Below, piece after piece: positions 1 to 64,000 of a DNA stretch of 64,000 nucleotides (the stretch's first letter is position 1; each line of letters opens with the position of its first letter). The stretch is taken from NCBI GenBank assembly GCA_963840455.1, contig CAWIYV010000014.1, positions 512,001 through 576,000 on the forward strand. The letters are read 5' to 3'. The notes beneath the pieces are model-generated. The model was not told where the DNA came from. It ran no database searches and was given only the letters and a program-made list of their open reading frames with translations. The translations under genes and the position numbers were made by a program. The DNA is from Nitrospirota bacterium (GTDB lineage: Bacteria > Nitrospirota > UBA9217).

Positions 1-636
1 CGGGCGATCCGGACGAACAAGGGCGAGATCCCGATGGAGGACGTGGCCCGGATCTTCGTCAGCAGGGGCATGGCCTTTCTGAGCCTGAACGATCAGGACC
101 GTGCCATAGACGATTTCAGCAATGCGCTCGAGCTGGACGATAAGAACCAGGAGGCCGCCCTGAGCCGGGGCGGCGTTTATCTGAACCGGAAGCAGTACGG
201 GCGGGCGCAGGACGATTTCAGCATGGTGATCAAGCTGAACCCCCGGAGCACCGCGGCCTATGCCGGCAGGAGCAGGGCCTTCCAGGAAGCAGGCGACCAA
301 GATAGGGCCATCGCGGACCTCACGAAGCTCCTCGAGCTCGAACCGCATAATGTCGGCGCGCTGTACAGCATGGGGGTGTCCTACAAGGCCAAACGCCAGG
401 ATGAACAGGCGTTGGAGACCTTCGACAAGGTGCTCAAGATCGATTCGAACCATGCCGCCGCATCGTACCAGAAGGCGGGCATCTATGCACGCACGAAGAA
501 GATCGATTCCGCCTGCGTCTGGCTGGACATCGCGGTCGCCGATGGCTATCGCGATTGGGGCGCTCTGAAGAACGACCCGGATTTTGACACCATCCGCAAG
601 GTCGACTGCTACCGGAAGACCATGGCAGGCAAATAG
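1..636 (+). CDS. Tetratricopeptide repeat protein, probably 5'-truncated by the window edge
   Basis: Successive TPR-like units (AIDDFSNALELD, AIADLTKLLELEP). The frame is open from position 1. Confidence 0.85.
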   Translation, partial: RAIRTNKGEIPMEDVARIFVSRGMAFLSLNDQDRAIDDFSNALELDDKNQEAALSRGGVYLNRKQYGRAQDDFSMVIKLNPRSTAAYAGRSRAFQEAGDQDRAIADLTKLLELEPHNVGALYSMGVSYKAKRQDEQALETFDKVLKIDSNHAAASYQKAGIYARTKKIDSACVWLDIAVADGYRDWGALKNDPDFDTIRKVDCYRKTMAGK

Positions 637-703
637 TGGAAGAACGCTCCTGACGGGAAGATGCGGATGATGGCGCTGCGCCTCCATCCCGAAGGGCCCC
701 ACC

Positions 704-2125
704 ATGTACGATCTGATCGGAGCATATCTTGCCCGGCTTACCGCACTCACTCCCCGGCCGATCTATCTTGTCGGCGGCTCCGTCCGTGACCTGCTGAGCG
801 GGGCCCGGAACATCAAGGACATCGACCTCGTGATGCCGTCGGCCTCCGAGGATGTGGCGCGCACGTTCGCTGATCTCATCGGCGGGAGTTTTTTCTTCCT
901 CGACGAGGAACGGAAGGTCACGCGGGTGATGAAGCGCGAAGCGGACGGGGCGATCCAGTTCGACTTCACGAACTTCGAAGGGCCGGACCTTCATGCAGAC
1001 CTTGCGCGGCGGGATTTCACGGTCAATGCCATGGCCATCGACCTCAAGGCGTTCCTCGCGCAGGGATCTCTGGACGGGCTCATCGACCTCTTCGACGGCA
1101 GGGGGGATGTCCGGCAAAAGCTGGTCCGGGTCGCAGACCCGAAGGTGCTCGACGACGATCCGCTCCGGCTCCTCCGTGCCGTGCGGTTCGCGGCGACCCT
1201 TGGCTTCAGCATCGAGAGAACGACCGCGGAGCATATCAAGGCCCGTGCAGACCTTATCACCCGGCCGTCACCGGAGCGCATCCGGGACGAGCTCTTCCAG
1301 ATACTCTCGGTCAAGGGCGCGGGCCGACATCTTCTGCTCATGGAGTCACTCGGCCTGCTCAAAATACTCCTGCCCGAACTGGAGCCGCTCAAGGACTTTG
1401 CTCCCGGAAAACACCATCTCTACGACATCTTCACACACTCCCTTAAGACAGCAGAGTACGTGGACAGCGTCATGGAGAACTTTCCCAACCTATCGCCAGG
1501 ACATGCCGGTACGGTCCTCGCGCATCTCGACGAAGAGCTCGAACAGTTCGTGACCCGAAAAGCCGCTCTCCGCTTCGCCTGTCTCCTGCACGACAATGCC
1601 AAGACCGAGACCTACAGCCGTGATGAAGCAGGGGACATCCATTTCTTCGGCCATGACACGATCGGCGCCGACAAGGCGCTGTTCATCTGCCAGCGGTTCC
1701 GGCTGTCGAACGACACATCGTCGGTGGTGTCCAGGCTCGTTCGGCATCATATGCGTCCGCTCAACCTGTCCGCACCCGGCGGTCCGAGCAGGAGGGCGCT
1801 GTACCGCTACTGCCGGGACCTCAAGGACGCCGTGCCGGAGAGCATCATCCTGTCCCTCGCCGACGCAAAGGCGACCTTGGAGGTCATGCCCGCAGAAGGA
1901 TTCACCGACACGCAGAAGATCTCGGGGCAGGTCCTCGAGTACTATTACGGCAAGTTCCTCAAGGCCGAAGCGAAGCCTTTCGTGACGGGCAAGGACCTTA
2001 TCGCGCGGGGGATGGAACCGGGGCCGAGCTTCCGCGAGGTCCTCGACGACATCAAGGAGCGGCAGGCAGAGGGGACGCTGAAGGACCGGCAGGAAGCGCT
2101 GAAGTATCTCGACACCTTGCCGTAA
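704..2125 (+). CDS. Class II tRNA nucleotidyltransferase / poly(A) polymerase family protein with HD domain
   Basis: Motifs VGGSVRD...DIDL, RRDFTVNAM, DDPLRLLRAVRF, ERIRDEL and LLHD. Confidence 0.9.
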   Translation: MYDLIGAYLARLTALTPRPIYLVGGSVRDLLSGARNIKDIDLVMPSASEDVARTFADLIGGSFFFLDEERKVTRVMKREADGAIQFDFTNFEGPDLHADLARRDFTVNAMAIDLKAFLAQGSLDGLIDLFDGRGDVRQKLVRVADPKVLDDDPLRLLRAVRFAATLGFSIERTTAEHIKARADLITRPSPERIRDELFQILSVKGAGRHLLLMESLGLLKILLPELEPLKDFAPGKHHLYDIFTHSLKTAEYVDSVMENFPNLSPGHAGTVLAHLDEELEQFVTRKAALRFACLLHDNAKTETYSRDEAGDIHFFGHDTIGADKALFICQRFRLSNDTSSVVSRLVRHHMRPLNLSAPGGPSRRALYRYCRDLKDAVPESIILSLADAKATLEVMPAEGFTDTQKISGQVLEYYYGKFLKAEAKPFVTGKDLIARGMEPGPSFREVLDDIKERQAEGTLKDRQEALKYLDTLP

Positions 2126-2137
2126 CGGATATTCATC

Positions 2138-2409
2138 GAAGCTTCCTGCAGCAAGCTGCGGAGAATGCGCTTGCTCCTGGATTTAAGCTCCCTATAGCAA
2201 ACTGCGTGGAGCTTCGATCCTCAGGGTTGAACTAATTATTCTAATCGCTCGCTAACCCCGCAGCAAACTGCGGGGAATGCGCTCGCTCCTGGATTTAAGC
2301 TCCCTATGGCAAACTGCATGGAGCTTCGATCCTCAAAGTTGAACTAATTATTCTAATCGCTCGCTAACCCCGCAGCAAACTGCGGGGAATGCGCTCGCTC
2401 CTGGATTCA
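2138..2409. repeat. Tandem array of a ~112-bp palindromic dispersed repeat (two full units plus a partial unit)
   Basis: Units start at 2185 and 2297. Each contains CCCCGCAGCAAACTGCGGGG followed by AATGCGCTCGCTCCTGGATT. Confidence 0.9.
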
Positions 2410-2433
2410 TCCTTTTATGGTTCGGGGTGTCAC

Positions 2434-2679
2434 ATGTGCAGTGATAGGGAAAAGACCTACGAGGCGATGTCCGTCGAGGAACTGGAGGCGGAGCTTGCAA
2501 AGCTCAAGGAGAGCCTATGCGACCTTGAAGAAACGCACAACTTCACCTTCGGCAGGACCACCGTTCATATCGGCGCAGAGCGGGCGCAGGCCATGCAGGA
2601 GGAGTACGAAGCGGAATGTGCTCTGTACAGCGGACAGATCGCGAAGATCGAGGGGATCTTGAAAGTAAAGGGGGGATGA
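2434..2679 (+). CDS. Small coiled-coil hypothetical protein
   Basis: Coding-like codon usage from ATG 2434. The longer ORF start lies inside the repeat. Confidence 0.65.
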   Translation: MCSDREKTYEAMSVEELEAELAKLKESLCDLEETHNFTFGRTTVHIGAERAQAMQEEYEAECALYSGQIAKIEGILKVKGG

Positions 2680-2821
2680 CCGCCCGGCTCACTCTGTACA
2701 GTTTCAGAATTGCATGATTATACATACGGTTTTACTCAAATTCTGCTTGCAGAATTTCGCAAATTATGGTATTTATAACGCTCACAAGTGGTACAAATTC
2801 TTTTTGGAGGGGGTTCTCGGA

Positions 2822-3112
2822 ATGAAGAAGCTTACCGTTGTTCTGGTTGTTGTGCTGTCGCTGTGTCTCGTTGTATCGATGGCGTTCGCTGCCGATATGA
2901 AGAAGGGCACCATCAAGTCCGTTGACGCCAAGGCCGGCTCGGTCGTGGTGACCATCGACGGCAAAGATCATACGTACAAGGCCGACAAGGCCGTGGACCT
3001 CGGCAAGGTGAAGGCCGGCGAGGCCGTGGAGCTCTCGGTCGAGAAGGACACTGTGAAGTCCATCAAGGCCGCCGCTGCTGCTCCTGCGAAGAAGGCCCCG
3101 GTGGGCTGCTAA
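2822..3112 (+). CDS. Small secreted beta-rich protein with a flexible C-terminal ...PVGC tail (ExtJ-like)
   Basis: GGAGG RBS, signal peptide ending AFA, Ala/Lys linker and terminal Cys. Confidence 0.75.
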   Translation: MKKLTVVLVVVLSLCLVVSMAFAADMKKGTIKSVDAKAGSVVVTIDGKDHTYKADKAVDLGKVKAGEAVELSVEKDTVKSIKAAAAAPAKKAPVGC

Positions 3113-3135
3113 GCATCAACTGAGCCTGTTCTTCC

Positions 3136-3168
3136 AAAGGCCGCCTCATCCGAGGCGGCCTTTTCTGT
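3136..3168 (+). terminator. Intrinsic terminator
   Basis: AAAGGCCGCCTC-ATCC-GAGGCGGCCTTTT. Confidence 0.85.
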
Positions 3169-3210
3169 TGTTCTTCCCGCAGCTCTAATCGCTGCATTTA
3201 CCGTCTGTCG

Positions 3211-3771
3211 CTAGAAGTCAAATCCCGCCGAGAAGTATACAAGATATCTTCTGTCCTCGCCTGCCCCGAAGTCGAGCGGGACAGGGGTGTCCGAGACAGC
3301 GTTTCGAGCAAGGAGGCCGATGCTCGCCCCTTTCCTGAGGCCCTGCAAGGACATATCGTCCCGTGCGTTCCGATGTTTGCCGCACCGCCGGAAAGGACAA
3401 GGTCAACCGTTTCATGGCATCCGACTGATATTCGTCATCATCCGGCGGTAGCATCGCTGATGCACACCGCTCGCGCGCGCCGACAATGCCCCTCCGCGTG
3501 AGGCAGGCGACCCGAGCAGGAAATCGGTGCCTTCGATATCGAACTGCTCCTGTATGCGGAGAGTGCCACTCCCGTTAGCCGGCTAGAGACATCGATGTCG
3601 GGTGTGGCGTTCGGCCGACCGGCCGGCATCGTTCGCTGGCCAACGACGTTGAGGGGATCGACGTTCCCGACCGTACGCAGCGACACGGTACTCGTGAGGA
3701 CCCCTGATCAGGATGTCGGAAGGTGCAGGGAAGAGTACTATAGTCGCAACGGCTCGATCATGACCACGCAT
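3211..3771 (-). pseudogene. Degraded outer-membrane beta-barrel (Omp85/patatin-BamA-like) gene remnant
   Basis: The last frame reads DTPVPLDFGAGEDRRYLVYFSAGFDF*, a beta-signal with terminal Phe. Upstream fragments are split across frames. Confidence 0.5.
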
Positions 3772-3909
3772 GGGTTCGCCTGTTTTCAGCTTGCCATTGC
3801 GGCGTGTCCTGTTCTATAATGACCCGTGGACGGGAGATGTGCGTCGGCGGGCCGGGGGCCTGCCGTGAGCTGACCTTGCATGAGGGCGGGGGCCAGCGGG
3901 GAGGAACGT

Positions 3910-4242
3910 ATGAAGAGGTGGTTCTGGTCCGGAATTGCTGCGTCATTGCTTGCCATGTCGTACGCCTGGGCGGAGACCGGAGGCGGCGAAATCATATTCG
4001 ACATCGAGGGCACGCCAAGCGTGGTGTTCAGCCATGAAAGCCATGTGGGCGCCGCGAAGAAGAAATGCAGCGAATGTCATTATGGGATCTATACGAACCA
4101 TTCGCAGCGCAAGACCGTGGGGATGGCGGCGATGCGGGCCGGGAAGTCATGCGGAACCTGTCATGACGGGAAGAAGGCCTTCGGCGTTGCGAGCAGTCAG
4201 AACTGTGAAAAGTGCCATAAGAAGCCGGCGCCGCTGCAATAA
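3910..4242 (+). CDS. Triheme c7-type cytochrome
   Basis: Signal peptide, VVFSHESH, and three CxxCH motifs (CSECH, CGTCH, CEKCH). Confidence 0.9.
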   Translation: MKRWFWSGIAASLLAMSYAWAETGGGEIIFDIEGTPSVVFSHESHVGAAKKKCSECHYGIYTNHSQRKTVGMAAMRAGKSCGTCHDGKKAFGVASSQNCEKCHKKPAPLQ

Positions 4243-4407
4243 GGGAGCCTGCCTGGTCGGGTAAGCGTTCTTTCGACGTCGCTGCGCTTGCGTGGCCCTG
4301 CAGGATGAGATGCCGCTGTATTTTCCGCAGTTATCGGGGAACTCGATGGAGCACCTGGCCGGGGATGCGGGTGACGGCAAGCCGAGTTCCCTCATGTGAG
4401 GTATGCT

Positions 4408-4659
4408 ATGATGAATAGCGCTGGACGAAGAAAGAGCGACTATGATGTTGCCAGCTGTCGTTGTCATCGCTTCGGGGCGATTGCCGTACTCAAGGGGTTC
4501 GTGACCATCGAAGAAGTGAAGGCGGCGATCATGGATCAGGTCGAGGACGACCTCAGCGGCTGCGAACACCGCCTCCTCGGCAGTATCCTGTTCGAACGGG
4601 GCCTGATCACCGAGAACCAGATCGAAACGGTCATGCTTGAGCTCCGGAAACAACTGTAA
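4408..4659 (+). CDS. Stand-alone MshEN-like small protein
   Basis: Two motifs, RFGAIAVLKGFVTIEEVKAAIMDQ and LLGSILFERGLITENQIETVM. Start codon uncertain. Confidence 0.7.
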   Translation: MMNSAGRRKSDYDVASCRCHRFGAIAVLKGFVTIEEVKAAIMDQVEDDLSGCEHRLLGSILFERGLITENQIETVMLELRKQL

Positions 4660-4930
4660 TGGTCCCGGCTGTTATCCGCCCCCCTCGATCCTCGCCTGCG
4701 CCTTTCTCCGAAGGGAAGCTTCGCTCCAGTTCTTCTGCCCGACCTTGACACTTCTTTGTTTTCTCGATAGACTTTCATTGTACCGACCAGCATGTGCTCC
4801 ACGATCGTGGTCACCGCTGGTTCGGGTCCGTTCCGGCGTTGTACCCCGGTCATATGCCGGTCCTGCAATTTCAGGATACACTAACGACCCTATGCGATTT
4901 CAATAAGCCAGAAGGACTGAAGGGGCAGCC

Positions 4931-6076
4931 ATGTGTGACAGGGAAAGCGGGCAGAACAGCTTGGGAATAAGGACGATCCCCGTGCAGCAGGCCGTTGGAT
5001 CTGTTCTTGCCCATGATGTGACCGAGATCCGGAAGGGCGAGTTCAAGGGTCCGGCGTTCCGGAAGGGCCACATTGTGCGGCAGGAGGACGTCTGTCATCT
5101 CCAGCGGCTCGGCAAGGATAACCTGTTCGTGCTGTCCCTGGGGCCCGATGATATGCACGAGGATGAGGCGGCTGTTGCGATCGCCCGGGCGCTGATGGGG
5201 GAGGGTGTCGCGATCAAGGGCGAGCCGCGCGAGGGAAAGATCACGGTCATTGCCGCGCGGGACGGCCTGCTGAAGATCGATGTCAATGCCCTCCGGGCGT
5301 TCAATATGCTGGGCGATGTGATGTGCGCAACGCTGCATACTAACACGGTCGTGAAGAAAGGGCAGGAGGTCGCCGGGACGCGGGCGATACCCCTGGTGGT
5401 CAAGAAAGCCGTGGTTGACAGGGCCGTGAAGATCGCACAGCAGGGTCCGGGAACCAGGGGCCAGGGCCCAGGGGTGCTGGACGTGAAGGAGATTCGGAAG
5501 CCCCGGGCCGGAGTGGTCATCACGGGGAATGAGGTCTACCACGGAAGGGTCAAGGACGAATTCGCGCCGATCATCGCGAAGAAGATCGAGGAGTACGGCG
5601 GGGAGATCGTGGGGACCTACTACGCGCCTGATGACGAGCGGTTCATTGCCGAGCGTTTACGGGAATTGCTGAATGCCGGCGCCGACCTGCTGATCACCAC
5701 CGGCGGCATGTCCGTGGACCCCGACGACGTGACGCGGTTCGCCATCAGGAGCCTGGGCGCCACGGACATCACCTATGGCTCGGCGGTCCTGCCGGGGGCG
5801 ATGGTGCTGGTTGCTTATCTAGAGACAAGAGAAGAGAGACGAGCGACAAGCGACAGCAAGCACTCTTCCCTCGTGCCTCGTTCCTCGTCACTGGTACCCA
5901 TCTTGGGCATTCCCGCCTGCGGCATGTATCACAAAACGACGGTGTTTGACCTTGTCCTGCCGCGCGTCCTTGCCGGCGAGCGGATCGGCCGCGAAGAACT
6001 CGCCGAGCTTGGCCACGGCGGTCTCTGCCTGCATTGTTCAGAATGCCGCTACCCGGTCTGCCCCTTCGGGAAGTAA
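4931..6076 (+). CDS. Molybdopterin-binding (MoeA/MoCF-biosynthesis-like) protein
   Basis: Motifs LAHDVTEI, VITGNEV, TGGMSVDPDD, GSAVLPGAM and GGLCLHCSECRYPVCPFGK. Confidence 0.85.
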   Translation: MCDRESGQNSLGIRTIPVQQAVGSVLAHDVTEIRKGEFKGPAFRKGHIVRQEDVCHLQRLGKDNLFVLSLGPDDMHEDEAAVAIARALMGEGVAIKGEPREGKITVIAARDGLLKIDVNALRAFNMLGDVMCATLHTNTVVKKGQEVAGTRAIPLVVKKAVVDRAVKIAQQGPGTRGQGPGVLDVKEIRKPRAGVVITGNEVYHGRVKDEFAPIIAKKIEEYGGEIVGTYYAPDDERFIAERLRELLNAGADLLITTGGMSVDPDDVTRFAIRSLGATDITYGSAVLPGAMVLVAYLETREERRATSDSKHSSLVPRSSSLVPILGIPACGMYHKTTVFDLVLPRVLAGERIGREELAELGHGGLCLHCSECRYPVCPFGK

Positions 6077-6208
6077 GTCCTTCTGCCTGCCCTGCGCCTG
6101 CCCGCTATTCCGAGATCAGGCATACGATTCCAACCATTCCCACTCGTGCTTTTTATTGGTCCTTTCAAGGGCAGATAAGATTATGTGACAAGTGGGCCCG
6201 TCGGCGCG

Positions 6209-7315
6209 CTATTGCTCAGGAACATATCTGGTCTTGATCAGGACGAGCGCGCCGATGATCGTTCCGCAGATATTGCAGACGAGGTCGGTCGCGGATGAGT
6301 TCCTCATGGGAAGGTAGGCCTGCGTAACTTCTATGGCCAGGCTGAATGCGGTTCCCGCAGTAACGGTAGCAAGCACGACGTGCCTTGCAGAAAGCGAACT
6401 AGTCCCCCGCAGCAGAAAAGAGAAAAAGAAACCGAAGGGAACAAAGCCCGCAATATTGATGAAGATATCCTCGGCGTCCGGCAATAATCGCCAACCCCGT
6501 TCCCAGGGAAGTTCGAGCATGGTGCGGTGGACCGGCTGAAAAGCATGGGTGACCACAAGGTCCGGCAGTGGTCCTGAGCGGTTGACGGCGAGCGGGGCAT
6601 CGCGTCGGTCGAAATCGTATTCCGCAATGACGCCCTGTTCAATCACTGGGGGACGAATGCCGATCTTCGGCCATCCGCGCGCATGCAGCCGTACTTCGTG
6701 GTCCTGCAGCGCACGGTCATAGATCCGCAGGCCCAGAAGATCGCCGCTCCAGAAGGACCGTCCGGGGTGTGCATTGCCGATCACGAGGTATCCTGTAAGT
6801 CGGACCGCACCGGGGAGGAGAGAATGCCGGGGGAAGGTCCGAGCACGGTCGCCGTCCAGGAAGACGGCCGTCTCCTGTTCCGATGCTGTCACCGTGATCA
6901 GGCGGGTCCGGTCTTGATGCAGAGCATTGGCAACGCCGATCTCTCGGTAGCGCTTCGATGGGGGGGATGATCTTTCAGGCCTCCGTATGATCAAGGTCGA
7001 CTTCCACTGGCCGATAAAGAGGTATTCAATGCCGCTGACATCACAGATGGAGACCATGGCAGGAACGTCCTTAAGTGGTTCCTGATGGGGACGGACCAGT
7101 ATCTCGAGACTAAATGACCTGTTCCGGAACAAGGTGTCGGAAAAGGAGAACGGTTCCCGGGAGCGTGCGTTTCCGACACCCGCCAGGCGGAGCCCATTTT
7201 CCTCGCGGAGCAGCATCACCCCGTTGTCCGGATGGAAATCAAAGGGCCAGAGGCCGGCGACAACAAAGACTCCGCAGAGGAGTAGAAGGATCGTTATGAG
7301 GGCTTTCCGATTCAT
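6209..7315 (-). CDS. LamG-like plus VanZ domain membrane protein
   Basis: WSGDLLGLRIYDRAL (LamG-like); NIAGFVPFG, SLAIEVTQAYLPMRNSSATDLVCN (VanZ). Confidence 0.8.
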   Translation of the reverse strand: MNRKALITILLLLCGVFVVAGLWPFDFHPDNGVMLLREENGLRLAGVGNARSREPFSFSDTLFRNRSFSLEILVRPHQEPLKDVPAMVSICDVSGIEYLFIGQWKSTLIIRRPERSSPPSKRYREIGVANALHQDRTRLITVTASEQETAVFLDGDRARTFPRHSLLPGAVRLTGYLVIGNAHPGRSFWSGDLLGLRIYDRALQDHEVRLHARGWPKIGIRPPVIEQGVIAEYDFDRRDAPLAVNRSGPLPDLVVTHAFQPVHRTMLELPWERGWRLLPDAEDIFINIAGFVPFGFFFSFLLRGTSSLSARHVVLATVTAGTAFSLAIEVTQAYLPMRNSSATDLVCNICGTIIGALVLIKTRYVPEQ

Positions 7316-7607
7316 ATTGGTCGCGAGCTTGTCGTTGACACCACGGCATCAGAAATCGGACGGTGAGGGAAGAACATATCTGGCTGATATACAGGAAGAA
7401 GTTCTTGCCCGAAAAATATATCATAAAATCAATGATACAAACAGCATTAAGTGCTTGTCTGAGGACGTATGATAATTATTCCTTGCAAGCAAGGCGCCCA
7501 TAGAACTCGCGGTCTCGAATGGTGGGGTGGAAGGATTTCGTTGGTATGTACCATCGGAGTCTGTTAGAATGGCGCAATCTGCAGCTGAAAACTATCGACT
7601 CCCAAAG

Positions 7608-8078
7608 ATGAACTTCATGCAAAAATTCAAATATTGGATCCCGGTCATCATGACGATGGTATGCATCTATTGGATGTCAACCGATACTCTCTCCTCGCGA
7701 AGTACCATGCATATCATCGAGCCGATACTCCGTTTCTTTGCGCCGTCCCTTTCACGAAAAGAGATCTTCATGATCCACGGCGTTATCCGGAAGGCTGCCC
7801 ATGTGATCGTGTATCTCATCCTCGGGATATTGCTGTTCCGGGCGTTCCGGGCCGGCTCACACGAGCGGCGTTGGTGGCGATGGGTAAGCTCTTCTCTGGC
7901 AGTTGTTGTGCTGTACGCGATGACCGACGAGTTTCACCAGCTGTATGTCTCCGTGAGAACGGCTTCTCTTGTCGATGTCGGCCTTGATACCTTCGGCGGT
8001 TTGCTTGCTCAGCTTGTCAGCGTAATCTATTACGATCGACGGCGGCGGGAAGAACAGCACTTCGAAAACGCACCCTGA
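7608..8078 (+). CDS. VanZ family protein
   Basis: IRKAAHVIVY and YAMTDEFHQLYVSVRTASLVDVGLD. Confidence 0.85.
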   Translation: MNFMQKFKYWIPVIMTMVCIYWMSTDTLSSRSTMHIIEPILRFFAPSLSRKEIFMIHGVIRKAAHVIVYLILGILLFRAFRAGSHERRWWRWVSSSLAVVVLYAMTDEFHQLYVSVRTASLVDVGLDTFGGLLAQLVSVIYYDRRRREEQHFENAP

Positions 8079-8119
8079 AGAGTGCGGCTGCTCGCTTGAG
8101 CCTGCGAGAATCGCTCCTC

Positions 8120-9235
8120 TTAGTTCTTCTTCCGCGGCTCGGGAAAACAGACCGGACAATAAGGTTCGCCCTCGTCCAGAGGGCAGACGTGCCCTCACTC
8201 GGGACAGCAGATGCAGTCCCTGATCGGGAGCTTGCAGACGGGGCAGAGAGAATCCTTCTCCTCGGCCATTTTAACCATTCTACCGGTAACCAGCACTGTA
8301 TTCCCAAGATCCTTGACCGTCATTTTCTTGAACCCGACCTTCGCGAGCCAGCCCTTCATCTCCTTCGGCGTGTAGCTCCTGCCACCAGCAGTGTTCACCA
8401 GCATGTTCACGGAGAACAGCGCGCCGGGCACCGGCGATGCATGATTCTCGTTCAGCTTGAACTCATGGATCGCGATCTGCCCTCCTGGTGAAAGCGCTTT
8501 GAACACCTTGTTGAGCAGTGCGAGATTCTCGATTGGGCTGTGGGAGTGAAGCACCTGGCTCAGAAGCGCCAGGTCGTAGCCGCTGCCGATCTCGTCGAAA
8601 TGGAAGTCTCCGCCACGGAACGCGATGCCCGTCGCACCGGAGCGTCGGATCAGGTCCTGTGCGACCTCGAGGGTGTCGGGAAGGTCGAATAGGGTGACGA
8701 GGATGCCTTTCTTCGCCAGCTCGATGCCATAGGTGCCTGGTCCGCCGCCCAGGTCCAGCGCTTTTTTCACTCCGCGCAGATCGAGCGCCATGATGACATC
8801 CCTGGCACGCATCATGGCATTGTTGTGCATGGCTTTGATGAACACATCGTGGTCCCTGGTTCCGGCGCGGTTCGGCATACCCGTCCTGACGACCGCTTCG
8901 AGGCCGGACCAGTTCTTCCAGAGCGTGTCCGCGTGCCGCAGCATGTCACCCTGGTACCAGGGGCTGTCCGGGAGGAGGAAGCGCCTTGCCGGGGGAGCGA
9001 GCCGGTAGGTCCTGCCTGACTTCCTGAGCAGTCCCAATGAGGCGACCGCATCGAGCAGGATCTCCGTTGCCCGGGGGTCGGTCTTGAGGACACTGGCCAG
9101 ATCATCAGCGGTGCGGCCCTTCCCGATGTTTTCGAATACCCGAAGATTGTTCGCCGTAAGGATGACCCGCGAGGCGCGGAACCCGCCCCAGAGGCGGGTG
9201 AACTCCATTACTTCCCTGTTCATCGCACTCTCCAT
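8120..9235 (-). CDS. Class I SAM-dependent O-methyltransferase with a Cys-rich C-terminal extension; TGA at 8195-8197 is a candidate selenocysteine codon (conventional end 8195)
   Basis: LDLGGGPG motif and N-terminal dimerisation domain. The tail reads CPVCKLPIRDCICCPE*GHVCPLDEGEPYCPVCFPEPRKKN then TAA. Confidence 0.75.
8163..8194 (-). promoter_or_regulatory. Candidate bacterial SECIS element
   Basis: Directly after UGA: GGGCACGUCU-GCCCUC-UGGAC-GAGGGC, a 6-bp stem with a G-containing loop starting 16 nt after the UGA. Confidence 0.55.
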
Positions 9236-9236
9236 A

Positions 9237-9641
9237 TCATTCTCCTTTCATCGCGCAGGAGAGCCGGCCCATCACGCCCAGGGAGGCTGACAGCGCCCGC
9301 GCCTTCTTCTGCGGTCCTTCCGCAAGGGCCTGGAGAAGCGGTTCGCAGAAGTACCACGTGCATTTCCACGCCCGCTGCCACCGAGGCTTCTCGCATCCCG
9401 AAGCTCCCATGAACTGGCAGGACCCGTCCACTGGCCGGGACGGGTCATGGGGCGGGACCTCCTCACCCAGTGCAGCCAGATAGGCACGGTCATCCTCCGT
9501 GAACAGGCCATGGCGCTGTTTGCAGCAGACCTCGGTGCAGGAGGGGCAGATCTGCCGGGTGTATTCCTCGATGAGCGGCGAACTTTCGATAAGGAGCTGC
9601 TTCAGGCGGCGGGCTGTTTCGGCGGATGAGGAGAGCGTCAT
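9237..9641 (-). CDS. Cys-cluster protein (YkgJ/CxxCxxCC-like)
   Basis: CPSCTEVCC...CQFMGASGC...RAWKCTWYFC. Confidence 0.7.
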   Translation of the reverse strand: MTLSSSAETARRLKQLLIESSPLIEEYTRQICPSCTEVCCKQRHGLFTEDDRAYLAALGEEVPPHDPSRPVDGSCQFMGASGCEKPRWQRAWKCTWYFCEPLLQALAEGPQKKARALSASLGVMGRLSCAMKGE

Positions 9642-9649
9642 AAGGCAGC

Positions 9650-10501
9650 CTACCGTATAATAAGGGTGTCCACGGAGATCAGGATCATTACTGCTGCGAT
9701 AAAAACGTTGATCAGCGGGAAAGCGGCCCGAGGCAGTGATGGTCTGCGCAGCAGCCCGCCTGTACCGAGGGACGACAGCAGCGCTGACAGAAGGAGCAAC
9801 CCGTAGAGCAGCGGAGTGCGTACCATGCCGAAGAGCGGCAGGAGAAGGCTCGCTGCCGCCGCTGCTGCGGTCCAGAGAACAATGATCCCTGAAAGAAGCT
9901 CGCGGGGGAACACCTTCGTGAGTGTCGGCAGTCCGGCCCGTCCGTAGTCGTCAGCTGACCGGAGCAGGAGCAGCCAGAAGTGAGGGACCTGCCAGAGGAA
10001 GAACAACATGGCGACAACGGCAAGGCGGGGGTCAGTGATGCTGCCGCCTCCTGCCGCCCAGCCGATGGCGGGCGCGGCCATGCCGACCGGAGCGCCATAG
10101 ACCGCGGCAAAAGCGGTCTTCCGCTTGAGCCAGGTATAGAGGCCGTTGTACCAGGCCATCGCAAGGACGCCGAGGACAAAGGGCAGCGGTCCGGAGCGGC
10201 CGAGGAGGACGAGACCGGCGAGCATCGCTGTGAACGACGCGATGAGCGCATTGCACGGAGTCAGCAGGCGGGCAGGCAGGGGACGGTACCGGGTGCGCTC
10301 CATCAGTGCATCGATGTCACGTTCCTGGACCTGGTTCAGCGCCGAGGCGCCGCAGGCAAGCAGAAAGACGCCTGCGGCGGTCAAGAAAATGTCCGCTGTT
10401 ATGACAGGCGAAGCCACGATCTGGCCCATGACGGCAGAGCCGGTCACGAATAGCGCGACCGGCAACCGGAAAAGAGTTCGATATGAGGCGAGGGGCGTCA
10501 T
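9650..10501 (-). CDS. cyoE: Protoheme IX farnesyltransferase (heme O synthase)
   Basis: NQVQERDIDALMERTRYRPLP, LWQVPHF and DDYGRAG. Confidence 0.9.
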   Translation of the reverse strand: MTPLASYRTLFRLPVALFVTGSAVMGQIVASPVITADIFLTAAGVFLLACGASALNQVQERDIDALMERTRYRPLPARLLTPCNALIASFTAMLAGLVLLGRSGPLPFVLGVLAMAWYNGLYTWLKRKTAFAAVYGAPVGMAAPAIGWAAGGGSITDPRLAVVAMLFFLWQVPHFWLLLLRSADDYGRAGLPTLTKVFPRELLSGIIVLWTAAAAAASLLLPLFGMVRTPLLYGLLLLSALLSSLGTGGLLRRPSLPRAAFPLINVFIAAVMILISVDTLIIR

Positions 10502-10663
10502 GATCTCACCCAACTGGACAGAAGCTTGAGATTCCTCACGCCACAGAGACAGCCGAGGACGCCGAGAGAAGCCGGACACCTTTTAGCAGGTATTTCTTAG
10601 CTCTCTCTGCCAGTGGCCTGCGGTCATGACCTCTGTGGCAAGAATGGTTTGATGTACTGTGCG

Positions 10664-11596
10664 TCACTTCAGGGTTTTCAGATACTCGATGATCGCATTG
10701 ATCTCGGCGTCCGTGAGCAGGCCCTTTTGCGATGGCATGATGGGCGGAAAGCCCTTGATTCGCGCCTCCTCCGGCTCCAGGAGCTTGTGATGGATGAATG
10801 CCTCGTCCGCGACGGCCTCGGTCTCCTTTCCCGCGCGGATCACGGCCTCTTTTTTCCCGAAGAGCCCTTTGAAGGTCGGCCCGATCTTGGGAGAGCCGTC
10901 TATACTGTGGCATCCCAGACATCCTTTCTCCTGAACGAGGCGGGAGCCGCTCGGGGCAGGAGATGGCCCCTTCGCTGCCGTACCGGCGGCCTTCTCTCCC
11001 TCGCGGTACCAGCTGTCAAAGGCCGCTGCTTGCACGACCTCCACTTTCGTTATCATTGACGAATGTCCCATGCCGCAGTATTCGGTGCAGAAAATGTCGT
11101 AGGTCCCTACCTGGTCCGGCCGGAACCAGAGATAGGTCTCCCGGCCGGGAACTGCGTCCTCTTTCACGCGGAACGCCGGTATGAAGAGGCTGTGGAGCAC
11201 ATCGAGCGAATTGATCGTGAGCTTCACCGGCCTGCCGAGGGGGAGTTTCAGGACGTCGGAATGAGCGCCGTTCCCGTATTCAAATCCCCAGGACCACATG
11301 CGCGCCGTCACCTTCACGACCATGGCATCCTTCGGGACCGTGCGCATGTAAACAAAGCCCTTCCAGCCGACCCAGAAGATCGCCATCACCAGAATCAGCG
11401 GAATGGCCGTCCAGACGATCTCGAGCGCCAGGTTCCCCTCAATGTTCTCCGGTCTAGGGTTCCTGCGCCGGTTGTACCGTACTACGAAATAGAGCATCAC
11501 GCCGGTGGTGCCGGCCAGTAAAATGACCGATATCGTCATGATGAACAGAAAGACGCTGTCTACGGAGCTCGATAGATTTGTCCAGCCGTGCACCAT
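10664..11596 (-). CDS. coxB: Cytochrome c oxidase subunit II with C-terminal cytochrome c domain
   Basis: DVLHS, CuA motif CTEYCGMGHSSM and one CLGCH. Start may be 11611. Confidence 0.95.
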   Translation of the reverse strand: MVHGWTNLSSSVDSVFLFIMTISVILLAGTTGVMLYFVVRYNRRRNPRPENIEGNLALEIVWTAIPLILVMAIFWVGWKGFVYMRTVPKDAMVVKVTARMWSWGFEYGNGAHSDVLKLPLGRPVKLTINSLDVLHSLFIPAFRVKEDAVPGRETYLWFRPDQVGTYDIFCTEYCGMGHSSMITKVEVVQAAAFDSWYREGEKAAGTAAKGPSPAPSGSRLVQEKGCLGCHSIDGSPKIGPTFKGLFGKKEAVIRAGKETEAVADEAFIHHKLLEPEEARIKGFPPIMPSQKGLLTDAEINAIIEYLKTLK

Positions 11597-11677
11597 AATT
11601 ACCTCATTCAAAATTCAGAATCATAATTCAATATTGCTTCACGAAGAAATATTCCCTGTCGAATCTTGAATTTTCTC

Positions 11678-11962
11678 TTACCGATACCAGATATCGAAGA
11701 ACGTGAGCCCGATGATGACCGCAAGGGTCACAATGGGCGCGAGGAACAGGCCTTTGAAGAGCCGGGACTCGTACTTGAGGTGCATGAAGAACCAGAGCAC
11801 CAGTCCTGCCTTGAGCGACGCGATCACAAGCGCGGTCAGCGTGCTGAACCTGCCGAGATGCAGCTCTGCCACCGTTACGGTGATCGCCGTAAGCGCGAGC
11901 AGCGCGAGCCAGACTTTAATGAAGGTCTTTTGCGGGACTATGTGAGCTTCCGGTTCTTTCAT
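11678..11962 (-). CDS. coxD: Cytochrome c oxidase subunit IV
   Basis: IASLKAGLVLWFFMHLKYE and three TM helices. Confidence 0.9.
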   Translation of the reverse strand: MKEPEAHIVPQKTFIKVWLALLALTAITVTVAELHLGRFSTLTALVIASLKAGLVLWFFMHLKYESRLFKGLFLAPIVTLAVIIGLTFFDIWYR

Positions 11963-12019
11963 ATGTTCAGTTGATCTTGTATGCTGAGCCTTAAACGTTG
12001 AACCTTCAACCTCTTTCCC

Positions 12020-12301
12020 CTACCTCAACGGCTCACCGCAGTGCCGGCAATGCGTCGGTGTAAGGATCGACCAAGTGAACAGCTCCATGCCGAGAAACTT
12101 CCGCGGCCTGAGCAGAACGGGCATCCGGCACTTTGGGCAGCGCATGAGGAATGCCACCAGGATGTAGCACACCAGGCTGGCCATGAAGAACCCGATGACC
12201 ATCAGGTGGCCCGCCTGGAAGCCCCAGACGCCCGAGCCGAGCAGCAGGAAGACAATGAACCAGACGATCAGGACGACCTTGTGCTTTGCTCTGCGGCCCA
12301 T
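12020..12301 (-). CDS. Small membrane protein with two CxxC motifs
   Basis: Two TM helices, then CPKC...CRHC. Confidence 0.7.
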   Translation of the reverse strand: MGRRAKHKVVLIVWFIVFLLLGSGVWGFQAGHLMVIGFFMASLVCYILVAFLMRCPKCRMPVLLRPRKFLGMELFTWSILTPTHCRHCGEPLR

Positions 12302-12309
12302 GCGCTTTC

Positions 12310-12924
12310 CTACGTGATCAGATAGAACAGCGGGAACAGATAGATCCAGATCAAATCCACGAGGTGCCAGTAGAGTCCGGCGTTCTCCAGTTTGACTTGG
12401 TCACTACCCGTGATCTGCCGCCTGACAGTCTGTGTCAGCATGATCCCGATGAGGACGAGGCCTGCCACGACATGAAGCCCGTGAAGACCGGTCATGACAT
12501 AGTAGAGACCGTAGAACAATATCTGTCCATGGCCGCGCGCGAGCAGTTCCGGCGCGTTCGGATAGATACCCTCGTGAATATGGCCGCTCCACTCGAAGTA
12601 CTTGTTCACGAGGAAAACGAGGCCCAGGACCATCGTCGCCGCCTGGAACTGGATCGAGCCCCGCGTGTTCCCGCTCTGGAGCGCCGTGATCGCCAGTGCC
12701 ATGGTCAGGCTGCTCGTGAGCAGGATCACCGTGTTGGCCGTGCCAAGGACCACGCTGAGCCCTGCTGCCGCGGCATGGAACTCTGCAGCGTTAACATAGC
12801 GGTAGACCGCGTACACGAGGAAGAGCCCGCCGAAGAGCAGGATCTCGGTGAACAGGAAGAACCACATGCCGAGCTTGGAGCCGGTGTAGTCGCGATGTTC
12901 GGTATTTGCAAGTTCGGTCGTCAT
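12310..12924 (-). CDS. coxC: Cytochrome c oxidase subunit III
   Basis: LGMWFFLFTEILLFGGLF, TGLHGLHV and YWHLVDLIWIYLFP. Confidence 0.95.
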   Translation of the reverse strand: MTTELANTEHRDYTGSKLGMWFFLFTEILLFGGLFLVYAVYRYVNAAEFHAAAAGLSVVLGTANTVILLTSSLTMALAITALQSGNTRGSIQFQAATMVLGLVFLVNKYFEWSGHIHEGIYPNAPELLARGHGQILFYGLYYVMTGLHGLHVVAGLVLIGIMLTQTVRRQITGSDQVKLENAGLYWHLVDLIWIYLFPLFYLIT

Positions 12925-13084
12925 AGGGTCGAGGCAAGAGAGATGAAAAGGCATTCAACGCATACAAAAGCTGATCAATTACGATGAACGCTGAGATCCT
13001 GTTCTGGCCTTCATGCTAGGTAAATATCATGGCTCTCTGCAGCGATCGACAGCGTCGAATGCATGTCGTCTATTGCATGCACGG

Positions 13085-14671
13085 TCACTTGTAGCTATAT
13101 GGCCCTGTCGTGACCTCGGGCACTTTCTCGAAGTTCTCCGTGGGCGGCGGAGATGATGTCTGCCACTCCAGCGTAGTTCCGCCCCAGGGATTGTTCCCCA
13201 CGCGCGTACCGCTGCGCATGGACCGGAGCAGGTTCACGAGCATGAGGATGATACCCGTGGCAAGGATCCAGGAGCCGATGGTCGAGATGAGGTGGCCGGT
13301 GTGGTACTTCGGCAGGTAGTCGTAGTACCGCCGGGGCATGCCCTCCCAGCCGAGGACGAACATGGGGAAGTAGAGCGTATTGAACCCTATGAACAGGAAG
13401 GCGCAGGCGATCCTCGCCCGTTTCTCATTGTACATCCTGCCCCAGATCTTGGGGAACCAGTAGTGCAGTCCGGCGAAGAAGGCGAAGACCGTGCCGCCAA
13501 ACATAACGTAGTGGAAGTGGGCCACGATGAAGTAAGTGCCGTGGACCTGCACGTTCGTAGCAAGCGCCCCCTGGAGAAGCCCCGTCAGCCCTCCGATGGA
13601 GAAGAGAAAGATGAAACAGAGGGTGAAGAGCAGGGGCGCGTCCACCTGGATGGAGCCTTTGTACATACTGGCAATCCAGTTGAAGATCTTGATGCCGCTC
13701 GGGATCGCCACGAGGAAGGTGAGGAGCGAGAAGATCATCCGCGCTTCGTCGCTCATGCCGCTGGTGAACATGTGGTGGCCCCAGACGAGGTAGCCGAAGA
13801 GCGCGATGCCCAGGCTGGAGAATGCGATGGCCTTGTACCCGAAGATTGTGCGGCGACTGAAGACAGGGATGATCTCGGTGACGACGCCCATGCCCGGCAG
13901 GATCATGATGTAGACAGCCGGATGCGAGTAGATCCAGAAGAGATGCTCGAAAAGGATGGGGTCTCCGCCCTTGGCGGGATCGAAGAAACCGATGCCGAAG
14001 GAGCGTTCGAGGATGATCATTACGAGCGTGATGGCAATGATCGGCGTCGCCAGAAGTTGGACCCACGCCGTGGCGTAAAGTGACCAGGCGAAGAGCGGCA
14101 TGCGGAACCACGTCATGCCGGGCGCCCGCATGCGATGGATCGTGGTAAGGAAGTTAAGCCCCGTGAGCGTGGACGAGATGCCGAGAAGGAACACGCCGAA
14201 CACAGCCAGGGAAACGTTGGTGCCGGTGCGGACGCTGTAGGGAACATAGAAGGTCCAGCCCGTGTCCGGCGGACCGCCGCCGGTGAAGAGCGAGGTGATG
14301 ACAACCGCGGCGCCGGTGATGTAAAACCACCACGACAGGAGATTGATCCGAGGGAAGGCAACGTCTTGCGCGCCGAGTTGGAGCGGCAGCAGGAAGTTGC
14401 CGAGCGCAGCCGGGATGCCGGGGATGATGAAGAGGAAAATCATGATCACGCCATGGAGGGTGAACAGTGCGTTGTAGGTCTGCGCCGAGATGAAGTGCGT
14501 ACCGGGAGCGATGAGCTCGAAGCGCATGGTGAGGCCGAGCGTCATGCCCGTCAGAAAGAACGTGAAGATGCAGGCAAGGTACAGGAGGCCGATCCGCTTG
14601 TGGTCCGTGGAGAATATCCATGCGCGGATGCCAGTGTATTTTCCCGGAGTATCGTAGAAGCTGGTTTCCAT
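13085..14671 (-). CDS. coxA: Cytochrome c oxidase subunit I, type A2
   Basis: STDHKRIG, GWTFY, YSHPAVY, VWGHHM, AHFHYV and GMPRRY. Confidence 0.97.
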   Translation of the reverse strand: METSFYDTPGKYTGIRAWIFSTDHKRIGLLYLACIFTFFLTGMTLGLTMRFELIAPGTHFISAQTYNALFTLHGVIMIFLFIIPGIPAALGNFLLPLQLGAQDVAFPRINLLSWWFYITGAAVVITSLFTGGGPPDTGWTFYVPYSVRTGTNVSLAVFGVFLLGISSTLTGLNFLTTIHRMRAPGMTWFRMPLFAWSLYATAWVQLLATPIIAITLVMIILERSFGIGFFDPAKGGDPILFEHLFWIYSHPAVYIMILPGMGVVTEIIPVFSRRTIFGYKAIAFSSLGIALFGYLVWGHHMFTSGMSDEARMIFSLLTFLVAIPSGIKIFNWIASMYKGSIQVDAPLLFTLCFIFLFSIGGLTGLLQGALATNVQVHGTYFIVAHFHYVMFGGTVFAFFAGLHYWFPKIWGRMYNEKRARIACAFLFIGFNTLYFPMFVLGWEGMPRRYYDYLPKYHTGHLISTIGSWILATGIILMLVNLLRSMRSGTRVGNNPWGGTTLEWQTSSPPPTENFEKVPEVTTGPYSYK

Positions 14672-14745
14672 AATGAGAGGCCAAAACCCCTTTGCCACAG
14701 GGTTGGCAGCCGCAGGCTGAAGCTTGCGGTTGCCAATCCATTACT

Positions 14746-15540
14746 CTATGCCGAGCCCCGCTTCTTCGTTGTCACCACAAGATAGAGGAAGAACGAGACC
14801 AACGTCAGGATCATCACGGTCCCCACGACCTTCAGGATGTTAAAGACGTAGGACTTCTTGAGCGGGTCGTAGCTGAAGCAATAGTTGAGCACCCTCGCGG
14901 CGGGTGTTCCGGTCCTGCCTTGAGCCGCCTCGGTGATCGCCATCGTGAGCTCGAAGGGCAGGAAGGTCGTTCCGTAGAGATACCGGACGACCTTTCCTCC
15001 CGGCGCGAGGATGATCACGACAACAGGATGGGAGAAGTCCTCTCCGTCGCGCTGGAATGTGAACCCCACGGCATCGGTGAACTTCCTGATGTTGGCGTTG
15101 TCGCCGGTCAGGAACGGCCACGCGTCCGTCGGGAAGGGTCTGCCGACGGCGGCGATGTAGTTCGGCTTCTTTTCCCGCGCCACCTCCGGACCCTCCTGTT
15201 CGTCAAAGCTGAGAGCGACGACACGGAAGTCCTTGCCCGGCTGCACGAGGTCCAGCTTGCCAAGGGTCTCGGCGAGGTTCGTCAGGAGCAGGGGGCAGAC
15301 ATGGGAACAGTGAAGGTAGACCGGTGCGATGATGGTGGGACGGTCCACGAGGCTCCTCAAGTTCACGGGTCTTCCGTTCTCGTCCTTGAGCGAAATATCT
15401 GCTGGGATGACGACCCCGAGTTTCTCGTCCAGCGAGATGTTGGCCGAGGTCGCCGTCGTTTCGTGGGCCGGCGCAGGAGCGGCGGCAACAAGGAGGAACA
15501 AAAGGAGAAGCAGTCTGCGCACGGGAGACCTCCCGGTCAA
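14746..15540 (-). CDS. SCO family copper chaperone
   Basis: CSHVCP, FSHP and YCFSYDP. Start approximate. Confidence 0.9.
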   Translation of the reverse strand: MTGRSPVRRLLLLLFLLVAAAPAPAHETTATSANISLDEKLGVVIPADISLKDENGRPVNLRSLVDRPTIIAPVYLHCSHVCPLLLTNLAETLGKLDLVQPGKDFRVVALSFDEQEGPEVAREKKPNYIAAVGRPFPTDAWPFLTGDNANIRKFTDAVGFTFQRDGEDFSHPVVVIILAPGGKVVRYLYGTTFLPFELTMAITEAAQGRTGTPAARVLNYCFSYDPLKKSYVFNILKVVGTVMILTLVSFFLYLVVTTKKRGSA

Positions 15541-15952
15541 GGATCAAATACTGCAAGCATGAGGAGCATAGCGCAATCAGCAGTGAAAATCAAGCGGACA
15601 TCTGTAGGGTATGGAGTGGGAGAGCGCAAAAAAACGATTCCCTTTTTTGGGCAGCCCGTTGGTTCTGCTGTGCTAAGCATGCAGGGCACATGTGCTTGTT
15701 TCCGCCATGATCTGGCAAACCCCTGCAGCGCTTCCCCTGCGGACGCGCTGCTTTGGGGTCGGTTCCTGTTCGATCCGTGTAAGGGCATGCGTCACGCACA
15801 GTTGTCGCAGCCGGGCTGCCCTGGGCATGGGGTGAAGCAAGGCTTAAGTCTTTACCCAAACACCGCGCGTCCCTGGAGCGGCCCTACACCCGCGGGGTGC
15901 AGGCGAAATTCCTGGGCACCCGTCTTGGCCTAAGGAAGCGTCCCGACAGGGC

Positions 15953-16255
15953 GAATCCAGGAGCGAGCGCATATCCTAGTCTTATTGGGAATAGCAATTG
16001 AATAGGATAAATATTACACCCTGAGGATCGAAGCTCCATTCAGTAATCTTCTGGGAGCTTAAACGCGCATGTCCGAGGCCGAAGGCCGAGTTTGTGCGGG
16101 CGGGCGGACGTGGCCTTAGACGGGACAGAAATTTCGTTGTCGCCCCCCTGCAGCAAGCTGTAGGGGAACTCCGATCCTCAAGGAAACGATCGTTATTCTA
16201 ATCGCTCGCGGATACCCCGCAACCTGCTGCGGGGAATGCGCTCGCTCCTGGATTT
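15953..16255. repeat. Two divergently oriented copies of the ~112-bp repeat
   Basis: A degenerate reverse copy at ~15953-16060 and a forward copy at ~16141-16255. Confidence 0.8.
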
Positions 16256-16376
16256 AGGACGCAAAAGGGATGTGCAAAAAAAGAATCTGTTCCTTTGTTC
16301 TGTGTCCTGCGCGACAGCGCGAGCCGGGCAGCAGAAAAAACGAATCTCTGTTTCGGGCGGCTTGGAGCCGGATAAG

Positions 16377-16416
16377 AAAACGAAAGCCGCCAGAAGGTCC
16401 TGGCGGCTTTCGTTTA
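16377..16416 (-). terminator. Intrinsic terminator downstream of trpS
   Basis: AAACGAAAGCCGCCAG...CTGGCGGCTTTCGTTT. Confidence 0.8.
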
Positions 16417-16435
16417 TCAGGATCAAAGGAGCTGT

Positions 16436-17422
16436 CTACAGCTTCATCGCGTCCTGGACCTTGGCAAGGGTCTCCTTTGCCACGACGCGGGCCCTGGCGG
16501 ACCCGGCTGCGATGATCTCGGCGACCTTCTTTGGATCAGCAGTGAGCGCGTTCCTTCGCTCCTGCAGGGGCCTGAGGTACTCGAGGAGGTGCTTCAGGAG
16601 CTCCTTCTTGTCGTCCACGCAGCCGATGCCGGCCCTGCGGCATTCCACGTTCACGTGGTCGCACCAGGATTTGGGCGCGAAGATCTGGTCGAGGGTGTAG
16701 AGCGGGCAGACATCGGGATTCCCCGGGTCCGACCGCCGCTGGCGCGCCGGATCAGTGACCATGGCCATGACCTTCTTCGTGATCTCCTCGGGCGAATCCG
16801 ACAGGTAAAGGCAGTTGTTGTAGCTCTTGCTCATCTTGCGGCCGTCGGTGCCCAGGAGCTTGGGATACTGCGTCAGGAGAGGCTGGGGCTCGGGCAGGAC
16901 GTCGCCGTAGAAGGCGTTGAACCTGCGGCCGATCTCGCGGGACAGCTCCAGGTGCGGCAGCTGGTCGATGCCCACGGGCACGAAGTCGGCCTGGTAGATG
17001 AGGATGTCGGCGGCCTGGAGCACCGGGTAGCCCAGGAACCCGTAGGTGTAGAGGTCGCGGTCGTCGATCTGCTCCATCTTCTCCTTGTACGTCGGCACGC
17101 GCTCGAGCCAGGGGAGCGGCGTGATCATGGAGAACAGGACGTGCAGCACGGCGTGCTCCGGGAGCTGGGACTGCTGGAACAGGACCGCCTTCTCCGGATC
17201 GAGCCCGGCTGCCAGCCAGTTGATGACCATCTCGTGGACATAGGAGCGCATCTTCGAGGTGTCGGCATACTGGGTCGTGAGGGCGTGCCAGTCGGCGATG
17301 AAGTAGTAGCACTCGTACTCGTCCTGGAGCTTTCTCCAGTTGTCGAGGGCGCCCATGAGGTTGCCGAGATGGAGCAGCCCGCTGGGCTGCATGCCGCTGA
17401 GTACGCGTTTCTTCTTGGTCAT
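16436..17422 (-). CDS. trpS: Tryptophan--tRNA ligase
   Basis: SGMQPSGLLHLGN, YPVLQAADIL and KMSKS. Confidence 0.97.
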   Translation of the reverse strand: MTKKKRVLSGMQPSGLLHLGNLMGALDNWRKLQDEYECYYFIADWHALTTQYADTSKMRSYVHEMVINWLAAGLDPEKAVLFQQSQLPEHAVLHVLFSMITPLPWLERVPTYKEKMEQIDDRDLYTYGFLGYPVLQAADILIYQADFVPVGIDQLPHLELSREIGRRFNAFYGDVLPEPQPLLTQYPKLLGTDGRKMSKSYNNCLYLSDSPEEITKKVMAMVTDPARQRRSDPGNPDVCPLYTLDQIFAPKSWCDHVNVECRRAGIGCVDDKKELLKHLLEYLRPLQERRNALTADPKKVAEIIAAGSARARVVAKETLAKVQDAMKL

Positions 17423-17522
17423 GAAAGTTCCTTAACCTAAGGGGTCGGAATCCAGGAGCCAGGAGATGGCGGAATGGTTCTTCTGTTCTTCAAGCTGCTC
17501 CCCTGACTTTTGGATCCTGATT

Positions 17523-18200
17523 CTAGAATCCCCCATCTCCCAGGAGCAGCCCTAGCAGGGGGCGGATGACGGGCGTCATGATCCTGCCGAGGATACCAGT
17601 GAATATGAGAAGCATAAGTATGATCATGCCATATCGTTCCAGCTGATAATATGCCCCTGCCAATTTATCGGGAAGGAGCCAGTAAACAATGCGGCTCCCG
17701 TCCAGCGGCGGGATGGGGATCAGGTTAAGCACGGCGAGCACCACATTGATGATGACGCCGTAACCCAGCATGAGGGTTACCGGGGTGGCGAACCATCCCC
17801 AGGCCGGCTCTGGTACATTCCCTTCGAGTCCCACCATCACCACGCGTAGGAGGAACGAAAATGTGACCGCCATGGCGATGTTCACACCGGGGCCGGCCAT
17901 GGATGAGAGTGCCATTCCTTTCTTCGGGTCCTTGAAATAACGCGGATCAATGGGTACGGGCTTCGCGTAGCCGAACAGCATCCGGCCGTCGGTCAGCAGG
18001 AAGAGCATCAGCGGCATGATGATTGTGCCGACGAGGTCGATGTGCGGGATGGGGTTCAGCGTGAGCCTGCCCATGTCGCGCGCCGTGGGGTCGCCGAGCT
18101 TGTTCGCTACCCAGCCGTGGGCCACCTCGTGGAACACGATGGCGAAGATGAGCGGCAGAGCCATGACAGCGATCTTTTGTATTGTTGAGAGCTCTTCCAT
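17523..18200 (-). CDS. Site-2 protease (M50)
   Basis: HEVAH and NLIPIPPLDG. Confidence 0.92.
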   Translation of the reverse strand: MEELSTIQKIAVMALPLIFAIVFHEVAHGWVANKLGDPTARDMGRLTLNPIPHIDLVGTIIMPLMLFLLTDGRMLFGYAKPVPIDPRYFKDPKKGMALSSMAGPGVNIAMAVTFSFLLRVVMVGLEGNVPEPAWGWFATPVTLMLGYGVIINVVLAVLNLIPIPPLDGSRIVYWLLPDKLAGAYYQLERYGMIILMLLIFTGILGRIMTPVIRPLLGLLLGDGGF

Positions 18201-18438
18201 AGAATCAAGTTTACCGCAGAGTACGCAGAGGGCGCAGAGGAGAAGCAGCAACAGAAGGAGTGAAATTGCGAAGGTTAGAAAGCGGGATACTGTCTTTAAG
18301 CGTTGTTGCCTTCCAGTTCCTTGATTTCAATAGATCTCAGCGATCTCTGCGGGCTCCGCGGTGAAAATATATTTGTGAAGACTGATACTAAGGGAAAAGG
18401 GGCCGATGTGTCAAGGGAAAATGCGGCGGAAAAGGGCC

Positions 18439-20343
18439 TTAGTCCGTTACCAGTGTGAACTTTCCGTCCTCGATCCTGATGAGGAAAAGCTTCTTCTGCG
18501 CCTCGCCGCTCCCGGCGAAGGACGTGGTGCCGGAGATGCCCGGGAAGTCCTTCATGTTCAGGAGCCCTTCCTTGATGGCTGCCGGTGTGTCCTTCTTCGC
18601 CTCAAGGAGGGACAGGACCATGGCCGCGGCGTCATAGGCCTGGGCCGATAGGATGTCCGGCTCGTCCTGGTAGGCGGAGCGGTACGCGTCCACCACGGCC
18701 TTGACCGCGGGGTCCTGGTTCTCGGGGTAGAACCCGTCGACGATCACCGCGCCCTCGGCGTGCCTCCCGGCGCGCTCGATGAGGTCGGGCGTGTGCCAGT
18801 TGTTGGAACCGATGATCGGCTTGCCGGTGATGTTGTAGAATGCCAGCTGGGGGAGCAGCAGGCCCACTTTCTCGGCATAGCCCGGCAGGTAGAGGGCGTC
18901 GAAAGTCGGGACGTACATCTGGAACAGCTTCTTCCGCTCCTTGTCGTCCTCAGGGATGGGCAGCTTCTGTGACCGGAAGTCGATCTCGATGAGTTTGCGG
19001 ATATAGGGGCCGAAATCGTTGGTCTCCGGCGGATAGGTGATGGTCGCGAGGATTTCGGCCTTCCTCGCGAGGTCGCGGGTGAAGACGCGGGTCAGGTCGC
19101 GGCCGTAGGGGTCGTCGGGCTCGAAGATCACGAATTTTTTGAGGTTCTGCTTCAGGCCGTATTCGGCTGCCGCGGCTGCCTGGGCCGCATTGGTCAAGGC
19201 GTTCCGGAAGATCCAGGGGCTCAGCTCGGTCAGGCCCGTGCCGGGCGCGGTCGGTGTGAACACAGGCACCTGGACCTTCGCCAGGGACGGCGCCAGGGCC
19301 TCCACTTCCCTGCTCAGGAGCGGACCGATGACGGTGACGACGCCTTTCGCGGCCAGTTCGGCCAGGCCGGCGACTGCCTTCTCCGGAGAACCCTCTGTGT
19401 CCTTCACGATGAGCTCGACGCGGTTGTCGGCGTGCCTAATATTATACGAAAGGACCGCGAGCTGGATGCCTTTAAGGACCCGGTCGCCGAAGAACGAAGC
19501 AGGGCCTGTCTGGGGGACCAGGACGCCGAGGAGATACCGGGGAGCAGTGAGGCCGGCGGTTGCCTGGGCCAGCAGCATCTCGGCGCGCGTCCTGTCCGGG
19601 TGGCCGGGAAACTTTTCCTGGAAGGCCTTTACGGTAGAGACGGCGTCCTGATAGGCCCGCTGTTCGATCTGGAGCGCAGCGAGCCTTAACAGCGCAAGGT
19701 CGGACGGATAGGTCTTGCCCGCAGCCAGCGTACTGAGTTCGCTATCGGAAAGGTTCTTCTCCACGATCTCGCGGATGCGGTCGCGGTAGCCCGGCCGCTG
19801 CTTTTCCGGCGCGTTGTCCGCGAGGTATACGAATTCCCGGACCGCGGCAGGGTAGTTCTTTTTGATCACATACGATGCCGAAAGGATCTCGGCAATGCGC
19901 CGGAGCTTCGCCGGATCGGTGATCCTGGTCCGGTCCCCAAGGTTGTCGATGGCGAGGTCGTAGTCCTTCAGCTCGAAGTAGCACAGGCCGATCTTGTATT
20001 TTGCTTCGGCAATGAGCGAGGAGCCGGGATACCGCTCGATGAGCTTCTTGTAGTAGGTGAGCGCCTGCTTGTAGTTGCGGGTGGTAAACTGGATCTCCCC
20101 CATGAGGGAGAGGGCCCGGTCGGTGTACCTGCTCTCGGGATAGGTGGTGAAGAAACCCTCCACCGCCTTCGCCGCCTGCTCGTACTGCTTCTTGGCGAAC
20201 ATGGCCTCGGCATGGTCGATGAGCGCCTGGGCGTCCTTCTCCCACTGCGGCACCGGGACCAGCGCAGGTGCGCAGCCCATCGGGACGGCCGCGGCGATCA
20301 GCAGCAGGACCGCGAATATGGCGGTGACTGACCTCATCAGCAT
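18439..20343 (-). CDS. Lipoprotein with BamD/TPR N-terminus and periplasmic-binding fold (LpoA/LppC-like)
   Basis: Lipoprotein signal (PMGC), TPRs, VIGPLLS and AQAYDAA. Confidence 0.8.
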   Translation of the reverse strand: MLMRSVTAIFAVLLLIAAAVPMGCAPALVPVPQWEKDAQALIDHAEAMFAKKQYEQAAKAVEGFFTTYPESRYTDRALSLMGEIQFTTRNYKQALTYYKKLIERYPGSSLIAEAKYKIGLCYFELKDYDLAIDNLGDRTRITDPAKLRRIAEILSASYVIKKNYPAAVREFVYLADNAPEKQRPGYRDRIREIVEKNLSDSELSTLAAGKTYPSDLALLRLAALQIEQRAYQDAVSTVKAFQEKFPGHPDRTRAEMLLAQATAGLTAPRYLLGVLVPQTGPASFFGDRVLKGIQLAVLSYNIRHADNRVELIVKDTEGSPEKAVAGLAELAAKGVVTVIGPLLSREVEALAPSLAKVQVPVFTPTAPGTGLTELSPWIFRNALTNAAQAAAAAEYGLKQNLKKFVIFEPDDPYGRDLTRVFTRDLARKAEILATITYPPETNDFGPYIRKLIEIDFRSQKLPIPEDDKERKKLFQMYVPTFDALYLPGYAEKVGLLLPQLAFYNITGKPIIGSNNWHTPDLIERAGRHAEGAVIVDGFYPENQDPAVKAVVDAYRSAYQDEPDILSAQAYDAAAMVLSLLEAKKDTPAAIKEGLLNMKDFPGISGTTSFAGSGEAQKKLFLIRIEDGKFTLVTD

Positions 20344-20347
20344 CCGG

Positions 20348-20458
20348 TTACTTTACCTTCTTTGCGGCCGCCTCAGCCCTGGCGGTCTTGCTCTTCGCCC
20401 TCAAGGTCTCGGCTTTCCGCTTCCGCCTGCGGCGCAATTCACGTTCTCTTTCACGCAC
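20348..20458 (-). CDS. 36-aa basic protein (DUF6800-like), absent from the ORF track
   Basis: AAAGGAG RBS and GTG start; MRERERELRRRRKRKAETLRAKSKTARAEAAAKKVK. Confidence 0.7.
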   Translation of the reverse strand: MRERERELRRRRKRKAETLRAKSKTARAEAAAKKVK

Positions 20459-20748
20459 GATATGGTTCTCCTTTCGACAAAAATGGCCGATCAAATCAGC
20501 CTGCACACTATAGCGAAGACGGGCCGATTTGTCAATAAGTTCGCTGTGACAGGAGCCGGGATGCAGGGGCTGGGGCCAGGGGGCAGGGGAGCGGGGACAG
20601 AATTCCGGAGAGGTCGCTATTCTTTGTTGTTATCCTGACTCCTGGCTCCTGACTACTGATTTGTGAGTTCAGACTCCTGTCTTTAAACTTTTTCCCTTGA
20701 TTTCTTGAGGCTGATAGATTAGATTATACCCGCTTGTCAGCCAGTGAC

Positions 20749-20824
20749 GGGCGAGTAGCTCAGCTGGGAGAGCACCGCGTTCGCAATGCGGGGGTCGAGG
20801 GTTCGAATCCCTTCTCGTCCACCA
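20749..20824 (+). tRNA. tRNA-Ala(CGC)
   Basis: 76-nt cloverleaf, anticodon loop TT-CGC-AA, GTTCGAATC T-loop and encoded CCA. Confidence 0.95.
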
Positions 20825-20837
20825 ATCTTACAATCAC

Positions 20838-21048
20838 CTACAACCCCGCCGCAATTTCTTTCACACCCGACTGTGCTAAATTTGTGCTAATCCTGTCGAG
20901 TATGTCCACACCATCACGAAGGCTTTCTGAATAGTGGTGCGCGTAACGCTGTGTCATGGGAGGGGATTTGTGGCATATCAACATCTGCACCTTTTACAGA
21001 TCGACACCTGCCTGAGTAAGTTGTGTCGCAAAGGTGTGGCACAGATTG
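20838..21048 (-). pseudogene. Tyrosine integrase C-terminal remnant
   Basis: NLCHTFATQLTQAGVDL*KVQMLICHKSPPMTQRYAHH, with an in-frame stop and a degenerate RHTFAT/LGH/Y region. Confidence 0.85.
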
Positions 21049-21323
21049 CGGACTAATCGTTGATAATTACAGCGCGATCAACTTCCTGAAGTATTGATTC
21101 GGTTACATAAACGGATGGTGTAAGTCTCAACCAGAATCTTGTTTATCCGCCTGCTCCTTTTCGCTACGTCCTGCAATACCCCAAAAATACCCCATCGTAA
21201 TTTCCTCTGTTCTGCTATATTACAATTAAGTATTACATCGAACAACTTTCCTAGATGCACAAAATATTACTATTGTAGAATCCGCGTGTATCTTGCATTT
21301 AGTTTCTTTTAAGGATTAGGTTT

Positions 21324-21403
21324 TCCCGACAAAGCTAAACCCGTCGTGAGATGGGGACGGAAAGCAACGGGTCTTGGAATGCAAGACGGCCGGGCTGCCG
21401 AAG
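21324..21403 (+). ncRNA. GEMM-I cyclic dinucleotide riboswitch
   Basis: CGACAAAGCTAAACCCGTC-GTGA-GATGGGGACGGAAAGC...GGGTC...GACGGCCGGGCTGCCG. Confidence 0.9.
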
Positions 21404-21434
21404 GATGATGCCTTTGGTATGCCCGGCTTTTTTT
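21389..21434 (+). terminator. Riboswitch expression-platform terminator
   Basis: GCCGGGC-TGCCGAAGG...CCTTTGGTA-T-GCCCGGC-TTTTTTT, overlapping the aptamer 3' strand. Confidence 0.8.
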
Positions 21435-21578
21435 GTTGAGAGAAGCAAGGTCTATGATAAGCCTAACAATCCTAGGAGACGAGTTACTGACAAAACTGAA
21501 GTTGAAGGCGAAGAGATTAGTGGGACAATGAAATGGATTGGACACAGGCGAAAATTAAGCTAGCAAAGAAAGGAGGAA

Positions 21579-22697
21579 ATGACCATGAAACGCACAAGTG
21601 TAGTAGTAACGAGCAGTATGTTTTTATTCCTGAGTATAGCTGTCGTTCTGAGCAACTGTGGAGGCGGCGGAGGTGGTGGAGGTGGTGGTACTCCTGCGGC
21701 TCCTGTTAGTGAAGGCTCAATAGCGAGCCCGGTAAACCTCGGCACTGCGTCAACGACTTTGACGCATTCCGGGTCGATCGCCTCTTACGATACCAGTTTT
21801 TATAAATTTACGACAGGACCAACCGGCACCTATACTATCAGCCTTACAAATACAAAGTCAGACTTGGAATGGTCGCTGTGGAGCGATTCAGGATTTATCA
21901 CAATAGTGGTAGATTGCGATACCTTCTCCGGTGCTCACGATGAGATTTGCTCAGCTCCGTTGTCTGCGGGAACCACCTATTATCTGGCCGTTGACGAGTG
22001 GGACCACGTTGCTGGAGCGTATACTCTTACAATATCTCATTCTACACTGCCACTGGCCCCGTATATCGCTGCTCAGGTCCTCACCTGGACCGGCACCCCG
22101 CCCGCTGGCTTCCCGATCCTGACAGCTCAGGTATGCACTGACTGGAACTGTGGTACGCCCATCACCAACGCCGTTGTTACGATAAATTCAACGACGCTAA
22201 GTTACAATGCAGGCGTGTATGAAGCTTCCGGGCCGATGCCGGCCGCAGGCGCCGCAGTCAACTTAAGCGTGACGATCCCAGGCGGCTGGCCTGTTACGGA
22301 TGGTACGTACACAGCATCGGGCACGCAATATACGACAGTCCCGAGCGTCACGAGCCCCACGGCATCTGCAACGTGGGATCGTACAGTTGCCAACACCGTC
22401 ACCTGGACGGCCGGATCGCCGACCACAGCATCGGAATATCTTGTAGGCATTATGGATGATCTCGGCGATTTCTATCCGACCAATAATGGCCCTGTTCCGG
22501 TTTCGACCGCTTCCGCATCGTATATACTGCCTGCCAACAGCATCACAGCGCCAGCAGCCTATCACGTGTTCGTGGGAATCGGAACTCAAGGTATCATAGC
22601 GGGGACGGGAGGTATCAGTATATCGCCCAGCGCCACAACCGGTTCGGGGCTATGGATCGGCAGCATTTCATCAATCGTTGACATCACCGTGAACTGA
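21579..22697 (+). CDS. Thr/Ser-rich surface lipoprotein with PPC-like domain
   Basis: AGGAGG RBS, lipobox LSNC, poly-Gly linker and LSAGTTYYLAV. Confidence 0.85.
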   Translation: MTMKRTSVVVTSSMFLFLSIAVVLSNCGGGGGGGGGGTPAAPVSEGSIASPVNLGTASTTLTHSGSIASYDTSFYKFTTGPTGTYTISLTNTKSDLEWSLWSDSGFITIVVDCDTFSGAHDEICSAPLSAGTTYYLAVDEWDHVAGAYTLTISHSTLPLAPYIAAQVLTWTGTPPAGFPILTAQVCTDWNCGTPITNAVVTINSTTLSYNAGVYEASGPMPAAGAAVNLSVTIPGGWPVTDGTYTASGTQYTTVPSVTSPTASATWDRTVANTVTWTAGSPTTASEYLVGIMDDLGDFYPTNNGPVPVSTASASYILPANSITAPAAYHVFVGIGTQGIIAGTGGISISPSATTGSGLWIGSISSIVDITVN

Positions 22698-22761
22698 CAT
22701 GCGGGCAGGTTGATTTCTGATCAACCATCTAGATCTGATCGTCGTTCCCGGTAATATCCGT

Positions 22762-22794
22762 AAGGCGGCCTCGACCAAGAGGCCGCCTTTTTTT
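22762..22794 (+). terminator. Intrinsic terminator
   Basis: AAGGCGGCCTC...GAGGCCGCCTTTTTT. Confidence 0.85.
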
Positions 22795-23221
22795 GAATAA
22801 GTATATTTTATTGGATTAAAGCGCCCCAGGAACATACGGGCTCCTGGGGCTTTTGTGCTCATGAAGATTTCTATTAGAGCTTAGAAGAGTTTTGCCATTG
22901 TTTCGATCTACTCCTGAGTGTTCATGTGCATTTTTTCAACTGGTGTTCTGCACCTCCTATTCAAAAAGCAGCATTTCAAGTTTGTTTCATACAATCAGGT
23001 TCTTCCATACCCGTATCAGACTCTTGATCATATGACCTCCGAAGCGAGATTGCAGGGATAGGGGCGTTGAGTGCTGTACTAAAATTGTTCTAATAAATAT
23101 CGAAAAGGGCATAACAGGCAAGATAAACATAATTACCGAAGTGCTTCCACTTGCTTGATTATCAATATAAAATGGGAAACCAGAACCAAAGCAAGGGTTT
23201 CGCCAAAATTGCCTTTTCAAA

Positions 23222-23313
23222 TTCGCAATGCGGGGGCTGAGGGTTCGAATCCCTTCTCGTCCACCAATCTTACAATCACCTACAACCCTGCCGCAATTTC
23301 TTTTACACCCGAC
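23222..23313 (+). repeat. 92-bp direct repeat of 20780-20871 (tRNA-Ala 3' half plus 47 bp downstream), att-like
   Basis: Near-identical by eye, with about four mismatches. Confidence 0.92.
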
Positions 23314-23708
23314 GGTACTAATTCTGTGATCAATGTCCTATAATCTAACCCCCCCCCATTTATTATTGGTGCCCTCTCTTGCTTCCTGCTATACTTTAAT
23401 GTATCAGATCTCAGCAACCGTGAATCGATGGCTCCCGACAAAGCCAAACCCGACACTACTCACTGGACACGGAGAAGGAATCCAACCGGCTGCCCGCGCC
23501 GAGGGGGCCCTTTAGGTTGATCATACGGATTTACCAGCCGAGTTGGAGGTCCTCGAACACATGTGAAAGATGCCGCTGCGGGAACGAGTGAAGTGAGAAA
23601 GCAGATAACAATGAAAAGAGAGAATCATGAAAATAGCGTGCAGCATGATCGTACTCTTCCTTCCTACATTATCGCTCAGTCATACACAGGCCAAAGGAGG
23701 GAAAAGTC

Positions 23709-24464
23709 GTGGCAAGAGAAAGTCTGACAAGGGTATTAATGTATGGGCTTGTGTGTCTGACACTGGTACTTTCTAACTGTGGAGGCAGTGTAGGTGGGGG
23801 AGACGGTGGAGGTGGCGGTGTACCATCAGGCGCTATCGCAGGCACATGGTTTGGAACGCTGGAAGATGCAGATTTAGTTTTGCACAAACTCAAAGTCACT
23901 GCTCATACTAATAACACGGTAACGGATGAGTTCGTAGACGATTTAGCAACAAACGTTACTCATACTGTAGCGGCTGTGTCCGGTAAGACGCAGATTTTCA
24001 GCTTAACAGGGAGCGATGGCACAACTGGCGGCTTTTATGTGGACGGTAGTTTCACTCACGCAGTATTGGTAGATGATGGCGGGAATTTTGCTGTCATGCA
24101 AAAAGGCGCTACGAGCCATCCAACCTATACGACAAGCGATGCTGTGGGTACGTGGTCCGGGTTTGAAGTCGTCTTGAATGAAAATTACCGCGTCGTTGAC
24201 ACCTATAGCTCAACGGTGACCATTTCAACGTATCCAAACTTTTCAGTCAGTAATAAGAACGGCACTATCACGGGCTCGTTTTCTGACTTTGATCCAGAGT
24301 ATGGTGGGTATGGTGGTTTTTGGGCCGATATAACATCACCCATGATTGGCTATGCCGGGGTATTCATGACACCGGACAAAATGTTTTTCGGCGGGCATTC
24401 CTGTGCAAAAAACGGCTATTGGCCTTTTAAGGATTGCTCATTCTCTTCATGGAACAAACAATGA
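23709..24464 (+). CDS. Lipoprotein with Gly-rich linker
   Basis: AGGAGG RBS, GTG start and lipobox LSNC-GG. Confidence 0.85.
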   Translation: MARESLTRVLMYGLVCLTLVLSNCGGSVGGGDGGGGGVPSGAIAGTWFGTLEDADLVLHKLKVTAHTNNTVTDEFVDDLATNVTHTVAAVSGKTQIFSLTGSDGTTGGFYVDGSFTHAVLVDDGGNFAVMQKGATSHPTYTTSDAVGTWSGFEVVLNENYRVVDTYSSTVTISTYPNFSVSNKNGTITGSFSDFDPEYGGYGGFWADITSPMIGYAGVFMTPDKMFFGGHSCAKNGYWPFKDCSFSSWNKQ

Positions 24465-24694
24465 CAAAAATATTCATGGTATGAGCAACAGTCCATACCC
24501 ATATCAGACTCTTGATTATAGGACACCCGCAGTCGTCAGCCCAGGGGGTCGAGTCTGACTTATCGGTGATCCATCTAGCCGCCGTCGCTATCCAACGCAT
24601 CAACCGGAGACCGGACCTGATGAATATCGCCTGGTCCGGACCTGCTTGCAGGATCGGGCCGAGGACGGCCTTACGAAATCAGGGAAAACAAAAA

Positions 24695-25627
24695 GGTAAT
24701 TATCCCCTTAGAGGGACCAACTGTATACTTGGAGAAACACCTTCCAGGCACAGGAGGCCTCTATGGGGCTGTACGACTATCGATACTATCTTGCTGATGA
24801 GAATGAATGCCGCAAGCTTCTTCATGAGCTTCGCTGGCCTGGCGGCATAGAATGCCCACGCTGTGGCCATGAGTTTATCTGGAAGCTTGGAAGAAAAGAT
24901 CGCTATAAAAACAAATGTAGACGCTGTAAATATAAGTTTACAGAAACGTCGGGCACGATCTTTGAGAAGACCAGAACGCCTATCTCCAAATGGATCTGTG
25001 CCATCGGGCTCTTCAAGGTTGGGATTTCTGCCAACCAGCTGAAGGATGAGATTCGGGTCACATACAAGGCTGCCTGGCAGATGCTTGTCAAGATCAGAAA
25101 GGCCATTAAGGGTGACCATCTCACCAGCCAGCTGTCCGGCCACATTGAAGTCGATGAAGCCTACTTTGGCGGCCGACGCAAGGGGAAGCGCGGCAGAGGT
25201 GCTGCCGGGAAAACACCGGTCATCGGTATCATCCAGAGAAACGGGGATGTCAGAACGATTGCCATCCCCAATGTGAGAAGCAAGACGCTTCAGGCCCTTG
25301 TGAAGGAGCATGTTGAGGCAGGCAGCACGATCTATACTGACAACTATATCGGCTATAGAGGCCTTGATAATAGCGGCTTTTCTCATAAACTTGTCAATCA
25401 TCAGAAAGCTTTTGTATCTCGCAAAGGGCACCACACGAATTCGATTGAAGGCTTCTGGCGGTTATCGAAACACAAGCTGTATGCTCGATACCATAAAATC
25501 TCTAAAAAGCACTTGCCGTCCTATTTGGCAGAGTCGGAGTTCAAGTATAATGAGCGTTCACACCCTGATTTCATAAAACTGGTGCTCACGAAGCTCATAT
25601 TTCAGTCCCTCTAAGGGGATAATTACC
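24695..25627 (+). mobile_element. IS1595-family insertion sequence, apparently intact
   Basis: Perfect 23-bp TIRs GGTAATTATCCCCTTAGAGGGAC and 8-bp target duplication AACAAAAA (24687-24694, 25628-25635). Confidence 0.95.
24763..25614 (+). CDS. IS1595 family transposase
   Basis: Zn ribbon CPRC...CRRC, IEVDEAY, IYTD and HTNSIEGFW. Confidence 0.95.
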   Translation: MGLYDYRYYLADENECRKLLHELRWPGGIECPRCGHEFIWKLGRKDRYKNKCRRCKYKFTETSGTIFEKTRTPISKWICAIGLFKVGISANQLKDEIRVTYKAAWQMLVKIRKAIKGDHLTSQLSGHIEVDEAYFGGRRKGKRGRGAAGKTPVIGIIQRNGDVRTIAIPNVRSKTLQALVKEHVEAGSTIYTDNYIGYRGLDNSGFSHKLVNHQKAFVSRKGHHTNSIEGFWRLSKHKLYARYHKISKKHLPSYLAESEFKYNERSHPDFIKLVLTKLIFQSL

Positions 25628-25629
25628 AA

Positions 25630-25661
25630 CAAAAAAGCAGGCCGGAAACCGGCCTGCTTTT
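25630..25661. terminator. Bidirectional intrinsic terminator
   Basis: AAAAAAGCAGGCCGG-AAA-CCGGCCTGCTTTT. Confidence 0.8.
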
Positions 25662-25686
25662 GATCATTTAAAGCTCGTAGATCGGA

Positions 25687-26025
25687 CTACGGAAGGTCCG
25701 AACCTCCCACCGGGCTGAGAAGCGTGTCCCAGATCCTGGTGTTCTCGTCAACATTCGCCACTCCTCCTGCTGCCTCGCCTCTTGCTTCCGAATTGTCCAT
25801 TAAGAAGGCGTCATGATACAGGGCTGTACCAATCTCCATAGGAACTTCACGTTCTCCTTTCACCGCGAAGTCCTTGCTGATTGCAGTGTCAGGGGCAGCA
25901 AATGCGCTGACATACAATTCTGTGCCAACATCCTTTCCGGCCATGATGGGGAACTCATCTGCATAAGCCACTCCGACGGCTATCGTGAACGCCATCACTG
26001 TCAATATGGTAGTAAATATCTTCAT
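25687..26025 (-). CDS. Small secreted hypothetical protein
   Basis: GAGG RBS, signal peptide ending AYA, and an internal repeat (VGTELY / IGTALY). Confidence 0.7.
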   Translation of the reverse strand: MKIFTTILTVMAFTIAVGVAYADEFPIMAGKDVGTELYVSAFAAPDTAISKDFAVKGEREVPMEIGTALYHDAFLMDNSEARGEAAGGVANVDENTRIWDTLLSPVGGSDLP

Positions 26026-26279
26026 GGTTTATACCTCTCTTTCCATACAGCTTCATTGCTTGATTAGAGTATAGCACCGAACTGGCTATTGTCAAGAAAG
26101 TGCGCAACTAATTGACATTGGATGGAATATATAAGGTTTTAGGGGGAGGGGAGCAAAAGCGTCAAAACAGTGTCAATACAACCTTGTGTAAATTTTCTGC
26201 AAAGGGGATGATTGTCCATCCAAAGTATTAGCCATTGCATGGTCATCTCTTGACGCCTTTGTAGTTCGATGATTTAATT

Positions 26280-26389
26280 GAATCCAGGAGCGAGAGCATT
26301 CCCCGTAGCTTGCTGCGGGGTTCGTGAGCGATTAGAATAAATAGTACTACCTTGAGGATCGAGGATTCAGCTTGCTGCAGGGAGCTTCA
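26280..26389 (-). repeat. Copy of the ~112-bp repeat
   Basis: GAATCCAGGAGCGAGAGCATTCCCCGTAGCTTGCTGCGGGG...GAGGATCGA. Confidence 0.85.
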
Positions 26390-26486
26390 ATCATAATGCA
26401 GGCGGGCAGGCAGCAAATTACGAATCAATGCCTTGCAGGGAACATATGCAGGGTTTTTTCATTGGCATCAGATGAGGAGGATGGTT

Positions 26487-26759
26487 ATGACCATGCGGTT
26501 CCCGAGGCTCACGGGCAGGATATCTATCACCGAAGAGGAGGGGAAGGTCGTCATCGCCGGGGACCCCGAAGGCCTGCGGTCCTTCGGCAGGCTCCTGACC
26601 TGGCTCGGCGATGCTGACCAGGAGCAGTGGCCCTACCTGCCGCCTGGTGGCCATGCTCATATCCACGTCTACCCGAAGGACGACCTCAGCCCGGATTCGC
26701 GTGAGGTGGAGCTGATGCGTCTGGACGCAAAGCGATCCTCCGGATCTGCAGAGCAATGA
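26487..26759 (+). CDS. Imm32-like immunity protein
   Basis: IAGDPEGLRSFGRLL...HAHIHVYP...RLDAK. Family recalled from memory. Confidence 0.6.
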   Translation: MTMRFPRLTGRISITEEEGKVVIAGDPEGLRSFGRLLTWLGDADQEQWPYLPPGGHAHIHVYPKDDLSPDSREVELMRLDAKRSSGSAEQ

Positions 26760-26824
26760 AGCGTCTTCGGCGAGCACCCTCTCGCTCAACGCATCAGCGG
26801 AAGGCTCGATGATGCCCAGACCAT

Positions 26825-27532
26825 TCACTTCCTTCTTAATAGCCGCTCCAAACCCTTCTCCAACAGTTTTTCGGCGCCTGCCTTACCGACCTCGGTGCTC
26901 ACCTCAGCGAGGATGGCAGATACGATCTGCTTCGCCACTTCTTCCGGCGGCGCGCCATTCTTTCCGCCGATATCGGTCATTTCGATCCGCGATAGCGCGA
27001 CGGTCCGCGGCTTCCCGCCGAGCGCGGCAATGCGGATTTCAGTCTGGGCATTCTCGATCACGAGCCGCTTTATCCGGAGACGTTTTTCAACGCCCTTCCC
27101 GCCCCTGTCCCCGGTCCTCGACGGCTGGCCTGCCGCCAGGTTCTTCTTGAGCGCATCGACGTTCGCAACACCGGTTTCGTTCATCTCGTAGACCACCAGC
27201 GGAGCGGCGATGCGGATGTCGTCGATCACCACGGGGTTCGAAGCGATGGTGCGGGGAGCAATGCGGACGCTGATGCCGCCGAGCGAAAGGATATGGGGCG
27301 CCGAATACCCCGGCGGGTTTGCGACGGTCAGCCCCTCGATCGCCCCCTTGCCCTGCGCAGGACGGATGGATATGCGGTCGACCCGCACGGAGGTCCCTGT
27401 TGCTTGCGACCCGTAGCGTTCGATGGCGTTCTTGACGATCCCGTCGAGGTTTGTCCAGAGGAAGGTCAGGCCTGCGGCCAAGAGCAATCCGGCTGAGGCA
27501 AGGATCACGAGGAATTTCCGTGTGCGAGTCAT
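26825..27532 (-). CDS. AsmA/DUF748-like membrane-anchored protein
   Basis: N-terminal TM, AIERYGSQATGTSV and GLTVANPPGY. Confidence 0.7.
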   Translation of the reverse strand: MTRTRKFLVILASAGLLLAAGLTFLWTNLDGIVKNAIERYGSQATGTSVRVDRISIRPAQGKGAIEGLTVANPPGYSAPHILSLGGISVRIAPRTIASNPVVIDDIRIAAPLVVYEMNETGVANVDALKKNLAAGQPSRTGDRGGKGVEKRLRIKRLVIENAQTEIRIAALGGKPRTVALSRIEMTDIGGKNGAPPEEVAKQIVSAILAEVSTEVGKAGAEKLLEKGLERLLRRK

Positions 27533-27766
27533 ACTGTCTCCTGTGATGGCCGTTCGGTCATAAAACGCTGCGTCGTCCTGAGCACTCCCTTGCAAATGGA
27601 CCTTTATACCGGTTGCAATGCATGAGGTCAATCGAATCCCGTATCACGCGCAACGAGCGCAGAACCGCACAAGAGCCTTGTACTTCATTTAAGACATATT
27701 CCGCATCCGCATCTCCGGAAGAGTATCCGGTGGTTTTCAAAGCCTTCGGGAAACTCTCTCATTCTG

Positions 27767-28228
27767 TTATTTCTCAGCTATCGCTTTCATGATGCTGTTC
27801 TTAATGTTCTGATAAAAGGGCAGAAGCTGCGGCATGAGCTCTTTCGGTCCGACTTCAGTGTCCCCGGATACCTCGCCGGTCTGAAACTCCATCTCTACGG
27901 TGCTGTCCGCGACCTTCACCTTCAGCGTATACCCGACCGTTCCTTCATGGAAATGAAGCTGGAATGAATCAACCGGTTTTGACCACCGATAGGACCCTTT
28001 TGCGGTGATCGTTCCTGATCCTTTATCGGACTGTTGCACGATGTTTTTGCCGCCCTGGTAGTGTTCCGACAACCAGTTTGATGCGGCCAGGAATGCGGCG
28101 TCTTTTGTCTTGTGATGCTCCTCGCTGAATGTAACCGCTCCTTCCCCCTTATCCCCCGGGTCGTGAACAGCGGGCAGTCCCGCACATCCTGCGAGCAGCA
28201 AAGCCAATGCCAACGCAACGTTCTTCAT
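27767..28228 (-). CDS. Lipoprotein (DUF4468-like)
   Basis: Lipobox LAGC and VQQSDKGSGTITAKG. Confidence 0.7.
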   Translation of the reverse strand: MKNVALALALLLAGCAGLPAVHDPGDKGEGAVTFSEEHHKTKDAAFLAASNWLSEHYQGGKNIVQQSDKGSGTITAKGSYRWSKPVDSFQLHFHEGTVGYTLKVKVADSTVEMEFQTGEVSGDTEVGPKELMPQLLPFYQNIKNSIMKAIAEK

Positions 28229-28313
28229 AATAACGCTTTGCCTCCTTATTTGTGATAGCTGTTGAATTCGCGCAATTCGTATTGCATATCCATTGGATAT
28301 CCCGTGGTTCATC

Positions 28314-29480
28314 CTATGATGTCCTGAGCGCCTCCACGATGTTCATCCTGGCTGCGCGGAACGCCGGCAGGACGCCGCCCACGAACCCCATGATGAACGA
28401 GAAGACGAGCGACCGCGTCACGATGTCCGGTGTGAGGGCAAAGGAGAAGGCGAGCTCCGAGAAGGTCTGCCAATTGACGGTCGAGACGGTGAAGAGCTGC
28501 AAAAAGGACGAGAAGAAAAGCCCCATGACGCCGCCGGCGAGGCCCAGCAGCAGGGACTCCATCAGGAACGCGGCCATGATGCTCCTTCTGCGGAAGCCCA
28601 GGGCCCGGAGCGTGCCGATCTCGGCGGTGCGGTTGGCCACGGCCGCGTACATGGTGATCATGGCGCCAATGACCGCGCCAAGGGAGAAGATGAGGGTGAG
28701 CGTCATGCCCATGATCCTGAGGAAGGTGGCCATCATCTCGGACTGGTCGCTGTAGTACTTCGTCTCGCGCTTCGCCTCCACGGTGAGGCGGGGGTCAGTC
28801 TCGAGACGCTCTTTCACCTTCGGGAGCTCCGCCGCGTCCCGCAGGCGGAAGAGCACGGATGAATAGACCGGCCTGCGGAAGGCCTGCATGAGCTGGTCCA
28901 CGTCGCCCCAGATCTCGGAGCTGAAGCCCGTCGCTCCCGCGTCGAAGGTCCCCACCACGGTCCAGTCCCGCATGCCGAAGCGCAGCGTCTCGTTGATCCC
29001 GCCGCCCTTGAACCGTTTCGCCACGCTCTGGCCTGCGATCACTTCCAGCGACCCGGGCCGCGGCATATGACCCTCGATGAGCCTTACCTGCGGCCGGAGC
29101 GCGAGCGACTCCTGGCTGATCCCCCGGATCACTACGTTCGATGGCTTGTCCGTGCCGCGCTTGGGCAGGGAGATGAGGACGACCATCTCCTTGGCCAGGA
29201 GCAGCCTGCCGTCCGTGCCGACGGCGATCTCCGGCTGGGTCGCGACCAGGGCGGCCTGATCCCGGTCCACTCCGCTCTGCACCTCCGACTGCGAGGCCTT
29301 GCGGATCACGACCATGTTGTCGGTCGAGCCGGTCGCGATCAGTGTCTTCCGGAGTCCCGCGGCCAGCATCAGGGTCGCCGCGAATACGAAGACAACAAGC
29401 GCCATGCCCGAGGCGGTCAGCACCGTGGTAAGACGGCGGGTCCAGAGGTTCCGGAAGCTGTAGAAGAAAGGGATAGCCAT
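28314..29480 (-). CDS. ABC transporter permease (FtsX/MacB-like)
   Basis: RTAEIGTLRALGF and PAFRAARMNIVEALR. Confidence 0.9.
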   Translation of the reverse strand: MAIPFFYSFRNLWTRRLTTVLTASGMALVVFVFAATLMLAAGLRKTLIATGSTDNMVVIRKASQSEVQSGVDRDQAALVATQPEIAVGTDGRLLLAKEMVVLISLPKRGTDKPSNVVIRGISQESLALRPQVRLIEGHMPRPGSLEVIAGQSVAKRFKGGGINETLRFGMRDWTVVGTFDAGATGFSSEIWGDVDQLMQAFRRPVYSSVLFRLRDAAELPKVKERLETDPRLTVEAKRETKYYSDQSEMMATFLRIMGMTLTLIFSLGAVIGAMITMYAAVANRTAEIGTLRALGFRRRSIMAAFLMESLLLGLAGGVMGLFFSSFLQLFTVSTVNWQTFSELAFSFALTPDIVTRSLVFSFIMGFVGGVLPAFRAARMNIVEALRTS

Positions 29481-29511
29481 GATGAAAACCCATTCAATAT
29501 TCAGGATTGGC

Positions 29512-29621
29512 GCTCCCTGCAGCAAGCTGCAGGGAATCTTCGATCCTCAGGGTTGGTTATTATCCTAATCGCTCGCTAGCCCCGCGGCAAGCTACGGGGA
29601 ATGCGCTCGCTCCTGGATTCA
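29512..29621 (+). repeat. Copy of the ~112-bp repeat, between the two permease genes
   Basis: GCTCCCTGCAGCAAGCTGCAGGGA...CCCCGCGGCAAGCTACGGGGAATGCGCTCGCTCCTGGATTCA. Confidence 0.9.
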
Positions 29622-29692
29622 CCATTCAAGAGTAAGATGCCGATGCCGTCATGATCATATTGAATTTTGAACATTGAATCTTCGGTCCGTAA

Positions 29693-30850
29693 TTACGCTA
29701 TCCTTCTCAGTCCGTCTGCGATCCGGATGGTCGCGCCGCGCCAGGTGGGGAATATCCCGGCGACCGTTCCGACGATGAAGGCGGCCAGCAGGTCAAGGTA
29801 GATGGTCTCAGGCGTGATCCGGAAGACCGGGATGAACTGCCCCAACTTCTGGCCGGTCCATTGGGCGGCAGGAAAGGAGAGCGCCACACCCAGCACCCCC
29901 CCTGCCATGGCGATGACGAGGGACTCGCCGAACACCACGCCCGCCACATGCCATGCGCCGAAGCCCAGTGTCTTCAGCGTGGCGTACTCGGCGATGCGCT
30001 CCCGGGCCGTCATGGCCATGGTGTTCGCGGCCACGACCATGATGATCACGATGACCACATAGGAAACGAGCCGGATGGCGATGATAATGGCCTCGGTCAT
30101 GGACACGAAGCTCATCTGGAACGCCCGTTCCGTCTCGGTGAGCGTCTCGGCCAGGGAGTTCTTGAACATGCCGTCGACGAAGAGCGAGACCTCAGCTGCC
30201 AGGTCCGCGCTGGAGAGCCCCAGGACGTAGATGCCCACCATGTTGGCCCGGCGCGGGATGGTCTTCTTCATCACCTCGTTCCAGTAGTCCCAGTGAAAGA
30301 AGAATTGCGTCTCATCAGTGCTCTTTTCCGCTCCCTGGTAGATGCCGCGGACGACGAATTCCCAGTCGCCTGGACTGATGGTCCCTTTCAGGACGACGGT
30401 ATCGCCGATCTTCCAGCCGAACCGCTCGGCAATGTTGCGCCCGACGACGCACCCCTTCCGGTCCAGGATGAACGCTTTTTTCTGCTCGGGAGGGAGCACG
30501 AATTCCGGGTACAGGTCGAGATAGGTCTTCGCGTCCACGGCGAAGTTGGGGAAGAAGTTCTTCTCGGTGATGTACACGCCGCCGAACCAGTTCGCGTAGG
30601 ATACTCCCCTGACGCCGGGCACCTGGCGTATCTTCTCACGGTAGGAGAGGGGCAGGGAGAACACGAGCGAGATGGCGTTCCGGGTGACGAGCCGCGACGC
30701 CGACGACGATTCCACGCCGAGGTACCATGCGGCGACGAGGGTGCGCAGGAGCCCGAAGGCCAGGACGGCAATGGCGACGCCGACGACGGTGAGCGAGGAC
30801 CTAAGCTTGTGGCGCAGGGCGTTCCGGAGGATCAGTTTCAGAAGGAACAT
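29693..30850 (-). CDS. ABC transporter permease (FtsX/MacB-like)
   Basis: [14 protein letters not shown] and TM pattern. Confidence 0.9.
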
Positions 30851-30953
30851 GCTCGGCCCCCCTAGGGGAACATCCAACAGCATTTTTCCAAAGAGGTCAC
30901 AACGTTCACCGAGAAAGGTACAAGCAGCTGCTGGCGAGCTATCAAGCCCGCGC

Positions 30954-31031
30954 CGTCATGCCGAGTGCTTCTCTCGGGGAAGCCAGGGTCATGCGATCGA
31001 CGACTGGATTCCCGTTTTCACGGGAATGACG
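30954..31031. repeat. REP-like palindrome pair
   Basis: CTGGATTCCCGTTTTCACGGGAATGAC with a degenerate left partner, CGTCATGCCGAG...CTCGG. Confidence 0.6.
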
Positions 31032-31105
31032 GAATACGAGAGAAACAGAGGCCGATCCGCACGACTGCCTGCCCTCTCAACCTCTTATCCTCCCCCTTCG
31101 GCCGT

Positions 31106-31804
31106 TCACCTGCTATTATCGCTCAGCACGCCCTTTTCCAGGTGGCGGACGAGGTGGGCCCGCTCCGCAGCCCGGGGATCATGGGTCACCATGATGATGG
31201 TTTTGCCGAACTCCTTGTTCAGCCGCCCCATGAGGCCCAGCACGTCCTCGGCCGAGACGCGGTCCAGGTCCCCCGTGGGTTCGTCGGCAACGAGGATGGT
31301 CGGGTCCGTCACCACGGCGCGGGCGATGGCAACGCGCTGCTGTTGGCCGCCGGAGAGCTGGGAAGGGTAGTGGTCCATGCGGTCCTGGAGGTTCACGACG
31401 GCAAGGGCCATCTCGACATGCTCGCGCCGCTCCCTGCGGGAGAGCCCGGTGAGCAGGAGCGGCAGCTCCACGTTCTCGTAGGCCGTGAGCACGGGCATAA
31501 GGTTGTAGAACTGGAAGATGAACCCAACGTTGACGGCGCGCCACTGCGCCAGGTCGGTCTCGGAGAGGGACGAGATGTCCACGCCGCCGATGGTCACCGT
31601 GCCGCTGTCCGCCTTGTCGATGCCGGCGAGGATGTTGAGCAGCGTGCTCTTGCCCGAGCCCGACGGGCCCATGAGCGCCAGGAACTCGCCGTCACAGATC
31701 TCGAAGGTGATGTCCTCGAGCACCGGCACGGTCTGGGCCCCGCGCCGGTAGGACTTGTTGATGTTCCTAATGGAGACTATGTTCTGGGGGCAGCGCTGTT
31801 CCAT
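31106..31804 (-). CDS. ABC transporter ATP-binding protein
   Basis: [16 protein letters not shown] and ADEPTG. Confidence 0.95.
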
Positions 31805-31918
31805 ATTGAGGACCAGGGGTCAGGGTACAGGGGTTAGGAGCCAGGGGTCAGGAGAGTCATCGAGAAGACAATTCTTCCAGTTCCTGTATTCTGGCTTCTG
31901 ACTTCTGGCTCCTGTTCT

Positions 31919-33088
31919 TTACTTTTCCTTTCGTTTCACCTTCGAGCCGTTCCTGAGCTTCTTCGGTGGGTTCACGACGATCTTCTCTCCCGGCTTGATG
32001 CCTTCCCGGACCTCGATCTGGTCGCCGATCTTCCCGCCCACAGTCACGGCCGTTTCCACGGCCTTGTCGTCCTTCACGATGAAAACGACCTGTTTCCCGT
32101 TCCGGGAGACGAGGGCTGCCGGGTTCACTGCGGTCCGCGGTGTTTCTTCTTCGCGCGTGATCCCCCGTTCCAGGAACGCCACGCGCGCGCTCATCTCGGG
32201 CAGGACACGCGGGTCGCGCTCGGCGAAGCGGACCTTTACCATCACCGAGGCCTTGCTGCGGTCTGCGGTGGGCACGATCATATGCACCGCGCCCGGGAAC
32301 CGGCTGTCCGGCAGGGCGTCCAGCTGGATCTCGCAGGGCTGGCCCACCTTCACCCTGGCGAGGTTCGACTCCGACACATCCACCTCGACCTGGAGAGAGG
32401 CCATGTCCGCGATGGTTACGACCGAGGCCTTCGCATTGGCGGCGGCCCCGAGGGGCGTCACGATGTCGCCCACGTCAGCGTTCTTTGTCAGGACCACGGC
32501 GTCGAAGGGCGCGCGGATCAGGGTGTATTCCACCGCGACCTGCGCCGACCGCAGGGCCGCTTCTGCGCCAATGACCGCGGCATGGGCCCGTTTCAGGCGG
32601 GTGTCTGCGGCGTCCAGCTCGGACTGGGCCACATACCCCTTTTCACGCAGCTCTTTCATGCGGCTGAAGTTCTGCTCGGCGTCGGCAAGGTCCGCTTTCG
32701 CGCTGCTCACGCCGGCAACGGCCTGGTCGCTGGCCGCCAGGACGTCTCTGTTCTCGAGGCGGGCGATGATCTCGTTGGTCCTGACCCTGCTCCCTTCCTC
32801 CACGCCGAGCCATTCCAGCCTGCCTGTAGCCTTGGAGGCCACTGCCGCCTTGCGCTGTGCCACGACGTACCCGCTTGCGTTCAGGAGCGTAAAGGACTGG
32901 GAGGGGTAGACCCGCGCCACGACCGCGGTCTCCACCTCGACGGCGGGGTTGACGACAAATGTGACTACAACAGAGAGCGCCACGATGATGCCGATGGCGA
33001 TGAGCCCCCATCGGGGGATCTTCTGTTTGCGCTGGAAGTTCGCGCCCGATTTGTCGAGCTTCAACTTCGACAGGTCGCTGTTCGTCAT
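31919..33088 (-). CDS. Efflux periplasmic adaptor (MacA-like)
   Basis: N-terminal TM, coiled-coil hairpin, IRAPFDAVV and VLPEMSARV. Confidence 0.9.
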   Translation of the reverse strand: MTNSDLSKLKLDKSGANFQRKQKIPRWGLIAIGIIVALSVVVTFVVNPAVEVETAVVARVYPSQSFTLLNASGYVVAQRKAAVASKATGRLEWLGVEEGSRVRTNEIIARLENRDVLAASDQAVAGVSSAKADLADAEQNFSRMKELREKGYVAQSELDAADTRLKRAHAAVIGAEAALRSAQVAVEYTLIRAPFDAVVLTKNADVGDIVTPLGAAANAKASVVTIADMASLQVEVDVSESNLARVKVGQPCEIQLDALPDSRFPGAVHMIVPTADRSKASVMVKVRFAERDPRVLPEMSARVAFLERGITREEETPRTAVNPAALVSRNGKQVVFIVKDDKAVETAVTVGGKIGDQIEVREGIKPGEKIVVNPPKKLRNGSKVKRKEK

Positions 33089-33219
33089 GGGTGGCCCCTT
33101 GAAAAATGTTCAACGGATGTGTACCGTTCCAATTTTCGCACACGGTCGGGCTTTGCGCAAGGGTAAATGTGGCGGAGGACGATGTTGATGCGGTATCAGC
33201 GGGACAGGTATGCGAACGG

Positions 33220-33870
33220 TCAGGGATTTATCAGGAACTCGTCGGTCTCGGTCCTGTTGTTGGTGACGATGACGCGGCGGCCTTCGATCCGGACCCGTCC
33301 CTCGGCATAGAGCTGGATGGCGCGAGAGTAGATCTTGTGCTCCTGCTTCAGGATGCGCGCAGAGAGCGTGTCTTCCGTATCATTGTCGAGGATGGGCACC
33401 ACTGCCTGGATGATGATGGGCCCCGTGTCCATGCCCTCGTCCGCAAAGTGGACGGTGCAGCCCGAGAACTTGACGCCGTGTTCCAGCGCTGCCTTCTGCA
33501 CGTGCAGTCCGGGGAAGGACGGCAGCAGGGCGGGGTGGATGTTCAGGACGCGATGGGGGAACGCCGTGAGCAGCGTCGGCGTGATGATGCGCATGAAGCC
33601 CGCGAGGGCGACGAGCTCCGCGTTGTGCTTCTGCAGCTCCTTCACGAGCAGCGCATCGTACTCGTCGCGCCTGTCTTTGTATCCTTTCGCGCTCACATGA
33701 ACGCCGGGGATATGATGCTTGCGCGCCCGCTCCAAAGCATAGGCGTCGGCCTGGTCGCTGATGACCACGGCAAGCTCGGCGCTGAGCGACCCCTTCTCGA
33801 TGTTGTCGATAATGGCCTGGAGATTGGAACCGCGGCCGGAGACGAGGACGCCGATACGGACTTTCTTCAT
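33220..33870 (-). CDS. purN: Phosphoribosylglycinamide formyltransferase
   Basis: SGRGSNLQA, NIHPALLPSFPG and DTGPII. Confidence 0.97.
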   Translation of the reverse strand: MKKVRIGVLVSGRGSNLQAIIDNIEKGSLSAELAVVISDQADAYALERARKHHIPGVHVSAKGYKDRRDEYDALLVKELQKHNAELVALAGFMRIITPTLLTAFPHRVLNIHPALLPSFPGLHVQKAALEHGVKFSGCTVHFADEGMDTGPIIIQAVVPILDNDTEDTLSARILKQEHKIYSRAIQLYAEGRVRIEGRRVIVTNNRTETDEFLINP

Positions 33871-33954
33871 GGAGAAAACCTCATGGGACGGCGGTCGGAA
33901 TAAAGGTCGGCAGTCAGGAGAATTTCGACCGACGACTATCGACAACCGACTGGT

Positions 33955-34986
33955 TCACTTTTCTGCATACTTCACTCCCGGCCTGCCCTTGATGATCTCG
34001 CCGATGCGGTATGGCTTCTCGCCGAGCTTCGCTGCCTTCTTCATGACCGCATCCGCCTGCTTCTTCGGGACCGCGATGACCATGCCGATGCCCATGTTGA
34101 AGGCGCGGTACATCTCTGCATCGTCAACGCCCGACTTCTTCTGCAGGAGCCGAAACACGGGCGGGATGTCCCAGGTCTTCCTGCGGATGAGCGCCTGGGT
34201 CCCCTTGGGCAGCATCCGCGGGGTGTTCTCGGTGATGCCGCCGCCGGTGATGTGCGCCATGCCGCGGATGTCGAAGTCCTTCATGAGCGCAAGCACGGTC
34301 TTCACGTAGATCCTTGTCGGGGCGAGCAGCACGCTCCCGAGCGTGCCGGCGCCCAGTTCGGTCAGCGTGTCGTCAACGCCGTAGCCGGCCTTCTCGAGCA
34401 GGACCTTCCGGACGAGCGAATAGCCATTGCTGTGGAGTCCCGAGGAAGCAAGGCCGATGAGCTGGTCTCCGGGCTTGATGCGGGACCCGTCGACGATGTC
34501 CTTCTTCTCCACCACGCCCACGGCGAACCCGGCGAGGTCGTATTCGTCCTCGGCGTAGAACGATGGCATCTCGGCGGTCTCGCCGCCGATCAGCGCGCAG
34601 CCCGCCTGTTTGCAGCCGTCGGCGATGCCCTTCACGATGTTGGCGTGGTCCTCGGGCTTAAGCCTGCCCGTGGCGAAGTAGTCCAGGAAGAAGAGGGGCT
34701 CGGCGCCCTGCACGACGATGTCGTTCACGCACATGGCCACCAGGTCGATGCCCACGGTATCATGCTTGTTCATCAGGAAGGCGATCTTGAGCTTGGTGCC
34801 CACGCCGTCGGTGCCGGACACGAGCACCGGGTTCCGGTACTTCTTCAGCGCGAAGAGACCGCCGAACCCGCCGATGTCGGTCAGGACCTCGGGACGGAAG
34901 GTTGACTTGACGAAGGGCTTGATCTTCTGGACGAAGAGGTCGCCGGCGTCGATATCCACTCCGGCGTCCTTGTAGGTTATGGCCAT
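33955..34986 (-). CDS. purM: AIR synthetase
   Basis: [24 protein letters not shown] and GLHSNG. Confidence 0.97.
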
Positions 34987-35217
34987 ACAGCTCCTTTAAC
35001 AGGCTGAAATAAGGAATGAATCCCATGCCCGAACCGTCATCGTGCCGTCATATTTCGGGGCAGGCGCTGCGATCCAGGACCGCTGCCGCTCTCAGTGATC
35101 GGGCATGCAAATCCGGGTGTTCTGGGGACAAAATCGGTACGATACTACCGAGAACCCCTCGTGATGTCAACAGGTTTTCACTGCAGAGGAAGGAAGCGGG
35201 TGAAGCGGCAGGAGCGG

Positions 35218-35685
35218 CTATTTCGCGACTCTGCGCTGGATGTCCTGAACCGTGGGGTTGTGCAGGAGCTCAAGGAACCTGGGATTTGCCATGAGCGAGG
35301 CAATGTCCCCGGAGCTTACCGCGTTCAGGACCTCGGGGTCTTCGAGCGCTTTCGTGAACTGGGGATCGTCCTTGAGCGATGTGATCAAGCCCATGACCTC
35401 CGCATTGCTCAGCATCGTGTCCTGGAGGCTCTTCACATCGCCGGCCCGAGGGGATGGTGACGTTGAGCTTTGCGGGCGGATGGCCCGGACCTTGGCGTCA
35501 TCGATCGTGAGCGTGCCCAGGGAACCGGTCCTGATGGTGTATACGCCGCTGCTCAAGGACAGGACCTCGCCGGTGATGACGCTGCCGTCGATCAGTTCGA
35601 CCTCCTTGATCTCAGCAGCCGCTGAGCCCGCTGCCAGCAGACCGGTCATGAGCAGCGATAGAAGGAATGTTCGCACCATAGTCAT
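35218..35685 (-). CDS. Secreted hypothetical protein
   Basis: Signal peptide, VELIDGSVITGEV and STI1-like DPQF/NPRF repeats. Confidence 0.7.
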   Translation of the reverse strand: MTMVRTFLLSLLMTGLLAAGSAAAEIKEVELIDGSVITGEVLSLSSGVYTIRTGSLGTLTIDDAKVRAIRPQSSTSPSPRAGDVKSLQDTMLSNAEVMGLITSLKDDPQFTKALEDPEVLNAVSSGDIASLMANPRFLELLHNPTVQDIQRRVAK

Positions 35686-35686
35686 A

Positions 35687-36715
35687 CTATAACCCAGCTC
35701 TCTCAGTGTTGCAAGAGGGGTCTTTTCTGATGGAGCCCCTCGGAAGGTCCGGATCCGCGATGATCCTCGCGTCCCTGTTGTATTGTTCCCTGATGGCATG
35801 GATGTTCCGTCGGTTCTGGCCGATGGCGGAGGAGAGGTCCGCGGGGTTCACGGCGAAGGTGACGGGTGCGGACGCGTTCCCCGGCTCCAGGAGCGCGCGC
35901 ATGGACTCGAGGAACCGGGAGGATCCGACGAGCTGCCTGAACGCCGGATGCCAGGGCCCGGCGAGCACCGTGCCCGGGCGTTCGAGCTCTTCCGTAGGCT
36001 GGAGGCCGGCCCGGACAACGGCGATGCCCGCCGCTTCGAACCGTTCCATGGCGACGCGGCAGATGTCTACGGCATCGTCCAGGGACAGCGGCGCGTATTT
36101 TCCCGTGAGATAGAGATCCGCGAGAGGCGTGTCCCTGATCACGAGGGCGGGATAGATCCTGACGAAGTCGGGCTTCAGGGAGATGACCCTGCTGACGGTT
36201 TCATGAAATCGCGCTGCTGTGTCTCCCGGCAGCCCCGGCATGAGCTGGAGGCCGACGAGGAAGGCACGCTCCCGGAGCAGCGTGACGGCGCTCGCGGTGT
36301 GGGCGGCAGTATGCCCGCGACCCGAGAGCAGGAGCACCTCGTTGTCCATGGACTGGGCTCCGAGCTCAACGGTCCTGACGTGATAGTGCTTCAGGAGAGC
36401 GAGGATACCGGGCGTGACAGCGTCAGGCCGGGTGGAAAGGCGGATGCTCTCTATCCGGCCTGCTGCAAGGAATGGCTGAACCGCACCGAGGAACCTTTCC
36501 TGGTCCTCCATGGGGAGCGCGGTAAAACTGCCTCCGTAGAAGGCGACCTGGACCGGAACTTCCGGAGAAGCGGTCGCAAGATAGGATGAGATGGTCGAAG
36601 GAAAGGATGACGGATCAGGAGGCGCACTCTTCCCGGTGATGCTCTTCTGATCACAGAACACGCACTGGTGGGGACATCCTGCATGGGGGATGAAGAAGGG
36701 GATGATCATGCTCAA
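35687..36715 (-). CDS. Radical SAM protein (Elp3/YhcC-like)
   Basis: CPHQCVFC, FYGGSFT, STRPD and ELGAQS. Confidence 0.9.
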   Translation of the reverse strand: MSMIIPFFIPHAGCPHQCVFCDQKSITGKSAPPDPSSFPSTISSYLATASPEVPVQVAFYGGSFTALPMEDQERFLGAVQPFLAAGRIESIRLSTRPDAVTPGILALLKHYHVRTVELGAQSMDNEVLLLSGRGHTAAHTASAVTLLRERAFLVGLQLMPGLPGDTAARFHETVSRVISLKPDFVRIYPALVIRDTPLADLYLTGKYAPLSLDDAVDICRVAMERFEAAGIAVVRAGLQPTEELERPGTVLAGPWHPAFRQLVGSSRFLESMRALLEPGNASAPVTFAVNPADLSSAIGQNRRNIHAIREQYNRDARIIADPDLPRGSIRKDPSCNTERAGL

Positions 36716-36775
36716 AGCAGGAGACAGCAGTCAGGAGTCAGAATTCAGAAGGGAGCAAACGCAGCGGTAAGGCCG

Positions 36776-37489
36776 CTACTGCTCCTGGCTCCTGTCTCCT
36801 GACTCCTGACTTCTTAGTTTTTCCAGCGCCACTTTCGCCGCCCGCTGCTCGGCCTCCTTCTTGTTCCTGCCGGTCCCCCGTCCGCAGACCTCGCCGCGTA
36901 TTGAGATCTCGACCGTGAACTCCTTCCGGTGGTCGGGGCCGGTTTCAGATACGACGCGGTACTCCGGCAGGATCTTGAGCCGCTCCTGGCAGAGCTCCTG
37001 GAGCTCGGTCTTGTGGTCCGCTGTGCCGCCCGCGGTCCGGACCCGGTCAATCGTGTCCCTGAAGAAGCGGGTGATGAAAGCGCCGGCCGGTTCCATGCCG
37101 CCGTCCAGGTAGAGGGAGGCGACGAGGGCCTCGAGGCTGTCGGCAAGGAGCGAGTCCTTGTCCCGGCCGCCGGTCTGCTCTTCGCCACGGCCAACCAGCA
37201 GGAACTCGCCGAGGCCGATCGTCCGCGCCACTGCGGCAAGGGACGGCTCGCTCACCACGGCCGCCCGGATGCGGGAAAGCTCCCCCTCGGAAGCTTCGGG
37301 AAGGGCGTTCATGAGGAGCTCGCTCACGACGAGACTGAGGACGGAGTCCCCCAGGAACTCCATCCGCTCGTTGTGCTCAGACAGGCGGTTCTCGTTGGCG
37401 TAGGATTTGTGGGTAAGCGCGCGCTCCAGCAGGCGGGGATCATGGTAGGTGAAGGCGATCTGCTGCTGGAGCTCGCTGACGGGGCGCAT
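36776..37489 (-). CDS. rnc: Ribonuclease III
   Basis: NERMEFLGDSVL and a dsRBD (KTELQELCQ...KKEAEQRAA). Confidence 0.97.
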   Translation of the reverse strand: MRPVSELQQQIAFTYHDPRLLERALTHKSYANENRLSEHNERMEFLGDSVLSLVVSELLMNALPEASEGELSRIRAAVVSEPSLAAVARTIGLGEFLLVGRGEEQTGGRDKDSLLADSLEALVASLYLDGGMEPAGAFITRFFRDTIDRVRTAGGTADHKTELQELCQERLKILPEYRVVSETGPDHRKEFTVEISIRGEVCGRGTGRNKKEAEQRAAKVALEKLRSQESGDRSQEQ

Positions 37490-37490
37490 G

Positions 37491-38732
37491 CTACGGCCGG
37501 AACTTCCTGAATACGAGGGTGGCGTTGGTGCCGCCGAACCCGAAGGAGTTCGAGATGGCGATGTCCACCTGCTTCTTTCGCGCCGTGTTCGGTATGTAGT
37601 CCAGGTCGCATTCAGGGTCCGGATTCTCGAGGTTGATGGTCGGCGGCAGGATGCCGCGTTCGAGCGCGAGGATGCTGATGACGGCTTCGACGCCGCCGGC
37701 AGCACCAAGCAGATGGCCGGTCATGGATTTCGTGGAGCTGATGGGAACCCTGCGGGCATGGTCCCCAAACACGGTCTTGATGGCGATGGTTTCGAGTTCG
37801 TCGCCGTACTTGGTAGACGTGCCGTGGGCGTTGATGTAGCCAACCTCCGCGGGTGAGATGCCCGCGTCCTTGATGGCCATGTTCATGCACCGGGCCGCGC
37901 CCTCGCCGTTCGGCGCCGGGGAGGTAATGTGGTAGGCATCTCCCGACAGGCCGTAGCCGATGACCTCGGCCAGGATGGTCGCGCCGCGCCCTTGGGCGAA
38001 CGCCAGGTCCTCCAGGACAATGATGCCCGAACCCTCGCCCATGACGAAGCCGTCCCGTTCCGCGTCGAAGGGGCGGCTCGCGCGTCCGGGCTCGTTGTTC
38101 CTTGTCGAGAGCGCCTTCATGGCGTTGAAGCCGCCGACGCCCAGCGGGCATATGCAGGACTCCGCGCCGCCGGCGAACATGGCATCGGCATCACCGCGCT
38201 GGATGATCTTGAACGCGTCGCCGATGGAGTGCGTGCCCGTGGCGCATGCCGTGACCGCGCAGGAGTTGGGGCCTTTTGCGCCAAAACGCATGGAGATGTG
38301 GCCGGCCATCTCATTGATGATCGACATGGGAATGAAAAAAGGAGTGATCCGGCGATACCCCTTTTCCATATATGCGCGATATGCCCGCTCGATCGCGGGC
38401 AGCCCGCCGATGCCGGCGCCGGCGATGACGCCGATGCGGTCGGCGTTCTCCGGGGAGATCACGAGCTTTGCATCATCCATGGCCATCTGGCTTGCAGCAA
38501 CGGCCAGATGGATGAACCGGTCCATCTTCTTGATCTCTTTAGGCTCGATGTACTTGGCCGCATCGAAGCCTTTCACCTCGCCCGCGATCTGGGTAGGGAT
38601 CTCCTTGTCATCAAAATGGGTAATGGGGCCGATGCCGCTCTTGCCGGCGATCAAGCCTTCCCAGCTCGCTTCCGTATCCAGACCGACGGGGGTGACCATG
38701 CCGACACCGGTGACCACGACTCTGCGATTCAA
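37491..38732 (-). CDS. fabF: 3-oxoacyl-ACP synthase II
   Basis: [21 protein letters not shown] and NSFGFGG. Confidence 0.97.
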
Positions 38733-38854
38733 TGAAACACCTCCTGCTCATAAAATCCGAAAAGCCAAAAGACCCCCCTCGCTGGACAGGGGAGCGGCCT
38801 TCTGGCTTTCGGAACATGCTGAGAACACGACGATGATCAACCTATCGCCGTTGA

Positions 38855-39121
<267 letters not shown>

Positions 39122-39145
39122 CTATCCTGAACTTTGACTTTATAA

Positions 39146-39886
39146 TTACATGTACATGCCGCCGTTCACATGGACCACCTGGCCGGTGATATAGGCGGCG
39201 GACGGTGATGCCAGGAACCGTACGGCGTTCGCCACGTCCTCGGACGAGCCGAGCCTTCCCAGGGGGATCTGTTTCGCCAGGTCCGCCCGCACCTGGTCGG
39301 TCAGGGCTTGGGTCATGGCGGTATCGATGAACCCGGGTGCCACGGCGTTCGCCGTGACGTTCCGGTTGGCGTATTCCCGGGCGATGGTCTTGGTGAGGCC
39401 GATGAGGCCGGCCTTGGATGCGACGTAGTTCGCCTGGCCGGCGTTGCCCATGGCGCCGACGATGGAGGCGATATTGATGATGGTGCCTGCCCGCTGCTTC
39501 GTCATGTGCTTCAGGGCAGCCTTGGTGCAGAGGAACGCGCCCTTGAGGTTGATTGACAGCACGAGGTCCCAATCCTCGTCCTTCATCCGGAGGATGAGCC
39601 CGTCGCGGGTGATGCCGGCGTTGTTCACGAGGATGTCGATCCTGCCGAACTTCTCCACGACCTGGTCGATCATGGCGGTCACGTCAGCGGATGCGGCCAC
39701 GTTGGCCTTCACGGCCAGGGACTTTCTGCCCTTCGCTTCGATGTCGGCGGCGGTCTTCTGGGCCGCTTCAAGGTTCACATCGCAGATGGCGACATCGGCG
39801 CCGTCCGCAGCGAGGCCCAGGGCGATGTCCCTGCCGATGCCCTGCGCGGCTCCCGTGACGAGCGCGATCTTTCCGTTCAAGCTCAT
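39146..39886 (-). CDS. fabG: 3-oxoacyl-ACP reductase
   Basis: TGAAQGIG, NNAGITRD and YVASK. Confidence 0.97.
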   Translation of the reverse strand: MSLNGKIALVTGAAQGIGRDIALGLAADGADVAICDVNLEAAQKTAADIEAKGRKSLAVKANVAASADVTAMIDQVVEKFGRIDILVNNAGITRDGLILRMKDEDWDLVLSINLKGAFLCTKAALKHMTKQRAGTIINIASIVGAMGNAGQANYVASKAGLIGLTKTIAREYANRNVTANAVAPGFIDTAMTQALTDQVRADLAKQIPLGRLGSSEDVANAVRFLASPSAAYITGQVVHVNGGMYM

Positions 39887-39897
39887 TCTATGGCTCC

Positions 39898-40830
39898 CTA
39901 CAATCCTAAGGCGCCGAGCGTTTCGCCCATGCTCTTCTGGTCTTCCACGTTCAGGACCTTCGCGCCCTTGGCGATCCGCTTCACGAGGCCCGAGAGGACC
40001 TTCCCGGGTCCGATCTCGACGAAGGTGTCGTAGCCTTCCGCCGTCATGCGGTTGATCGAGTCTTCCCAGTAGAGGGAGGAGCTGATCTGCCGGATAAGCG
40101 ACGGCCTCAGTTCTGCGGAGGTCCTGATGAACTTCGCATCGGCATTGTTCACGATGGGGATGCGAAGGTCTCTGATCGTTACCGTGTCGAGCTCCTTCGC
40201 CAGCCGGTCGCCTGCCTGCTTCATAAGGGAGCAGTGCGACGGCACGCTGACGGCGAGAGGGACCACTCTCTTCGCGCCCGCGGCCTTGGCCAGTTCCATG
40301 GCCTTTTCCACGGCATTTTTCTCGCCGGCGATGACGATCTGGCCCGGTGAGTTGTAATTTGCAGGGGCAACTATACCATTTTTGGACGCTTCAAGGCAAG
40401 TTTTTTCTACGGCGGCCCGGTCCATGCCGAGAATTGCCGCCATCAGGCCCACGCCCTCGGGCACGGCCTCCTGCATGTACTTGCCGCGCTTCTGCACGAG
40501 CGCAAGGGCGTCCTTCAGTTCGAAGCCGCCGGCGGCGGTGACGGCCGTGTACTCGCCGAGGCTGTGGCCAGCGGCAGTGCCTGCAGCCAGGCCGCGCCGC
40601 TCGAGGGGCCGCAGCATCGCGATGCTCGCGGCGAGGATGGCCGGCTGGGTGTTCTCCGTCATGTTCAGTTTCTCGGCCGGGCCGTGCATGCAGAGCTGGG
40701 CAAGGTCATAGCCGAGGAGGCCGCTTGCGAGATCGAAGACCTCCTTCGACTCCTTGAAATTCTCGATGAATTCCTTGGCCATGCCAACGTACTGCGAACC
40801 CTGGCCGGGAAAGATGAATGCGATCTTCAT
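39898..40830 (-). CDS. fabD: Malonyl-CoA:ACP transacylase
   Basis: FPGQGSQ and GHSLGE. Confidence 0.97.
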   Translation of the reverse strand: MKIAFIFPGQGSQYVGMAKEFIENFKESKEVFDLASGLLGYDLAQLCMHGPAEKLNMTENTQPAILAASIAMLRPLERRGLAAGTAAGHSLGEYTAVTAAGGFELKDALALVQKRGKYMQEAVPEGVGLMAAILGMDRAAVEKTCLEASKNGIVAPANYNSPGQIVIAGEKNAVEKAMELAKAAGAKRVVPLAVSVPSHCSLMKQAGDRLAKELDTVTIRDLRIPIVNNADAKFIRTSAELRPSLIRQISSSLYWEDSINRMTAEGYDTFVEIGPGKVLSGLVKRIAKGAKVLNVEDQKSMGETLGALGL

Positions 40831-40935
40831 GGTAACCTCTTGCGAGAACGTGTAGGGGGTCAAGGGCGAGGGGTGAGGCGCAAGGTGTCGTAACGATGCC
40901 CTGATCCCCTTACGCCTCACGCTTCACGGATTTTA

Positions 40936-42126
40936 CTATCCCCGTATTTCCTTGAACTTCTTGATCAGGACCGGAAGGACCTCGTTCGCGTCTCCGACGA
41001 TGCCATAGGTCGCGACATTGAAAATGGGCGCGTCAGGGTCCTTGTTGATGGCAACGATCGTTTCGGAGGACTGCATGCCTGCTACGTGCTGGATGGCGCC
41101 GGAGATGCCGACCGCGATGTAGAGCTTGGGGCAGACGGTCTTGCCGGTCTGGCCCACCTGGTGCGAGTACGCGATCCAGCCCTCATCCACGGCTCCCCGC
41201 GTTGCCGCGACGGCACCACCGAGAACCCTGGCAAGCTCTGCAAGCATGTGGAAGTTCTTCTGGCTGCCAAGGCCCCGGCCGCCGGCAACGATGATGTCGG
41301 CCTCGCAGATGTTCACGGTCTCGGTCAGTTCTTCGACGGTCTTGAGCACCTTCGTGCGGACGCTGTTAGCCTGGGTGAACTTCACGTCGACGATCTCGCC
41401 CTTCCGGCTGTCGTCACGCAGGGCCGGCCTCATCACCTTGTGCCGGACCGTGGCCATCTGGGGCCGGTGGTTCGGCGTCACGATGGTGGCCATGATGTTC
41501 CCGCCGAAGGCTGGCCGGGTCTGGTGCAGATGGCCGGTCGCGGCGTCGATGTCAAGCACCGTACAGTCCGCAGTGAGGCCGGCATAGAGCGTTGAGGCCA
41601 CCTTGGGGAAGAAAGAACGGCCGATGGCCGTTGCGCCGGCGAGGATGATCTCGGGCTTGTGCTCCCGTGCAAGCGCGGTCAGGATTGCCGCGTAGGAGTC
41701 GTCATTGAATTCCCTGAGCGCCGGGTCGTCGGCAACGTACACGGTGTCAGCGCCGTAGGCGATCAGGTCATTGGCCTTTGCCCTGATCCCCGAGCCCAGG
41801 AAGACGGCGGACAATTTCGCCTGCCTCTTGCCGGCAAGCTTCCTGCCCTCGCCGAGCAGTTCCAGCGAGACGCTGGCGATCTCGCCCTTGTGCTGCTCCG
41901 CGAAGACCCAGACGCCCTTGTACGACGAAAGGTCCTTCGCGGGCCCTATCTGTTCGATGTCCTTCTCGATGGCCTTGAACTCGCAGGCCTCGACGCAGGC
42001 GCCGCAGAGGGTGCAGGCATCGGTGATGAACGCCTTGCCCTCGCGCATCTCGATGGCGCCGAAGGGGCAGGCCGACACGCAGGTCTCGCAGCCTGTGCAG
42101 ATATCCGGTTTTACTTTAACGCTCAC
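40936..42126 (-). CDS. etfA: Electron transfer flavoprotein alpha subunit with N-terminal 2[4Fe-4S] ferredoxin domain
   Basis: [37 protein letters not shown] and GISGAIQH. Confidence 0.95.
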
Positions 42127-42151
42127 GAAAGACTCCTTGAATATCGTGCAG

Positions 42152-42937
42152 TTAGATCAGCGATTGTTCCTTCAATTTTTTCGCCACCGTAGCGACCTGA
42201 TCCTCGATGCTGCCGGAGAGGATCTCCCGCTGGCCGCGCGGCGCGGGTGGGAAGATCCGGACTACCTGGGTGGGGGAGCCCTTCAGGCCGATCTTTTCCT
42301 CGTCGGCGCTGATGTCCTTGGCCGTCCAGGCGGTGACCTTCAGGTTCTTTGCCTTCATCTTGCCCTTGAGGGACGGGACACGGGGCTCGTTGATCTCCTT
42401 CACCACCGTGATGAGGGCCGGAAGGGATGTCTCAACGACATCGTAACCTTCGTCCATAAGCCGTTCAGCGATCATCTTCCGACCCTCGATCTGCTCGATC
42501 TTCCTTATATAAGCGACGAAAGGGATGCCGAGCATGTCGGCGGTCTCGGGCCCGACCTGCGCTGTGTCGCCGTCGATGGCCTGCTTGCCCGCGATCACGA
42601 GGTCATACTCCCCGACCTTCCTGATCCCCTGGGACAGGGCATACGAGGTCGCCCAGGTGTCGGCGCCGGCAAAGGCGCGGTCCGACAACAGCACCACATC
42701 ATCCACCCCAAGGGAGACAGTCTCCTTCAGCGCCTCGGCCGCCTGGGGCGGGCCCATGGTGACCGCGGTCACCTTGCCGCCGTGCTTCTCGCGAAGGCGG
42801 AGCGCCTCCTCGATGGCGTACCGGTCGTAGGGATTGATGATGCTGGGCACCCCGTCGCGGATGAGGGTGTTCGTCTCCCGGTTGATCTTCACTTCCGCGG
42901 TGTCCGGGACCTGTTTTACCAGAACGATGATGTTCAT
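42152..42937 (-). CDS. etfB: Electron transfer flavoprotein beta subunit
   Basis: KQVPD, RDGVPSIINPYD, GADTWATS and GKQAIDGDTAQVG. Confidence 0.95.
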   Translation of the reverse strand: MNIIVLVKQVPDTAEVKINRETNTLIRDGVPSIINPYDRYAIEEALRLREKHGGKVTAVTMGPPQAAEALKETVSLGVDDVVLLSDRAFAGADTWATSYALSQGIRKVGEYDLVIAGKQAIDGDTAQVGPETADMLGIPFVAYIRKIEQIEGRKMIAERLMDEGYDVVETSLPALITVVKEINEPRVPSLKGKMKAKNLKVTAWTAKDISADEEKIGLKGSPTQVVRIFPPAPRGQREILSGSIEDQVATVAKKLKEQSLI

Positions 42938-43030
42938 GAACAATGTTCTCCGAAGATTGGGTAGAGAAGCAGTCTAGTCGCAGTCGAGAAACGATCCCAT
43001 TGTCCCGACTGCATTATGACTGCTCTACGA

Positions 43031-44188
43031 TTATTTTGCCCTCGTTGCTTCGCGGATCATGTCCAGGGCGACGACGTTGCGCTGGACCTGGTTGGTGCCC
43101 TCATAGATCTGGAGGATTTTGGCGTCGCGCATCATCTTCTCGACGGGGTATTCCTTCATGTAGCCCGAGCCGCCCATGACCTGGACCGCGTCGGTGGTCA
43201 CCTTCATCGCGACGTCAGTGGCGAAGTACTTTGCCATGGCCGAGGCACGGGAGAAGTCCTTGGCGCCGCTGTCCATCATGCGTGCCACGGCGTACACGAG
43301 GGCGCGTGCGGCCTCGGTCTGGGTCTGCATGTCTGCCAGCATGTGCTGGACCGCCTGAAACGAGGTGACGGGCTGTCCGAACTGGACCCGGCCCTTGGCG
43401 AACTTGATGCACTCGTCGATTGCGCCCTGCGCCACGCCGACGCCCTGGGCCCCCACGCCGGCGCGAGAGCAATCGAGGGTCTTCATGGCAACGATGAAGC
43501 CCATGCCTTCTTTCGTGATGAGGTTCTCCTTGGGGATACGGCAGTTGTTGAAGATGAGCTCCGTGGTGGACGAGGCACGGATGCCCATCTTGTTCTCTTT
43601 CTTGCCGAACGTGAAGCCGGGCGTGCCTTTTTCCACGATGAATGCCGAAGCGCCGCGGGGGCCCTTGGACTTGTCGGTGATGGCGATGATGGTGTAGATC
43701 TCAGCCTCGCCGCCGTTCGTGATCCACTGCTTGGTGCCGTTCAGCACGTACTCGCTGCCTTCCAGCTTCGCCGTGGTCTGGATGCCGCTGGCGTCGCTGC
43801 CTGCATTGGCCTCGGTCAGGCCGAAGGCCACAAACTTCTTTCCCGCTGCAATATCAGGCAGGTATTTTTTCTTCTGCGCGTCCGAGCCGTGGAGCAGTAT
43901 CGGGTAGCTGCCGAGTGCGTTCGCCGCGTAGGTGGTGGACACGCCAAGGCAGGCCTTGGAGATCTCCTCGATGGCGATGTAGAAATCCAGGCTCTTCTTG
44001 CCGAGGCCGCCATACTCTTCGGGGATGTAGATGCCAAAGAGGTCTGCCTGGGCCATGGCCTTCATGATCTCCGTCGGGAACTTGTTCTGCTCGTCCAATT
44101 CGGCCCGCACCGGCACGATCTTCTCGACCGCGATCTGCCGTGCGAGATCGCGTATCATGATCTGCTCTTCCGTCAACAGGTAGTCCAT
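43031..44188 (-). CDS. Acyl-CoA dehydrogenase (butyryl-CoA dehydrogenase-like)
   Basis: FGLTEANAGSD, NGTKQWITN, RVQFG and QIYEGTNQVQR. Confidence 0.95.
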   Translation of the reverse strand: MDYLLTEEQIMIRDLARQIAVEKIVPVRAELDEQNKFPTEIMKAMAQADLFGIYIPEEYGGLGKKSLDFYIAIEEISKACLGVSTTYAANALGSYPILLHGSDAQKKKYLPDIAAGKKFVAFGLTEANAGSDASGIQTTAKLEGSEYVLNGTKQWITNGGEAEIYTIIAITDKSKGPRGASAFIVEKGTPGFTFGKKENKMGIRASSTTELIFNNCRIPKENLITKEGMGFIVAMKTLDCSRAGVGAQGVGVAQGAIDECIKFAKGRVQFGQPVTSFQAVQHMLADMQTQTEAARALVYAVARMMDSGAKDFSRASAMAKYFATDVAMKVTTDAVQVMGGSGYMKEYPVEKMMRDAKILQIYEGTNQVQRNVVALDMIREATRAK

Positions 44189-44265
44189 TACTTCCTCCGC
44201 AAGAACGAATTTTTATGATTAGAGATGAACCCGGATGAATTCAGAATGCACGATGCCGTCGATCA

Positions 44266-45246
44266 CTACCACCGGACCAGCGCCGACGCCCAGGTGAGCC
44301 CGCCGCCGAAGGCTTCGAACAAAAGGAGATGGTTTTCCTTGATCCTGCCATCACGGACAGCTTCATCGAGGGCCATGGGAATGGAGGCCGCCGAGGTATT
44401 GCCGTATTTCGGCAGCGTAAGCACTACTTTTTCCATGGGCATGTTGAGACGCTGCGCCATGGCCAAGATGATCCTCAGATTGGCCTGATGCGGCACAAGA
44501 TAGTCGATGTCCTCCGGTTTTACCTTGTTGTGCTCGAGCGTTTCCTGCACCACGGCCTCCAAGGCTCGAACCGCGGCCTTGAACGTTTCATTGCCCCTCA
44601 TTCTGATGAAGTGCATCCGTTTCCGGATGGTATCGTGGGAAGCCGGATGAGAAGCGCCTCCGGCGGGGACACGGATCAAGTCCCCGAAAGAACCATCCGA
44701 ATGCAGATGTGTCGAAAGTATCCCGCGTTTACCTGCATGGCGCTGGATTACCACCGCCCCCGCGCCGTCTCCGAAGAGGATGCAGGTCGTCCGGTCCTCC
44801 CAGTCCGTGTAGCGCGAGAGGATCTCGGCGCCGACCAGCAGGATGTTCTTGTACGTGCCGGACTGGATGAATGCGCTTGCGATGGACATCCCGTAAATGA
44901 AGCCCGAACAGGCGGCGGAGATATCGAACGCAGCCGCTTTTTTGGCGCCGAGCTTTTCCTGCAGTACGCATCCCATGCTGGGCAGGATGGTGTCCGGCGT
45001 CATGGTCGCGACAAGAATAAGATCCAGGTCACGCGCGCTGAGTCCCGCCGCTTTCAGCGCTTTTTGGCTTGCCTCATAGGCAAGATCGGATGTCGTCTGG
45101 TCCTTTTCCGCGATCCTTCGCTCTTTGATGCCGGTGCGGTCCATGATCCACTCGTCGCTGGTATCTACAAGCTTTTCCAGATCGTGGTTGGTGATGACCT
45201 TTTTCGGCGCATACGAGCCGGTCCCTGTTATGCGTGCGTGGATCAT
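44266..45246 (-). CDS. fabH: 3-oxoacyl-ACP synthase III
   Basis: AACSGF, PHQANLRI and YGNTSAAS. Confidence 0.97.
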   Translation of the reverse strand: MIHARITGTGSYAPKKVITNHDLEKLVDTSDEWIMDRTGIKERRIAEKDQTTSDLAYEASQKALKAAGLSARDLDLILVATMTPDTILPSMGCVLQEKLGAKKAAAFDISAACSGFIYGMSIASAFIQSGTYKNILLVGAEILSRYTDWEDRTTCILFGDGAGAVVIQRHAGKRGILSTHLHSDGSFGDLIRVPAGGASHPASHDTIRKRMHFIRMRGNETFKAAVRALEAVVQETLEHNKVKPEDIDYLVPHQANLRIILAMAQRLNMPMEKVVLTLPKYGNTSAASIPMALDEAVRDGRIKENHLLLFEAFGGGLTWASALVRW

Positions 45247-46256
45247 TTTGATTTTGCCAGCTCCATGTTCTTTTTAATGTCCTCGTGGATGTGCCTGTTG
45301 ACCTCGCTCCGCGCGAGCTCGGAGGCAACACGGATTGCGTTCTTGATGGCGCGGTCCGAGGACCGGCCGTGGCTGATGATGCTGATGCCATTGATGCCGA
45401 TGAGCGGCGCGCCGCCGTATTCGGCGTAATCGATGCGGCGCTTGAGGGCACGGAATGCGGGCCGCATCATGAAGTAGCCGAGCTTCCGGATAAGGTTGTC
45501 GCCGATGTTCTCCCGGATCATGTACCCGATGGTCTCGGCGACGGCCTCGGATAGCTTGAGCACCACGTTGCCGATGAATCCGTCGCAGACGACGACGTCG
45601 ACCTTGCCGCTCATCACATCGCGGCCCTCGACGTTCCCGATAAAGTTGAGCGACGTCTCGGTCAGGAGCTTGAACGCCTCCTTGGTGAGCTCGTTGCCCT
45701 TGGTCTCCTCTTCGCCGATGGACAGGAGCCCGACCTGGGGGTTCGGATTCTTCAGGAGGTATTTAGCGTACACCTCGCCCATGATGGCGAACTGGAGGAG
45801 GTGGGCCGGTTTGCAGTCCACGTTGGCGCCCACGTCGAGCACGATGCAGGTCCCTTTGACGGTCGGCATGAAGGTCGCGATGGCCGGGCGTTCGATCCCT
45901 TCGAGCTTGCCCAGGACGAAAAGGGACGTGGCCATGGCCGCGCCGGTGTGGCCGGCGCTGATGATGGCAATTGCTTCGCCGCTCTTCACCAGCTCGTTGG
46001 CAACACGGATCGAGGAGTCCTTCTTCCGCCGGAAGACCGTCGAGGGCGAGTCGAGCATGTCGACGACCTCGGTGGCGTTCCGGACTTCGATGGGCAGGGA
46101 TGCCGCGCCGTGATGCTTCCGGAGCTCGGCCTGGACCGACTGCTCGATCCCGACGAGGATGATGCCGACGCCGAACTCTTTCGCGGCGTGCACGGCCCCG
46201 GCCACAACGGCCTGGGGCGCATAATCCCCTCCCATGGCATCTACTGCGATCTTCAT
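45243..46256 (-). CDS. plsX: Phosphate acyltransferase
   Basis: IAVDAMGGD, LDVGAN and DGFIGNV. Confidence 0.97.
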   Translation of the reverse strand: MKIAVDAMGGDYAPQAVVAGAVHAAKEFGVGIILVGIEQSVQAELRKHHGAASLPIEVRNATEVVDMLDSPSTVFRRKKDSSIRVANELVKSGEAIAIISAGHTGAAMATSLFVLGKLEGIERPAIATFMPTVKGTCIVLDVGANVDCKPAHLLQFAIMGEVYAKYLLKNPNPQVGLLSIGEEETKGNELTKEAFKLLTETSLNFIGNVEGRDVMSGKVDVVVCDGFIGNVVLKLSEAVAETIGYMIRENIGDNLIRKLGYFMMRPAFRALKRRIDYAEYGGAPLIGINGISIISHGRSSDRAIKNAIRVASELARSEVNRHIHEDIKKNMELAKSK

Positions 46257-46340
46257 GTGCGCGATTGCTCCCGACAAGACAAAAGGCAAAGGGAAACCCG
46301 CACGGGGCGGGGTCTCCTTTGCCTTCCAGATTGTGCGCGG

Positions 46341-46523
46341 TTAGATCTGTTGGACGGTGACGACTTCCCGGTTGTTGTAGGTCCCGCAGGACATGCAGGC
46401 GTGATGAGGCTTCTTCACTTCCTGGCACTGCGGGCATACTGTGAGGTTGGGCGCCTTGAGATACTTGTGGGTGCGCCGCTTGTCCCTGCGGGACTTGGAA
46501 TGTCTGTGTTTTGGATTTGCCAT
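46341..46523 (-). CDS. rpmF: 50S ribosomal protein L32
   Basis: MANPKHRHSKSRRDKRR...CPQC...CMSCG. Confidence 0.95.
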   Translation of the reverse strand: MANPKHRHSKSRRDKRRTHKYLKAPNLTVCPQCQEVKKPHHACMSCGTYNNREVVTVQQI

Positions 46524-46530
46524 TTCTCCA

Positions 46531-47061
46531 CTACTCCTTTTCCGGTTTAATGATTGTCTTGAGCGCGGCGAAGGGGCTTGCTGCACCCTCCGGTAGTTCG
46601 GTCCGGCAATCGCATTCCCGTTCGTTCCGGTCTCCGCCGCAGACCGGGCAGAGGCCTTTGCAATCGGGGCTGTGGACCGGGACCATGGGGATGGCCAGGA
46701 GCAACTGCTCCCTGATGAACTCTTTGGGCTCGATCTCTTCGCCCCGGTAGAACTCCGTGTCAAGCTCTGACCTGCCGAGTTCATGCTCCGCGGACAGCTT
46801 CCGGGCTCCCTCAGGGATCAGGTCGAAGTCAATAGCCGCTTCTTTTATGGGGAAAGTAAAGCGCTTCAGGCACCGGCTGCATTCCAGCGAGGCGGTCGCT
46901 TCGACGGTCCCGTTCACATGGAATATCCCTGCGCCTTCTGCCTTGACCGTTACCTGTGCCATGAACGGCGTATCGGCGGTCCCTTCGTCGAACAGATCAA
47001 GCTTGTCGGCCAGTTTGACTGTCAACCCTTCAGGAGGTATATCATTGATCTTAATGGCCAT
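46531..47061 (-). CDS. yceD: YceD/DUF177 family protein
   Basis: CSRCL, CKGLCPVCG and position upstream of rpmF. Confidence 0.9.
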   Translation of the reverse strand: MAIKINDIPPEGLTVKLADKLDLFDEGTADTPFMAQVTVKAEGAGIFHVNGTVEATASLECSRCLKRFTFPIKEAAIDFDLIPEGARKLSAEHELGRSELDTEFYRGEEIEPKEFIREQLLLAIPMVPVHSPDCKGLCPVCGGDRNERECDCRTELPEGAASPFAALKTIIKPEKE

Positions 47062-47233
47062 TTGATCGCCTCCGGGGCCAAGAGTCTGGAATTATAAGGT
47101 GAAGCCCTCGATTTGTCAAGGGAAAAGACCGGTCAGGACAGGGTTTCGAAATCAGAAATCAGGAGCCACGGGTCAGGAGAGAGAAGGGATATTTCCAATC
47201 TCCCATTGTAGAGAAGAGCGGCCCGTGGATCAC

Positions 47234-48466
47234 TCATGCCACTTGCTCTCGAACAACATTTGGTCCACCGCCGTTCACCTGCCGGAGCAGAACGAGCCCG
47301 ATAATAAAGAAAGCGGCGATGGAAAGTATGGCGGGCCGCTGGCTACCGAAGGCCGCTGACACCTGGCCGAAGACGAGGGGACCGATGACCGCAGAGGACT
47401 TCCCGACGAGGGAATAGACGCCAAAGTATTCGGCCTCCTTACCCTCGGGGATGAACTGCGTGTAGAAGGCACGGGTGCCCGCCTGGACCGAGCCGAGACC
47501 GAGCCCCGCTATACAGGCGATGGCCCAGAAGTGGGCCTTGCTCTGGACGAAGAACGCTGATACGGCTACCAGCGACCAGAGCAGGAGCGAAAGGACAACG
47601 ACCCTCTTGGGCCCCCAGGTGTCGGTCGGCTTCGAGAGAAGGAAGGCGCCGATCAGCGCCGTGACCTGCACCACAAGGTACAGGCCGATAAGCTCGCCCT
47701 GTCCGAAAGCGAAGGTCGTCGCGGCCAGGCTGCTTGAGAATACGATGACCGTGTTCACGCCGTCTTCATAAATAAGGTAGGAAAGAAGGAACTTCCGGGG
47801 CTCTCTGCGGGACCATATCTCCCGCAGGGTCGCCATTGCCTTGCGGATGCCCATGACACCTGCTTGCGATGCCGTCACCCCGGTCCGGATGTCCCGCGGC
47901 AGGAACAGGAAGGCGGGGATGGAAAAGAGCGCGAAGAACGCCGCCACCATGAGCCAGACAAGCTCGAACATGCCGTCCTTTACCAGCGGGAGCGCGATCA
48001 GGAGCGACAGGATGGAACCCGCGTATCCCACGCTGAATCCCCAGCCCGAGACACGGCCTTGGTACTCGACGGGAGCGATCCGGGGAAGGAAGGAGTTGTA
48101 GAACACCAGCCCGCCTTCCATGCCGATGTTCGCGATGACCATGAGGAAGAAGCCGATGAAAGCCGCGCCGGGCGTCAGCAAAGAGAGCGCCGCAACAGCC
48201 GCGACGCAGGTATAGGTATAGAAGACGAGGAGCCGCTTGCGGAGACCTGCGTAGTCGGCAATGCCGCCCAGGAACGGCGAGGAAAGGGAGACGAACAGCA
48301 TGCTGGCCGAGATGGCCGCTCCCCACCAGAGGTCTCCGTTGCCTCTTTCGTTCCCCACGATTCGGTTGATATAATACACTTGGAATACGACGGCCGCGAT
48401 GACCGCCGAGTAGCTCGAGTTCGCGAAGTCGAAGAGGCACCAGGAGAGGATCTGCTTCCTGTTCAT
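47234..48466 (-). CDS. MFS transporter (UMF1/Atg22-like)
   Basis: WCLFDFANS, GRVSGWG and about 12 TM segments. Confidence 0.88.
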   Translation of the reverse strand: MNRKQILSWCLFDFANSSYSAVIAAVVFQVYYINRIVGNERGNGDLWWGAAISASMLFVSLSSPFLGGIADYAGLRKRLLVFYTYTCVAAVAALSLLTPGAAFIGFFLMVIANIGMEGGLVFYNSFLPRIAPVEYQGRVSGWGFSVGYAGSILSLLIALPLVKDGMFELVWLMVAAFFALFSIPAFLFLPRDIRTGVTASQAGVMGIRKAMATLREIWSRREPRKFLLSYLIYEDGVNTVIVFSSSLAATTFAFGQGELIGLYLVVQVTALIGAFLLSKPTDTWGPKRVVVLSLLLWSLVAVSAFFVQSKAHFWAIACIAGLGLGSVQAGTRAFYTQFIPEGKEAEYFGVYSLVGKSSAVIGPLVFGQVSAAFGSQRPAILSIAAFFIIGLVLLRQVNGGGPNVVREQVA

Positions 48467-48565
48467 GGACCACATTATGGGATAATTGAGGTATGATTGC
48501 AAGGGTGTTATCGGCCGCTTGTATTGTCCTGCCCCATGCAGTATCTTAGAAGTGAGGGGAACGCC

Positions 48566-49516
48566 ATGGAAAGACGAACATTAGGAACTTCAGACCTTGC
48601 CATCACGCGCATTGGTTATGGTGCCTGGGCCATCGGGGGCGCGGGATGGGAGTATGCCTGGGGCCCGCAGAAGGACGAGGACTCCATCGCCGCCATCCGG
48701 CGGTCGCTCGAACTGGGCGTGAACTGGATCGACACTGCGGCGGTCTACGGTCTCGGGCATTCCGAGGAGATCGTTGCACGGGCGCTCGACGACCGGACGG
48801 GTGATCGGCCCTACGTCTTTACGAAGTGCGGTTTGGTCTGGGGCGAACGGGGACGGCTTTCCCGGACGCTCACTGCCGCGTCGGTCAGGAAGGAATGCGA
48901 GAACAGCCTGCGCAGACTTCGGGTCGCGGCCATCGACCTGTACCAGGTCCATTGGCCGCCTGAGAACGATGCTGAGCTCGAGGAGGGTTGGGCGGAAATG
49001 GCAGCGCTCAAGCACGAGGGCAAGGTGCGGTGGATCGGTGTGTCGAACTTCAGCGTCGAGCAGATGAGGCGGGCACGGACCATCGCTCCGGTCACGTCGC
49101 TCCAGCCGCCTTACTCGCTGGTGCGGCGCGGCATTGAAATAGAAGTCCTAACCTTCTGCCGGAAAGGGGATATCGGCGTGATCGTGTATGCGCCCATGGC
49201 CTCGGGTCTTTTGACCGGCGCCATGACGCGCGAGCGGGCATTGGGTCTTCCTGCTGATGACTGGCGCCGCCGCAGCCCGGAGTTCAATGAACCGAACTTG
49301 ACAAGGAATCTCGCCCTGGTCGAGCGGCTTCGCGCTGTGGGAAAACGCCACGGCCGTTCACCGGGCGAGGCGGCGATCGCGTGGTCGCTCAGGAATGCTG
49401 CCGTGACCGGCGCCATTGTCGGCGCGCGGACCGCGGCCCAGGCGGAAGGCGTGATGCGCGCGGCAGAGCTCGTGCTCAGCGAGGAAGATATTGCGGATAT
49501 CGAGGGGGCACGGTAA
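48566..49516 (+). CDS. Aldo/keto reductase
   Basis: IDTAAVYG, IDLYQVHWP and IGVSNF. Confidence 0.92.
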   Translation: MERRTLGTSDLAITRIGYGAWAIGGAGWEYAWGPQKDEDSIAAIRRSLELGVNWIDTAAVYGLGHSEEIVARALDDRTGDRPYVFTKCGLVWGERGRLSRTLTAASVRKECENSLRRLRVAAIDLYQVHWPPENDAELEEGWAEMAALKHEGKVRWIGVSNFSVEQMRRARTIAPVTSLQPPYSLVRRGIEIEVLTFCRKGDIGVIVYAPMASGLLTGAMTRERALGLPADDWRRRSPEFNEPNLTRNLALVERLRAVGKRHGRSPGEAAIAWSLRNAAVTGAIVGARTAAQAEGVMRAAELVLSEEDIADIEGAR

Positions 49517-49701
49517 GACCGGCGGCCGTAACGTACGTTGTGCGCACGCTCCGGGACGCCGGTTTTGATCGCCTGCGGGATAATGCCCGCCAGGTCCGAT
49601 ACCCCGGAACATACCCTTCCCATCCACTTGGCTTCCCCCGCTGTTCTATGATAATAAGTGCCTCTGTACAACATCCGTTGGGTGTCGCGGGAGGGTCCGC
49701 A

Positions 49702-49967
49702 ATGATCAAGACGCTTTCTTCATTGCTTGCCGTTCTTCTTTTCGCCCTGATCCTCTTGCCGGCCGCGAAAGCCAGGCGATCATCTATGCATGGGTGAACA
49801 AGAAGGGCATCCTGACCCTTACCGATGATCTGCAGAGGGCCACCAAGCGGCACCGGGCATCGGCGGTCATTGTGAACGGGCACAGGGTCGATGAAAGATC
49901 TGGCGAGGAACGGGCGAGACTCACAGAGATCGAGAAGAAGTTCAACGATAGGGAGCAGAAGAGGTAG
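49702..49967 (+). pseudogene. Frameshifted DUF4124-like secreted protein
   Basis: Signal peptide in one frame; IIYAWVNKKGILTLTDD continues in another frame from ~49773. Confidence 0.55.
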
Positions 49968-49974
49968 GCAAGGG

Positions 49975-51372
49975 TTACGCTTTCTCCGTCACCAGTTTGA
50001 TCGCGGCATGGACAATGTCCAGCATCCGCCCCAGCTCCTGTGGGGACATGGAGAGCGGTGGCATGAGCACAATGACATTACCAAGGGGCCGGATGATGAG
50101 GCCGTTCTTGCGGCATTCCTGCACCACCCGGATGCCGATCTTGTCATCAAGCAAATAGGGCTCCTTGGTGAGCCTGCTCTTCACTAACTCGATACCCACC
50201 ATAAAGCCCTTCTGCCTCGCCTCGCCGACGTGGGCGAGCTTCCTCAACTCTGACAAACCTTTCGCGAGCAGCTTGATCTTCGGCTGAAGCCGCTGGAGTG
50301 TCTTCTCTTTCCGGAACAGGTCGATGTTCGCAGCCGCCGCAGCGCAGGCAAGGGGATTGCCGGTGTAGGTGTGGCCGTGGAAAAAGGTCCGGAGGTGCCG
50401 GTGTTCACCGAGGAACGCCAGGTAGATCTCCTCCGTGGTCAGGGTCGCTGCAAGCGGCAGGTAGCCGCCGGTAATGCCTTTTGCCACAGCCATGATGTCG
50501 GGGACAACCTTTTCCTGTTCGCAGGCGAACATCGTGCCGGTCCTGCCGAAACCCGTCGCCACTTCGTCCGCGATCATCAGGATGTTGTTCCGGGTGCAAA
50601 TGTCGCGGATGCGTTTCAGGAACCCCGGCGGCTGCAGGAGCATGCCCGCGGCACCCTGGACCAGAGGTTCGATGATCAGGGCCGCGGAAACGGACGCGAA
50701 CTTCTGGATCGTACGCTCGGCATGCATGAGGCAGGTCATCTGGCACAAGGGATAGGTGAGGCCGAACTTGCAGCGGTAGCAGTAGGGGGATTCGATCCTG
50801 CGCGCCTGGAACAGGAGCGGTCGGTAGAGGGAATGGAAGAGAGCGATGCCGCCTACGCTGACAGAGCCGAGGGTATCGCCATGGTAGGCCTCGGTGAGGG
50901 ACAGGAAGCCGGTCTTGCGCTGGAACTCGGGGCCCTTCTGCTGCCAGTACTGGAAGGCGATCTTGAGGGCCACCTCTACCGCCGTGGAGCCGTTGTCGGA
51001 ATAAAAGACGCGGGAAAGCCCTTTCGGTGCTATGGCGACCAACTTCTCGCCAAGCAGGACCGCAGGGACGTTCGAGAGACCGAGCAAGGTGGAATGGGCG
51101 ATCTTTTTGAGTTGCCTTGAAACGGCCTGGTCGATCTCCTTCTTGCGGTGGCCGTGCACCGTGACCCAGAGGGATGATATCCCGTCGAGATAGCGCTTTC
51201 GCCGGGTGTCGACAAGCCAGCTTCCCTTGCCGCTCTCGATGATGACCTGCGGTTCCTTTTCCCAGTCCTGCATCTGGGTGAAGGGATGCCAGAGGTACTT
51301 CTTGTCCAGCTGTTCGAGCCTGTTCTTGGCGGAGGACAGCGGTGGTTTCGTGGCCGTTTTTTTCTTCGGCAT
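49975..51372 (-). CDS. bioA: DAPA aminotransferase
   Basis: LWHPFTQM, YHGDT, DEVATGFGRTG and AKGITGGY. Confidence 0.93.
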   Translation of the reverse strand: MPKKKTATKPPLSSAKNRLEQLDKKYLWHPFTQMQDWEKEPQVIIESGKGSWLVDTRRKRYLDGISSLWVTVHGHRKKEIDQAVSRQLKKIAHSTLLGLSNVPAVLLGEKLVAIAPKGLSRVFYSDNGSTAVEVALKIAFQYWQQKGPEFQRKTGFLSLTEAYHGDTLGSVSVGGIALFHSLYRPLLFQARRIESPYCYRCKFGLTYPLCQMTCLMHAERTIQKFASVSAALIIEPLVQGAAGMLLQPPGFLKRIRDICTRNNILMIADEVATGFGRTGTMFACEQEKVVPDIMAVAKGITGGYLPLAATLTTEEIYLAFLGEHRHLRTFFHGHTYTGNPLACAAAAANIDLFRKEKTLQRLQPKIKLLAKGLSELRKLAHVGEARQKGFMVGIELVKSRLTKEPYLLDDKIGIRVVQECRKNGLIIRPLGNVIVLMPPLSMSPQELGRMLDIVHAAIKLVTEKA

Positions 51373-51521
51373 GGTCTGCTCCCGGGGAGGCTGGTGATCT
51401 TCTGGTATTATATTTCATCCCGAGGCGGTGTCAATCAGAAAAAGGGCTTGAAAACATTCGATTCTTTTTGGTACAATACCCTGCTCTACCGGTAACGCAA
51501 AGCCAATGGAGGGTCGTTCTC

Positions 51522-53012
51522 ATGAATAGGAAACGTTTTTATCTTTCTGCTGCATTCATTCTCATCATCGGGGTGTTCGTCGGCCTCGCGCTCTCGTCAC
51601 GTCTCGAGATGACTTCGCCGCTGACGGCCAAGAGCCAGGTGTCGTCACGCTCGGTGGAGACGCTGTCCCAGCTCTCCGACGCACTCTCCGAGGTGGCGGG
51701 CGTGGCCACGCCGTCGGTGGTGAACATCTCGTCGACCCGTGTGATCAAGCAGAGCGAGCAGGCGCCCTATGATTTCTTCGACGACCCCTTCTTTCGCAGG
51801 TTCTTCGGGGACCAGCTTCCCCGGCCCAACGCCCCGAAGGAGCAAAAGGAACAGAGCCTGGGCTCCGGCGTGATCGTGTCCGAGGACGGCTACATCGTCA
51901 CGAACAACCACGTCATCGAGAAGTCCCAGGAGATCAAGGTCCTGCTGTCCAACAAGCGGGACTACAAGGCCAAACTCATCGGCGCCGACCCTAAGACCGA
52001 CATCGCAGTCATCAAGATCGAGGCGACCGGGCTCACGGCCCTGCCCTGGGGCGACTCCACCAAACTGCGCGTCGGCGAGATCGTGTTTGCCATCGGCAAT
52101 CCCTTCGGTCTGAACCAGACCGTGACCATGGGCGTCATCGGCGCTGTCGGCCGGGCCAACGTGGGCATCGCCGACTACGAGGACTTCATCCAGACCGATG
52201 CTGCAATCAATCCGGGCAACTCCGGCGGCGCGCTCATTAATGCCCGGGGCGAACTGGTCGGGATCAACACCGCCATCGTCTCGCGCACCGGCGGCTATCA
52301 GGGCATCGGCTTTGCCGTGCCGAGCAGCATGGCCCGGCAGGTGATGGAGAGTCTCATCAAGTACAAGAAGGTCGTCCGCGGCTGGCTCGGCGTGAGCATC
52401 CAGGAGGTCACCTCGGACCTTGCCGAGGAGTTCGGTGTGAAGGACCTGAAGGGCGCCCTCGTGAGCGGCGTGATGAAGGGAAGTCCTGCCGAGAAGGCGG
52501 GACTCAAGCAGGGAGACGTGATCCTCAAGTTCAACGGCAAGGATGTGGAAGACACGGGTCACCTCCGCAACATGGTTTCCCAGAGCCCCATCGGGACCAA
52601 GGTCAAAGTAAAGGTATTCCGCGCCAAGAAGGAACTCGAGATCGAGGTGACGATCGCCGAACTGCCCAAGAAAGCAGGAGAGGCAGCGACCGAGGATGAA
52701 CCCGGCGAGAACCAGGAGGAGAGCAACGCGCTCTCGGGCGTGACGGTGCGCGAGCTGACCCCCGAGCTTGCAAAACGCTTTGGCGCCAAGGAGGGAGACT
52801 CCGGCTTGGTAGTGGTCAGGGTCGACCCGAGCAGCAAGGCCTTCGAAGTGGGCATCCGGCCTGGTGACATCGTTCTGCAGATCAACCAAAAGGACATTGC
52901 GACGATCGAGGACTACAAAAAGGTCATCGCGAAGCTGAAGGCCAAGGAGAGGATCCTGCTTCTTGTCCGCAGGAAGGGCGAAGACCTCTTCCTGACGATC
53001 CGGCCGGAGTAG
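51522..53012 (+). CDS. Do/DegP/DegQ serine protease with two PDZ domains
   Basis: TNNHV and TDAAINPGNSGG. Confidence 0.95.
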   Translation: MNRKRFYLSAAFILIIGVFVGLALSSRLEMTSPLTAKSQVSSRSVETLSQLSDALSEVAGVATPSVVNISSTRVIKQSEQAPYDFFDDPFFRRFFGDQLPRPNAPKEQKEQSLGSGVIVSEDGYIVTNNHVIEKSQEIKVLLSNKRDYKAKLIGADPKTDIAVIKIEATGLTALPWGDSTKLRVGEIVFAIGNPFGLNQTVTMGVIGAVGRANVGIADYEDFIQTDAAINPGNSGGALINARGELVGINTAIVSRTGGYQGIGFAVPSSMARQVMESLIKYKKVVRGWLGVSIQEVTSDLAEEFGVKDLKGALVSGVMKGSPAEKAGLKQGDVILKFNGKDVEDTGHLRNMVSQSPIGTKVKVKVFRAKKELEIEVTIAELPKKAGEAATEDEPGENQEESNALSGVTVRELTPELAKRFGAKEGDSGLVVVRVDPSSKAFEVGIRPGDIVLQINQKDIATIEDYKKVIAKLKAKERILLLVRRKGEDLFLTIRPE

Positions 53013-53062
53013 CCCCGCGAGGTTCGCCCGGGCGTTGACCTGTCAATCCTCAGATGGCATGC

Positions 53063-53122
53063 TTATTCTGATCGCTTGCTGACCCCCGGCAAACTGCGGG
53101 GAATGTGCTCGCTCCTGGATTC
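53063..53122 (+). repeat. Half copy of the ~112-bp repeat
   Basis: TTATTCTGATCGCTTGCTG...GGGGAATGTGCTCGCTCCTGGATTCA. Confidence 0.8.
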
Positions 53123-53167
53123 ATACATACGTGAATATAATTCTTCTATAAAGGAGGTGAGTTCATA

Positions 53168-54187
53168 ATGGGTCTTGTCCTTATTCGTATCATTTTTGTC
53201 TTTATCGGGACGCTTCTGGGTTATTACGTCTCGACGCAGCTCGACGAACAGATCAGCAAGGTGGAGGGCATGGCCATTGGGTTCGCCGTGGCCATCAGCA
53301 TCATCCTGACCGAGTTCCTCTTCCGGCGGGTGGCCCTTAAGGTCATCATCGGCGGCATCCTGGGATTCATCATCGGTCTTACGTCCGCAAATATCATTGC
53401 CGCGCCGTTGAAGCTCGTGCCGCTGGAACGGAGCATCGTGAACTTCCTGGTCCTGCTCATGAACGCGTTCTTCGGCTACATGGGCGTGACCATCGGCATC
53501 CGGGAAGGGGAGCGGTTCAACCCGGCGAACATCAAAAAGCTCTTCAAGGGAGGAGCAGACGAGAACCTCAAGATCCTCGACACCAGCGTGATCATCGACG
53601 GCAGGATCGCCGACGTGTGCGAGACGGAGTTCCTCGACGGCACGCTCATCATCCCGCAGTTCATCCTGCAGGAGCTGCAGCACATTGCAGATTCCTCGGA
53701 CTCTCTCAAGCGCGCCCGCGGCAGAAGGGGGCTCGACATCCTTCACCGCATCCAGAAGATGGGCCACATGGAGGTCCGGATCGTCGATGACGACTTCCCC
53801 AAGATCCGCGAGGTGGACAGCAAGCTCATCGCGCTCGCCAAACGCATGGGCGCCAAGGTCATCACCAATGATTTCAACCTGAACAAGGTTGCCGAGCTGC
53901 AGGGCGTGACAGTGCTGAACATCAACGACCTGTCGAACGCCGTGAAGCCGGTGGCGCTGCCGGGCGAGACCATGCGCGTATTTGTGTTGAAGGAAGGCAA
54001 AGAACCCGGCCAGGGCGTTGCCTACCTCGACGACGGCACCATGATCGTAGTGGAGAACGGCAGGCGGTTCATCAGCAAGAACGTGGAGGTCTCGGTAACG
54101 AGCGTGCTCCAGACCGCGGCGGGCAGGATGATCTTCACCCGGCTCAAGGAGGACGCGGAGCACGAACTGCAGGGCGCGGAGCGGTAG
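53168..54187 (+). CDS. Membrane PIN/TRAM domain protein (YacL-like)
   Basis: [24 protein letters not shown] and YLDDGTM. Confidence 0.93.
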
Positions 54188-54295
54188 CGGCATGCGAAAC
54201 ATGCCGAATTCACAATTCAAGGTTCAAAATCTAAAATAGCGGAATGTCTTTTTTGAATTTTTCATTTTACGTTTTGAATTCTTTCAGGAGGAAAG

Positions 54296-55048
54296 ATGTC
54301 AGGGCATTCAAAGTGGGCAACGACAAAGCATAAGAAGGCCGCTACTGATGCAAAGCGCGGCAAGATCTTCACCAAGATCACCAAGGAGATCACCGTGGCG
54401 GCCAAGCTGGGCGGCGGCGACCCCGACGGCAATCCCCGGCTCCGTACCGCTGTGGCCAAGGCCAAGAGCGTGAGCATGCCGGCGGAGAACATCAAACGGG
54501 CCATCCAGAAAGGCACCGGTGAGCTGCCCGGCGTGTCCTACGAGGAGATAACGTACGAGGGATACGGCCCGAACGGCGTGGCGATCATCGTCGAGGTCCT
54601 GACGGACAACCGGAACAGGACGGTCTCCGAGATCCGCAATATCTTCAGCAAGGCCGGTGGCAACATGGGTGAGACTGGCTGTGTCTCCTGGATGTTCCAT
54701 AAGAAAGGGTACATTGTCGTGGCCCGTGCCAAGTCAGACGAAGAGAAGCTCATGAGCCTGGCGCTGGACGCCGGTGCTGAGGACATGCAGACCGAGGATG
54801 ACAACTTCGTCATCACTACGGCGCAGAGCGATTTTGAAAAGGTCAAGAAAGCGCTCGAGGACGCTGGCATTCCGCTCGAGGTCGCCGAGGTCACGATGGT
54901 TCCCCAGACCTACGTGAAGATCGACGGGGAAAAGGTCGCCGGGCAGATGATGCGACTCATGGAGGCCATCGAGGACAACGACGACGTGCAGAATGTGTAC
55001 GCGAACTTCGACATCCCCGACGAAGTGATGAACGCGGTGAGCGCGTAG
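54296..55048 (+). CDS. yebC: YebC/PmpR family protein
   Basis: [16 protein letters not shown] and TDNRNRT. Confidence 0.95.
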
Positions 55049-55126
55049 TGGAGAGCCGACAGCTCCTGGCGGGAGCTGCTGCCAGGGGTCACGAACGATG
55101 AGCTACGGGCCATCGAGGGGGAGATC

Positions 55127-55651
55127 ATGAGGGTGCTGGGTATCGATCCGGGGACGCTCACGAGCGGGTACGGCATCGTTTCCGAAGAAGACCACAAGCT
55201 GTTCCACATCGTGTCGGGCGGCATCAGCCCGTCGGCGAAACAGCCTTTTCCGAAGCGGCTCAAGAAGATCTACGAGGAGCTGGAGAAGATCATCGAGAAG
55301 TACAAGCCCCACGTGGTCGTGGTGGAGGACCTGTTCGTGTCGCACAACATCAAGGCGGCGCTCAAACTGGGACACGCGCGGGGTGTTGCGATCCTTGCGG
55401 CGGTGAACGCGGGCATCCCGGTGTTCGAGTACGCGCCCACGGAAGTGAAGCAGGCGGTGGTGGGAACGGGCAAGGCCGACAAGAAGCAGGTCCAGGCGAT
55501 GGTAAAGGCGCTGCTGGAACTTCCCAAGGCGCCCCATCCGGCCGATGCGGCGGACGCCCTTGCCGCGGCCATCTGCCACATCCATTCCTCCCGCATGCGG
55601 GAGATGCTGAAAAGCTCCTCTTCCCTCAAGGGGACGGGCAGAACGCGATGA
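55127..55651 (+). CDS. ruvC: Holliday junction resolvase
   Basis: LGIDPG and DAADALAAAICH. Confidence 0.96.
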   Translation: MRVLGIDPGTLTSGYGIVSEEDHKLFHIVSGGISPSAKQPFPKRLKKIYEELEKIIEKYKPHVVVVEDLFVSHNIKAALKLGHARGVAILAAVNAGIPVFEYAPTEVKQAVVGTGKADKKQVQAMVKALLELPKAPHPADAADALAAAICHIHSSRMREMLKSSSSLKGTGRTR

Positions 55652-56253
55652 TCGCCTGGTTGAGGGGGGCTGTTCAGCGCAAGACGGCCGACTCAGTCAT
55701 CATCGATGTCTCCGGTGTGGGCTACCTGGTGTCCATACCGGTGTCCACGCTCGGCGCGGTCCCCGAGCCCGGGGAAGAGATCAGCCTCCACATCCATACC
55801 CACCTCCGCGAGGATTCCCTCAGCCTCTTCGGTTTTGCCACGGAACTGGAGAAGGGGCTTTTCCAGCTCCTATTGGGCGTTTCCGGCATAGGGCCGAAGC
55901 TTGCTCTATCGGTCCTGTCGGGACTCTCGGCGCAGGACCTTCTGGCCGCCATCGGGTCGTCTGATGATGCGAAGCTCTGCTCAATCCCCGGCATAGGCAA
56001 AAAGACGGCTGCGCGGCTCTGCCTTGAGCTCAAAGACAAGGTCCGGCAGCTGGTGCCGGAAGCTCGGCTGCAGACCGGGGCCGGTGCATCTGTCCTGTCC
56101 GGGCATCTTGATGATGCTGTCTCCGCGCTTGTCAACCTGGGCTACAAGAGGCCCGTTGCCGAGGATGCCGTGAAGAAGATCGACCAGGGCCGCCCGGACC
56201 TCCGCATCGAGGACCTGATCCGGGAAGCCTTGAGCACGTTGATGAAACGATAG
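55648..56253 (+). CDS. ruvA: Holliday junction branch migration protein A
   Basis: VSGIGPK, IPGIGKKTA and ALVNLGY. Confidence 0.96.
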   Translation: MIAWLRGAVQRKTADSVIIDVSGVGYLVSIPVSTLGAVPEPGEEISLHIHTHLREDSLSLFGFATELEKGLFQLLLGVSGIGPKLALSVLSGLSAQDLLAAIGSSDDAKLCSIPGIGKKTAARLCLELKDKVRQLVPEARLQTGAGASVLSGHLDDAVSALVNLGYKRPVAEDAVKKIDQGRPDLRIEDLIREALSTLMKR

Positions 56254-56341
56254 CATACCAGCCGCTCACCGGCTGTCCGATGCCGCCGGTCGGGAGGATA
56301 GCCGCAGACCTCCGTCTGCGTGAAGGGACCAAGGAAGAACG

Positions 56342-57361
<1,020 letters not shown>

Positions 57362-57558
57362 ATACAAAAGAATCAATTTATCATAAGATGGCAAGAACAG
57401 TTCACCGCGAAGATGCGAAGTGCGCGTAGAAAATCTTATGGTTGGATTTCTCAAAGCATGAAAGCCTTGGCGACCTTCGCGCCTTGGCGGTTCAAAGGTT
57501 TTGATTCTGCCTTGTCCGGGACAGGGTATCGCTGGATTACGCGAGGAAACCGAAGATC

Positions 57559-57780
57559 ATGAAAAAAGACCGCGCAAGACCGGGAGACAAGGCCGAGGAC
57601 AAGGCGCTGCCGGTCGCTGCGTCATCCCGGCCGTTCCTGTACTATCTGGTCGCCACGGCGATGGTCTGCGGTGCCCTGGTCATGGTCATCGAGATCCTGG
57701 GCTCACGCGTCACCGGACCGTTCTTTGGCGCCAGCTTCTTCGTCTGGACATCGCTGATCACGGTGACGCTGGTCGCATGA
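57559..57780 (+). pseudogene. N-terminal fragment of a fused MFS/spermidine-synthase-like membrane protein
   Basis: GALVMVIEILGSRVTGPFFGASFFVWTSLITVTLVA*, stopping after two TM helices. Confidence 0.65.
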
Positions 57781-58307
57781 ACATCCTATTTCATATCTGC
57801 TGCGCTCCCTGCGCCATCTATCCGCTGTCCCGTCTGCGCAAGCAGGGGTTCTCCGTCCAGGGATACTTTTACAATCCCAATATCCATCCTTACCTTGAAT
57901 ACCAGAAGCGCATGAGCACGGTGCAGGAATTCTCGGCCCGCGCGGGCCTGTCTGTATCGTACCGGGATGGATACGATCTTGACGAGTTCATCATTCGCGT
58001 CGCGGGAAAAGGTAAGGGGCGATGCGAGCAGTGCTACCGGATGAGGCTTGATGCAGCGGCAGCGGAAACCAACAGGAGCGGGTCCAGTCTGTTCACGACC
58101 TCGCTGCTGTACAGTAAATACCAGAACCACGATCTCATCCGGGCCGTGGCAGAGGAAATGGCCCGGGAGCACCGGGTCGAGCTCTACTACGAGGATTTCC
58201 GACAAGGCTGGCGCGAGGGGATCGTGGAGTCGAAGGCCATGGGACTCTATCGCCAGCAGTACTGCGGGTGCGTCTATAGTGAGCGGGATAGATATAAAAG
58301 CAGATGA
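57777..58307 (+). CDS. queH: Epoxyqueuosine reductase
   Basis: HICCAPC, YNPNIHP, RCEQCY and YRQQYCGC. Confidence 0.92.
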   Translation: MNILFHICCAPCAIYPLSRLRKQGFSVQGYFYNPNIHPYLEYQKRMSTVQEFSARAGLSVSYRDGYDLDEFIIRVAGKGKGRCEQCYRMRLDAAAAETNRSGSSLFTTSLLYSKYQNHDLIRAVAEEMAREHRVELYYEDFRQGWREGIVESKAMGLYRQQYCGCVYSERDRYKSR

Positions 58308-58383
58308 GGCCGATGGCAGTCACAAGAGGATGAACAGCGCTGCATCAGTATCAGTCCGCTTGCACCAAAATCTGAAATGGCAT

Positions 58384-59475
58384 ATGCATGTGAATAAAAG
58401 CTGCGTGAAAATCTGTTTCGCTGTCCTGATCCTGCTCTCAGCAAAACCCTCCCTTGCCGAGAACATCCGCGTGGCGATCGCGGACAACCAGCGGTTGGTG
58501 ACGCTTCAGACCGCCGCGGGTCTTCGGATCGAGGGCTCTCCCGGCCATCGCCAGGAGAAGGCGGTCACCTTTCGGGCGGCCGATATGGGACGCCAACCCG
58601 TTCGCGTTTCGTCTTCGGGCGAACAGGTCAAGGTGAACGGCAAGGCGTACCGCGGCACGATTGAGATACGAAAAAAAGGGAACGGCACGCTCCTCGTCAT
58701 CAACGACCTCGACTTGGAGTCCTATCTCCTGGGCGTGGTCGCCGCGGAGATCCCTGCTGACTGGGAAATGGAGGTACTGAAGGCGCAGGCTGTGGCATCG
58801 CGCACCTATGCGCTGTATCAAAAGCAGAATGCCGGCAGGCGGCTCTATCACATCCTGGCGACCGTGGACAGCCAGATGTACCTGGGAAAGCGGGGAGAGC
58901 GGCAGCGCGCGGCTCAGGCGGTCAAAGAGACTCGGGGCATGATCATCACCTATCATGGCGAGGTGATCCCCGCATTCTACCATGCAAGCTGTGGCGGACA
59001 TACCGAGGACGCCCTTGTGCTGTGGGGCATCGATGAGCCCTATCTCAAAGGCGTCGATTGTGATTGCCAGAACATCTCCACGTACGGTTCGTGGGAGAAG
59101 CGGGTGACGATGGCGGGCATCATTCGGGCCTTGGGCCGGGAAGGGTATCGGCTGGGAAAGGTCAACAGCGTCGAGATCGGCACGCTGACCGCTGCGGGTC
59201 GGGTAAAGAACGTGCTGTTCCGCCATGCGGGCGGGACAACATCGGTCCCCGCGGAGACCCTCCGGGCGACGCTAGGATATTCTTCGCTTCCCAGCATATT
59301 TTTTGAACCGGAGATCATTGGTCGGGAGGTCGTGCTGTCCGGCCGGGGCCTTGGTCACGGTGTCGGGCTTTGCCAGTGGGGCGCAAAGGAGATGGCGCGG
59401 ACCGGCGCTGATTATCAGGCCATCCTTGCCTATTACTACCCCGGGACCGCTCTTGCCCGGAGGGGAGTGCGCTGA
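58384..59475 (+). CDS. SpoIID/LytB domain protein
   Basis: YLLGVVAAE, LKAQAVASRTY and GHGVGLCQWGA. Start approximate. Confidence 0.92.
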   Translation: MHVNKSCVKICFAVLILLSAKPSLAENIRVAIADNQRLVTLQTAAGLRIEGSPGHRQEKAVTFRAADMGRQPVRVSSSGEQVKVNGKAYRGTIEIRKKGNGTLLVINDLDLESYLLGVVAAEIPADWEMEVLKAQAVASRTYALYQKQNAGRRLYHILATVDSQMYLGKRGERQRAAQAVKETRGMIITYHGEVIPAFYHASCGGHTEDALVLWGIDEPYLKGVDCDCQNISTYGSWEKRVTMAGIIRALGREGYRLGKVNSVEIGTLTAAGRVKNVLFRHAGGTTSVPAETLRATLGYSSLPSIFFEPEIIGREVVLSGRGLGHGVGLCQWGAKEMARTGADYQAILAYYYPGTALARRGVR

Positions 59476-59583
59476 TCTGATGGGTCTCACCATTAAGGGC
59501 TATTCGCGTCTGAAAATATCGTCGCAATATGCTATAGTAGCAGCCAATCTCTCTCTGCGCTAAGATACAAGGAACGAACATTC

Positions 59584-60375
59584 ATGGAAAAAAAACAGGG
59601 ACGAACTACGGTAAAAAAACAGACGATGCAGGCTCAAGCGCCTCTGTCCAAGACCGCGGTGATCGCTACGATCCTCCTCGCGCTGTATACCGGCTATTTT
59701 ACTGCATCGTCGTTCCGGAGGAACAGCATCTACCACAATCCCGTGACGCTCTGGAAGAGCGCGGTGCAGAGCGCGCCTGACAAGCGGCGCACTCACGAGA
59801 ATTACGGCCAGGCGCTCTCCACGGCAGGCCTGCTGCAGGAGGCCCTGACGCAGTTCAAGACCGTCCTTGCTCTTCCCGACGACGGGAGCGTACCGATGCG
59901 CGACGTGCTTCGGGAGATCGGGGTGGTCCATTTCCGGCTCGGCCAGATCGATGAATCGATAGCCTCCTGGAAGAAGGGGCTTGAATATGCCAATATGGAC
60001 CCGGGCCTGCTGAACAACATTTCCATCGCCCTGATGCGGCAGAACCGGCTCGACGAGGCCCTCGCCTACGCGGAATCGGCGCGTCGGATGAACCCCTATA
60101 TGCCGGAGCCCGCGAACACCCAGGGAGAGATCTACATGGCGAAAAAGGAATATGCCAAGGCCGCGGAGAGCTTCCTGATCTTTCTGCAGCTCCGGCCGGA
60201 GGATTCTCGCGGATACTGGAACGCTGCCCTGGCGTTCGAAAGGGCAGGGGACTATGAGAAGGCTTTGCGGTTCGCCAACCAGTTCCTTGCCATGGAGCCG
60301 GACCCAAAGTATCGGCAGGCGGCAATGCAGTTGGTAAACAGTTTGAACAGCAGAATGGGTGCCGTGAGGAAATGA
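59584..60375 (+). CDS. Membrane-anchored TPR protein
   Basis: TM helix, RNSIYHNPVTLW and TPR repeats. Confidence 0.82.
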   Translation: MEKKQGRTTVKKQTMQAQAPLSKTAVIATILLALYTGYFTASSFRRNSIYHNPVTLWKSAVQSAPDKRRTHENYGQALSTAGLLQEALTQFKTVLALPDDGSVPMRDVLREIGVVHFRLGQIDESIASWKKGLEYANMDPGLLNNISIALMRQNRLDEALAYAESARRMNPYMPEPANTQGEIYMAKKEYAKAAESFLIFLQLRPEDSRGYWNAALAFERAGDYEKALRFANQFLAMEPDPKYRQAAMQLVNSLNSRMGAVRK

Positions 60376-60680
60376 ACCAGGAGAACAGTGGTAAAGATAA
60401 ATTAATCGTCCACCCGTGAGGTCCAGAAAAGGCTGCCGCTAGGCGAGAAGTCGGACGATTTCTTTTTCGACAGCGAGATGCTGGCTCAGGCCGCGTACTT
60501 CGCTGTCTGGAGAAATGCTTTGCGGAAGCCTCCTCCATCACTTCGACCTCAGTACGAAGTACGGCTTCGGCGTCCTGGGGACGACGCTGAAGTTCGTTCT
60601 TCAGAAAAAGGGGATTGGCACACGCGGCGATGTTCTGCCGCACAAAAAGGAAGATCTCGGGGCCGGATGCCCTCATGACG
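60372..60680 (+). pseudogene. Internally deleted glycosyltransferase family 2 remnant
   Basis: Fragments across frames: SDDFFFDSEMLAQAAYF, AEASSI and KYGFGVLGTTLKFVLQK. Confidence 0.55.
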
Positions 60681-60694
60681 CGAGGGAGGAAGGC

Positions 60695-61819
60695 TCAGGA
60701 CGCGTCCTGCGGAGATGGGGTGACGCGGTTCCTTCCGTCTTCCTTCGACCGGTAGAGCGCGTCGTCTGCCTGTTTGAGAAGTTCCTCCGGGCGCAGGTCA
60801 TCGCTCCCGCTCAATCCTGCCACGCCGAGACTGACGGTCAAGGCCGTCCCCGAGAACCTGTCCTTGATACCGAAGGAATGCCGCTCAACAACCCGCCGGA
60901 TCCGCTCAGCCACCTTCAGGGCAATGGCGAAATCCAGTTCGGACAGAAGGATCGCAAACTCCTCACCGCCGTATCGGAAGCACATGTCCATGGTCGTATA
61001 CCGGCACTGCCCCTTGATGACCGTGGCCAGCTCCTTGAGGACGGCGTCGCCCGCCTGGTGACCGTAATTGTCGTTGAACTGCTTGAAATGATCGATGTCC
61101 AGCATGATGAGCGAGAGCGGCTTGCCGGTCCTGCTCCGGCGGTTGACCTCCTGCTCCAGTCGTTCCTTGAACACCCGGTGGTTGTAGAGGCCCGTCAGGC
61201 CGTCGAGCTGGGCAAGCTCTTCGGTCCGGGTGAACAGGTGGGACTTCTCGATGCCTGCGGAGATCTGGTGGGAGATCAGAGCGAGGAAGTCCATGTCCTC
61301 GACCGTGAGGCCGTACTTCACCGGGCTGTCGATGCCGATCACCCCGATGGCGGCGTTCCGGGATTTCAGGGCAATGCCGATGTACGCGCCGTCGCGCTTC
61401 TCTTCTCCCGGGACGTGGATGAAATCGTTGAAGGTCTCGTAGAAAAGAGAAAGGTCGTGTATGTGCGAGTGCTCGCCGACCTCGACGATCCTCCCCGGCA
61501 GCCCTTCGCCGATGCCGATGGAAACGGCGCCCTCGACCGGAAGGCCTTTGGCGTAGCGGAGGACCAGCTTCTCCTGGGGCTCATCGGTCAGGTAGAAGGT
61601 GATGCGGTCGAAATTGATGGATTTGTGAATATAGCCGATGATTTCGGGTATCATCGCCTGGAGGTCGTTGGTTGCGGCGATGATCTTGGAGATATTGTAG
61701 AACGTGTGGGCCTGGTTGTTCGACTTTTCGAGCATGCTCCCCAGGCTGTTGTACCGGGTGCGCTGTTCCCCGAGCTCCTGTTCGAGCTGGCGTATGCGCG
61801 CCTTTAGTTCTTCTGACAT
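60695..61819 (-). CDS. GAF-GGDEF diguanylate cyclase
   Basis: DGLTGLYN, DIDHFKQFNDNYGHQAGD and RYGGEEF. Confidence 0.93.
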   Translation of the reverse strand: MSEELKARIRQLEQELGEQRTRYNSLGSMLEKSNNQAHTFYNISKIIAATNDLQAMIPEIIGYIHKSINFDRITFYLTDEPQEKLVLRYAKGLPVEGAVSIGIGEGLPGRIVEVGEHSHIHDLSLFYETFNDFIHVPGEEKRDGAYIGIALKSRNAAIGVIGIDSPVKYGLTVEDMDFLALISHQISAGIEKSHLFTRTEELAQLDGLTGLYNHRVFKERLEQEVNRRSRTGKPLSLIMLDIDHFKQFNDNYGHQAGDAVLKELATVIKGQCRYTTMDMCFRYGGEEFAILLSELDFAIALKVAERIRRVVERHSFGIKDRFSGTALTVSLGVAGLSGSDDLRPEELLKQADDALYRSKEDGRNRVTPSPQDAS

Positions 61820-61963
61820 GGTGTTCCTGTGTTTACCGCACCGGCTGCGGAGAGGGCCGCGCGGCCGTGGAGCCCGAGGAGCGGAAGAACGGGAGCAGGG
61901 GTCCGCTGCAGGAGCAGTCCCCAGATATGGTTCATCATTTTTCGGTCTCCCCAGATCGGCCTG

Positions 61964-62746
61964 TTACGGGACCTTCTTCGGCGGTCCCGTGGAAATGGGG
62001 ATGGACTTTGTCTGCGGAGCCGCGCTTCCAGCGGTCACGGTCGGCGTTGACTTTGCTGGGGGCGCGGGTTTCGTCTCCTGCTTCGGCGCGGGCGTCTCCA
62101 TTGACGCCATCGCGGGTGACGAGATTACGATGACCGTCTTCTTCGCCTTGATCTTAAAGCCGCGCTCGGGCAGCTTGGCCGGGTAGGAGGAGGCCACGAG
62201 CGTTTCGTCGGCCACTCCGTTCTTAACGAGATATTTAACCAGTTCCAGAGTACGACCGGATGCCAGGGTCCGTGCGTCCTTGGCCGGAACCCTTTTCCGT
62301 CCCTTCCCCTGTGCAGGTGCTGGCATCGTTGTGTTGCCGACAAAGATATCCTTATCCTTGACGTCCTTCAGGAGCGATGCAAGGTTGGCGAGGGACTGCT
62401 GGCTGTCTTTGGCAAAGGTCACGGAGTTGGGGGTATACAGGGCCGTTTCCGTGATATTGATCACAATGCGGTTGCCGGCTACGACCACCTCGGCCTTGCC
62501 GTCTGAGATCTCCTTGCTCAGGCCGGCTCTCAGCTTTTCCGCGGTTGGTCCGGTCCATCCGGACTCCAGCTTTTCCCGTTCCTTGTATTTTCCCAATTCC
62601 TTCCGTGCTTTGTCGAATTCAGGCTGGCCAGCCTTGAGCTTCTCATAATCGACGGCCATGGGTTTGTATATAGACAGGAAAAAATAGGCCCCGCTGGCCA
62701 GGGTGACGACCAGCAGCCCGATCAGGATGTAGGTTGCGATCTTCAT
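61964..62746 (-). CDS. Membrane-anchored divergent OmpA/MotB-like protein
   Basis: N-terminal TM, coiled coil, and a degenerate OmpA-like core (IFVGNT...LASGR...VKYLVKNGV). Confidence 0.6.
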   Translation of the reverse strand: MKIATYILIGLLVVTLASGAYFFLSIYKPMAVDYEKLKAGQPEFDKARKELGKYKEREKLESGWTGPTAEKLRAGLSKEISDGKAEVVVAGNRIVINITETALYTPNSVTFAKDSQQSLANLASLLKDVKDKDIFVGNTTMPAPAQGKGRKRVPAKDARTLASGRTLELVKYLVKNGVADETLVASSYPAKLPERGFKIKAKKTVIVISSPAMASMETPAPKQETKPAPPAKSTPTVTAGSAAPQTKSIPISTGPPKKVP

Positions 62747-62843
62747 GCTTCCTCCTTGCATGGATGCAGATGGCAGATTGTCGGACAACGGTCTGGAGCA
62801 GGATGCTGTCCGTTCCCTGTAGTCAGGGAGCGGCCGTTTGATG

Positions 62844-64000
62844 TTACCGCAGCGCTTTCACCGCTGCTTCGATGCGGTCCAGGCCCTTCGTGATGTTCTC
62901 CATAGACGTGGCATAGGAGAGCCGGATATAGGCGTCAGCGCCGAAGGAATCTCCCGACACGAGCGCCGCCTTCGCTGACTCCAGCAGGTATGCCGCAAGG
63001 TCCGCGGAGTTCTTGATCGTCTTCCCGCCAAATGACTTTCCGTAGAGCTTAGCAACATTGGGGAATGCATAGAAAGCGCCGACAGGCATGAGGCAGGATA
63101 TCCCCTCCATGGCGTTCAAGCGCCCCACCATGTATTTCCTGCGCTTGTCGAACTCGGCGTTCATCACGGGGATGAAGTCCTGGGGCCCGCGGAGCGCTTC
63201 GAGGGCAGCTTTCTGTGAGATGGATGCAGGGTTCGACGTGCTCTGGCTCTGGATGTTGGCCATGGCCGTGATGACGTCCTTGGGTCCGGCCGCGAAACCG
63301 ATGCGCCAGCCGGTCATGGCATGGGACTTGGACACGCCGTTCACCACGATGGTGAGGTCCTTGATCTCCGGGCCGAGGGACGCGATGCTGTAATGTTTGA
63401 AGCCGTCATAGACAAGCTTTTCGTAGATCTCATCGGAGATCACATAGATCTTGTGCTTCACGGCCACAGCCGCGATCTCTTCCAGGGTCGCTCTGTCGTA
63501 GGCCAGGCCGGTGGGGTTCGAAGGACTGTTCAGCACGATTGCCTTGGTCCTCTTCGTGACGGCCTTCTCCAGCTTCGCCGCCGATATCCGGAACCCTTCC
63601 TGCTCTGTGGTCTCGACGATGACCGGTTTCGCGTCATTGAGCAGGACCTGGTCCGGATAGGAGACCCAGTACGGCGAGGGGATGATTACTTCGTCGCCGG
63701 GATCGAAGACGGCCTCGGCGATGTTGTAGAGACTGTGCTTGGCGCCGCAGGAGACGAGCACCTGGGACTTCTCATAGACGAGCCCGTTGTCCTTCTTGAA
63801 CTTCTCGACGACCGCTTCCTTGAGCTCGTCGGTCCCGCCGGCCGGCGTGTACTTGGTGAATCCCGACTGGATCGCTTTGATGCCGGCCTGCTTTACGTTC
63901 TCAGGGGTGTCGAAGTCAGGTTCTCCGACACCGAAATCAACGACATCGATGCCCTGCGCCTTCATGGCCTTGGCCTTTGCGGCCATGGCCAGGGTGGGTG
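62844..64000 (-). CDS. Class I PLP aminotransferase (aspartate aminotransferase-like), start outside the window
   Basis: GEPDFDTP, NSPSNPTG, SDEIY and SKSHAMTGWRIG. Confidence 0.93.
   Translation of the reverse strand, partial: PTLAMAAKAKAMKAQGIDVVDFGVGEPDFDTPENVKQAGIKAIQSGFTKYTPAGGTDELKEAVVEKFKKDNGLVYEKSQVLVSCGAKHSLYNIAEAVFDPGDEVIIPSPYWVSYPDQVLLNDAKPVIVETTEQEGFRISAAKLEKAVTKRTKAIVLNSPSNPTGLAYDRATLEEIAAVAVKHKIYVISDEIYEKLVYDGFKHYSIASLGPEIKDLTIVVNGVSKSHAMTGWRIGFAAGPKDVITAMANIQSQSTSNPASISQKAALEALRGPQDFIPVMNAEFDKRRKYMVGRLNAMEGISCLMPVGAFYAFPNVAKLYGKSFGGKTIKNSADLAAYLLESAKAALVSGDSFGADAYIRLSYATSMENITKGLDRIEAAVKALR

Follow-up and report, generated by a model that had tools for sequence, protein, structure and literature searches.

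The locus described here raises the question of whether the TGA codon at which an O-methyltransferase gene of a Nitrospirota bacterium seems to end is a stop codon or a codon for selenocysteine (Sec, U). The gene lies on the minus strand of a 64,000-nucleotide stretch of DNA (GCA_963840455.1 CAWIYV010000014.1:512001-576000), which we refer to as the window, and positions are those of the window unless another contig is named. Based on comparative sequence analysis, we conclude that the methyltransferase "stop" codon very probably encodes Sec. We also hold, with good confidence, to the fuller explanation that TGA 8195-8197 (minus strand) is the Sec codon of a Cys-rich module of roughly 45-60 aa, which is fused to the methyltransferase in this genome. 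The main features of the locus are as follows.

8120-9235, minus strand: methyltransferase-module fusion frame, translated with TGA as U
8279..9235, minus strand: SAM-dependent O-methyltransferase-family domain with an N-terminal dimerisation domain, residues 1-319 (Pfam)
8267..8290, minus strand: junction of methyltransferase and module (junction alignment and frame comparison with relatives)
8120..8269, minus strand: putative small Cys-rich selenoprotein module, ATG 8269 to TAA 8120-8122, 49 aa
8195..8197, minus strand: in-frame TGA, read as Sec (fusion residue 347, module residue 25)

The open reading frame that runs from ATG 9235 to TGA 8195-8197 on the minus strand encodes 346 aa, and reading the TGA as U adds 24 further codons up to the TAA at 8120-8122. 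The translation of 8120-9235 obtained in this way is identical to the read-through string quoted in the initial annotation of this sequence. The methyltransferase portion (residues 1-319) was recognized by PF00891 with 92.6 bits (cut-off 22.3) and by the dimerisation domain PF08100 with 48.1 bits (cut-off 25.6), while PF13649 reached 32 bits, below the score of PF00891. From ATG 8269 the module reads MAEEKDSLCPVCKLPIRDCICCPE-U-GHVCPLDEGEPYCPVCFPEPRKKN, followed by TAA, and these 49 residues, present as originally claimed, comprise eight Cys, the Sec encoded by TGA and one invariant His. The TGA had also been described as replacing the second Cys of a CPxCG knuckle, and Cys-containing homologues do read CCPECGH at this position.

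Comparison of the read-through protein with 40 relatives indicated that its two parts have separate matches. Methyltransferase homologues matched residues 1 to about 320 only, and residues 320-369 were matched separately by small open reading frames, nearly all of which carried one in-frame TGA. When the 52-aa tail was used as the query against 301 genomes of the phylum, including the window's own, 73 genomes matched at E<=0.01, with six weak matches (E > 0.001) excluded from the counts. Tail matches at E<=1.1e-8 (n=72) comprised 56 with the in-frame TGA and 16 without it. A pattern scan limited to one genome per species confirmed 94 relatives, and we retained 80 of them; the record labels of these 80 were Nitrospirota, Nitrospirae or Thermodesulfovibrionia in 73 cases, Deltaproteobacteria in two and Thermodesulfobacteriota in one.

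We fetched 110 loci (L027-L136), which overlap partly between the phylum search and the pattern scan. The module was present in all 110, with TGA in 90 and a Cys codon in 20 at the same alignment column. A strict motif recovered 95 of these loci (82 TGA, 13 Cys), and the remaining 15 were variants such as U-S-H, CFCxU and CCEAC (8 TGA, 7 Cys). Both of the homologue types that had been suggested as a check, those with Cys and those with a conserved TGA and conserved downstream sequence, were thus found. The TGA is not peculiar to this assembly, and a simple TGC-to-TGA mutation, which the initial annotation had left open, is excluded. The same TGA, its flanks and the hairpin site recur in dozens of other genomes, which goes beyond chance.

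The residues surrounding the TGA column were highly conserved. In an alignment of 91 sequences, C9, C12, C21, C22, H27, C29, C38 and C41 were invariant, and C19, P23, E24, U/C25, G26, G34, P39, V40 and P43 were at least 90% conserved, C19 being replaced by D at locus L051 and by G at L108. The resulting pattern is CxxC-x6-CxCC-x2-U-[G/S]-H-x-C-x8-CxxC. Sequence beyond the TGA was conserved in the manner typical of coding sequence, with variability concentrated at third codon positions. Among 62 distinct Sec forms, variability at codon positions 1, 2 and 3 was 0.047, 0.086 and 0.36 in the 16 codons after the TGA and 0.038, 0.027 and 0.371 in the six codons before it. Since this pattern is equal on either side of the TGA, we interpret it as selection acting on the protein beyond the TGA.

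The module family is narrow, and its Sec forms are invisible to protein databases. We found 76 further Cys-form proteins in the protein database, all annotated as "hypothetical protein" save two that carry automatic JGI "rubrerythrin" labels. A profile search of 1.84 billion cluster representatives returned 32 proteins at E<=0.001, 27 of them at E<=1e-10.

Bacterial SECIS elements sit just downstream of the UGA and require a G early in the loop. Two hairpins had been proposed around the UGA of this locus, and both can form.

8167..8185, minus strand: SECIS-like hairpin, 7-bp stem UGCCCUC/GAGGGCG, loop UGGAC (RNAfold)
8179..8196, minus strand: alternative hairpin GAGGGCA/UGCCCUC, which includes the GA of the UGA

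The downstream hairpin was present as described (GCCCUC/GAGGGC with loop UGGAC, the loop starting 16 nt past the UGA), and RNAfold lengthened its stem to 7 bp. This stem begins 10 nt after the last base of the UGA (position 13, counting the U as 1). Its predicted energy in the window was -12.1 kcal/mol (z = -3.0), and 4 out of 200 shuffled sequences folded as well. The alternative hairpin is the minimum free energy (MFE) structure of the free 45-nt RNA and competes with the SECIS-like hairpin for the GCCCUC strand. By our reading of the folds, a comparable upstream hairpin was the MFE structure in a minority of 63 distinct Sec forms, and the alternative is therefore not conserved across the family.

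All 63 of these Sec forms fold a GC-rich hairpin whose start lies 12-14 nt past the U of the UGA. The motif in or beside its loop was CUGGA in 58, CGGGA in three, UUGGA in one and CUUGG in one. Mean folding energy of the 26-nt segment was -9.5 kcal/mol in the 63 Sec forms versus -3.7 kcal/mol in 13 distinct Cys forms, which mostly lacked a stable hairpin. The hairpin falls within the codons for C-(P/L)-L-D-x-G-E, and codon and residue choice differed between the two forms as follows.

Leu31 codon: third base G in 63/63 Sec forms (CTG 59, CGG 3, TTG 1); CTG in 2/13 Cys forms
Gly34 codon: GGG in 48/63 Sec forms; GGG in 1/13 Cys forms
Cys29 codon: TGC in 61/63 Sec forms; TGC in 8/13 Cys forms
Residue 30: Pro or Leu only (CYC/CYT) in Sec forms; many residues in Cys forms
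Cys38 codon, outside the hairpin: TGT 39 and TGC 24 in Sec forms; TGC 8 and TGT 5 in Cys forms

From this contrast in codon choice we conclude that the hairpin constraint is specific to Sec forms. Formal covariation for the stem is weak. In the majority register, 92.3% of cells pair and a two-sided change occurs in one of the five pairs; the covariation score was matched by 28 of 500 shuffles, and RNAalifold reported no compensatory pairs in the hairpin. We note that the stem consists of a C-run facing a G-run and that its register slips, for example with the Gly codon GGC or GGG. Given the weak covariation, the case for the hairpin rests on its conservation and on the contrast between Sec and Cys forms. 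Searching Rfam at E<=10 gave no matching family and only one chance miRNA match.

The host genome (14 contigs, 4.03 Mb) contains the machinery for Sec insertion. Presence of selABCD had been named as a check on the original claim, and we found selA (525 bits), selB (detected via its winged-helix domain and adjoining selA), selD (360 bits, with one in-frame TGA of its own) and a canonical-looking tRNA-Sec (ARAGORN). Elsewhere in the genome, a gene of the selenoprotein family NF041197 also carries an in-frame TGA (G000:C14:84698-84853, 53.6 bits). Hairpins of similar size, similar placement and like energy follow the UGA of both selD and this NF041197 gene. General reassignment of TGA is ruled out, as TGA is the ordinary terminator of 4 of the 16 genes checked in the window. 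We propose that SelB would bind the hairpin and bring Sec-tRNA-Sec to the UGA, with a 371-aa methyltransferase-selenodomain fusion as the predicted product.

Two other readings of the TGA have to be weighed against Sec insertion. If the TGA were a true stop, be it a recent TGC-to-TGA mutation, a result of pseudogenisation or the place where the methyltransferase normally terminates, no downstream peptide would be made. The use of TGA to end those four window genes would agree with this, as would the fact that gene callers and public databases list Cys forms only. However, 90 of 110 loci, drawn from many genera, have TGA at this column, the 16 codons that come after it are under in-frame purifying selection, no start codon occurs downstream of it, and methyltransferase homologues finish about 27 codons before it. 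We therefore regard termination at this codon as extremely improbable.

The other reading accepts that the UGA is translated but has it decoded partly or mainly as Cys by a SelC*-type tRNA-Cys(UCA), under some conditions, such as low selenium. ARAGORN identified a second tRNA with anticodon UCA in the host genome (G000:C9:389438-389532). As we read its drawing, the acceptor stem has 8 bp, the T stem has 4 bp and a U precedes the terminal CC, features that make this tRNA look like a SelC* tRNA-Cys. Such tRNAs have been described in Thermodesulfovibrio and Nitrospirae, and opal-to-Cys decoding was shown for a deltaproteobacterial SelC* example, in the sections of Mukai et al. (PMC5389517) that concern them. 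The canonical tRNA-Sec and selA are nonetheless present, and the hairpin and codon constraints specific to Sec forms show selection for SelB-type recoding, whichever tRNA was delivered. Cys decoding at this codon is in our view quite improbable, and we retain Sec as the residue encoded by the TGA.

Fusion of the module to the methyltransferase appears to be a derived state. In relatives, the methyltransferase ends in ...VTGRKR followed by a stop codon (TAA, TAG or TGA), and the small gene begins 1-5 nt past this stop in another frame, behind a purine-rich stretch. This stretch, which precedes the ATG and reads GGAAGGAAG in relatives, is degraded in the window. Relative to these relatives, the window lacks 1 nt between a conserved ACCGG and the ATG. 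As a consequence of this deletion, the purine-rich stretch is disrupted, the methyltransferase TAA is out of frame and both genes share one frame with the linker MVK. The ancestral module was a free-standing small gene, as it still is in most relatives.

We do not attribute the junction to an assembly slip, as contigs from two public sequencing runs cross it without indels. Over 8142-8292, the contig from run X1 is identical to the window. The contig from run X2, which belongs to a separate study, spans 8181-8331 without gaps, and T>C at 8271 is its single substitution. Run X1 may be the source sample. The one-base difference in X2 indicates at least another strain.

The initial annotation had offered fusion and separate translation as alternatives. 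Its first option describes this genome, where the two parts are in frame with no stop between them, and its second describes relatives, where the module is a separate gene. We also considered whether the module might still be made alone here, from ATG 8269 or ATG 8278, besides being part of the fusion. The ATG has been retained and the ancestral layout was that of two genes with a start 1-5 nt after the methyltransferase stop, but no stop is left between the two frames and the purine-rich stretch that precedes the ATG has decayed. Additional separate translation is possible, if rather doubtful.

Fusion of the module to enzymes has occurred at least twice, with the methyltransferase and with the tRNA adenosine deaminase TadA. 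TadA lies directly downstream of the module in 5 of 13 distinct Cys-form loci and shares its frame in four of them; module-TadA fusions are also represented by two database proteins.

Gene neighborhoods were considered for the window and for 76 distinct loci. In the window, the fusion gene is the last of a row of genes on the same strand.

9237..9641, minus strand: p134, a 134-aa Cys-rich protein whose stop overlaps the start region of the methyltransferase
9650..15540, minus strand: closely spaced upstream genes for SCO1/SenC, COX1, COX3, COX4, COX2-cytochrome c and a UbiA-family (CtaB-like) prenyltransferase (Pfam)

This row thus comprises cytochrome-oxidase genes, ctaB, p134 and the fusion gene, and the order ctaB-p134-methyltransferase recurs in the genus. 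The p134 protein had no Pfam or NCBIfam match, and a weak Atlas lead pointed to the YkgJ CxxCxxCC family (0.83). Across the 76 distinct loci, p134 was found upstream of the small gene in six (directly so in L035 and L049) and the methyltransferase in four. No functional neighbor was conserved across the phylum in these loci, which mostly contained unrelated housekeeping genes. The commonest neighbors, named from sequence and not by family search, were YajQ-like (15 loci), NfeD-like (9) and DnaX-like (9) genes, followed by RNase III-like and FabF/ACP-like genes in 5-7 loci. Since the neighborhoods consisted mostly of unrelated housekeeping genes, we dropped an operon-based assignment of function. 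A reading of the module as a RiPP or bacteriocin precursor was likewise dropped, as no maturase-like gene was present among the recurrent neighbor clusters.

The initial annotation had not recognized the module as a described family, and this judgment stands across Pfam, NCBIfam, Rfam, the table of a 2026 review (PMC13188914) and full-text literature. No Pfam model covers the module tail, and a search of NCBIfam release 20 with the window's module gave no match at E<=1. For the 91 family members, a threshold of E<=0.1 likewise gave no match to an NCBIfam selenoprotein model. At this locus, the NF041197 model (threshold 40 bits) gave no match at E<=1, with the other TGA gene of the genome serving as a positive control, and NF041239 (threshold 40 bits) gave no match either, its best score in the genome being 11.5 bits (E 0.87) elsewhere. 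Among the 119 prokaryotic selenoprotein families as tabulated in the review (PMC13188914), none has the motif or size of the module. Our search of full-text literature, whose coverage stops short of supplementary selenoprotein lists and of Haft & Tolstoy 2025, returned no description of the family.

Several known selenoproteins are similar in kind. NF041197 (CxxC_Se_CxxC, dual CXXC motif small selenoprotein, OS_HP3) likewise has about 50-60 aa with a CxxC near each end and Sec between them. However, it contains four Cys and places Sec in a G-U-K context, whereas the module has eight Cys and a His and places Sec in a CxxU[G/S]HxC knuckle. The CC/Se motif family NF041239 (CxxU) and the FmdB-family zinc ribbon TIGR02605 (UxxU) are, according to their entries in PMC13188914, also small, Cys-rich and putatively metal-binding or regulatory. 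The methyltransferase selenoproteins tabulated in the same source are MduS, arsenite methyltransferase and the methyltransferase/UXPK-star double selenoprotein. As in the present fusion, they combine a SAM-methyltransferase domain with a Sec motif, and MduS is tabulated with CxxU (PMC13188914). MduS, which goes back to Haft & Tolstoy 2025, is tabulated there with PF13649 and two Sec, in contrast to PF00891 plus PF08100 and one Sec here. The present module also differs from the methyltransferase selenoproteins, as they appear in the PMC13188914 table, in being ancestrally a separate gene. We conclude that the module appears to represent an undescribed selenoprotein family, which may be distinct from MduS, judging by the tabulated features. 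Its kind is well known, namely a bacterial selenoprotein with Sec/Cys pairing and a SECIS within the coding region, and it involves no new mechanism.

Outside the selenoproteins, zinc ribbons and rubredoxin knuckles likewise pair a CPxCG-type knuckle with a CPxC knuckle. Zinc ribbons have four ligands, whereas the module offers about 10 potential ligands with Sec at one of them, and the E-values of the corresponding matches are 0.01-0.06. Trm112-type zinc-binding partners are small zinc-knuckle proteins that occur beside or fused to class I methyltransferases, an arrangement resembling that in the window. The module has no significant similarity to them (PF03966 weakly matches 9 of 91 members, best E 0.034), and unlike them it seldom adjoins a methyltransferase, doing so in the 4 of 76 distinct loci noted above.

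Weak profile similarities across the family suggest that the module binds metal. Zn_Ribbon_1 matched 44 of 91 members at E<=1 (best 1.9e-06), the TFIIB ribbon 34 (E<=1), the double zinc ribbon 31 and the rubrerythrin rubredoxin-like domain 35 (E<=1). All of these zinc-ribbon and rubredoxin similarities fall below curated cut-offs, and the window's own module matched PF23545 alone (E 0.42), with no PF13240-type match. Profile matches to PDB entries were also weak (E 0.013-0.06) and included a RING finger, the archaeal RNA polymerase B zinc ribbon, rubredoxin, rubrerythrin and PsaC. The RNA polymerase B ribbon (CxxCGH...YCPxC, E 0.017) aligned as CCPECGHvCplDeGepYCPvC in the module versus vCesCGHlalEDkrrGkvYCPvC. 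This alignment would place C22/U25 and C38/C41 together in a single four-ligand site and leave C9/C12 with C19/C21 (and H27/C29) for a second one. AlphaFold2 models were of low confidence (pLDDT 68.6 with a 25-row alignment and 65.2 with 91 rows), and a Foldseek search of the PDB with the module model gave no match.

Based on these similarities, we tentatively describe the module as a two-site metal-binding unit of double zinc-ribbon or rubredoxin-like type, a reading to which we give somewhat less than an even chance. The Sec would then replace the second ligand in the central CPxCG-type knuckle, where it would either coordinate a soft metal or form part of a redox-active CxxU center. Because Sec outnumbers Cys at this position by 90 to 20 loci, the distribution suggests that selenium has a chemical role here beyond a purely structural one.

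A further reading is that the module binds iron and not zinc, acting as a small electron carrier with a rubredoxin-type Fe(Cys)3(Sec) site or with a [4Fe-4S] cluster held by C19-x2-C22-x2-U25-x3-C29-P. This spacing fits the ferredoxin motif CxxCxxCxxxCP. The weak matches to PsaC (E 0.04-0.06), rubredoxin and rubrerythrin point in the same direction, as do the 35 members that matched the rubrerythrin rubredoxin-like domain and the JGI "rubrerythrin" label on two Cys forms. However, C19 is not invariant, as L051 and L108 illustrate, all of the matches are non-significant, and fusions to a methyltransferase and to TadA are easier to reconcile with a zinc-ribbon adaptor than with an electron carrier. 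We consider iron binding unlikely and keep the zinc-ribbon or rubredoxin-like unit as our working description. By analogy with Trm112, the Sec-containing metal knuckle could also serve modification enzymes as a portable adaptor or as a regulatory cofactor, independently captured by the methyltransferase in this genome and by TadA in Cys forms; this idea is speculative, and we judge it improbable as it stands.

These results have consequences for annotation and for the study of selenium in proteins. Gene callers cut the module short, as here, where the methyltransferase seems to end at the TGA, or omit it, and the annotated methyltransferase of this genome should be 371 aa long rather than 346. 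If confirmed, the module would constitute a selenoprotein family wholly missed by current annotation. The contrast between Sec and Cys forms in both hairpin and codon choice illustrates cleanly how, in nature, an RNA signal is embedded in coding sequence. If the adaptor reading were true, this would be the first selenoprotein to partner or control such enzymes. More generally, a tiny Cys-rich module with Sec in a zinc-knuckle-like position, and not in a thioredoxin fold, would offer a compact system in which to study the contribution of selenium to metal or redox sites.

On the 5' side, the selenoprotein gene and its methyltransferase domain are preceded on the same strand by a small Cys-rich protein gene and, directly upstream of it, a row of oxidase genes; on its 3' side, the module is flanked by two VanZ-family genes.

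9650-15540 (-): complete aa3-type heme-copper oxidase row (SCO1, COX1, COX3, COX4, COX2 with fused cytochrome c, CtaB-like)
9237-9641 (-): p134, a 134-aa Cys-rich protein (CxxCxxxCC ... CxxxxxxxC ... CxxxxC)
7527-8078 (+): VanZ-family gene, convergent with the selenoprotein gene
6209-7315 (-): VanZ-family gene with a concanavalin/laminin-G-like domain

The convergent VanZ-family gene ends 42 nt from the TAA of the selenoprotein gene. We note that p134 is conserved in Nitrospirota, with a linkage both to the methyltransferase and to the small gene; it had no match in Pfam or NCBIfam, and its likeness to the YkgJ CxxCxxCC family is a weak Atlas lead (0.83).

Elsewhere in this genome, outside the window, lie two further genes with an in-frame TGA and a second tRNA with anticodon UCA.

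G000:C14:84698-84853 (locus L138): NF041197 (CxxC_Se_CxxC) member with in-frame TGA, 53.6 bits
G000:C14:252661-253584 (locus L003): selD, selenophosphate synthetase gene with in-frame TGA
G000:C9:389438-389532: tRNA, anticodon UCA (ARAGORN)

NF041197 is an already known small selenoprotein family, and its member is a second small Sec protein of the genome besides the module, to which it has no sequence relationship. In selD the TGA stands at codon 10 of the matched stretch (...SRTCG-U-AAKIG...), and an 8-bp hairpin comes after it. As read from the ARAGORN drawing, the acceptor stem of the tRNA is 8 bp long and its T stem 4 bp, with a U preceding the CC end; in these features it resembles the SelC* tRNA-Cys(UCA) that PMC5389517 reports from Thermodesulfovibrio and Nitrospirae. 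Sec codons might be read as Cys by this tRNA.

In another genome, two module copies lie ~740 nt apart on one contig (G235:C501:6008-6148 and 6885-7025), one with TGA and one without, and may constitute a Sec/Cys paralogue pair within a single genome.

None of the 63 Sec forms has TadA, a tRNA adenosine deaminase, directly downstream. Among Cys forms, TadA-like proteins carry the module in frame at their N-terminus at four loci (L065, L075, L085, and L090), a TadA-like gene is adjacent to it at a fifth (L087), and two database proteins (P0082 and P0027) are module and TadA-like fusions. This is a second, independent joining of the module to an enzyme.

Follow-up and report, generated by a model that had tools for sequence, protein, structure and literature searches.

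An acyl-CoA dehydrogenase-EtfAB trio in a Nitrospirota fatty-acid synthesis operon as the probable enoyl-ACP reductase

Why are genes for an acyl-CoA dehydrogenase (ACAD) and both subunits of an ETF lodged between fabH and fabD, in the middle of a bacterial fatty-acid synthesis operon? The question is raised by a 64,000-nucleotide stretch (hereafter the window) of contig CAWIYV010000014.1 from a Nitrospirota bacterium (GCA_963840455.1, positions 512,001 to 576,000), for which a sequence-only reading had proposed that the trio performs the enoyl-reduction step of type II fatty-acid synthesis (FAS II). Enoyl-ACP reductase is the pace-setting and most varied step of bacterial fatty-acid synthesis, with four unrelated classes known, and these enzymes are drug targets. 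In our view the ACAD-EtfB-EtfA trio probably acts as enoyl-ACP reductase in the type II fatty-acid synthase of this organism, a reading that draws on the position of the genes in the fab operon, the failure to find FabI, FabK, FabL and FabV, a phylum-wide complementarity with known reductases, a gene slot shared with some of them, and an ETF of the bifurcating type.

Profile matches recover every gene that had been named, at its place on the minus strand, in the order yceD-rpmF-plsX-fabH-[ACAD-etfB-etfA]-fabD-fabG-acpP-fabF-rnc. A sigma-70-like sequence upstream of yceD (47091-47119, minus strand, as for all features below), recognised by consensus match only and agreeing at 12 of 12 positions, is likely the operon promoter. 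It is followed by yceD (46531-47061; PF02620, 93 bits), rpmF, encoding ribosomal protein L32 (46341-46523; PF01783, 85.6 bits), plsX (45243-46289; TIGR00182, 392.7 bits, over the cut-off) and fabH (44266-45246; TIGR00747, 464.7 bits, over the cut-off). The trio itself comprises the gene for a 385-aa ACAD-family flavoprotein (43031-44188), etfB for the small ETF subunit of the bifurcating type (42152-42943; PF01012), the true start of which is probably the ATG at 42937, and etfA for the large subunit (40936-42126; Fer4, ETF and ETF_alpha Pfam domains). Beyond it lie fabD (39898-40920; TIGR00128, 351 bits, over the cut-off), fabG (39146-39886; TIGR01830, 340 bits, over the cut-off), acpP with its DSL motif (38855-39091; NF002149, 137.8 bits), a terminator-like hairpin between acpP and fabF found by pattern match only (38772-38795), fabF (37491-38732; TIGR03150, 662 bits) and rnc for RNase III (36776-37708; PF14622, PF00636 and dsrm), whose real start is probably further downstream. 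From fabH to fabD the gaps bordering the trio genes measure 77, 87, 25 and 15 bp, and fabD orthologues suggest a fabD start further downstream, which would make the last of these larger. The insertion of the trio between fabH and fabD is thus present as described, and it recurs in relatives and is not a chance arrangement. In RNA data, seven runs had shares of at most 0.17 of the stretch; four runs yielded short contigs only, a few of them near-identical to etfB, etfA, fabD and fabH and possibly derived from DNA carry-over, and no contig from these four runs bridged a gene junction, so that the RNA data lend co-transcription no usable support.

Both ETF subunits have the same five bifurcating ETF complexes (6FAH, 4KPU, 7QH2, 5OL2 and 7KOE) as their top five solved matches, at 283-413 bits for EtfA and 214-267 bits for EtfB, against at most 157 and 96 bits, respectively, for non-bifurcating ETFs. 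EtfA aligns with CarE (6FAH_A, 413 bits) over residues 1-393, Fe-S domain included, and the best solved matches of EtfB are CarD (6FAH_B, 267 bits), 5OL2_B, 7KOE_A, 7QH2_B and 4KPU_B. The N-terminal 2x[4Fe-4S] ferredoxin domain that had been noted in EtfA (residues ~1-60, nt ~41947-42126) is borne out by a pair of CxxCxxCxxxC motifs (residues 10-20 and 38-48) with Fer4 matches, and the accompanying motifs, TRPAFGGN in EtfA and RDGVPSIINPYD in EtfB, are likewise found. By homology, the ETF is a member of the bifurcating group and not of the respiratory AMP-containing group, and a ferredoxin-coupled (bifurcating) activity of the trio is, on the same homology, probable.

The ACAD carries all three family domains (PF02771, PF02770 and PF00441); its best NCBIfam model is AcrC at 469.7 bits, under the 640 cut-off, and its best solved match is Bcd (5OL2_C, 422 bits), with 4L1F_A at 405 bits. 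E363 of the IYEGTNQ motif, which we take to be the catalytic base, does not vary among 23 orthologues, and its motif lines up with the corresponding one in both structures. The orthologues, with a mean column identity of 80% across phyla, form one tight clade in the tree (SH-aLRT 97), separate from paralogues taken from genomes with FabK, a FabL-like SDR or FabI and from two extra copies in the trio genome G071. The organism encodes one free-standing ACAD and one EtfAB; ACAD matches among all ORFs of the genome number only two, the second being a domain inside a 2626-aa fusion protein. We propose that the ACAD would be the catalytic subunit of an enoyl-ACP reductase, although its close, whole-length alignment with authentic butyryl-CoA dehydrogenases counts against that role. 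No feature specifying ACP over CoA was found in its sequence. A co-fold of two ACAD chains, two FAD and AcpP (alignments of 23 rows each), which returned a score of zero, is neutral on the matter.

The close alignment with these dehydrogenases favors the notion of an ordinary Bcd/EtfAB-type enzyme that oxidises or reduces CoA thioesters, whether in beta-oxidation together with fadD-fadA-fadB or in providing FabH with butyryl-CoA or another acyl-CoA as primer, the place of the trio in the fab operon being a matter of co-regulation of lipid metabolism only. The window holds no beta-oxidation genes, as had been claimed, and the same contig carries a fadD-fadA-fadB cluster at a distance of ~290 kb; this cluster has no ACAD of its own, so that the trio ACAD could also, or instead, serve acyl-CoA oxidation. 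Against a role on CoA thioesters stand three closed trio genomes (G088, G057 and G013; two of family f15, probably Thermodesulfovibrio, and one of f11) from which crotonase and 3-hydroxyacyl-CoA dehydrogenase are absent, so that nothing in them would make or use enoyl-CoA; FabZ is kept in all three. For this reason the supply of primers to FabH, offered as the alternative in the sequence-only reading, is unlikely as a general role. No crt, hbd or thl genes occur beside any trio inspected.

If the trio reduces enoyl-ACP, does the genome encode any recognised enzyme for the same step? The assembly is 100% complete in 14 contigs, its nearest relatives being Nitrospirota/Thermodesulfovibrionia MAGs, and profile and tblastn searches extend to the whole of it the absence of fabI, fabK, fabL and fabV earlier noted for the window: no canonical enoyl-ACP reductase is found. 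The best FabI-model match reaches 74 bits, against 292 for Escherichia coli FabI; the best FabL-model match is FabG itself (181 bits, cut-off 328); FabV (PF12241) has no match at E<=0.01, with one control genome positive; and no tblastn alignment exceeds 31% identity when E. coli FabI, a sister-family FabK and three FabL-like SDRs serve as queries. The trio itself contains no SDR. For FabK (TIGR03151, cut-off 453) the best match, at 125 bits, lies within a 2612-aa PKS-like ORF (contig C9), and the next, at 96 bits, is a 393-aa NMO-family protein (contig C4). That this NMO protein, or else the PKS-like protein through its NMO-type ER domain, is the real enoyl-ACP reductase seems to us extremely improbable. 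These weak matches, and the finding of NMO-protein orthologues in every one of 36 genomes from the family to which the window belongs, speak in favor of such an assignment, but both scores fall far under the cut-off, and the NMO protein matches Helicobacter pylori FabX (7E1Q) over its full length at 202 bits versus at most 70 bits for FabK structures. It furthermore occurs alongside a canonical FabK in G001, and it went undetected in all 10 f15 genomes examined as well as in G037, G130 and G030, trio genomes without exception.

The relation between the trio and known reductases, which the sequence-only reading had suggested profiling, was followed across 151 Nitrospirota genomes, identical in every search, with adjacency determined by pairing match coordinates and with thresholds of at least 54% identity for the ferredoxin-domain EtfA orthologue, at least 220 bits for FabI and over 453 bits for FabK. 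The genomes partition into 79 with the trio, 54 with FabI, three with FabK only, 11 with a FabL-like SDR and four with none, and the trio is complementary to the other three. Each of the 79 genomes with the EtfA orthologue has one ACAD orthologue (70-93% identity), and none of them has a FabI at or above 220 bits, a FabK over the cut-off or a FabL-like orthologue; seven have weak FabK-like matches of 148-258 bits. Conversely, all 54 genomes with FabI at that threshold are without the trio. The four genomes without any candidate are either of 85-90% completeness or interrupted by contig ends. FabV had no match in these 151 genomes or in a set of 26 genomes, at E-values for which there was no positive control.

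Complementarity extends to gene position. Of the 79 trio genomes, 74 have FabD no more than 300 bp from EtfA, two have a FabD-like gene 2.5-2.8 kb away, and three have no listed place for FabD; relocation of the ACAD gene, with etfB-etfA still beside fabD, is seen in many relatives. An assignment of the genes upstream of such detached ACADs as accB-accC was wrong, these genes being a phosphoribosyltransferase, QueD and PmbA/TldD. FabK over the cut-off occurs in four genomes, one of which also has FabI, and is directly upstream of FabD in all four; the FabL-like SDR is directly upstream of FabD in 11 of 11. Inspected loci read plsX-fabH-[FabK]-fabD and plsX-fabH-[SDR]-fabD, which is the slot of the trio, and fabH is directly next to fabD in four of four FabI-family genomes inspected. 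An enzyme confined to CoA thioesters would leave this common slot unexplained, and it would leave 79 of 151 genomes without an enoyl-ACP reductase, whereas every other complete genome has one.

Missing known families do not prove a missing enzyme, and an enoyl-ACP reductase that belongs to a different family and has escaped recognition could be at work, with the trio in some other FAS-linked redox role such as a FabX-like acyl-ACP dehydrogenation for unsaturated fatty acids. ACADs are usually oxidative, and the genome encodes a FabX homologue, so such backtracking chemistry does occur in the lineage. Nevertheless, we regard this possibility as very unlikely. Five small trio genomes of family f15, 99-100% complete and two of them closed, leave few candidates: each has only two SDRs, FabG and a classical YxxxK SDR, no real NMO protein was found in any of the five, and each has two MDR proteins, which in G088, the one genome checked, resemble polyol/threonine dehydrogenases. 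None of the SDR, NMO and MDR candidates in this tally, the MDR pair being identified in G088 only, looks like a reductase of the required kind. In addition, the trio alternates with known reductases in both position and phyletic pattern, and bifurcating ETFs with Bcd or CarC operate in the reductive direction.

The arrangement is not restricted to one phylum. Among 80 related loci the ACAD lies inside a fab operon in 36, and 22 of these 36 are in MAGs not labelled Nitrospirota; trio synteny is present in MAGs whose labels span at least seven phyla. A lack of conserved synteny, together with the presence of a canonical enoyl-ACP reductase, had been named in advance among the grounds for abandoning the proposal; no such reductase was found in the genome, and the synteny is kept both within the phylum and in MAGs labelled as others. 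Among 20 non-Nitrospirota trio MAGs, their completeness unstated, none has a genuine FabI or a FabK over the cut-off, and four have FabK-like proteins of 260-358 bits, under the curated cut-off and possibly functional. Bacillota orthologues of the same tight ACAD clade are found outside fab operons, and three of six of these genomes have a genuine FabI, which favors a role on CoA thioesters; on the other side, these loci are flanked by FolD/RACo/corrinoid or ArgC/ArgJ genes and are not butyrate operons. Weighing these points with the gene content and positional data above, we think it unlikely that the trio is an ordinary acyl-CoA enzyme. The enoyl-reduction role in FAS II claimed for it is supported by the absence of other reductases, the conserved synteny and the 151-genome complementarity.

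As an enoyl-ACP reductase the trio would draw on NADH, with electrons entering at the bifurcating FAD of EtfB. One electron would pass via the EtfA FAD to the FAD of the ACAD, where trans-2-enoyl-ACP would be reduced to acyl-ACP, and the second, low-potential electron would leave through the Fe-S domain to ferredoxin, such that each elongation round would consume 2 NADH and yield one reduced ferredoxin. More tentatively, and with confidence a little short of even, we propose that the bifurcating ACAD-EtfAB constitutes a fifth class of bacterial enoyl-ACP reductase, unrelated to the other four, that spends 2 NADH per enoyl-ACP and returns reduced ferredoxin, that it may be the sole reductase in most Thermodesulfovibrionia, cultured Thermodesulfovibrio included, and that it may occur in anaerobes of at least seven phyla by label. 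If so, a reductase class based on Bcd/Etf-type machinery would fill an annotation gap in many anaerobes, and membrane-lipid synthesis would itself feed low-potential electrons back to the cell; absent such a class, 79 of the 151 sampled Nitrospirota genomes would seem to have no enoyl-reduction step. Should the complex bifurcate as its relatives do, this would be the first anabolic housekeeping pathway to regenerate reduced ferredoxin and would alter the energy and redox accounting of sulfate reducers and of other anaerobes that live under energy limitation. The reading of lipid hydrogen-isotope signals would also be affected, because the hydride route would differ from that of FabI. A full-text search, with subscription journals and supplements outside it, found no paper tying an ACAD/Etf complex to enoyl-ACP reduction; for Desulfovibrio, a passage of PMC4916218 assumes FabI.

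Among known systems, Bcd/EtfAB (Clostridioides difficile 5OL2; Acidaminococcus fermentans 4L1F and 4KPU) has the same three subunits in the order acad-etfB-etfA, and it matches the trio in all of them (the ACAD at 422 bits to 5OL2_C, EtfA at 286 and EtfB at 241 bits) with the IYEGT motif kept. The trio differs in residing in a FAS II operon and not in a crt-bcd-etfBA-hbd butyrate operon, in the extra N-terminal 2x[4Fe-4S] domain of its EtfA, in the lack of crotonase/Hbd in several of its hosts, and in its proposed substrate, enoyl-ACP instead of crotonyl-CoA. The caffeyl-CoA reductase CarCDE of Acetobacterium woodii (6FAH) ranks first among the solved structures matched by EtfA and by EtfB (CarE 413 bits, CarD 267 bits), whereas CarC matches the ACAD at 325 bits, more weakly than the Bcd enzymes, and CarCDE works in caffeate respiration rather than in lipid synthesis. 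That the ACAD fold can take ACP- or PCP-bound substrates follows from MbtN, RedW/PigA and AnaB (4IRN), family members acting on carrier-protein thioesters to which the trio ACAD is distantly matched (75-249 bits, cut-offs 500-700); unlike the trio, these enzymes are oxidative, serve secondary metabolism and have no bifurcating ETF. FabX of H. pylori (PMC8626469), a flavin/Fe-S FAS II enzyme that interconverts acyl-ACP and enoyl-ACP, is a single-subunit dehydrogenase/isomerase of the NMO family for unsaturated fatty acids and is unrelated to the trio; a homologue is encoded elsewhere in the same genome. Finally, FabI, FabL, FabK and FabV catalyse what we propose to be the same reaction in the same pathway, with phyletic distributions complementary to that of the trio, and in sister families FabK and the FabL-like SDR take the very fabH-fabD slot that the trio occupies here. 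Those reductases are single NAD(P)H enzymes, non-homologous to the trio, whereas the latter is a three-subunit FAD/Fe-S complex that probably engages a second electron acceptor, ferredoxin.

In the 4.03-Mb genome that carries the window (G000; window at G000:C14:512001-576000; 14 contigs, 100% complete, with Nitrospirota/Thermodesulfovibrionia MAGs as nearest kin), an acyl-CoA dehydrogenase-family gene (ACAD, 43031-44188), etfB (42152-42943) and etfA (40936-42126) lie between fabH and fabD on the minus strand, and every gene named in the sequence-only reading is indeed present there in the order yceD, rpmF, plsX, fabH, ACAD, etfB, etfA, fabD, fabG, acpP, fabF, rnc. All fab genes of this operon exceed curated NCBIfam cut-offs, a sigma-70-like promoter matching 12/12 consensus positions precedes yceD, and the only notable intergenic hairpin is found 3' of acpP. 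EtfA begins with two CxxCxxCxxxC motifs, and the further motifs quoted for EtfA and EtfB in that reading were also recovered. RNA libraries yield only short contigs over the operon, of a length insufficient for reading co-transcription. A contig from the X1 run, probably of DNA, joins fabD straight to fabH and skips 3541 bases of the trio (window 40818 to 44360); because its shorter side comprises only 29 letters, it probably stems from a relative in which the slot is unoccupied. In five sampled Nitrospirota genomes (G030, G121, G091, G062 and G130) the EtfA match ends on the same base on which the FabD match starts, which suggests overlapping stop and start codons and translational coupling of etfA to fabD.

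The absence of fabI, fabK, fabL and fabV, previously claimed for the window, holds for the entire genome in model searches and, for FabI, FabK and FabL, also in tblastn: FabV gives no match, the FabI model reaches at most 74 bits (vs. 292 for E. coli FabI), the top match of the FabL model is FabG itself (181 bits; cut-off 328), and the FabK model (cut-off 453) picks up part of a PKS-like ORF of 2612 aa at 125 bits and a 393-aa NMO protein at 96 bits. Eight further SDRs scanned in G000 are FabG-like or generic, and when E. coli FabI, three FabL-like SDRs and a FabK from a sister family serve as tblastn queries, identities do not exceed 31%. The 393-aa NMO-family protein (G000:C4:37183-38361; L002:1393-2574), which carries a Cys-rich insert, was weighed as a FabK and ruled against by that 96-bit score and by its best match among solved structures, H. 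pylori FabX (7E1Q, the structure to which PMC8626469 gives this name). Because the FabX match extends over the full length at 202 bits vs. at most 70 bits for FabK structures, the protein is more likely a dehydrogenase/isomerase of unsaturated fatty-acid synthesis; it is kept in 36/36 genomes of the window's family, whereas searches of family f15 did not recover it. The 2612-aa ORF (G000:C9:about 53300-58900) resembles a megasynthase of the PUFA or PKS type, its NMO-type ER region being joined by regions similar to KS, AT and KR. Another group of fab-like genes, the cluster ACP-KS-FabZ-KS-FabG (G000:C10:255143-259004), is encoded on a single strand with no reductase; its FabG copy matches the flexirubin FlxB model at 261 bits, and the cluster may belong to an aryl-polyene or flexirubin-type pathway. 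In another part of the window (20749-27000), GC content drops to 0.49-0.51, against about 0.60 elsewhere, after a tRNA gene (20749-20821). This stretch is probably an island that integrated at the tRNA; it carries an IS1595-family transposase (24763-25614) and, upstream of a 372-aa ORF lacking Pfam matches, a c-di-GMP-I-GGC riboswitch (21325-21403, 70 bits).

The same complementarity between trio and known reductases is seen across one common sample of 151 Nitrospirota genomes of at least 85% completeness, searched with EtfA, FabI, FabK, FabV, FabD, ACAD, the NMO protein and the FabL-like SDR. EtfA was matched in 85 of them, only weakly in six (G143, G001, G007, G011, G020, G105), and a full orthologue (identity at least 54%) is present in 79, every one of which carries a single ACAD orthologue (70-93% identity). 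With coordinates paired between the EtfA and FabD searches, the two genes lie less than 300 bp apart in 74 genomes out of 79; two others have a FabD-like gene 2.5-2.8 kb from EtfA, and for three the place of FabD is unlisted. None of the 79 trio genomes contains a FabI of at least 220 bits, a canonical FabK or a FabL-like orthologue; FabK-like matches of 148-258 bits occur in seven in all, and one trio genome, G074, shows weak FabI-like (151 bits) and FabK-like (148 bits) matches. Among the 72 genomes without an EtfA orthologue, FabI scores at least 220 bits in 54, FabK exceeds its cut-off in four (three of them without FabI), and the FabL-like SDR is found in 11 (family f16, 10/10; f20, 1/1); four genomes with neither trio nor a reductase found are each 85-90% complete or cut at contig ends. 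FabV was found in none of the 151, in a search without a positive control. Kinship among the genomes means that these counts are not independent, and no statistics are attached to them; at the family level, trio and other reductases alternate several times.

This alternation is mirrored at the fabH-fabD position itself. FabK lies directly upstream of FabD in 4/4 genomes where it exceeds the cut-off, as in the G001 locus plsX-fabH-FabK-fabD-fabG-acpP-fabF (FabK 501 bits), and the FabL-like SDR does so in 11/11, with the arrangement plsX-fabH-SDR-fabD in G108, G064 and G105, whose SDR has FabL as its best NCBIfam match (157-162 bits). In the FabI-family genomes inspected, fabH adjoins fabD (4/4). 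From the fetched loci and this adjacency, the Nitrospirota position is therefore either unoccupied, FabI then being encoded elsewhere, or taken by FabK, a FabL-like SDR or the trio, an alternation of the kind classically left by non-orthologous displacement of a single function.

The synteny is conserved beyond the phylum. Among the best 80 ACAD loci of a species-genome collection, 36 lie within a fab operon, 6 read ACAD-etfB-etfA-fabD, 9 show the trio, or its start, unaccompanied by fab genes, and in 29 the ACAD stands by itself; 22 of the 36 come from MAGs labelled as other phyla, including Thermodesulfobacteriota, Margulisiibacteriota, Saganbacteria, Rokuibacteriota, Omnitrophota, Actinomycetota and Pseudomonadota, labels whose reliability is uncertain. 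Searches of 20 of the 22 MAGs (all except L063 and L083), of unstated completeness, found no genuine FabI (0/20), no FabK over its cut-off (0/20) and, without a positive control, no FabV; 4/20 encode a FabK-like protein (260-358 bits). The 82 close ACADs all fall into a single clade with short branches (SH-aLRT 97). Seven paralogues with 37-44% identity lie outside it; the trio genome G071 contributes two of these, and genomes with FabK, FabL-like or FabI the other five. Across phyla, the clade members share 67-72% identity with the window protein (mean column identity 80%), a conservation exceeding that of FabD or EtfA inside Nitrospirota. Bacillota members of the clade have unrelated neighbours, and FabI is present in 3/6 of their genomes, so the clade is not the sole reductase everywhere. 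A Thermodesulfobacteriota MAG locus (L072, 623-6100) reads yceD-plsX-ACAD-fabG-acpP-fabF, with neither etfB/etfA beside the ACAD nor a fabH or fabD match; its genome encodes a 260-bit FabK-like protein.

A role in acyl-CoA metabolism has to be weighed against this. Some 290 kb from the trio, G000 carries a fadD-fadA-fadB-like cluster (G000:C14:about 219700-225300; L112:5748-11292) of an acyl-CoA synthetase, a thiolase and a 743-aa crotonase+3HCDH protein, without an ACAD of its own. G000 encodes a single free-standing ACAD and a single EtfAB; besides the window gene, a profile of 89 ACADs detects just one domain, within a giant fusion protein. The window ACAD may also act on CoA esters, or alternatively the fusion protein may serve the cluster. 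That 2626-aa ORF (G000:C14:90989-98869, minus strand; L125:490-8370) comprises an N-terminal FAD-oxidoreductase, a long stretch without Pfam matches, ACAD middle and C-terminal domains (1672-1890), ETF (2080-2182) and ETF-alpha FAD (2494-2575) domains; to our knowledge, a single-chain ACAD-ETF fusion as large as this is unusual.

The small trio genomes differ: G088, G057 and the closed f11 genome G013 encode FabZ, with crotonase and 3-hydroxyacyl-CoA dehydrogenase absent. Family f15 (five genomes of 1.6-2.0 Mb, 99-100% complete, two closed) is probably the cultured genus Thermodesulfovibrio, since an ACAD labelled as from a Thermodesulfovibrio sp. groups with that of G088 with full support. 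Its five genomes hold only two adh_short_C2 SDRs, FabG and a classical YxxxK enzyme, no real NMO protein (an ORF of about 494 aa gives the top match, at 47 bits), and two MDR proteins each, which in G088, the one genome checked, best match solved sorbitol, ketose or threonine dehydrogenases. Gene order in the small genomes is DUF996-etfB-etfA-fabD-mdh-ndk, with the ACAD divergent 2.4 kb upstream, and pdxJ-acpS-etfB-etfA-fabD in G013.

Together, comparative genomics supports the central proposal of the sequence-only reading, and we consider it probable that the trio carries out enoyl reduction in FAS II; that it would, in addition, bifurcate to ferredoxin when acting on ACP substrates is a more tentative proposition, to which we give slightly less than even chances. 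Searches of full-text literature outside subscription journals and supplements yielded no work connecting an ACAD/Etf complex with enoyl-ACP reduction. No NCBIfam model exceeds its cut-off for ACAD, EtfB or EtfA. The best solved matches of the ACAD are the Bcd enzymes of the bifurcating C. difficile and A. fermentans systems (422 and 405 bits), with which it shares the IYEGT motif, and it is so close to true butyryl-CoA dehydrogenases that ACP and CoA specificity are indistinguishable from sequence alone. EtfA matches CarE of caffeyl-CoA reductase over its full length, Fe-S domain included (413 bits), and the five solved bifurcating ETFs are the top five matches of both EtfA and EtfB, non-bifurcating ETFs reaching about one third of their scores; this family membership suggests that the trio bifurcates electrons. 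The type of machine is thus already known from Bcd/EtfAB and CarCDE, whereas the proposed substrate and pathway role are new, and among enoyl-ACP reductases the trio would, if this is true, constitute a new class.
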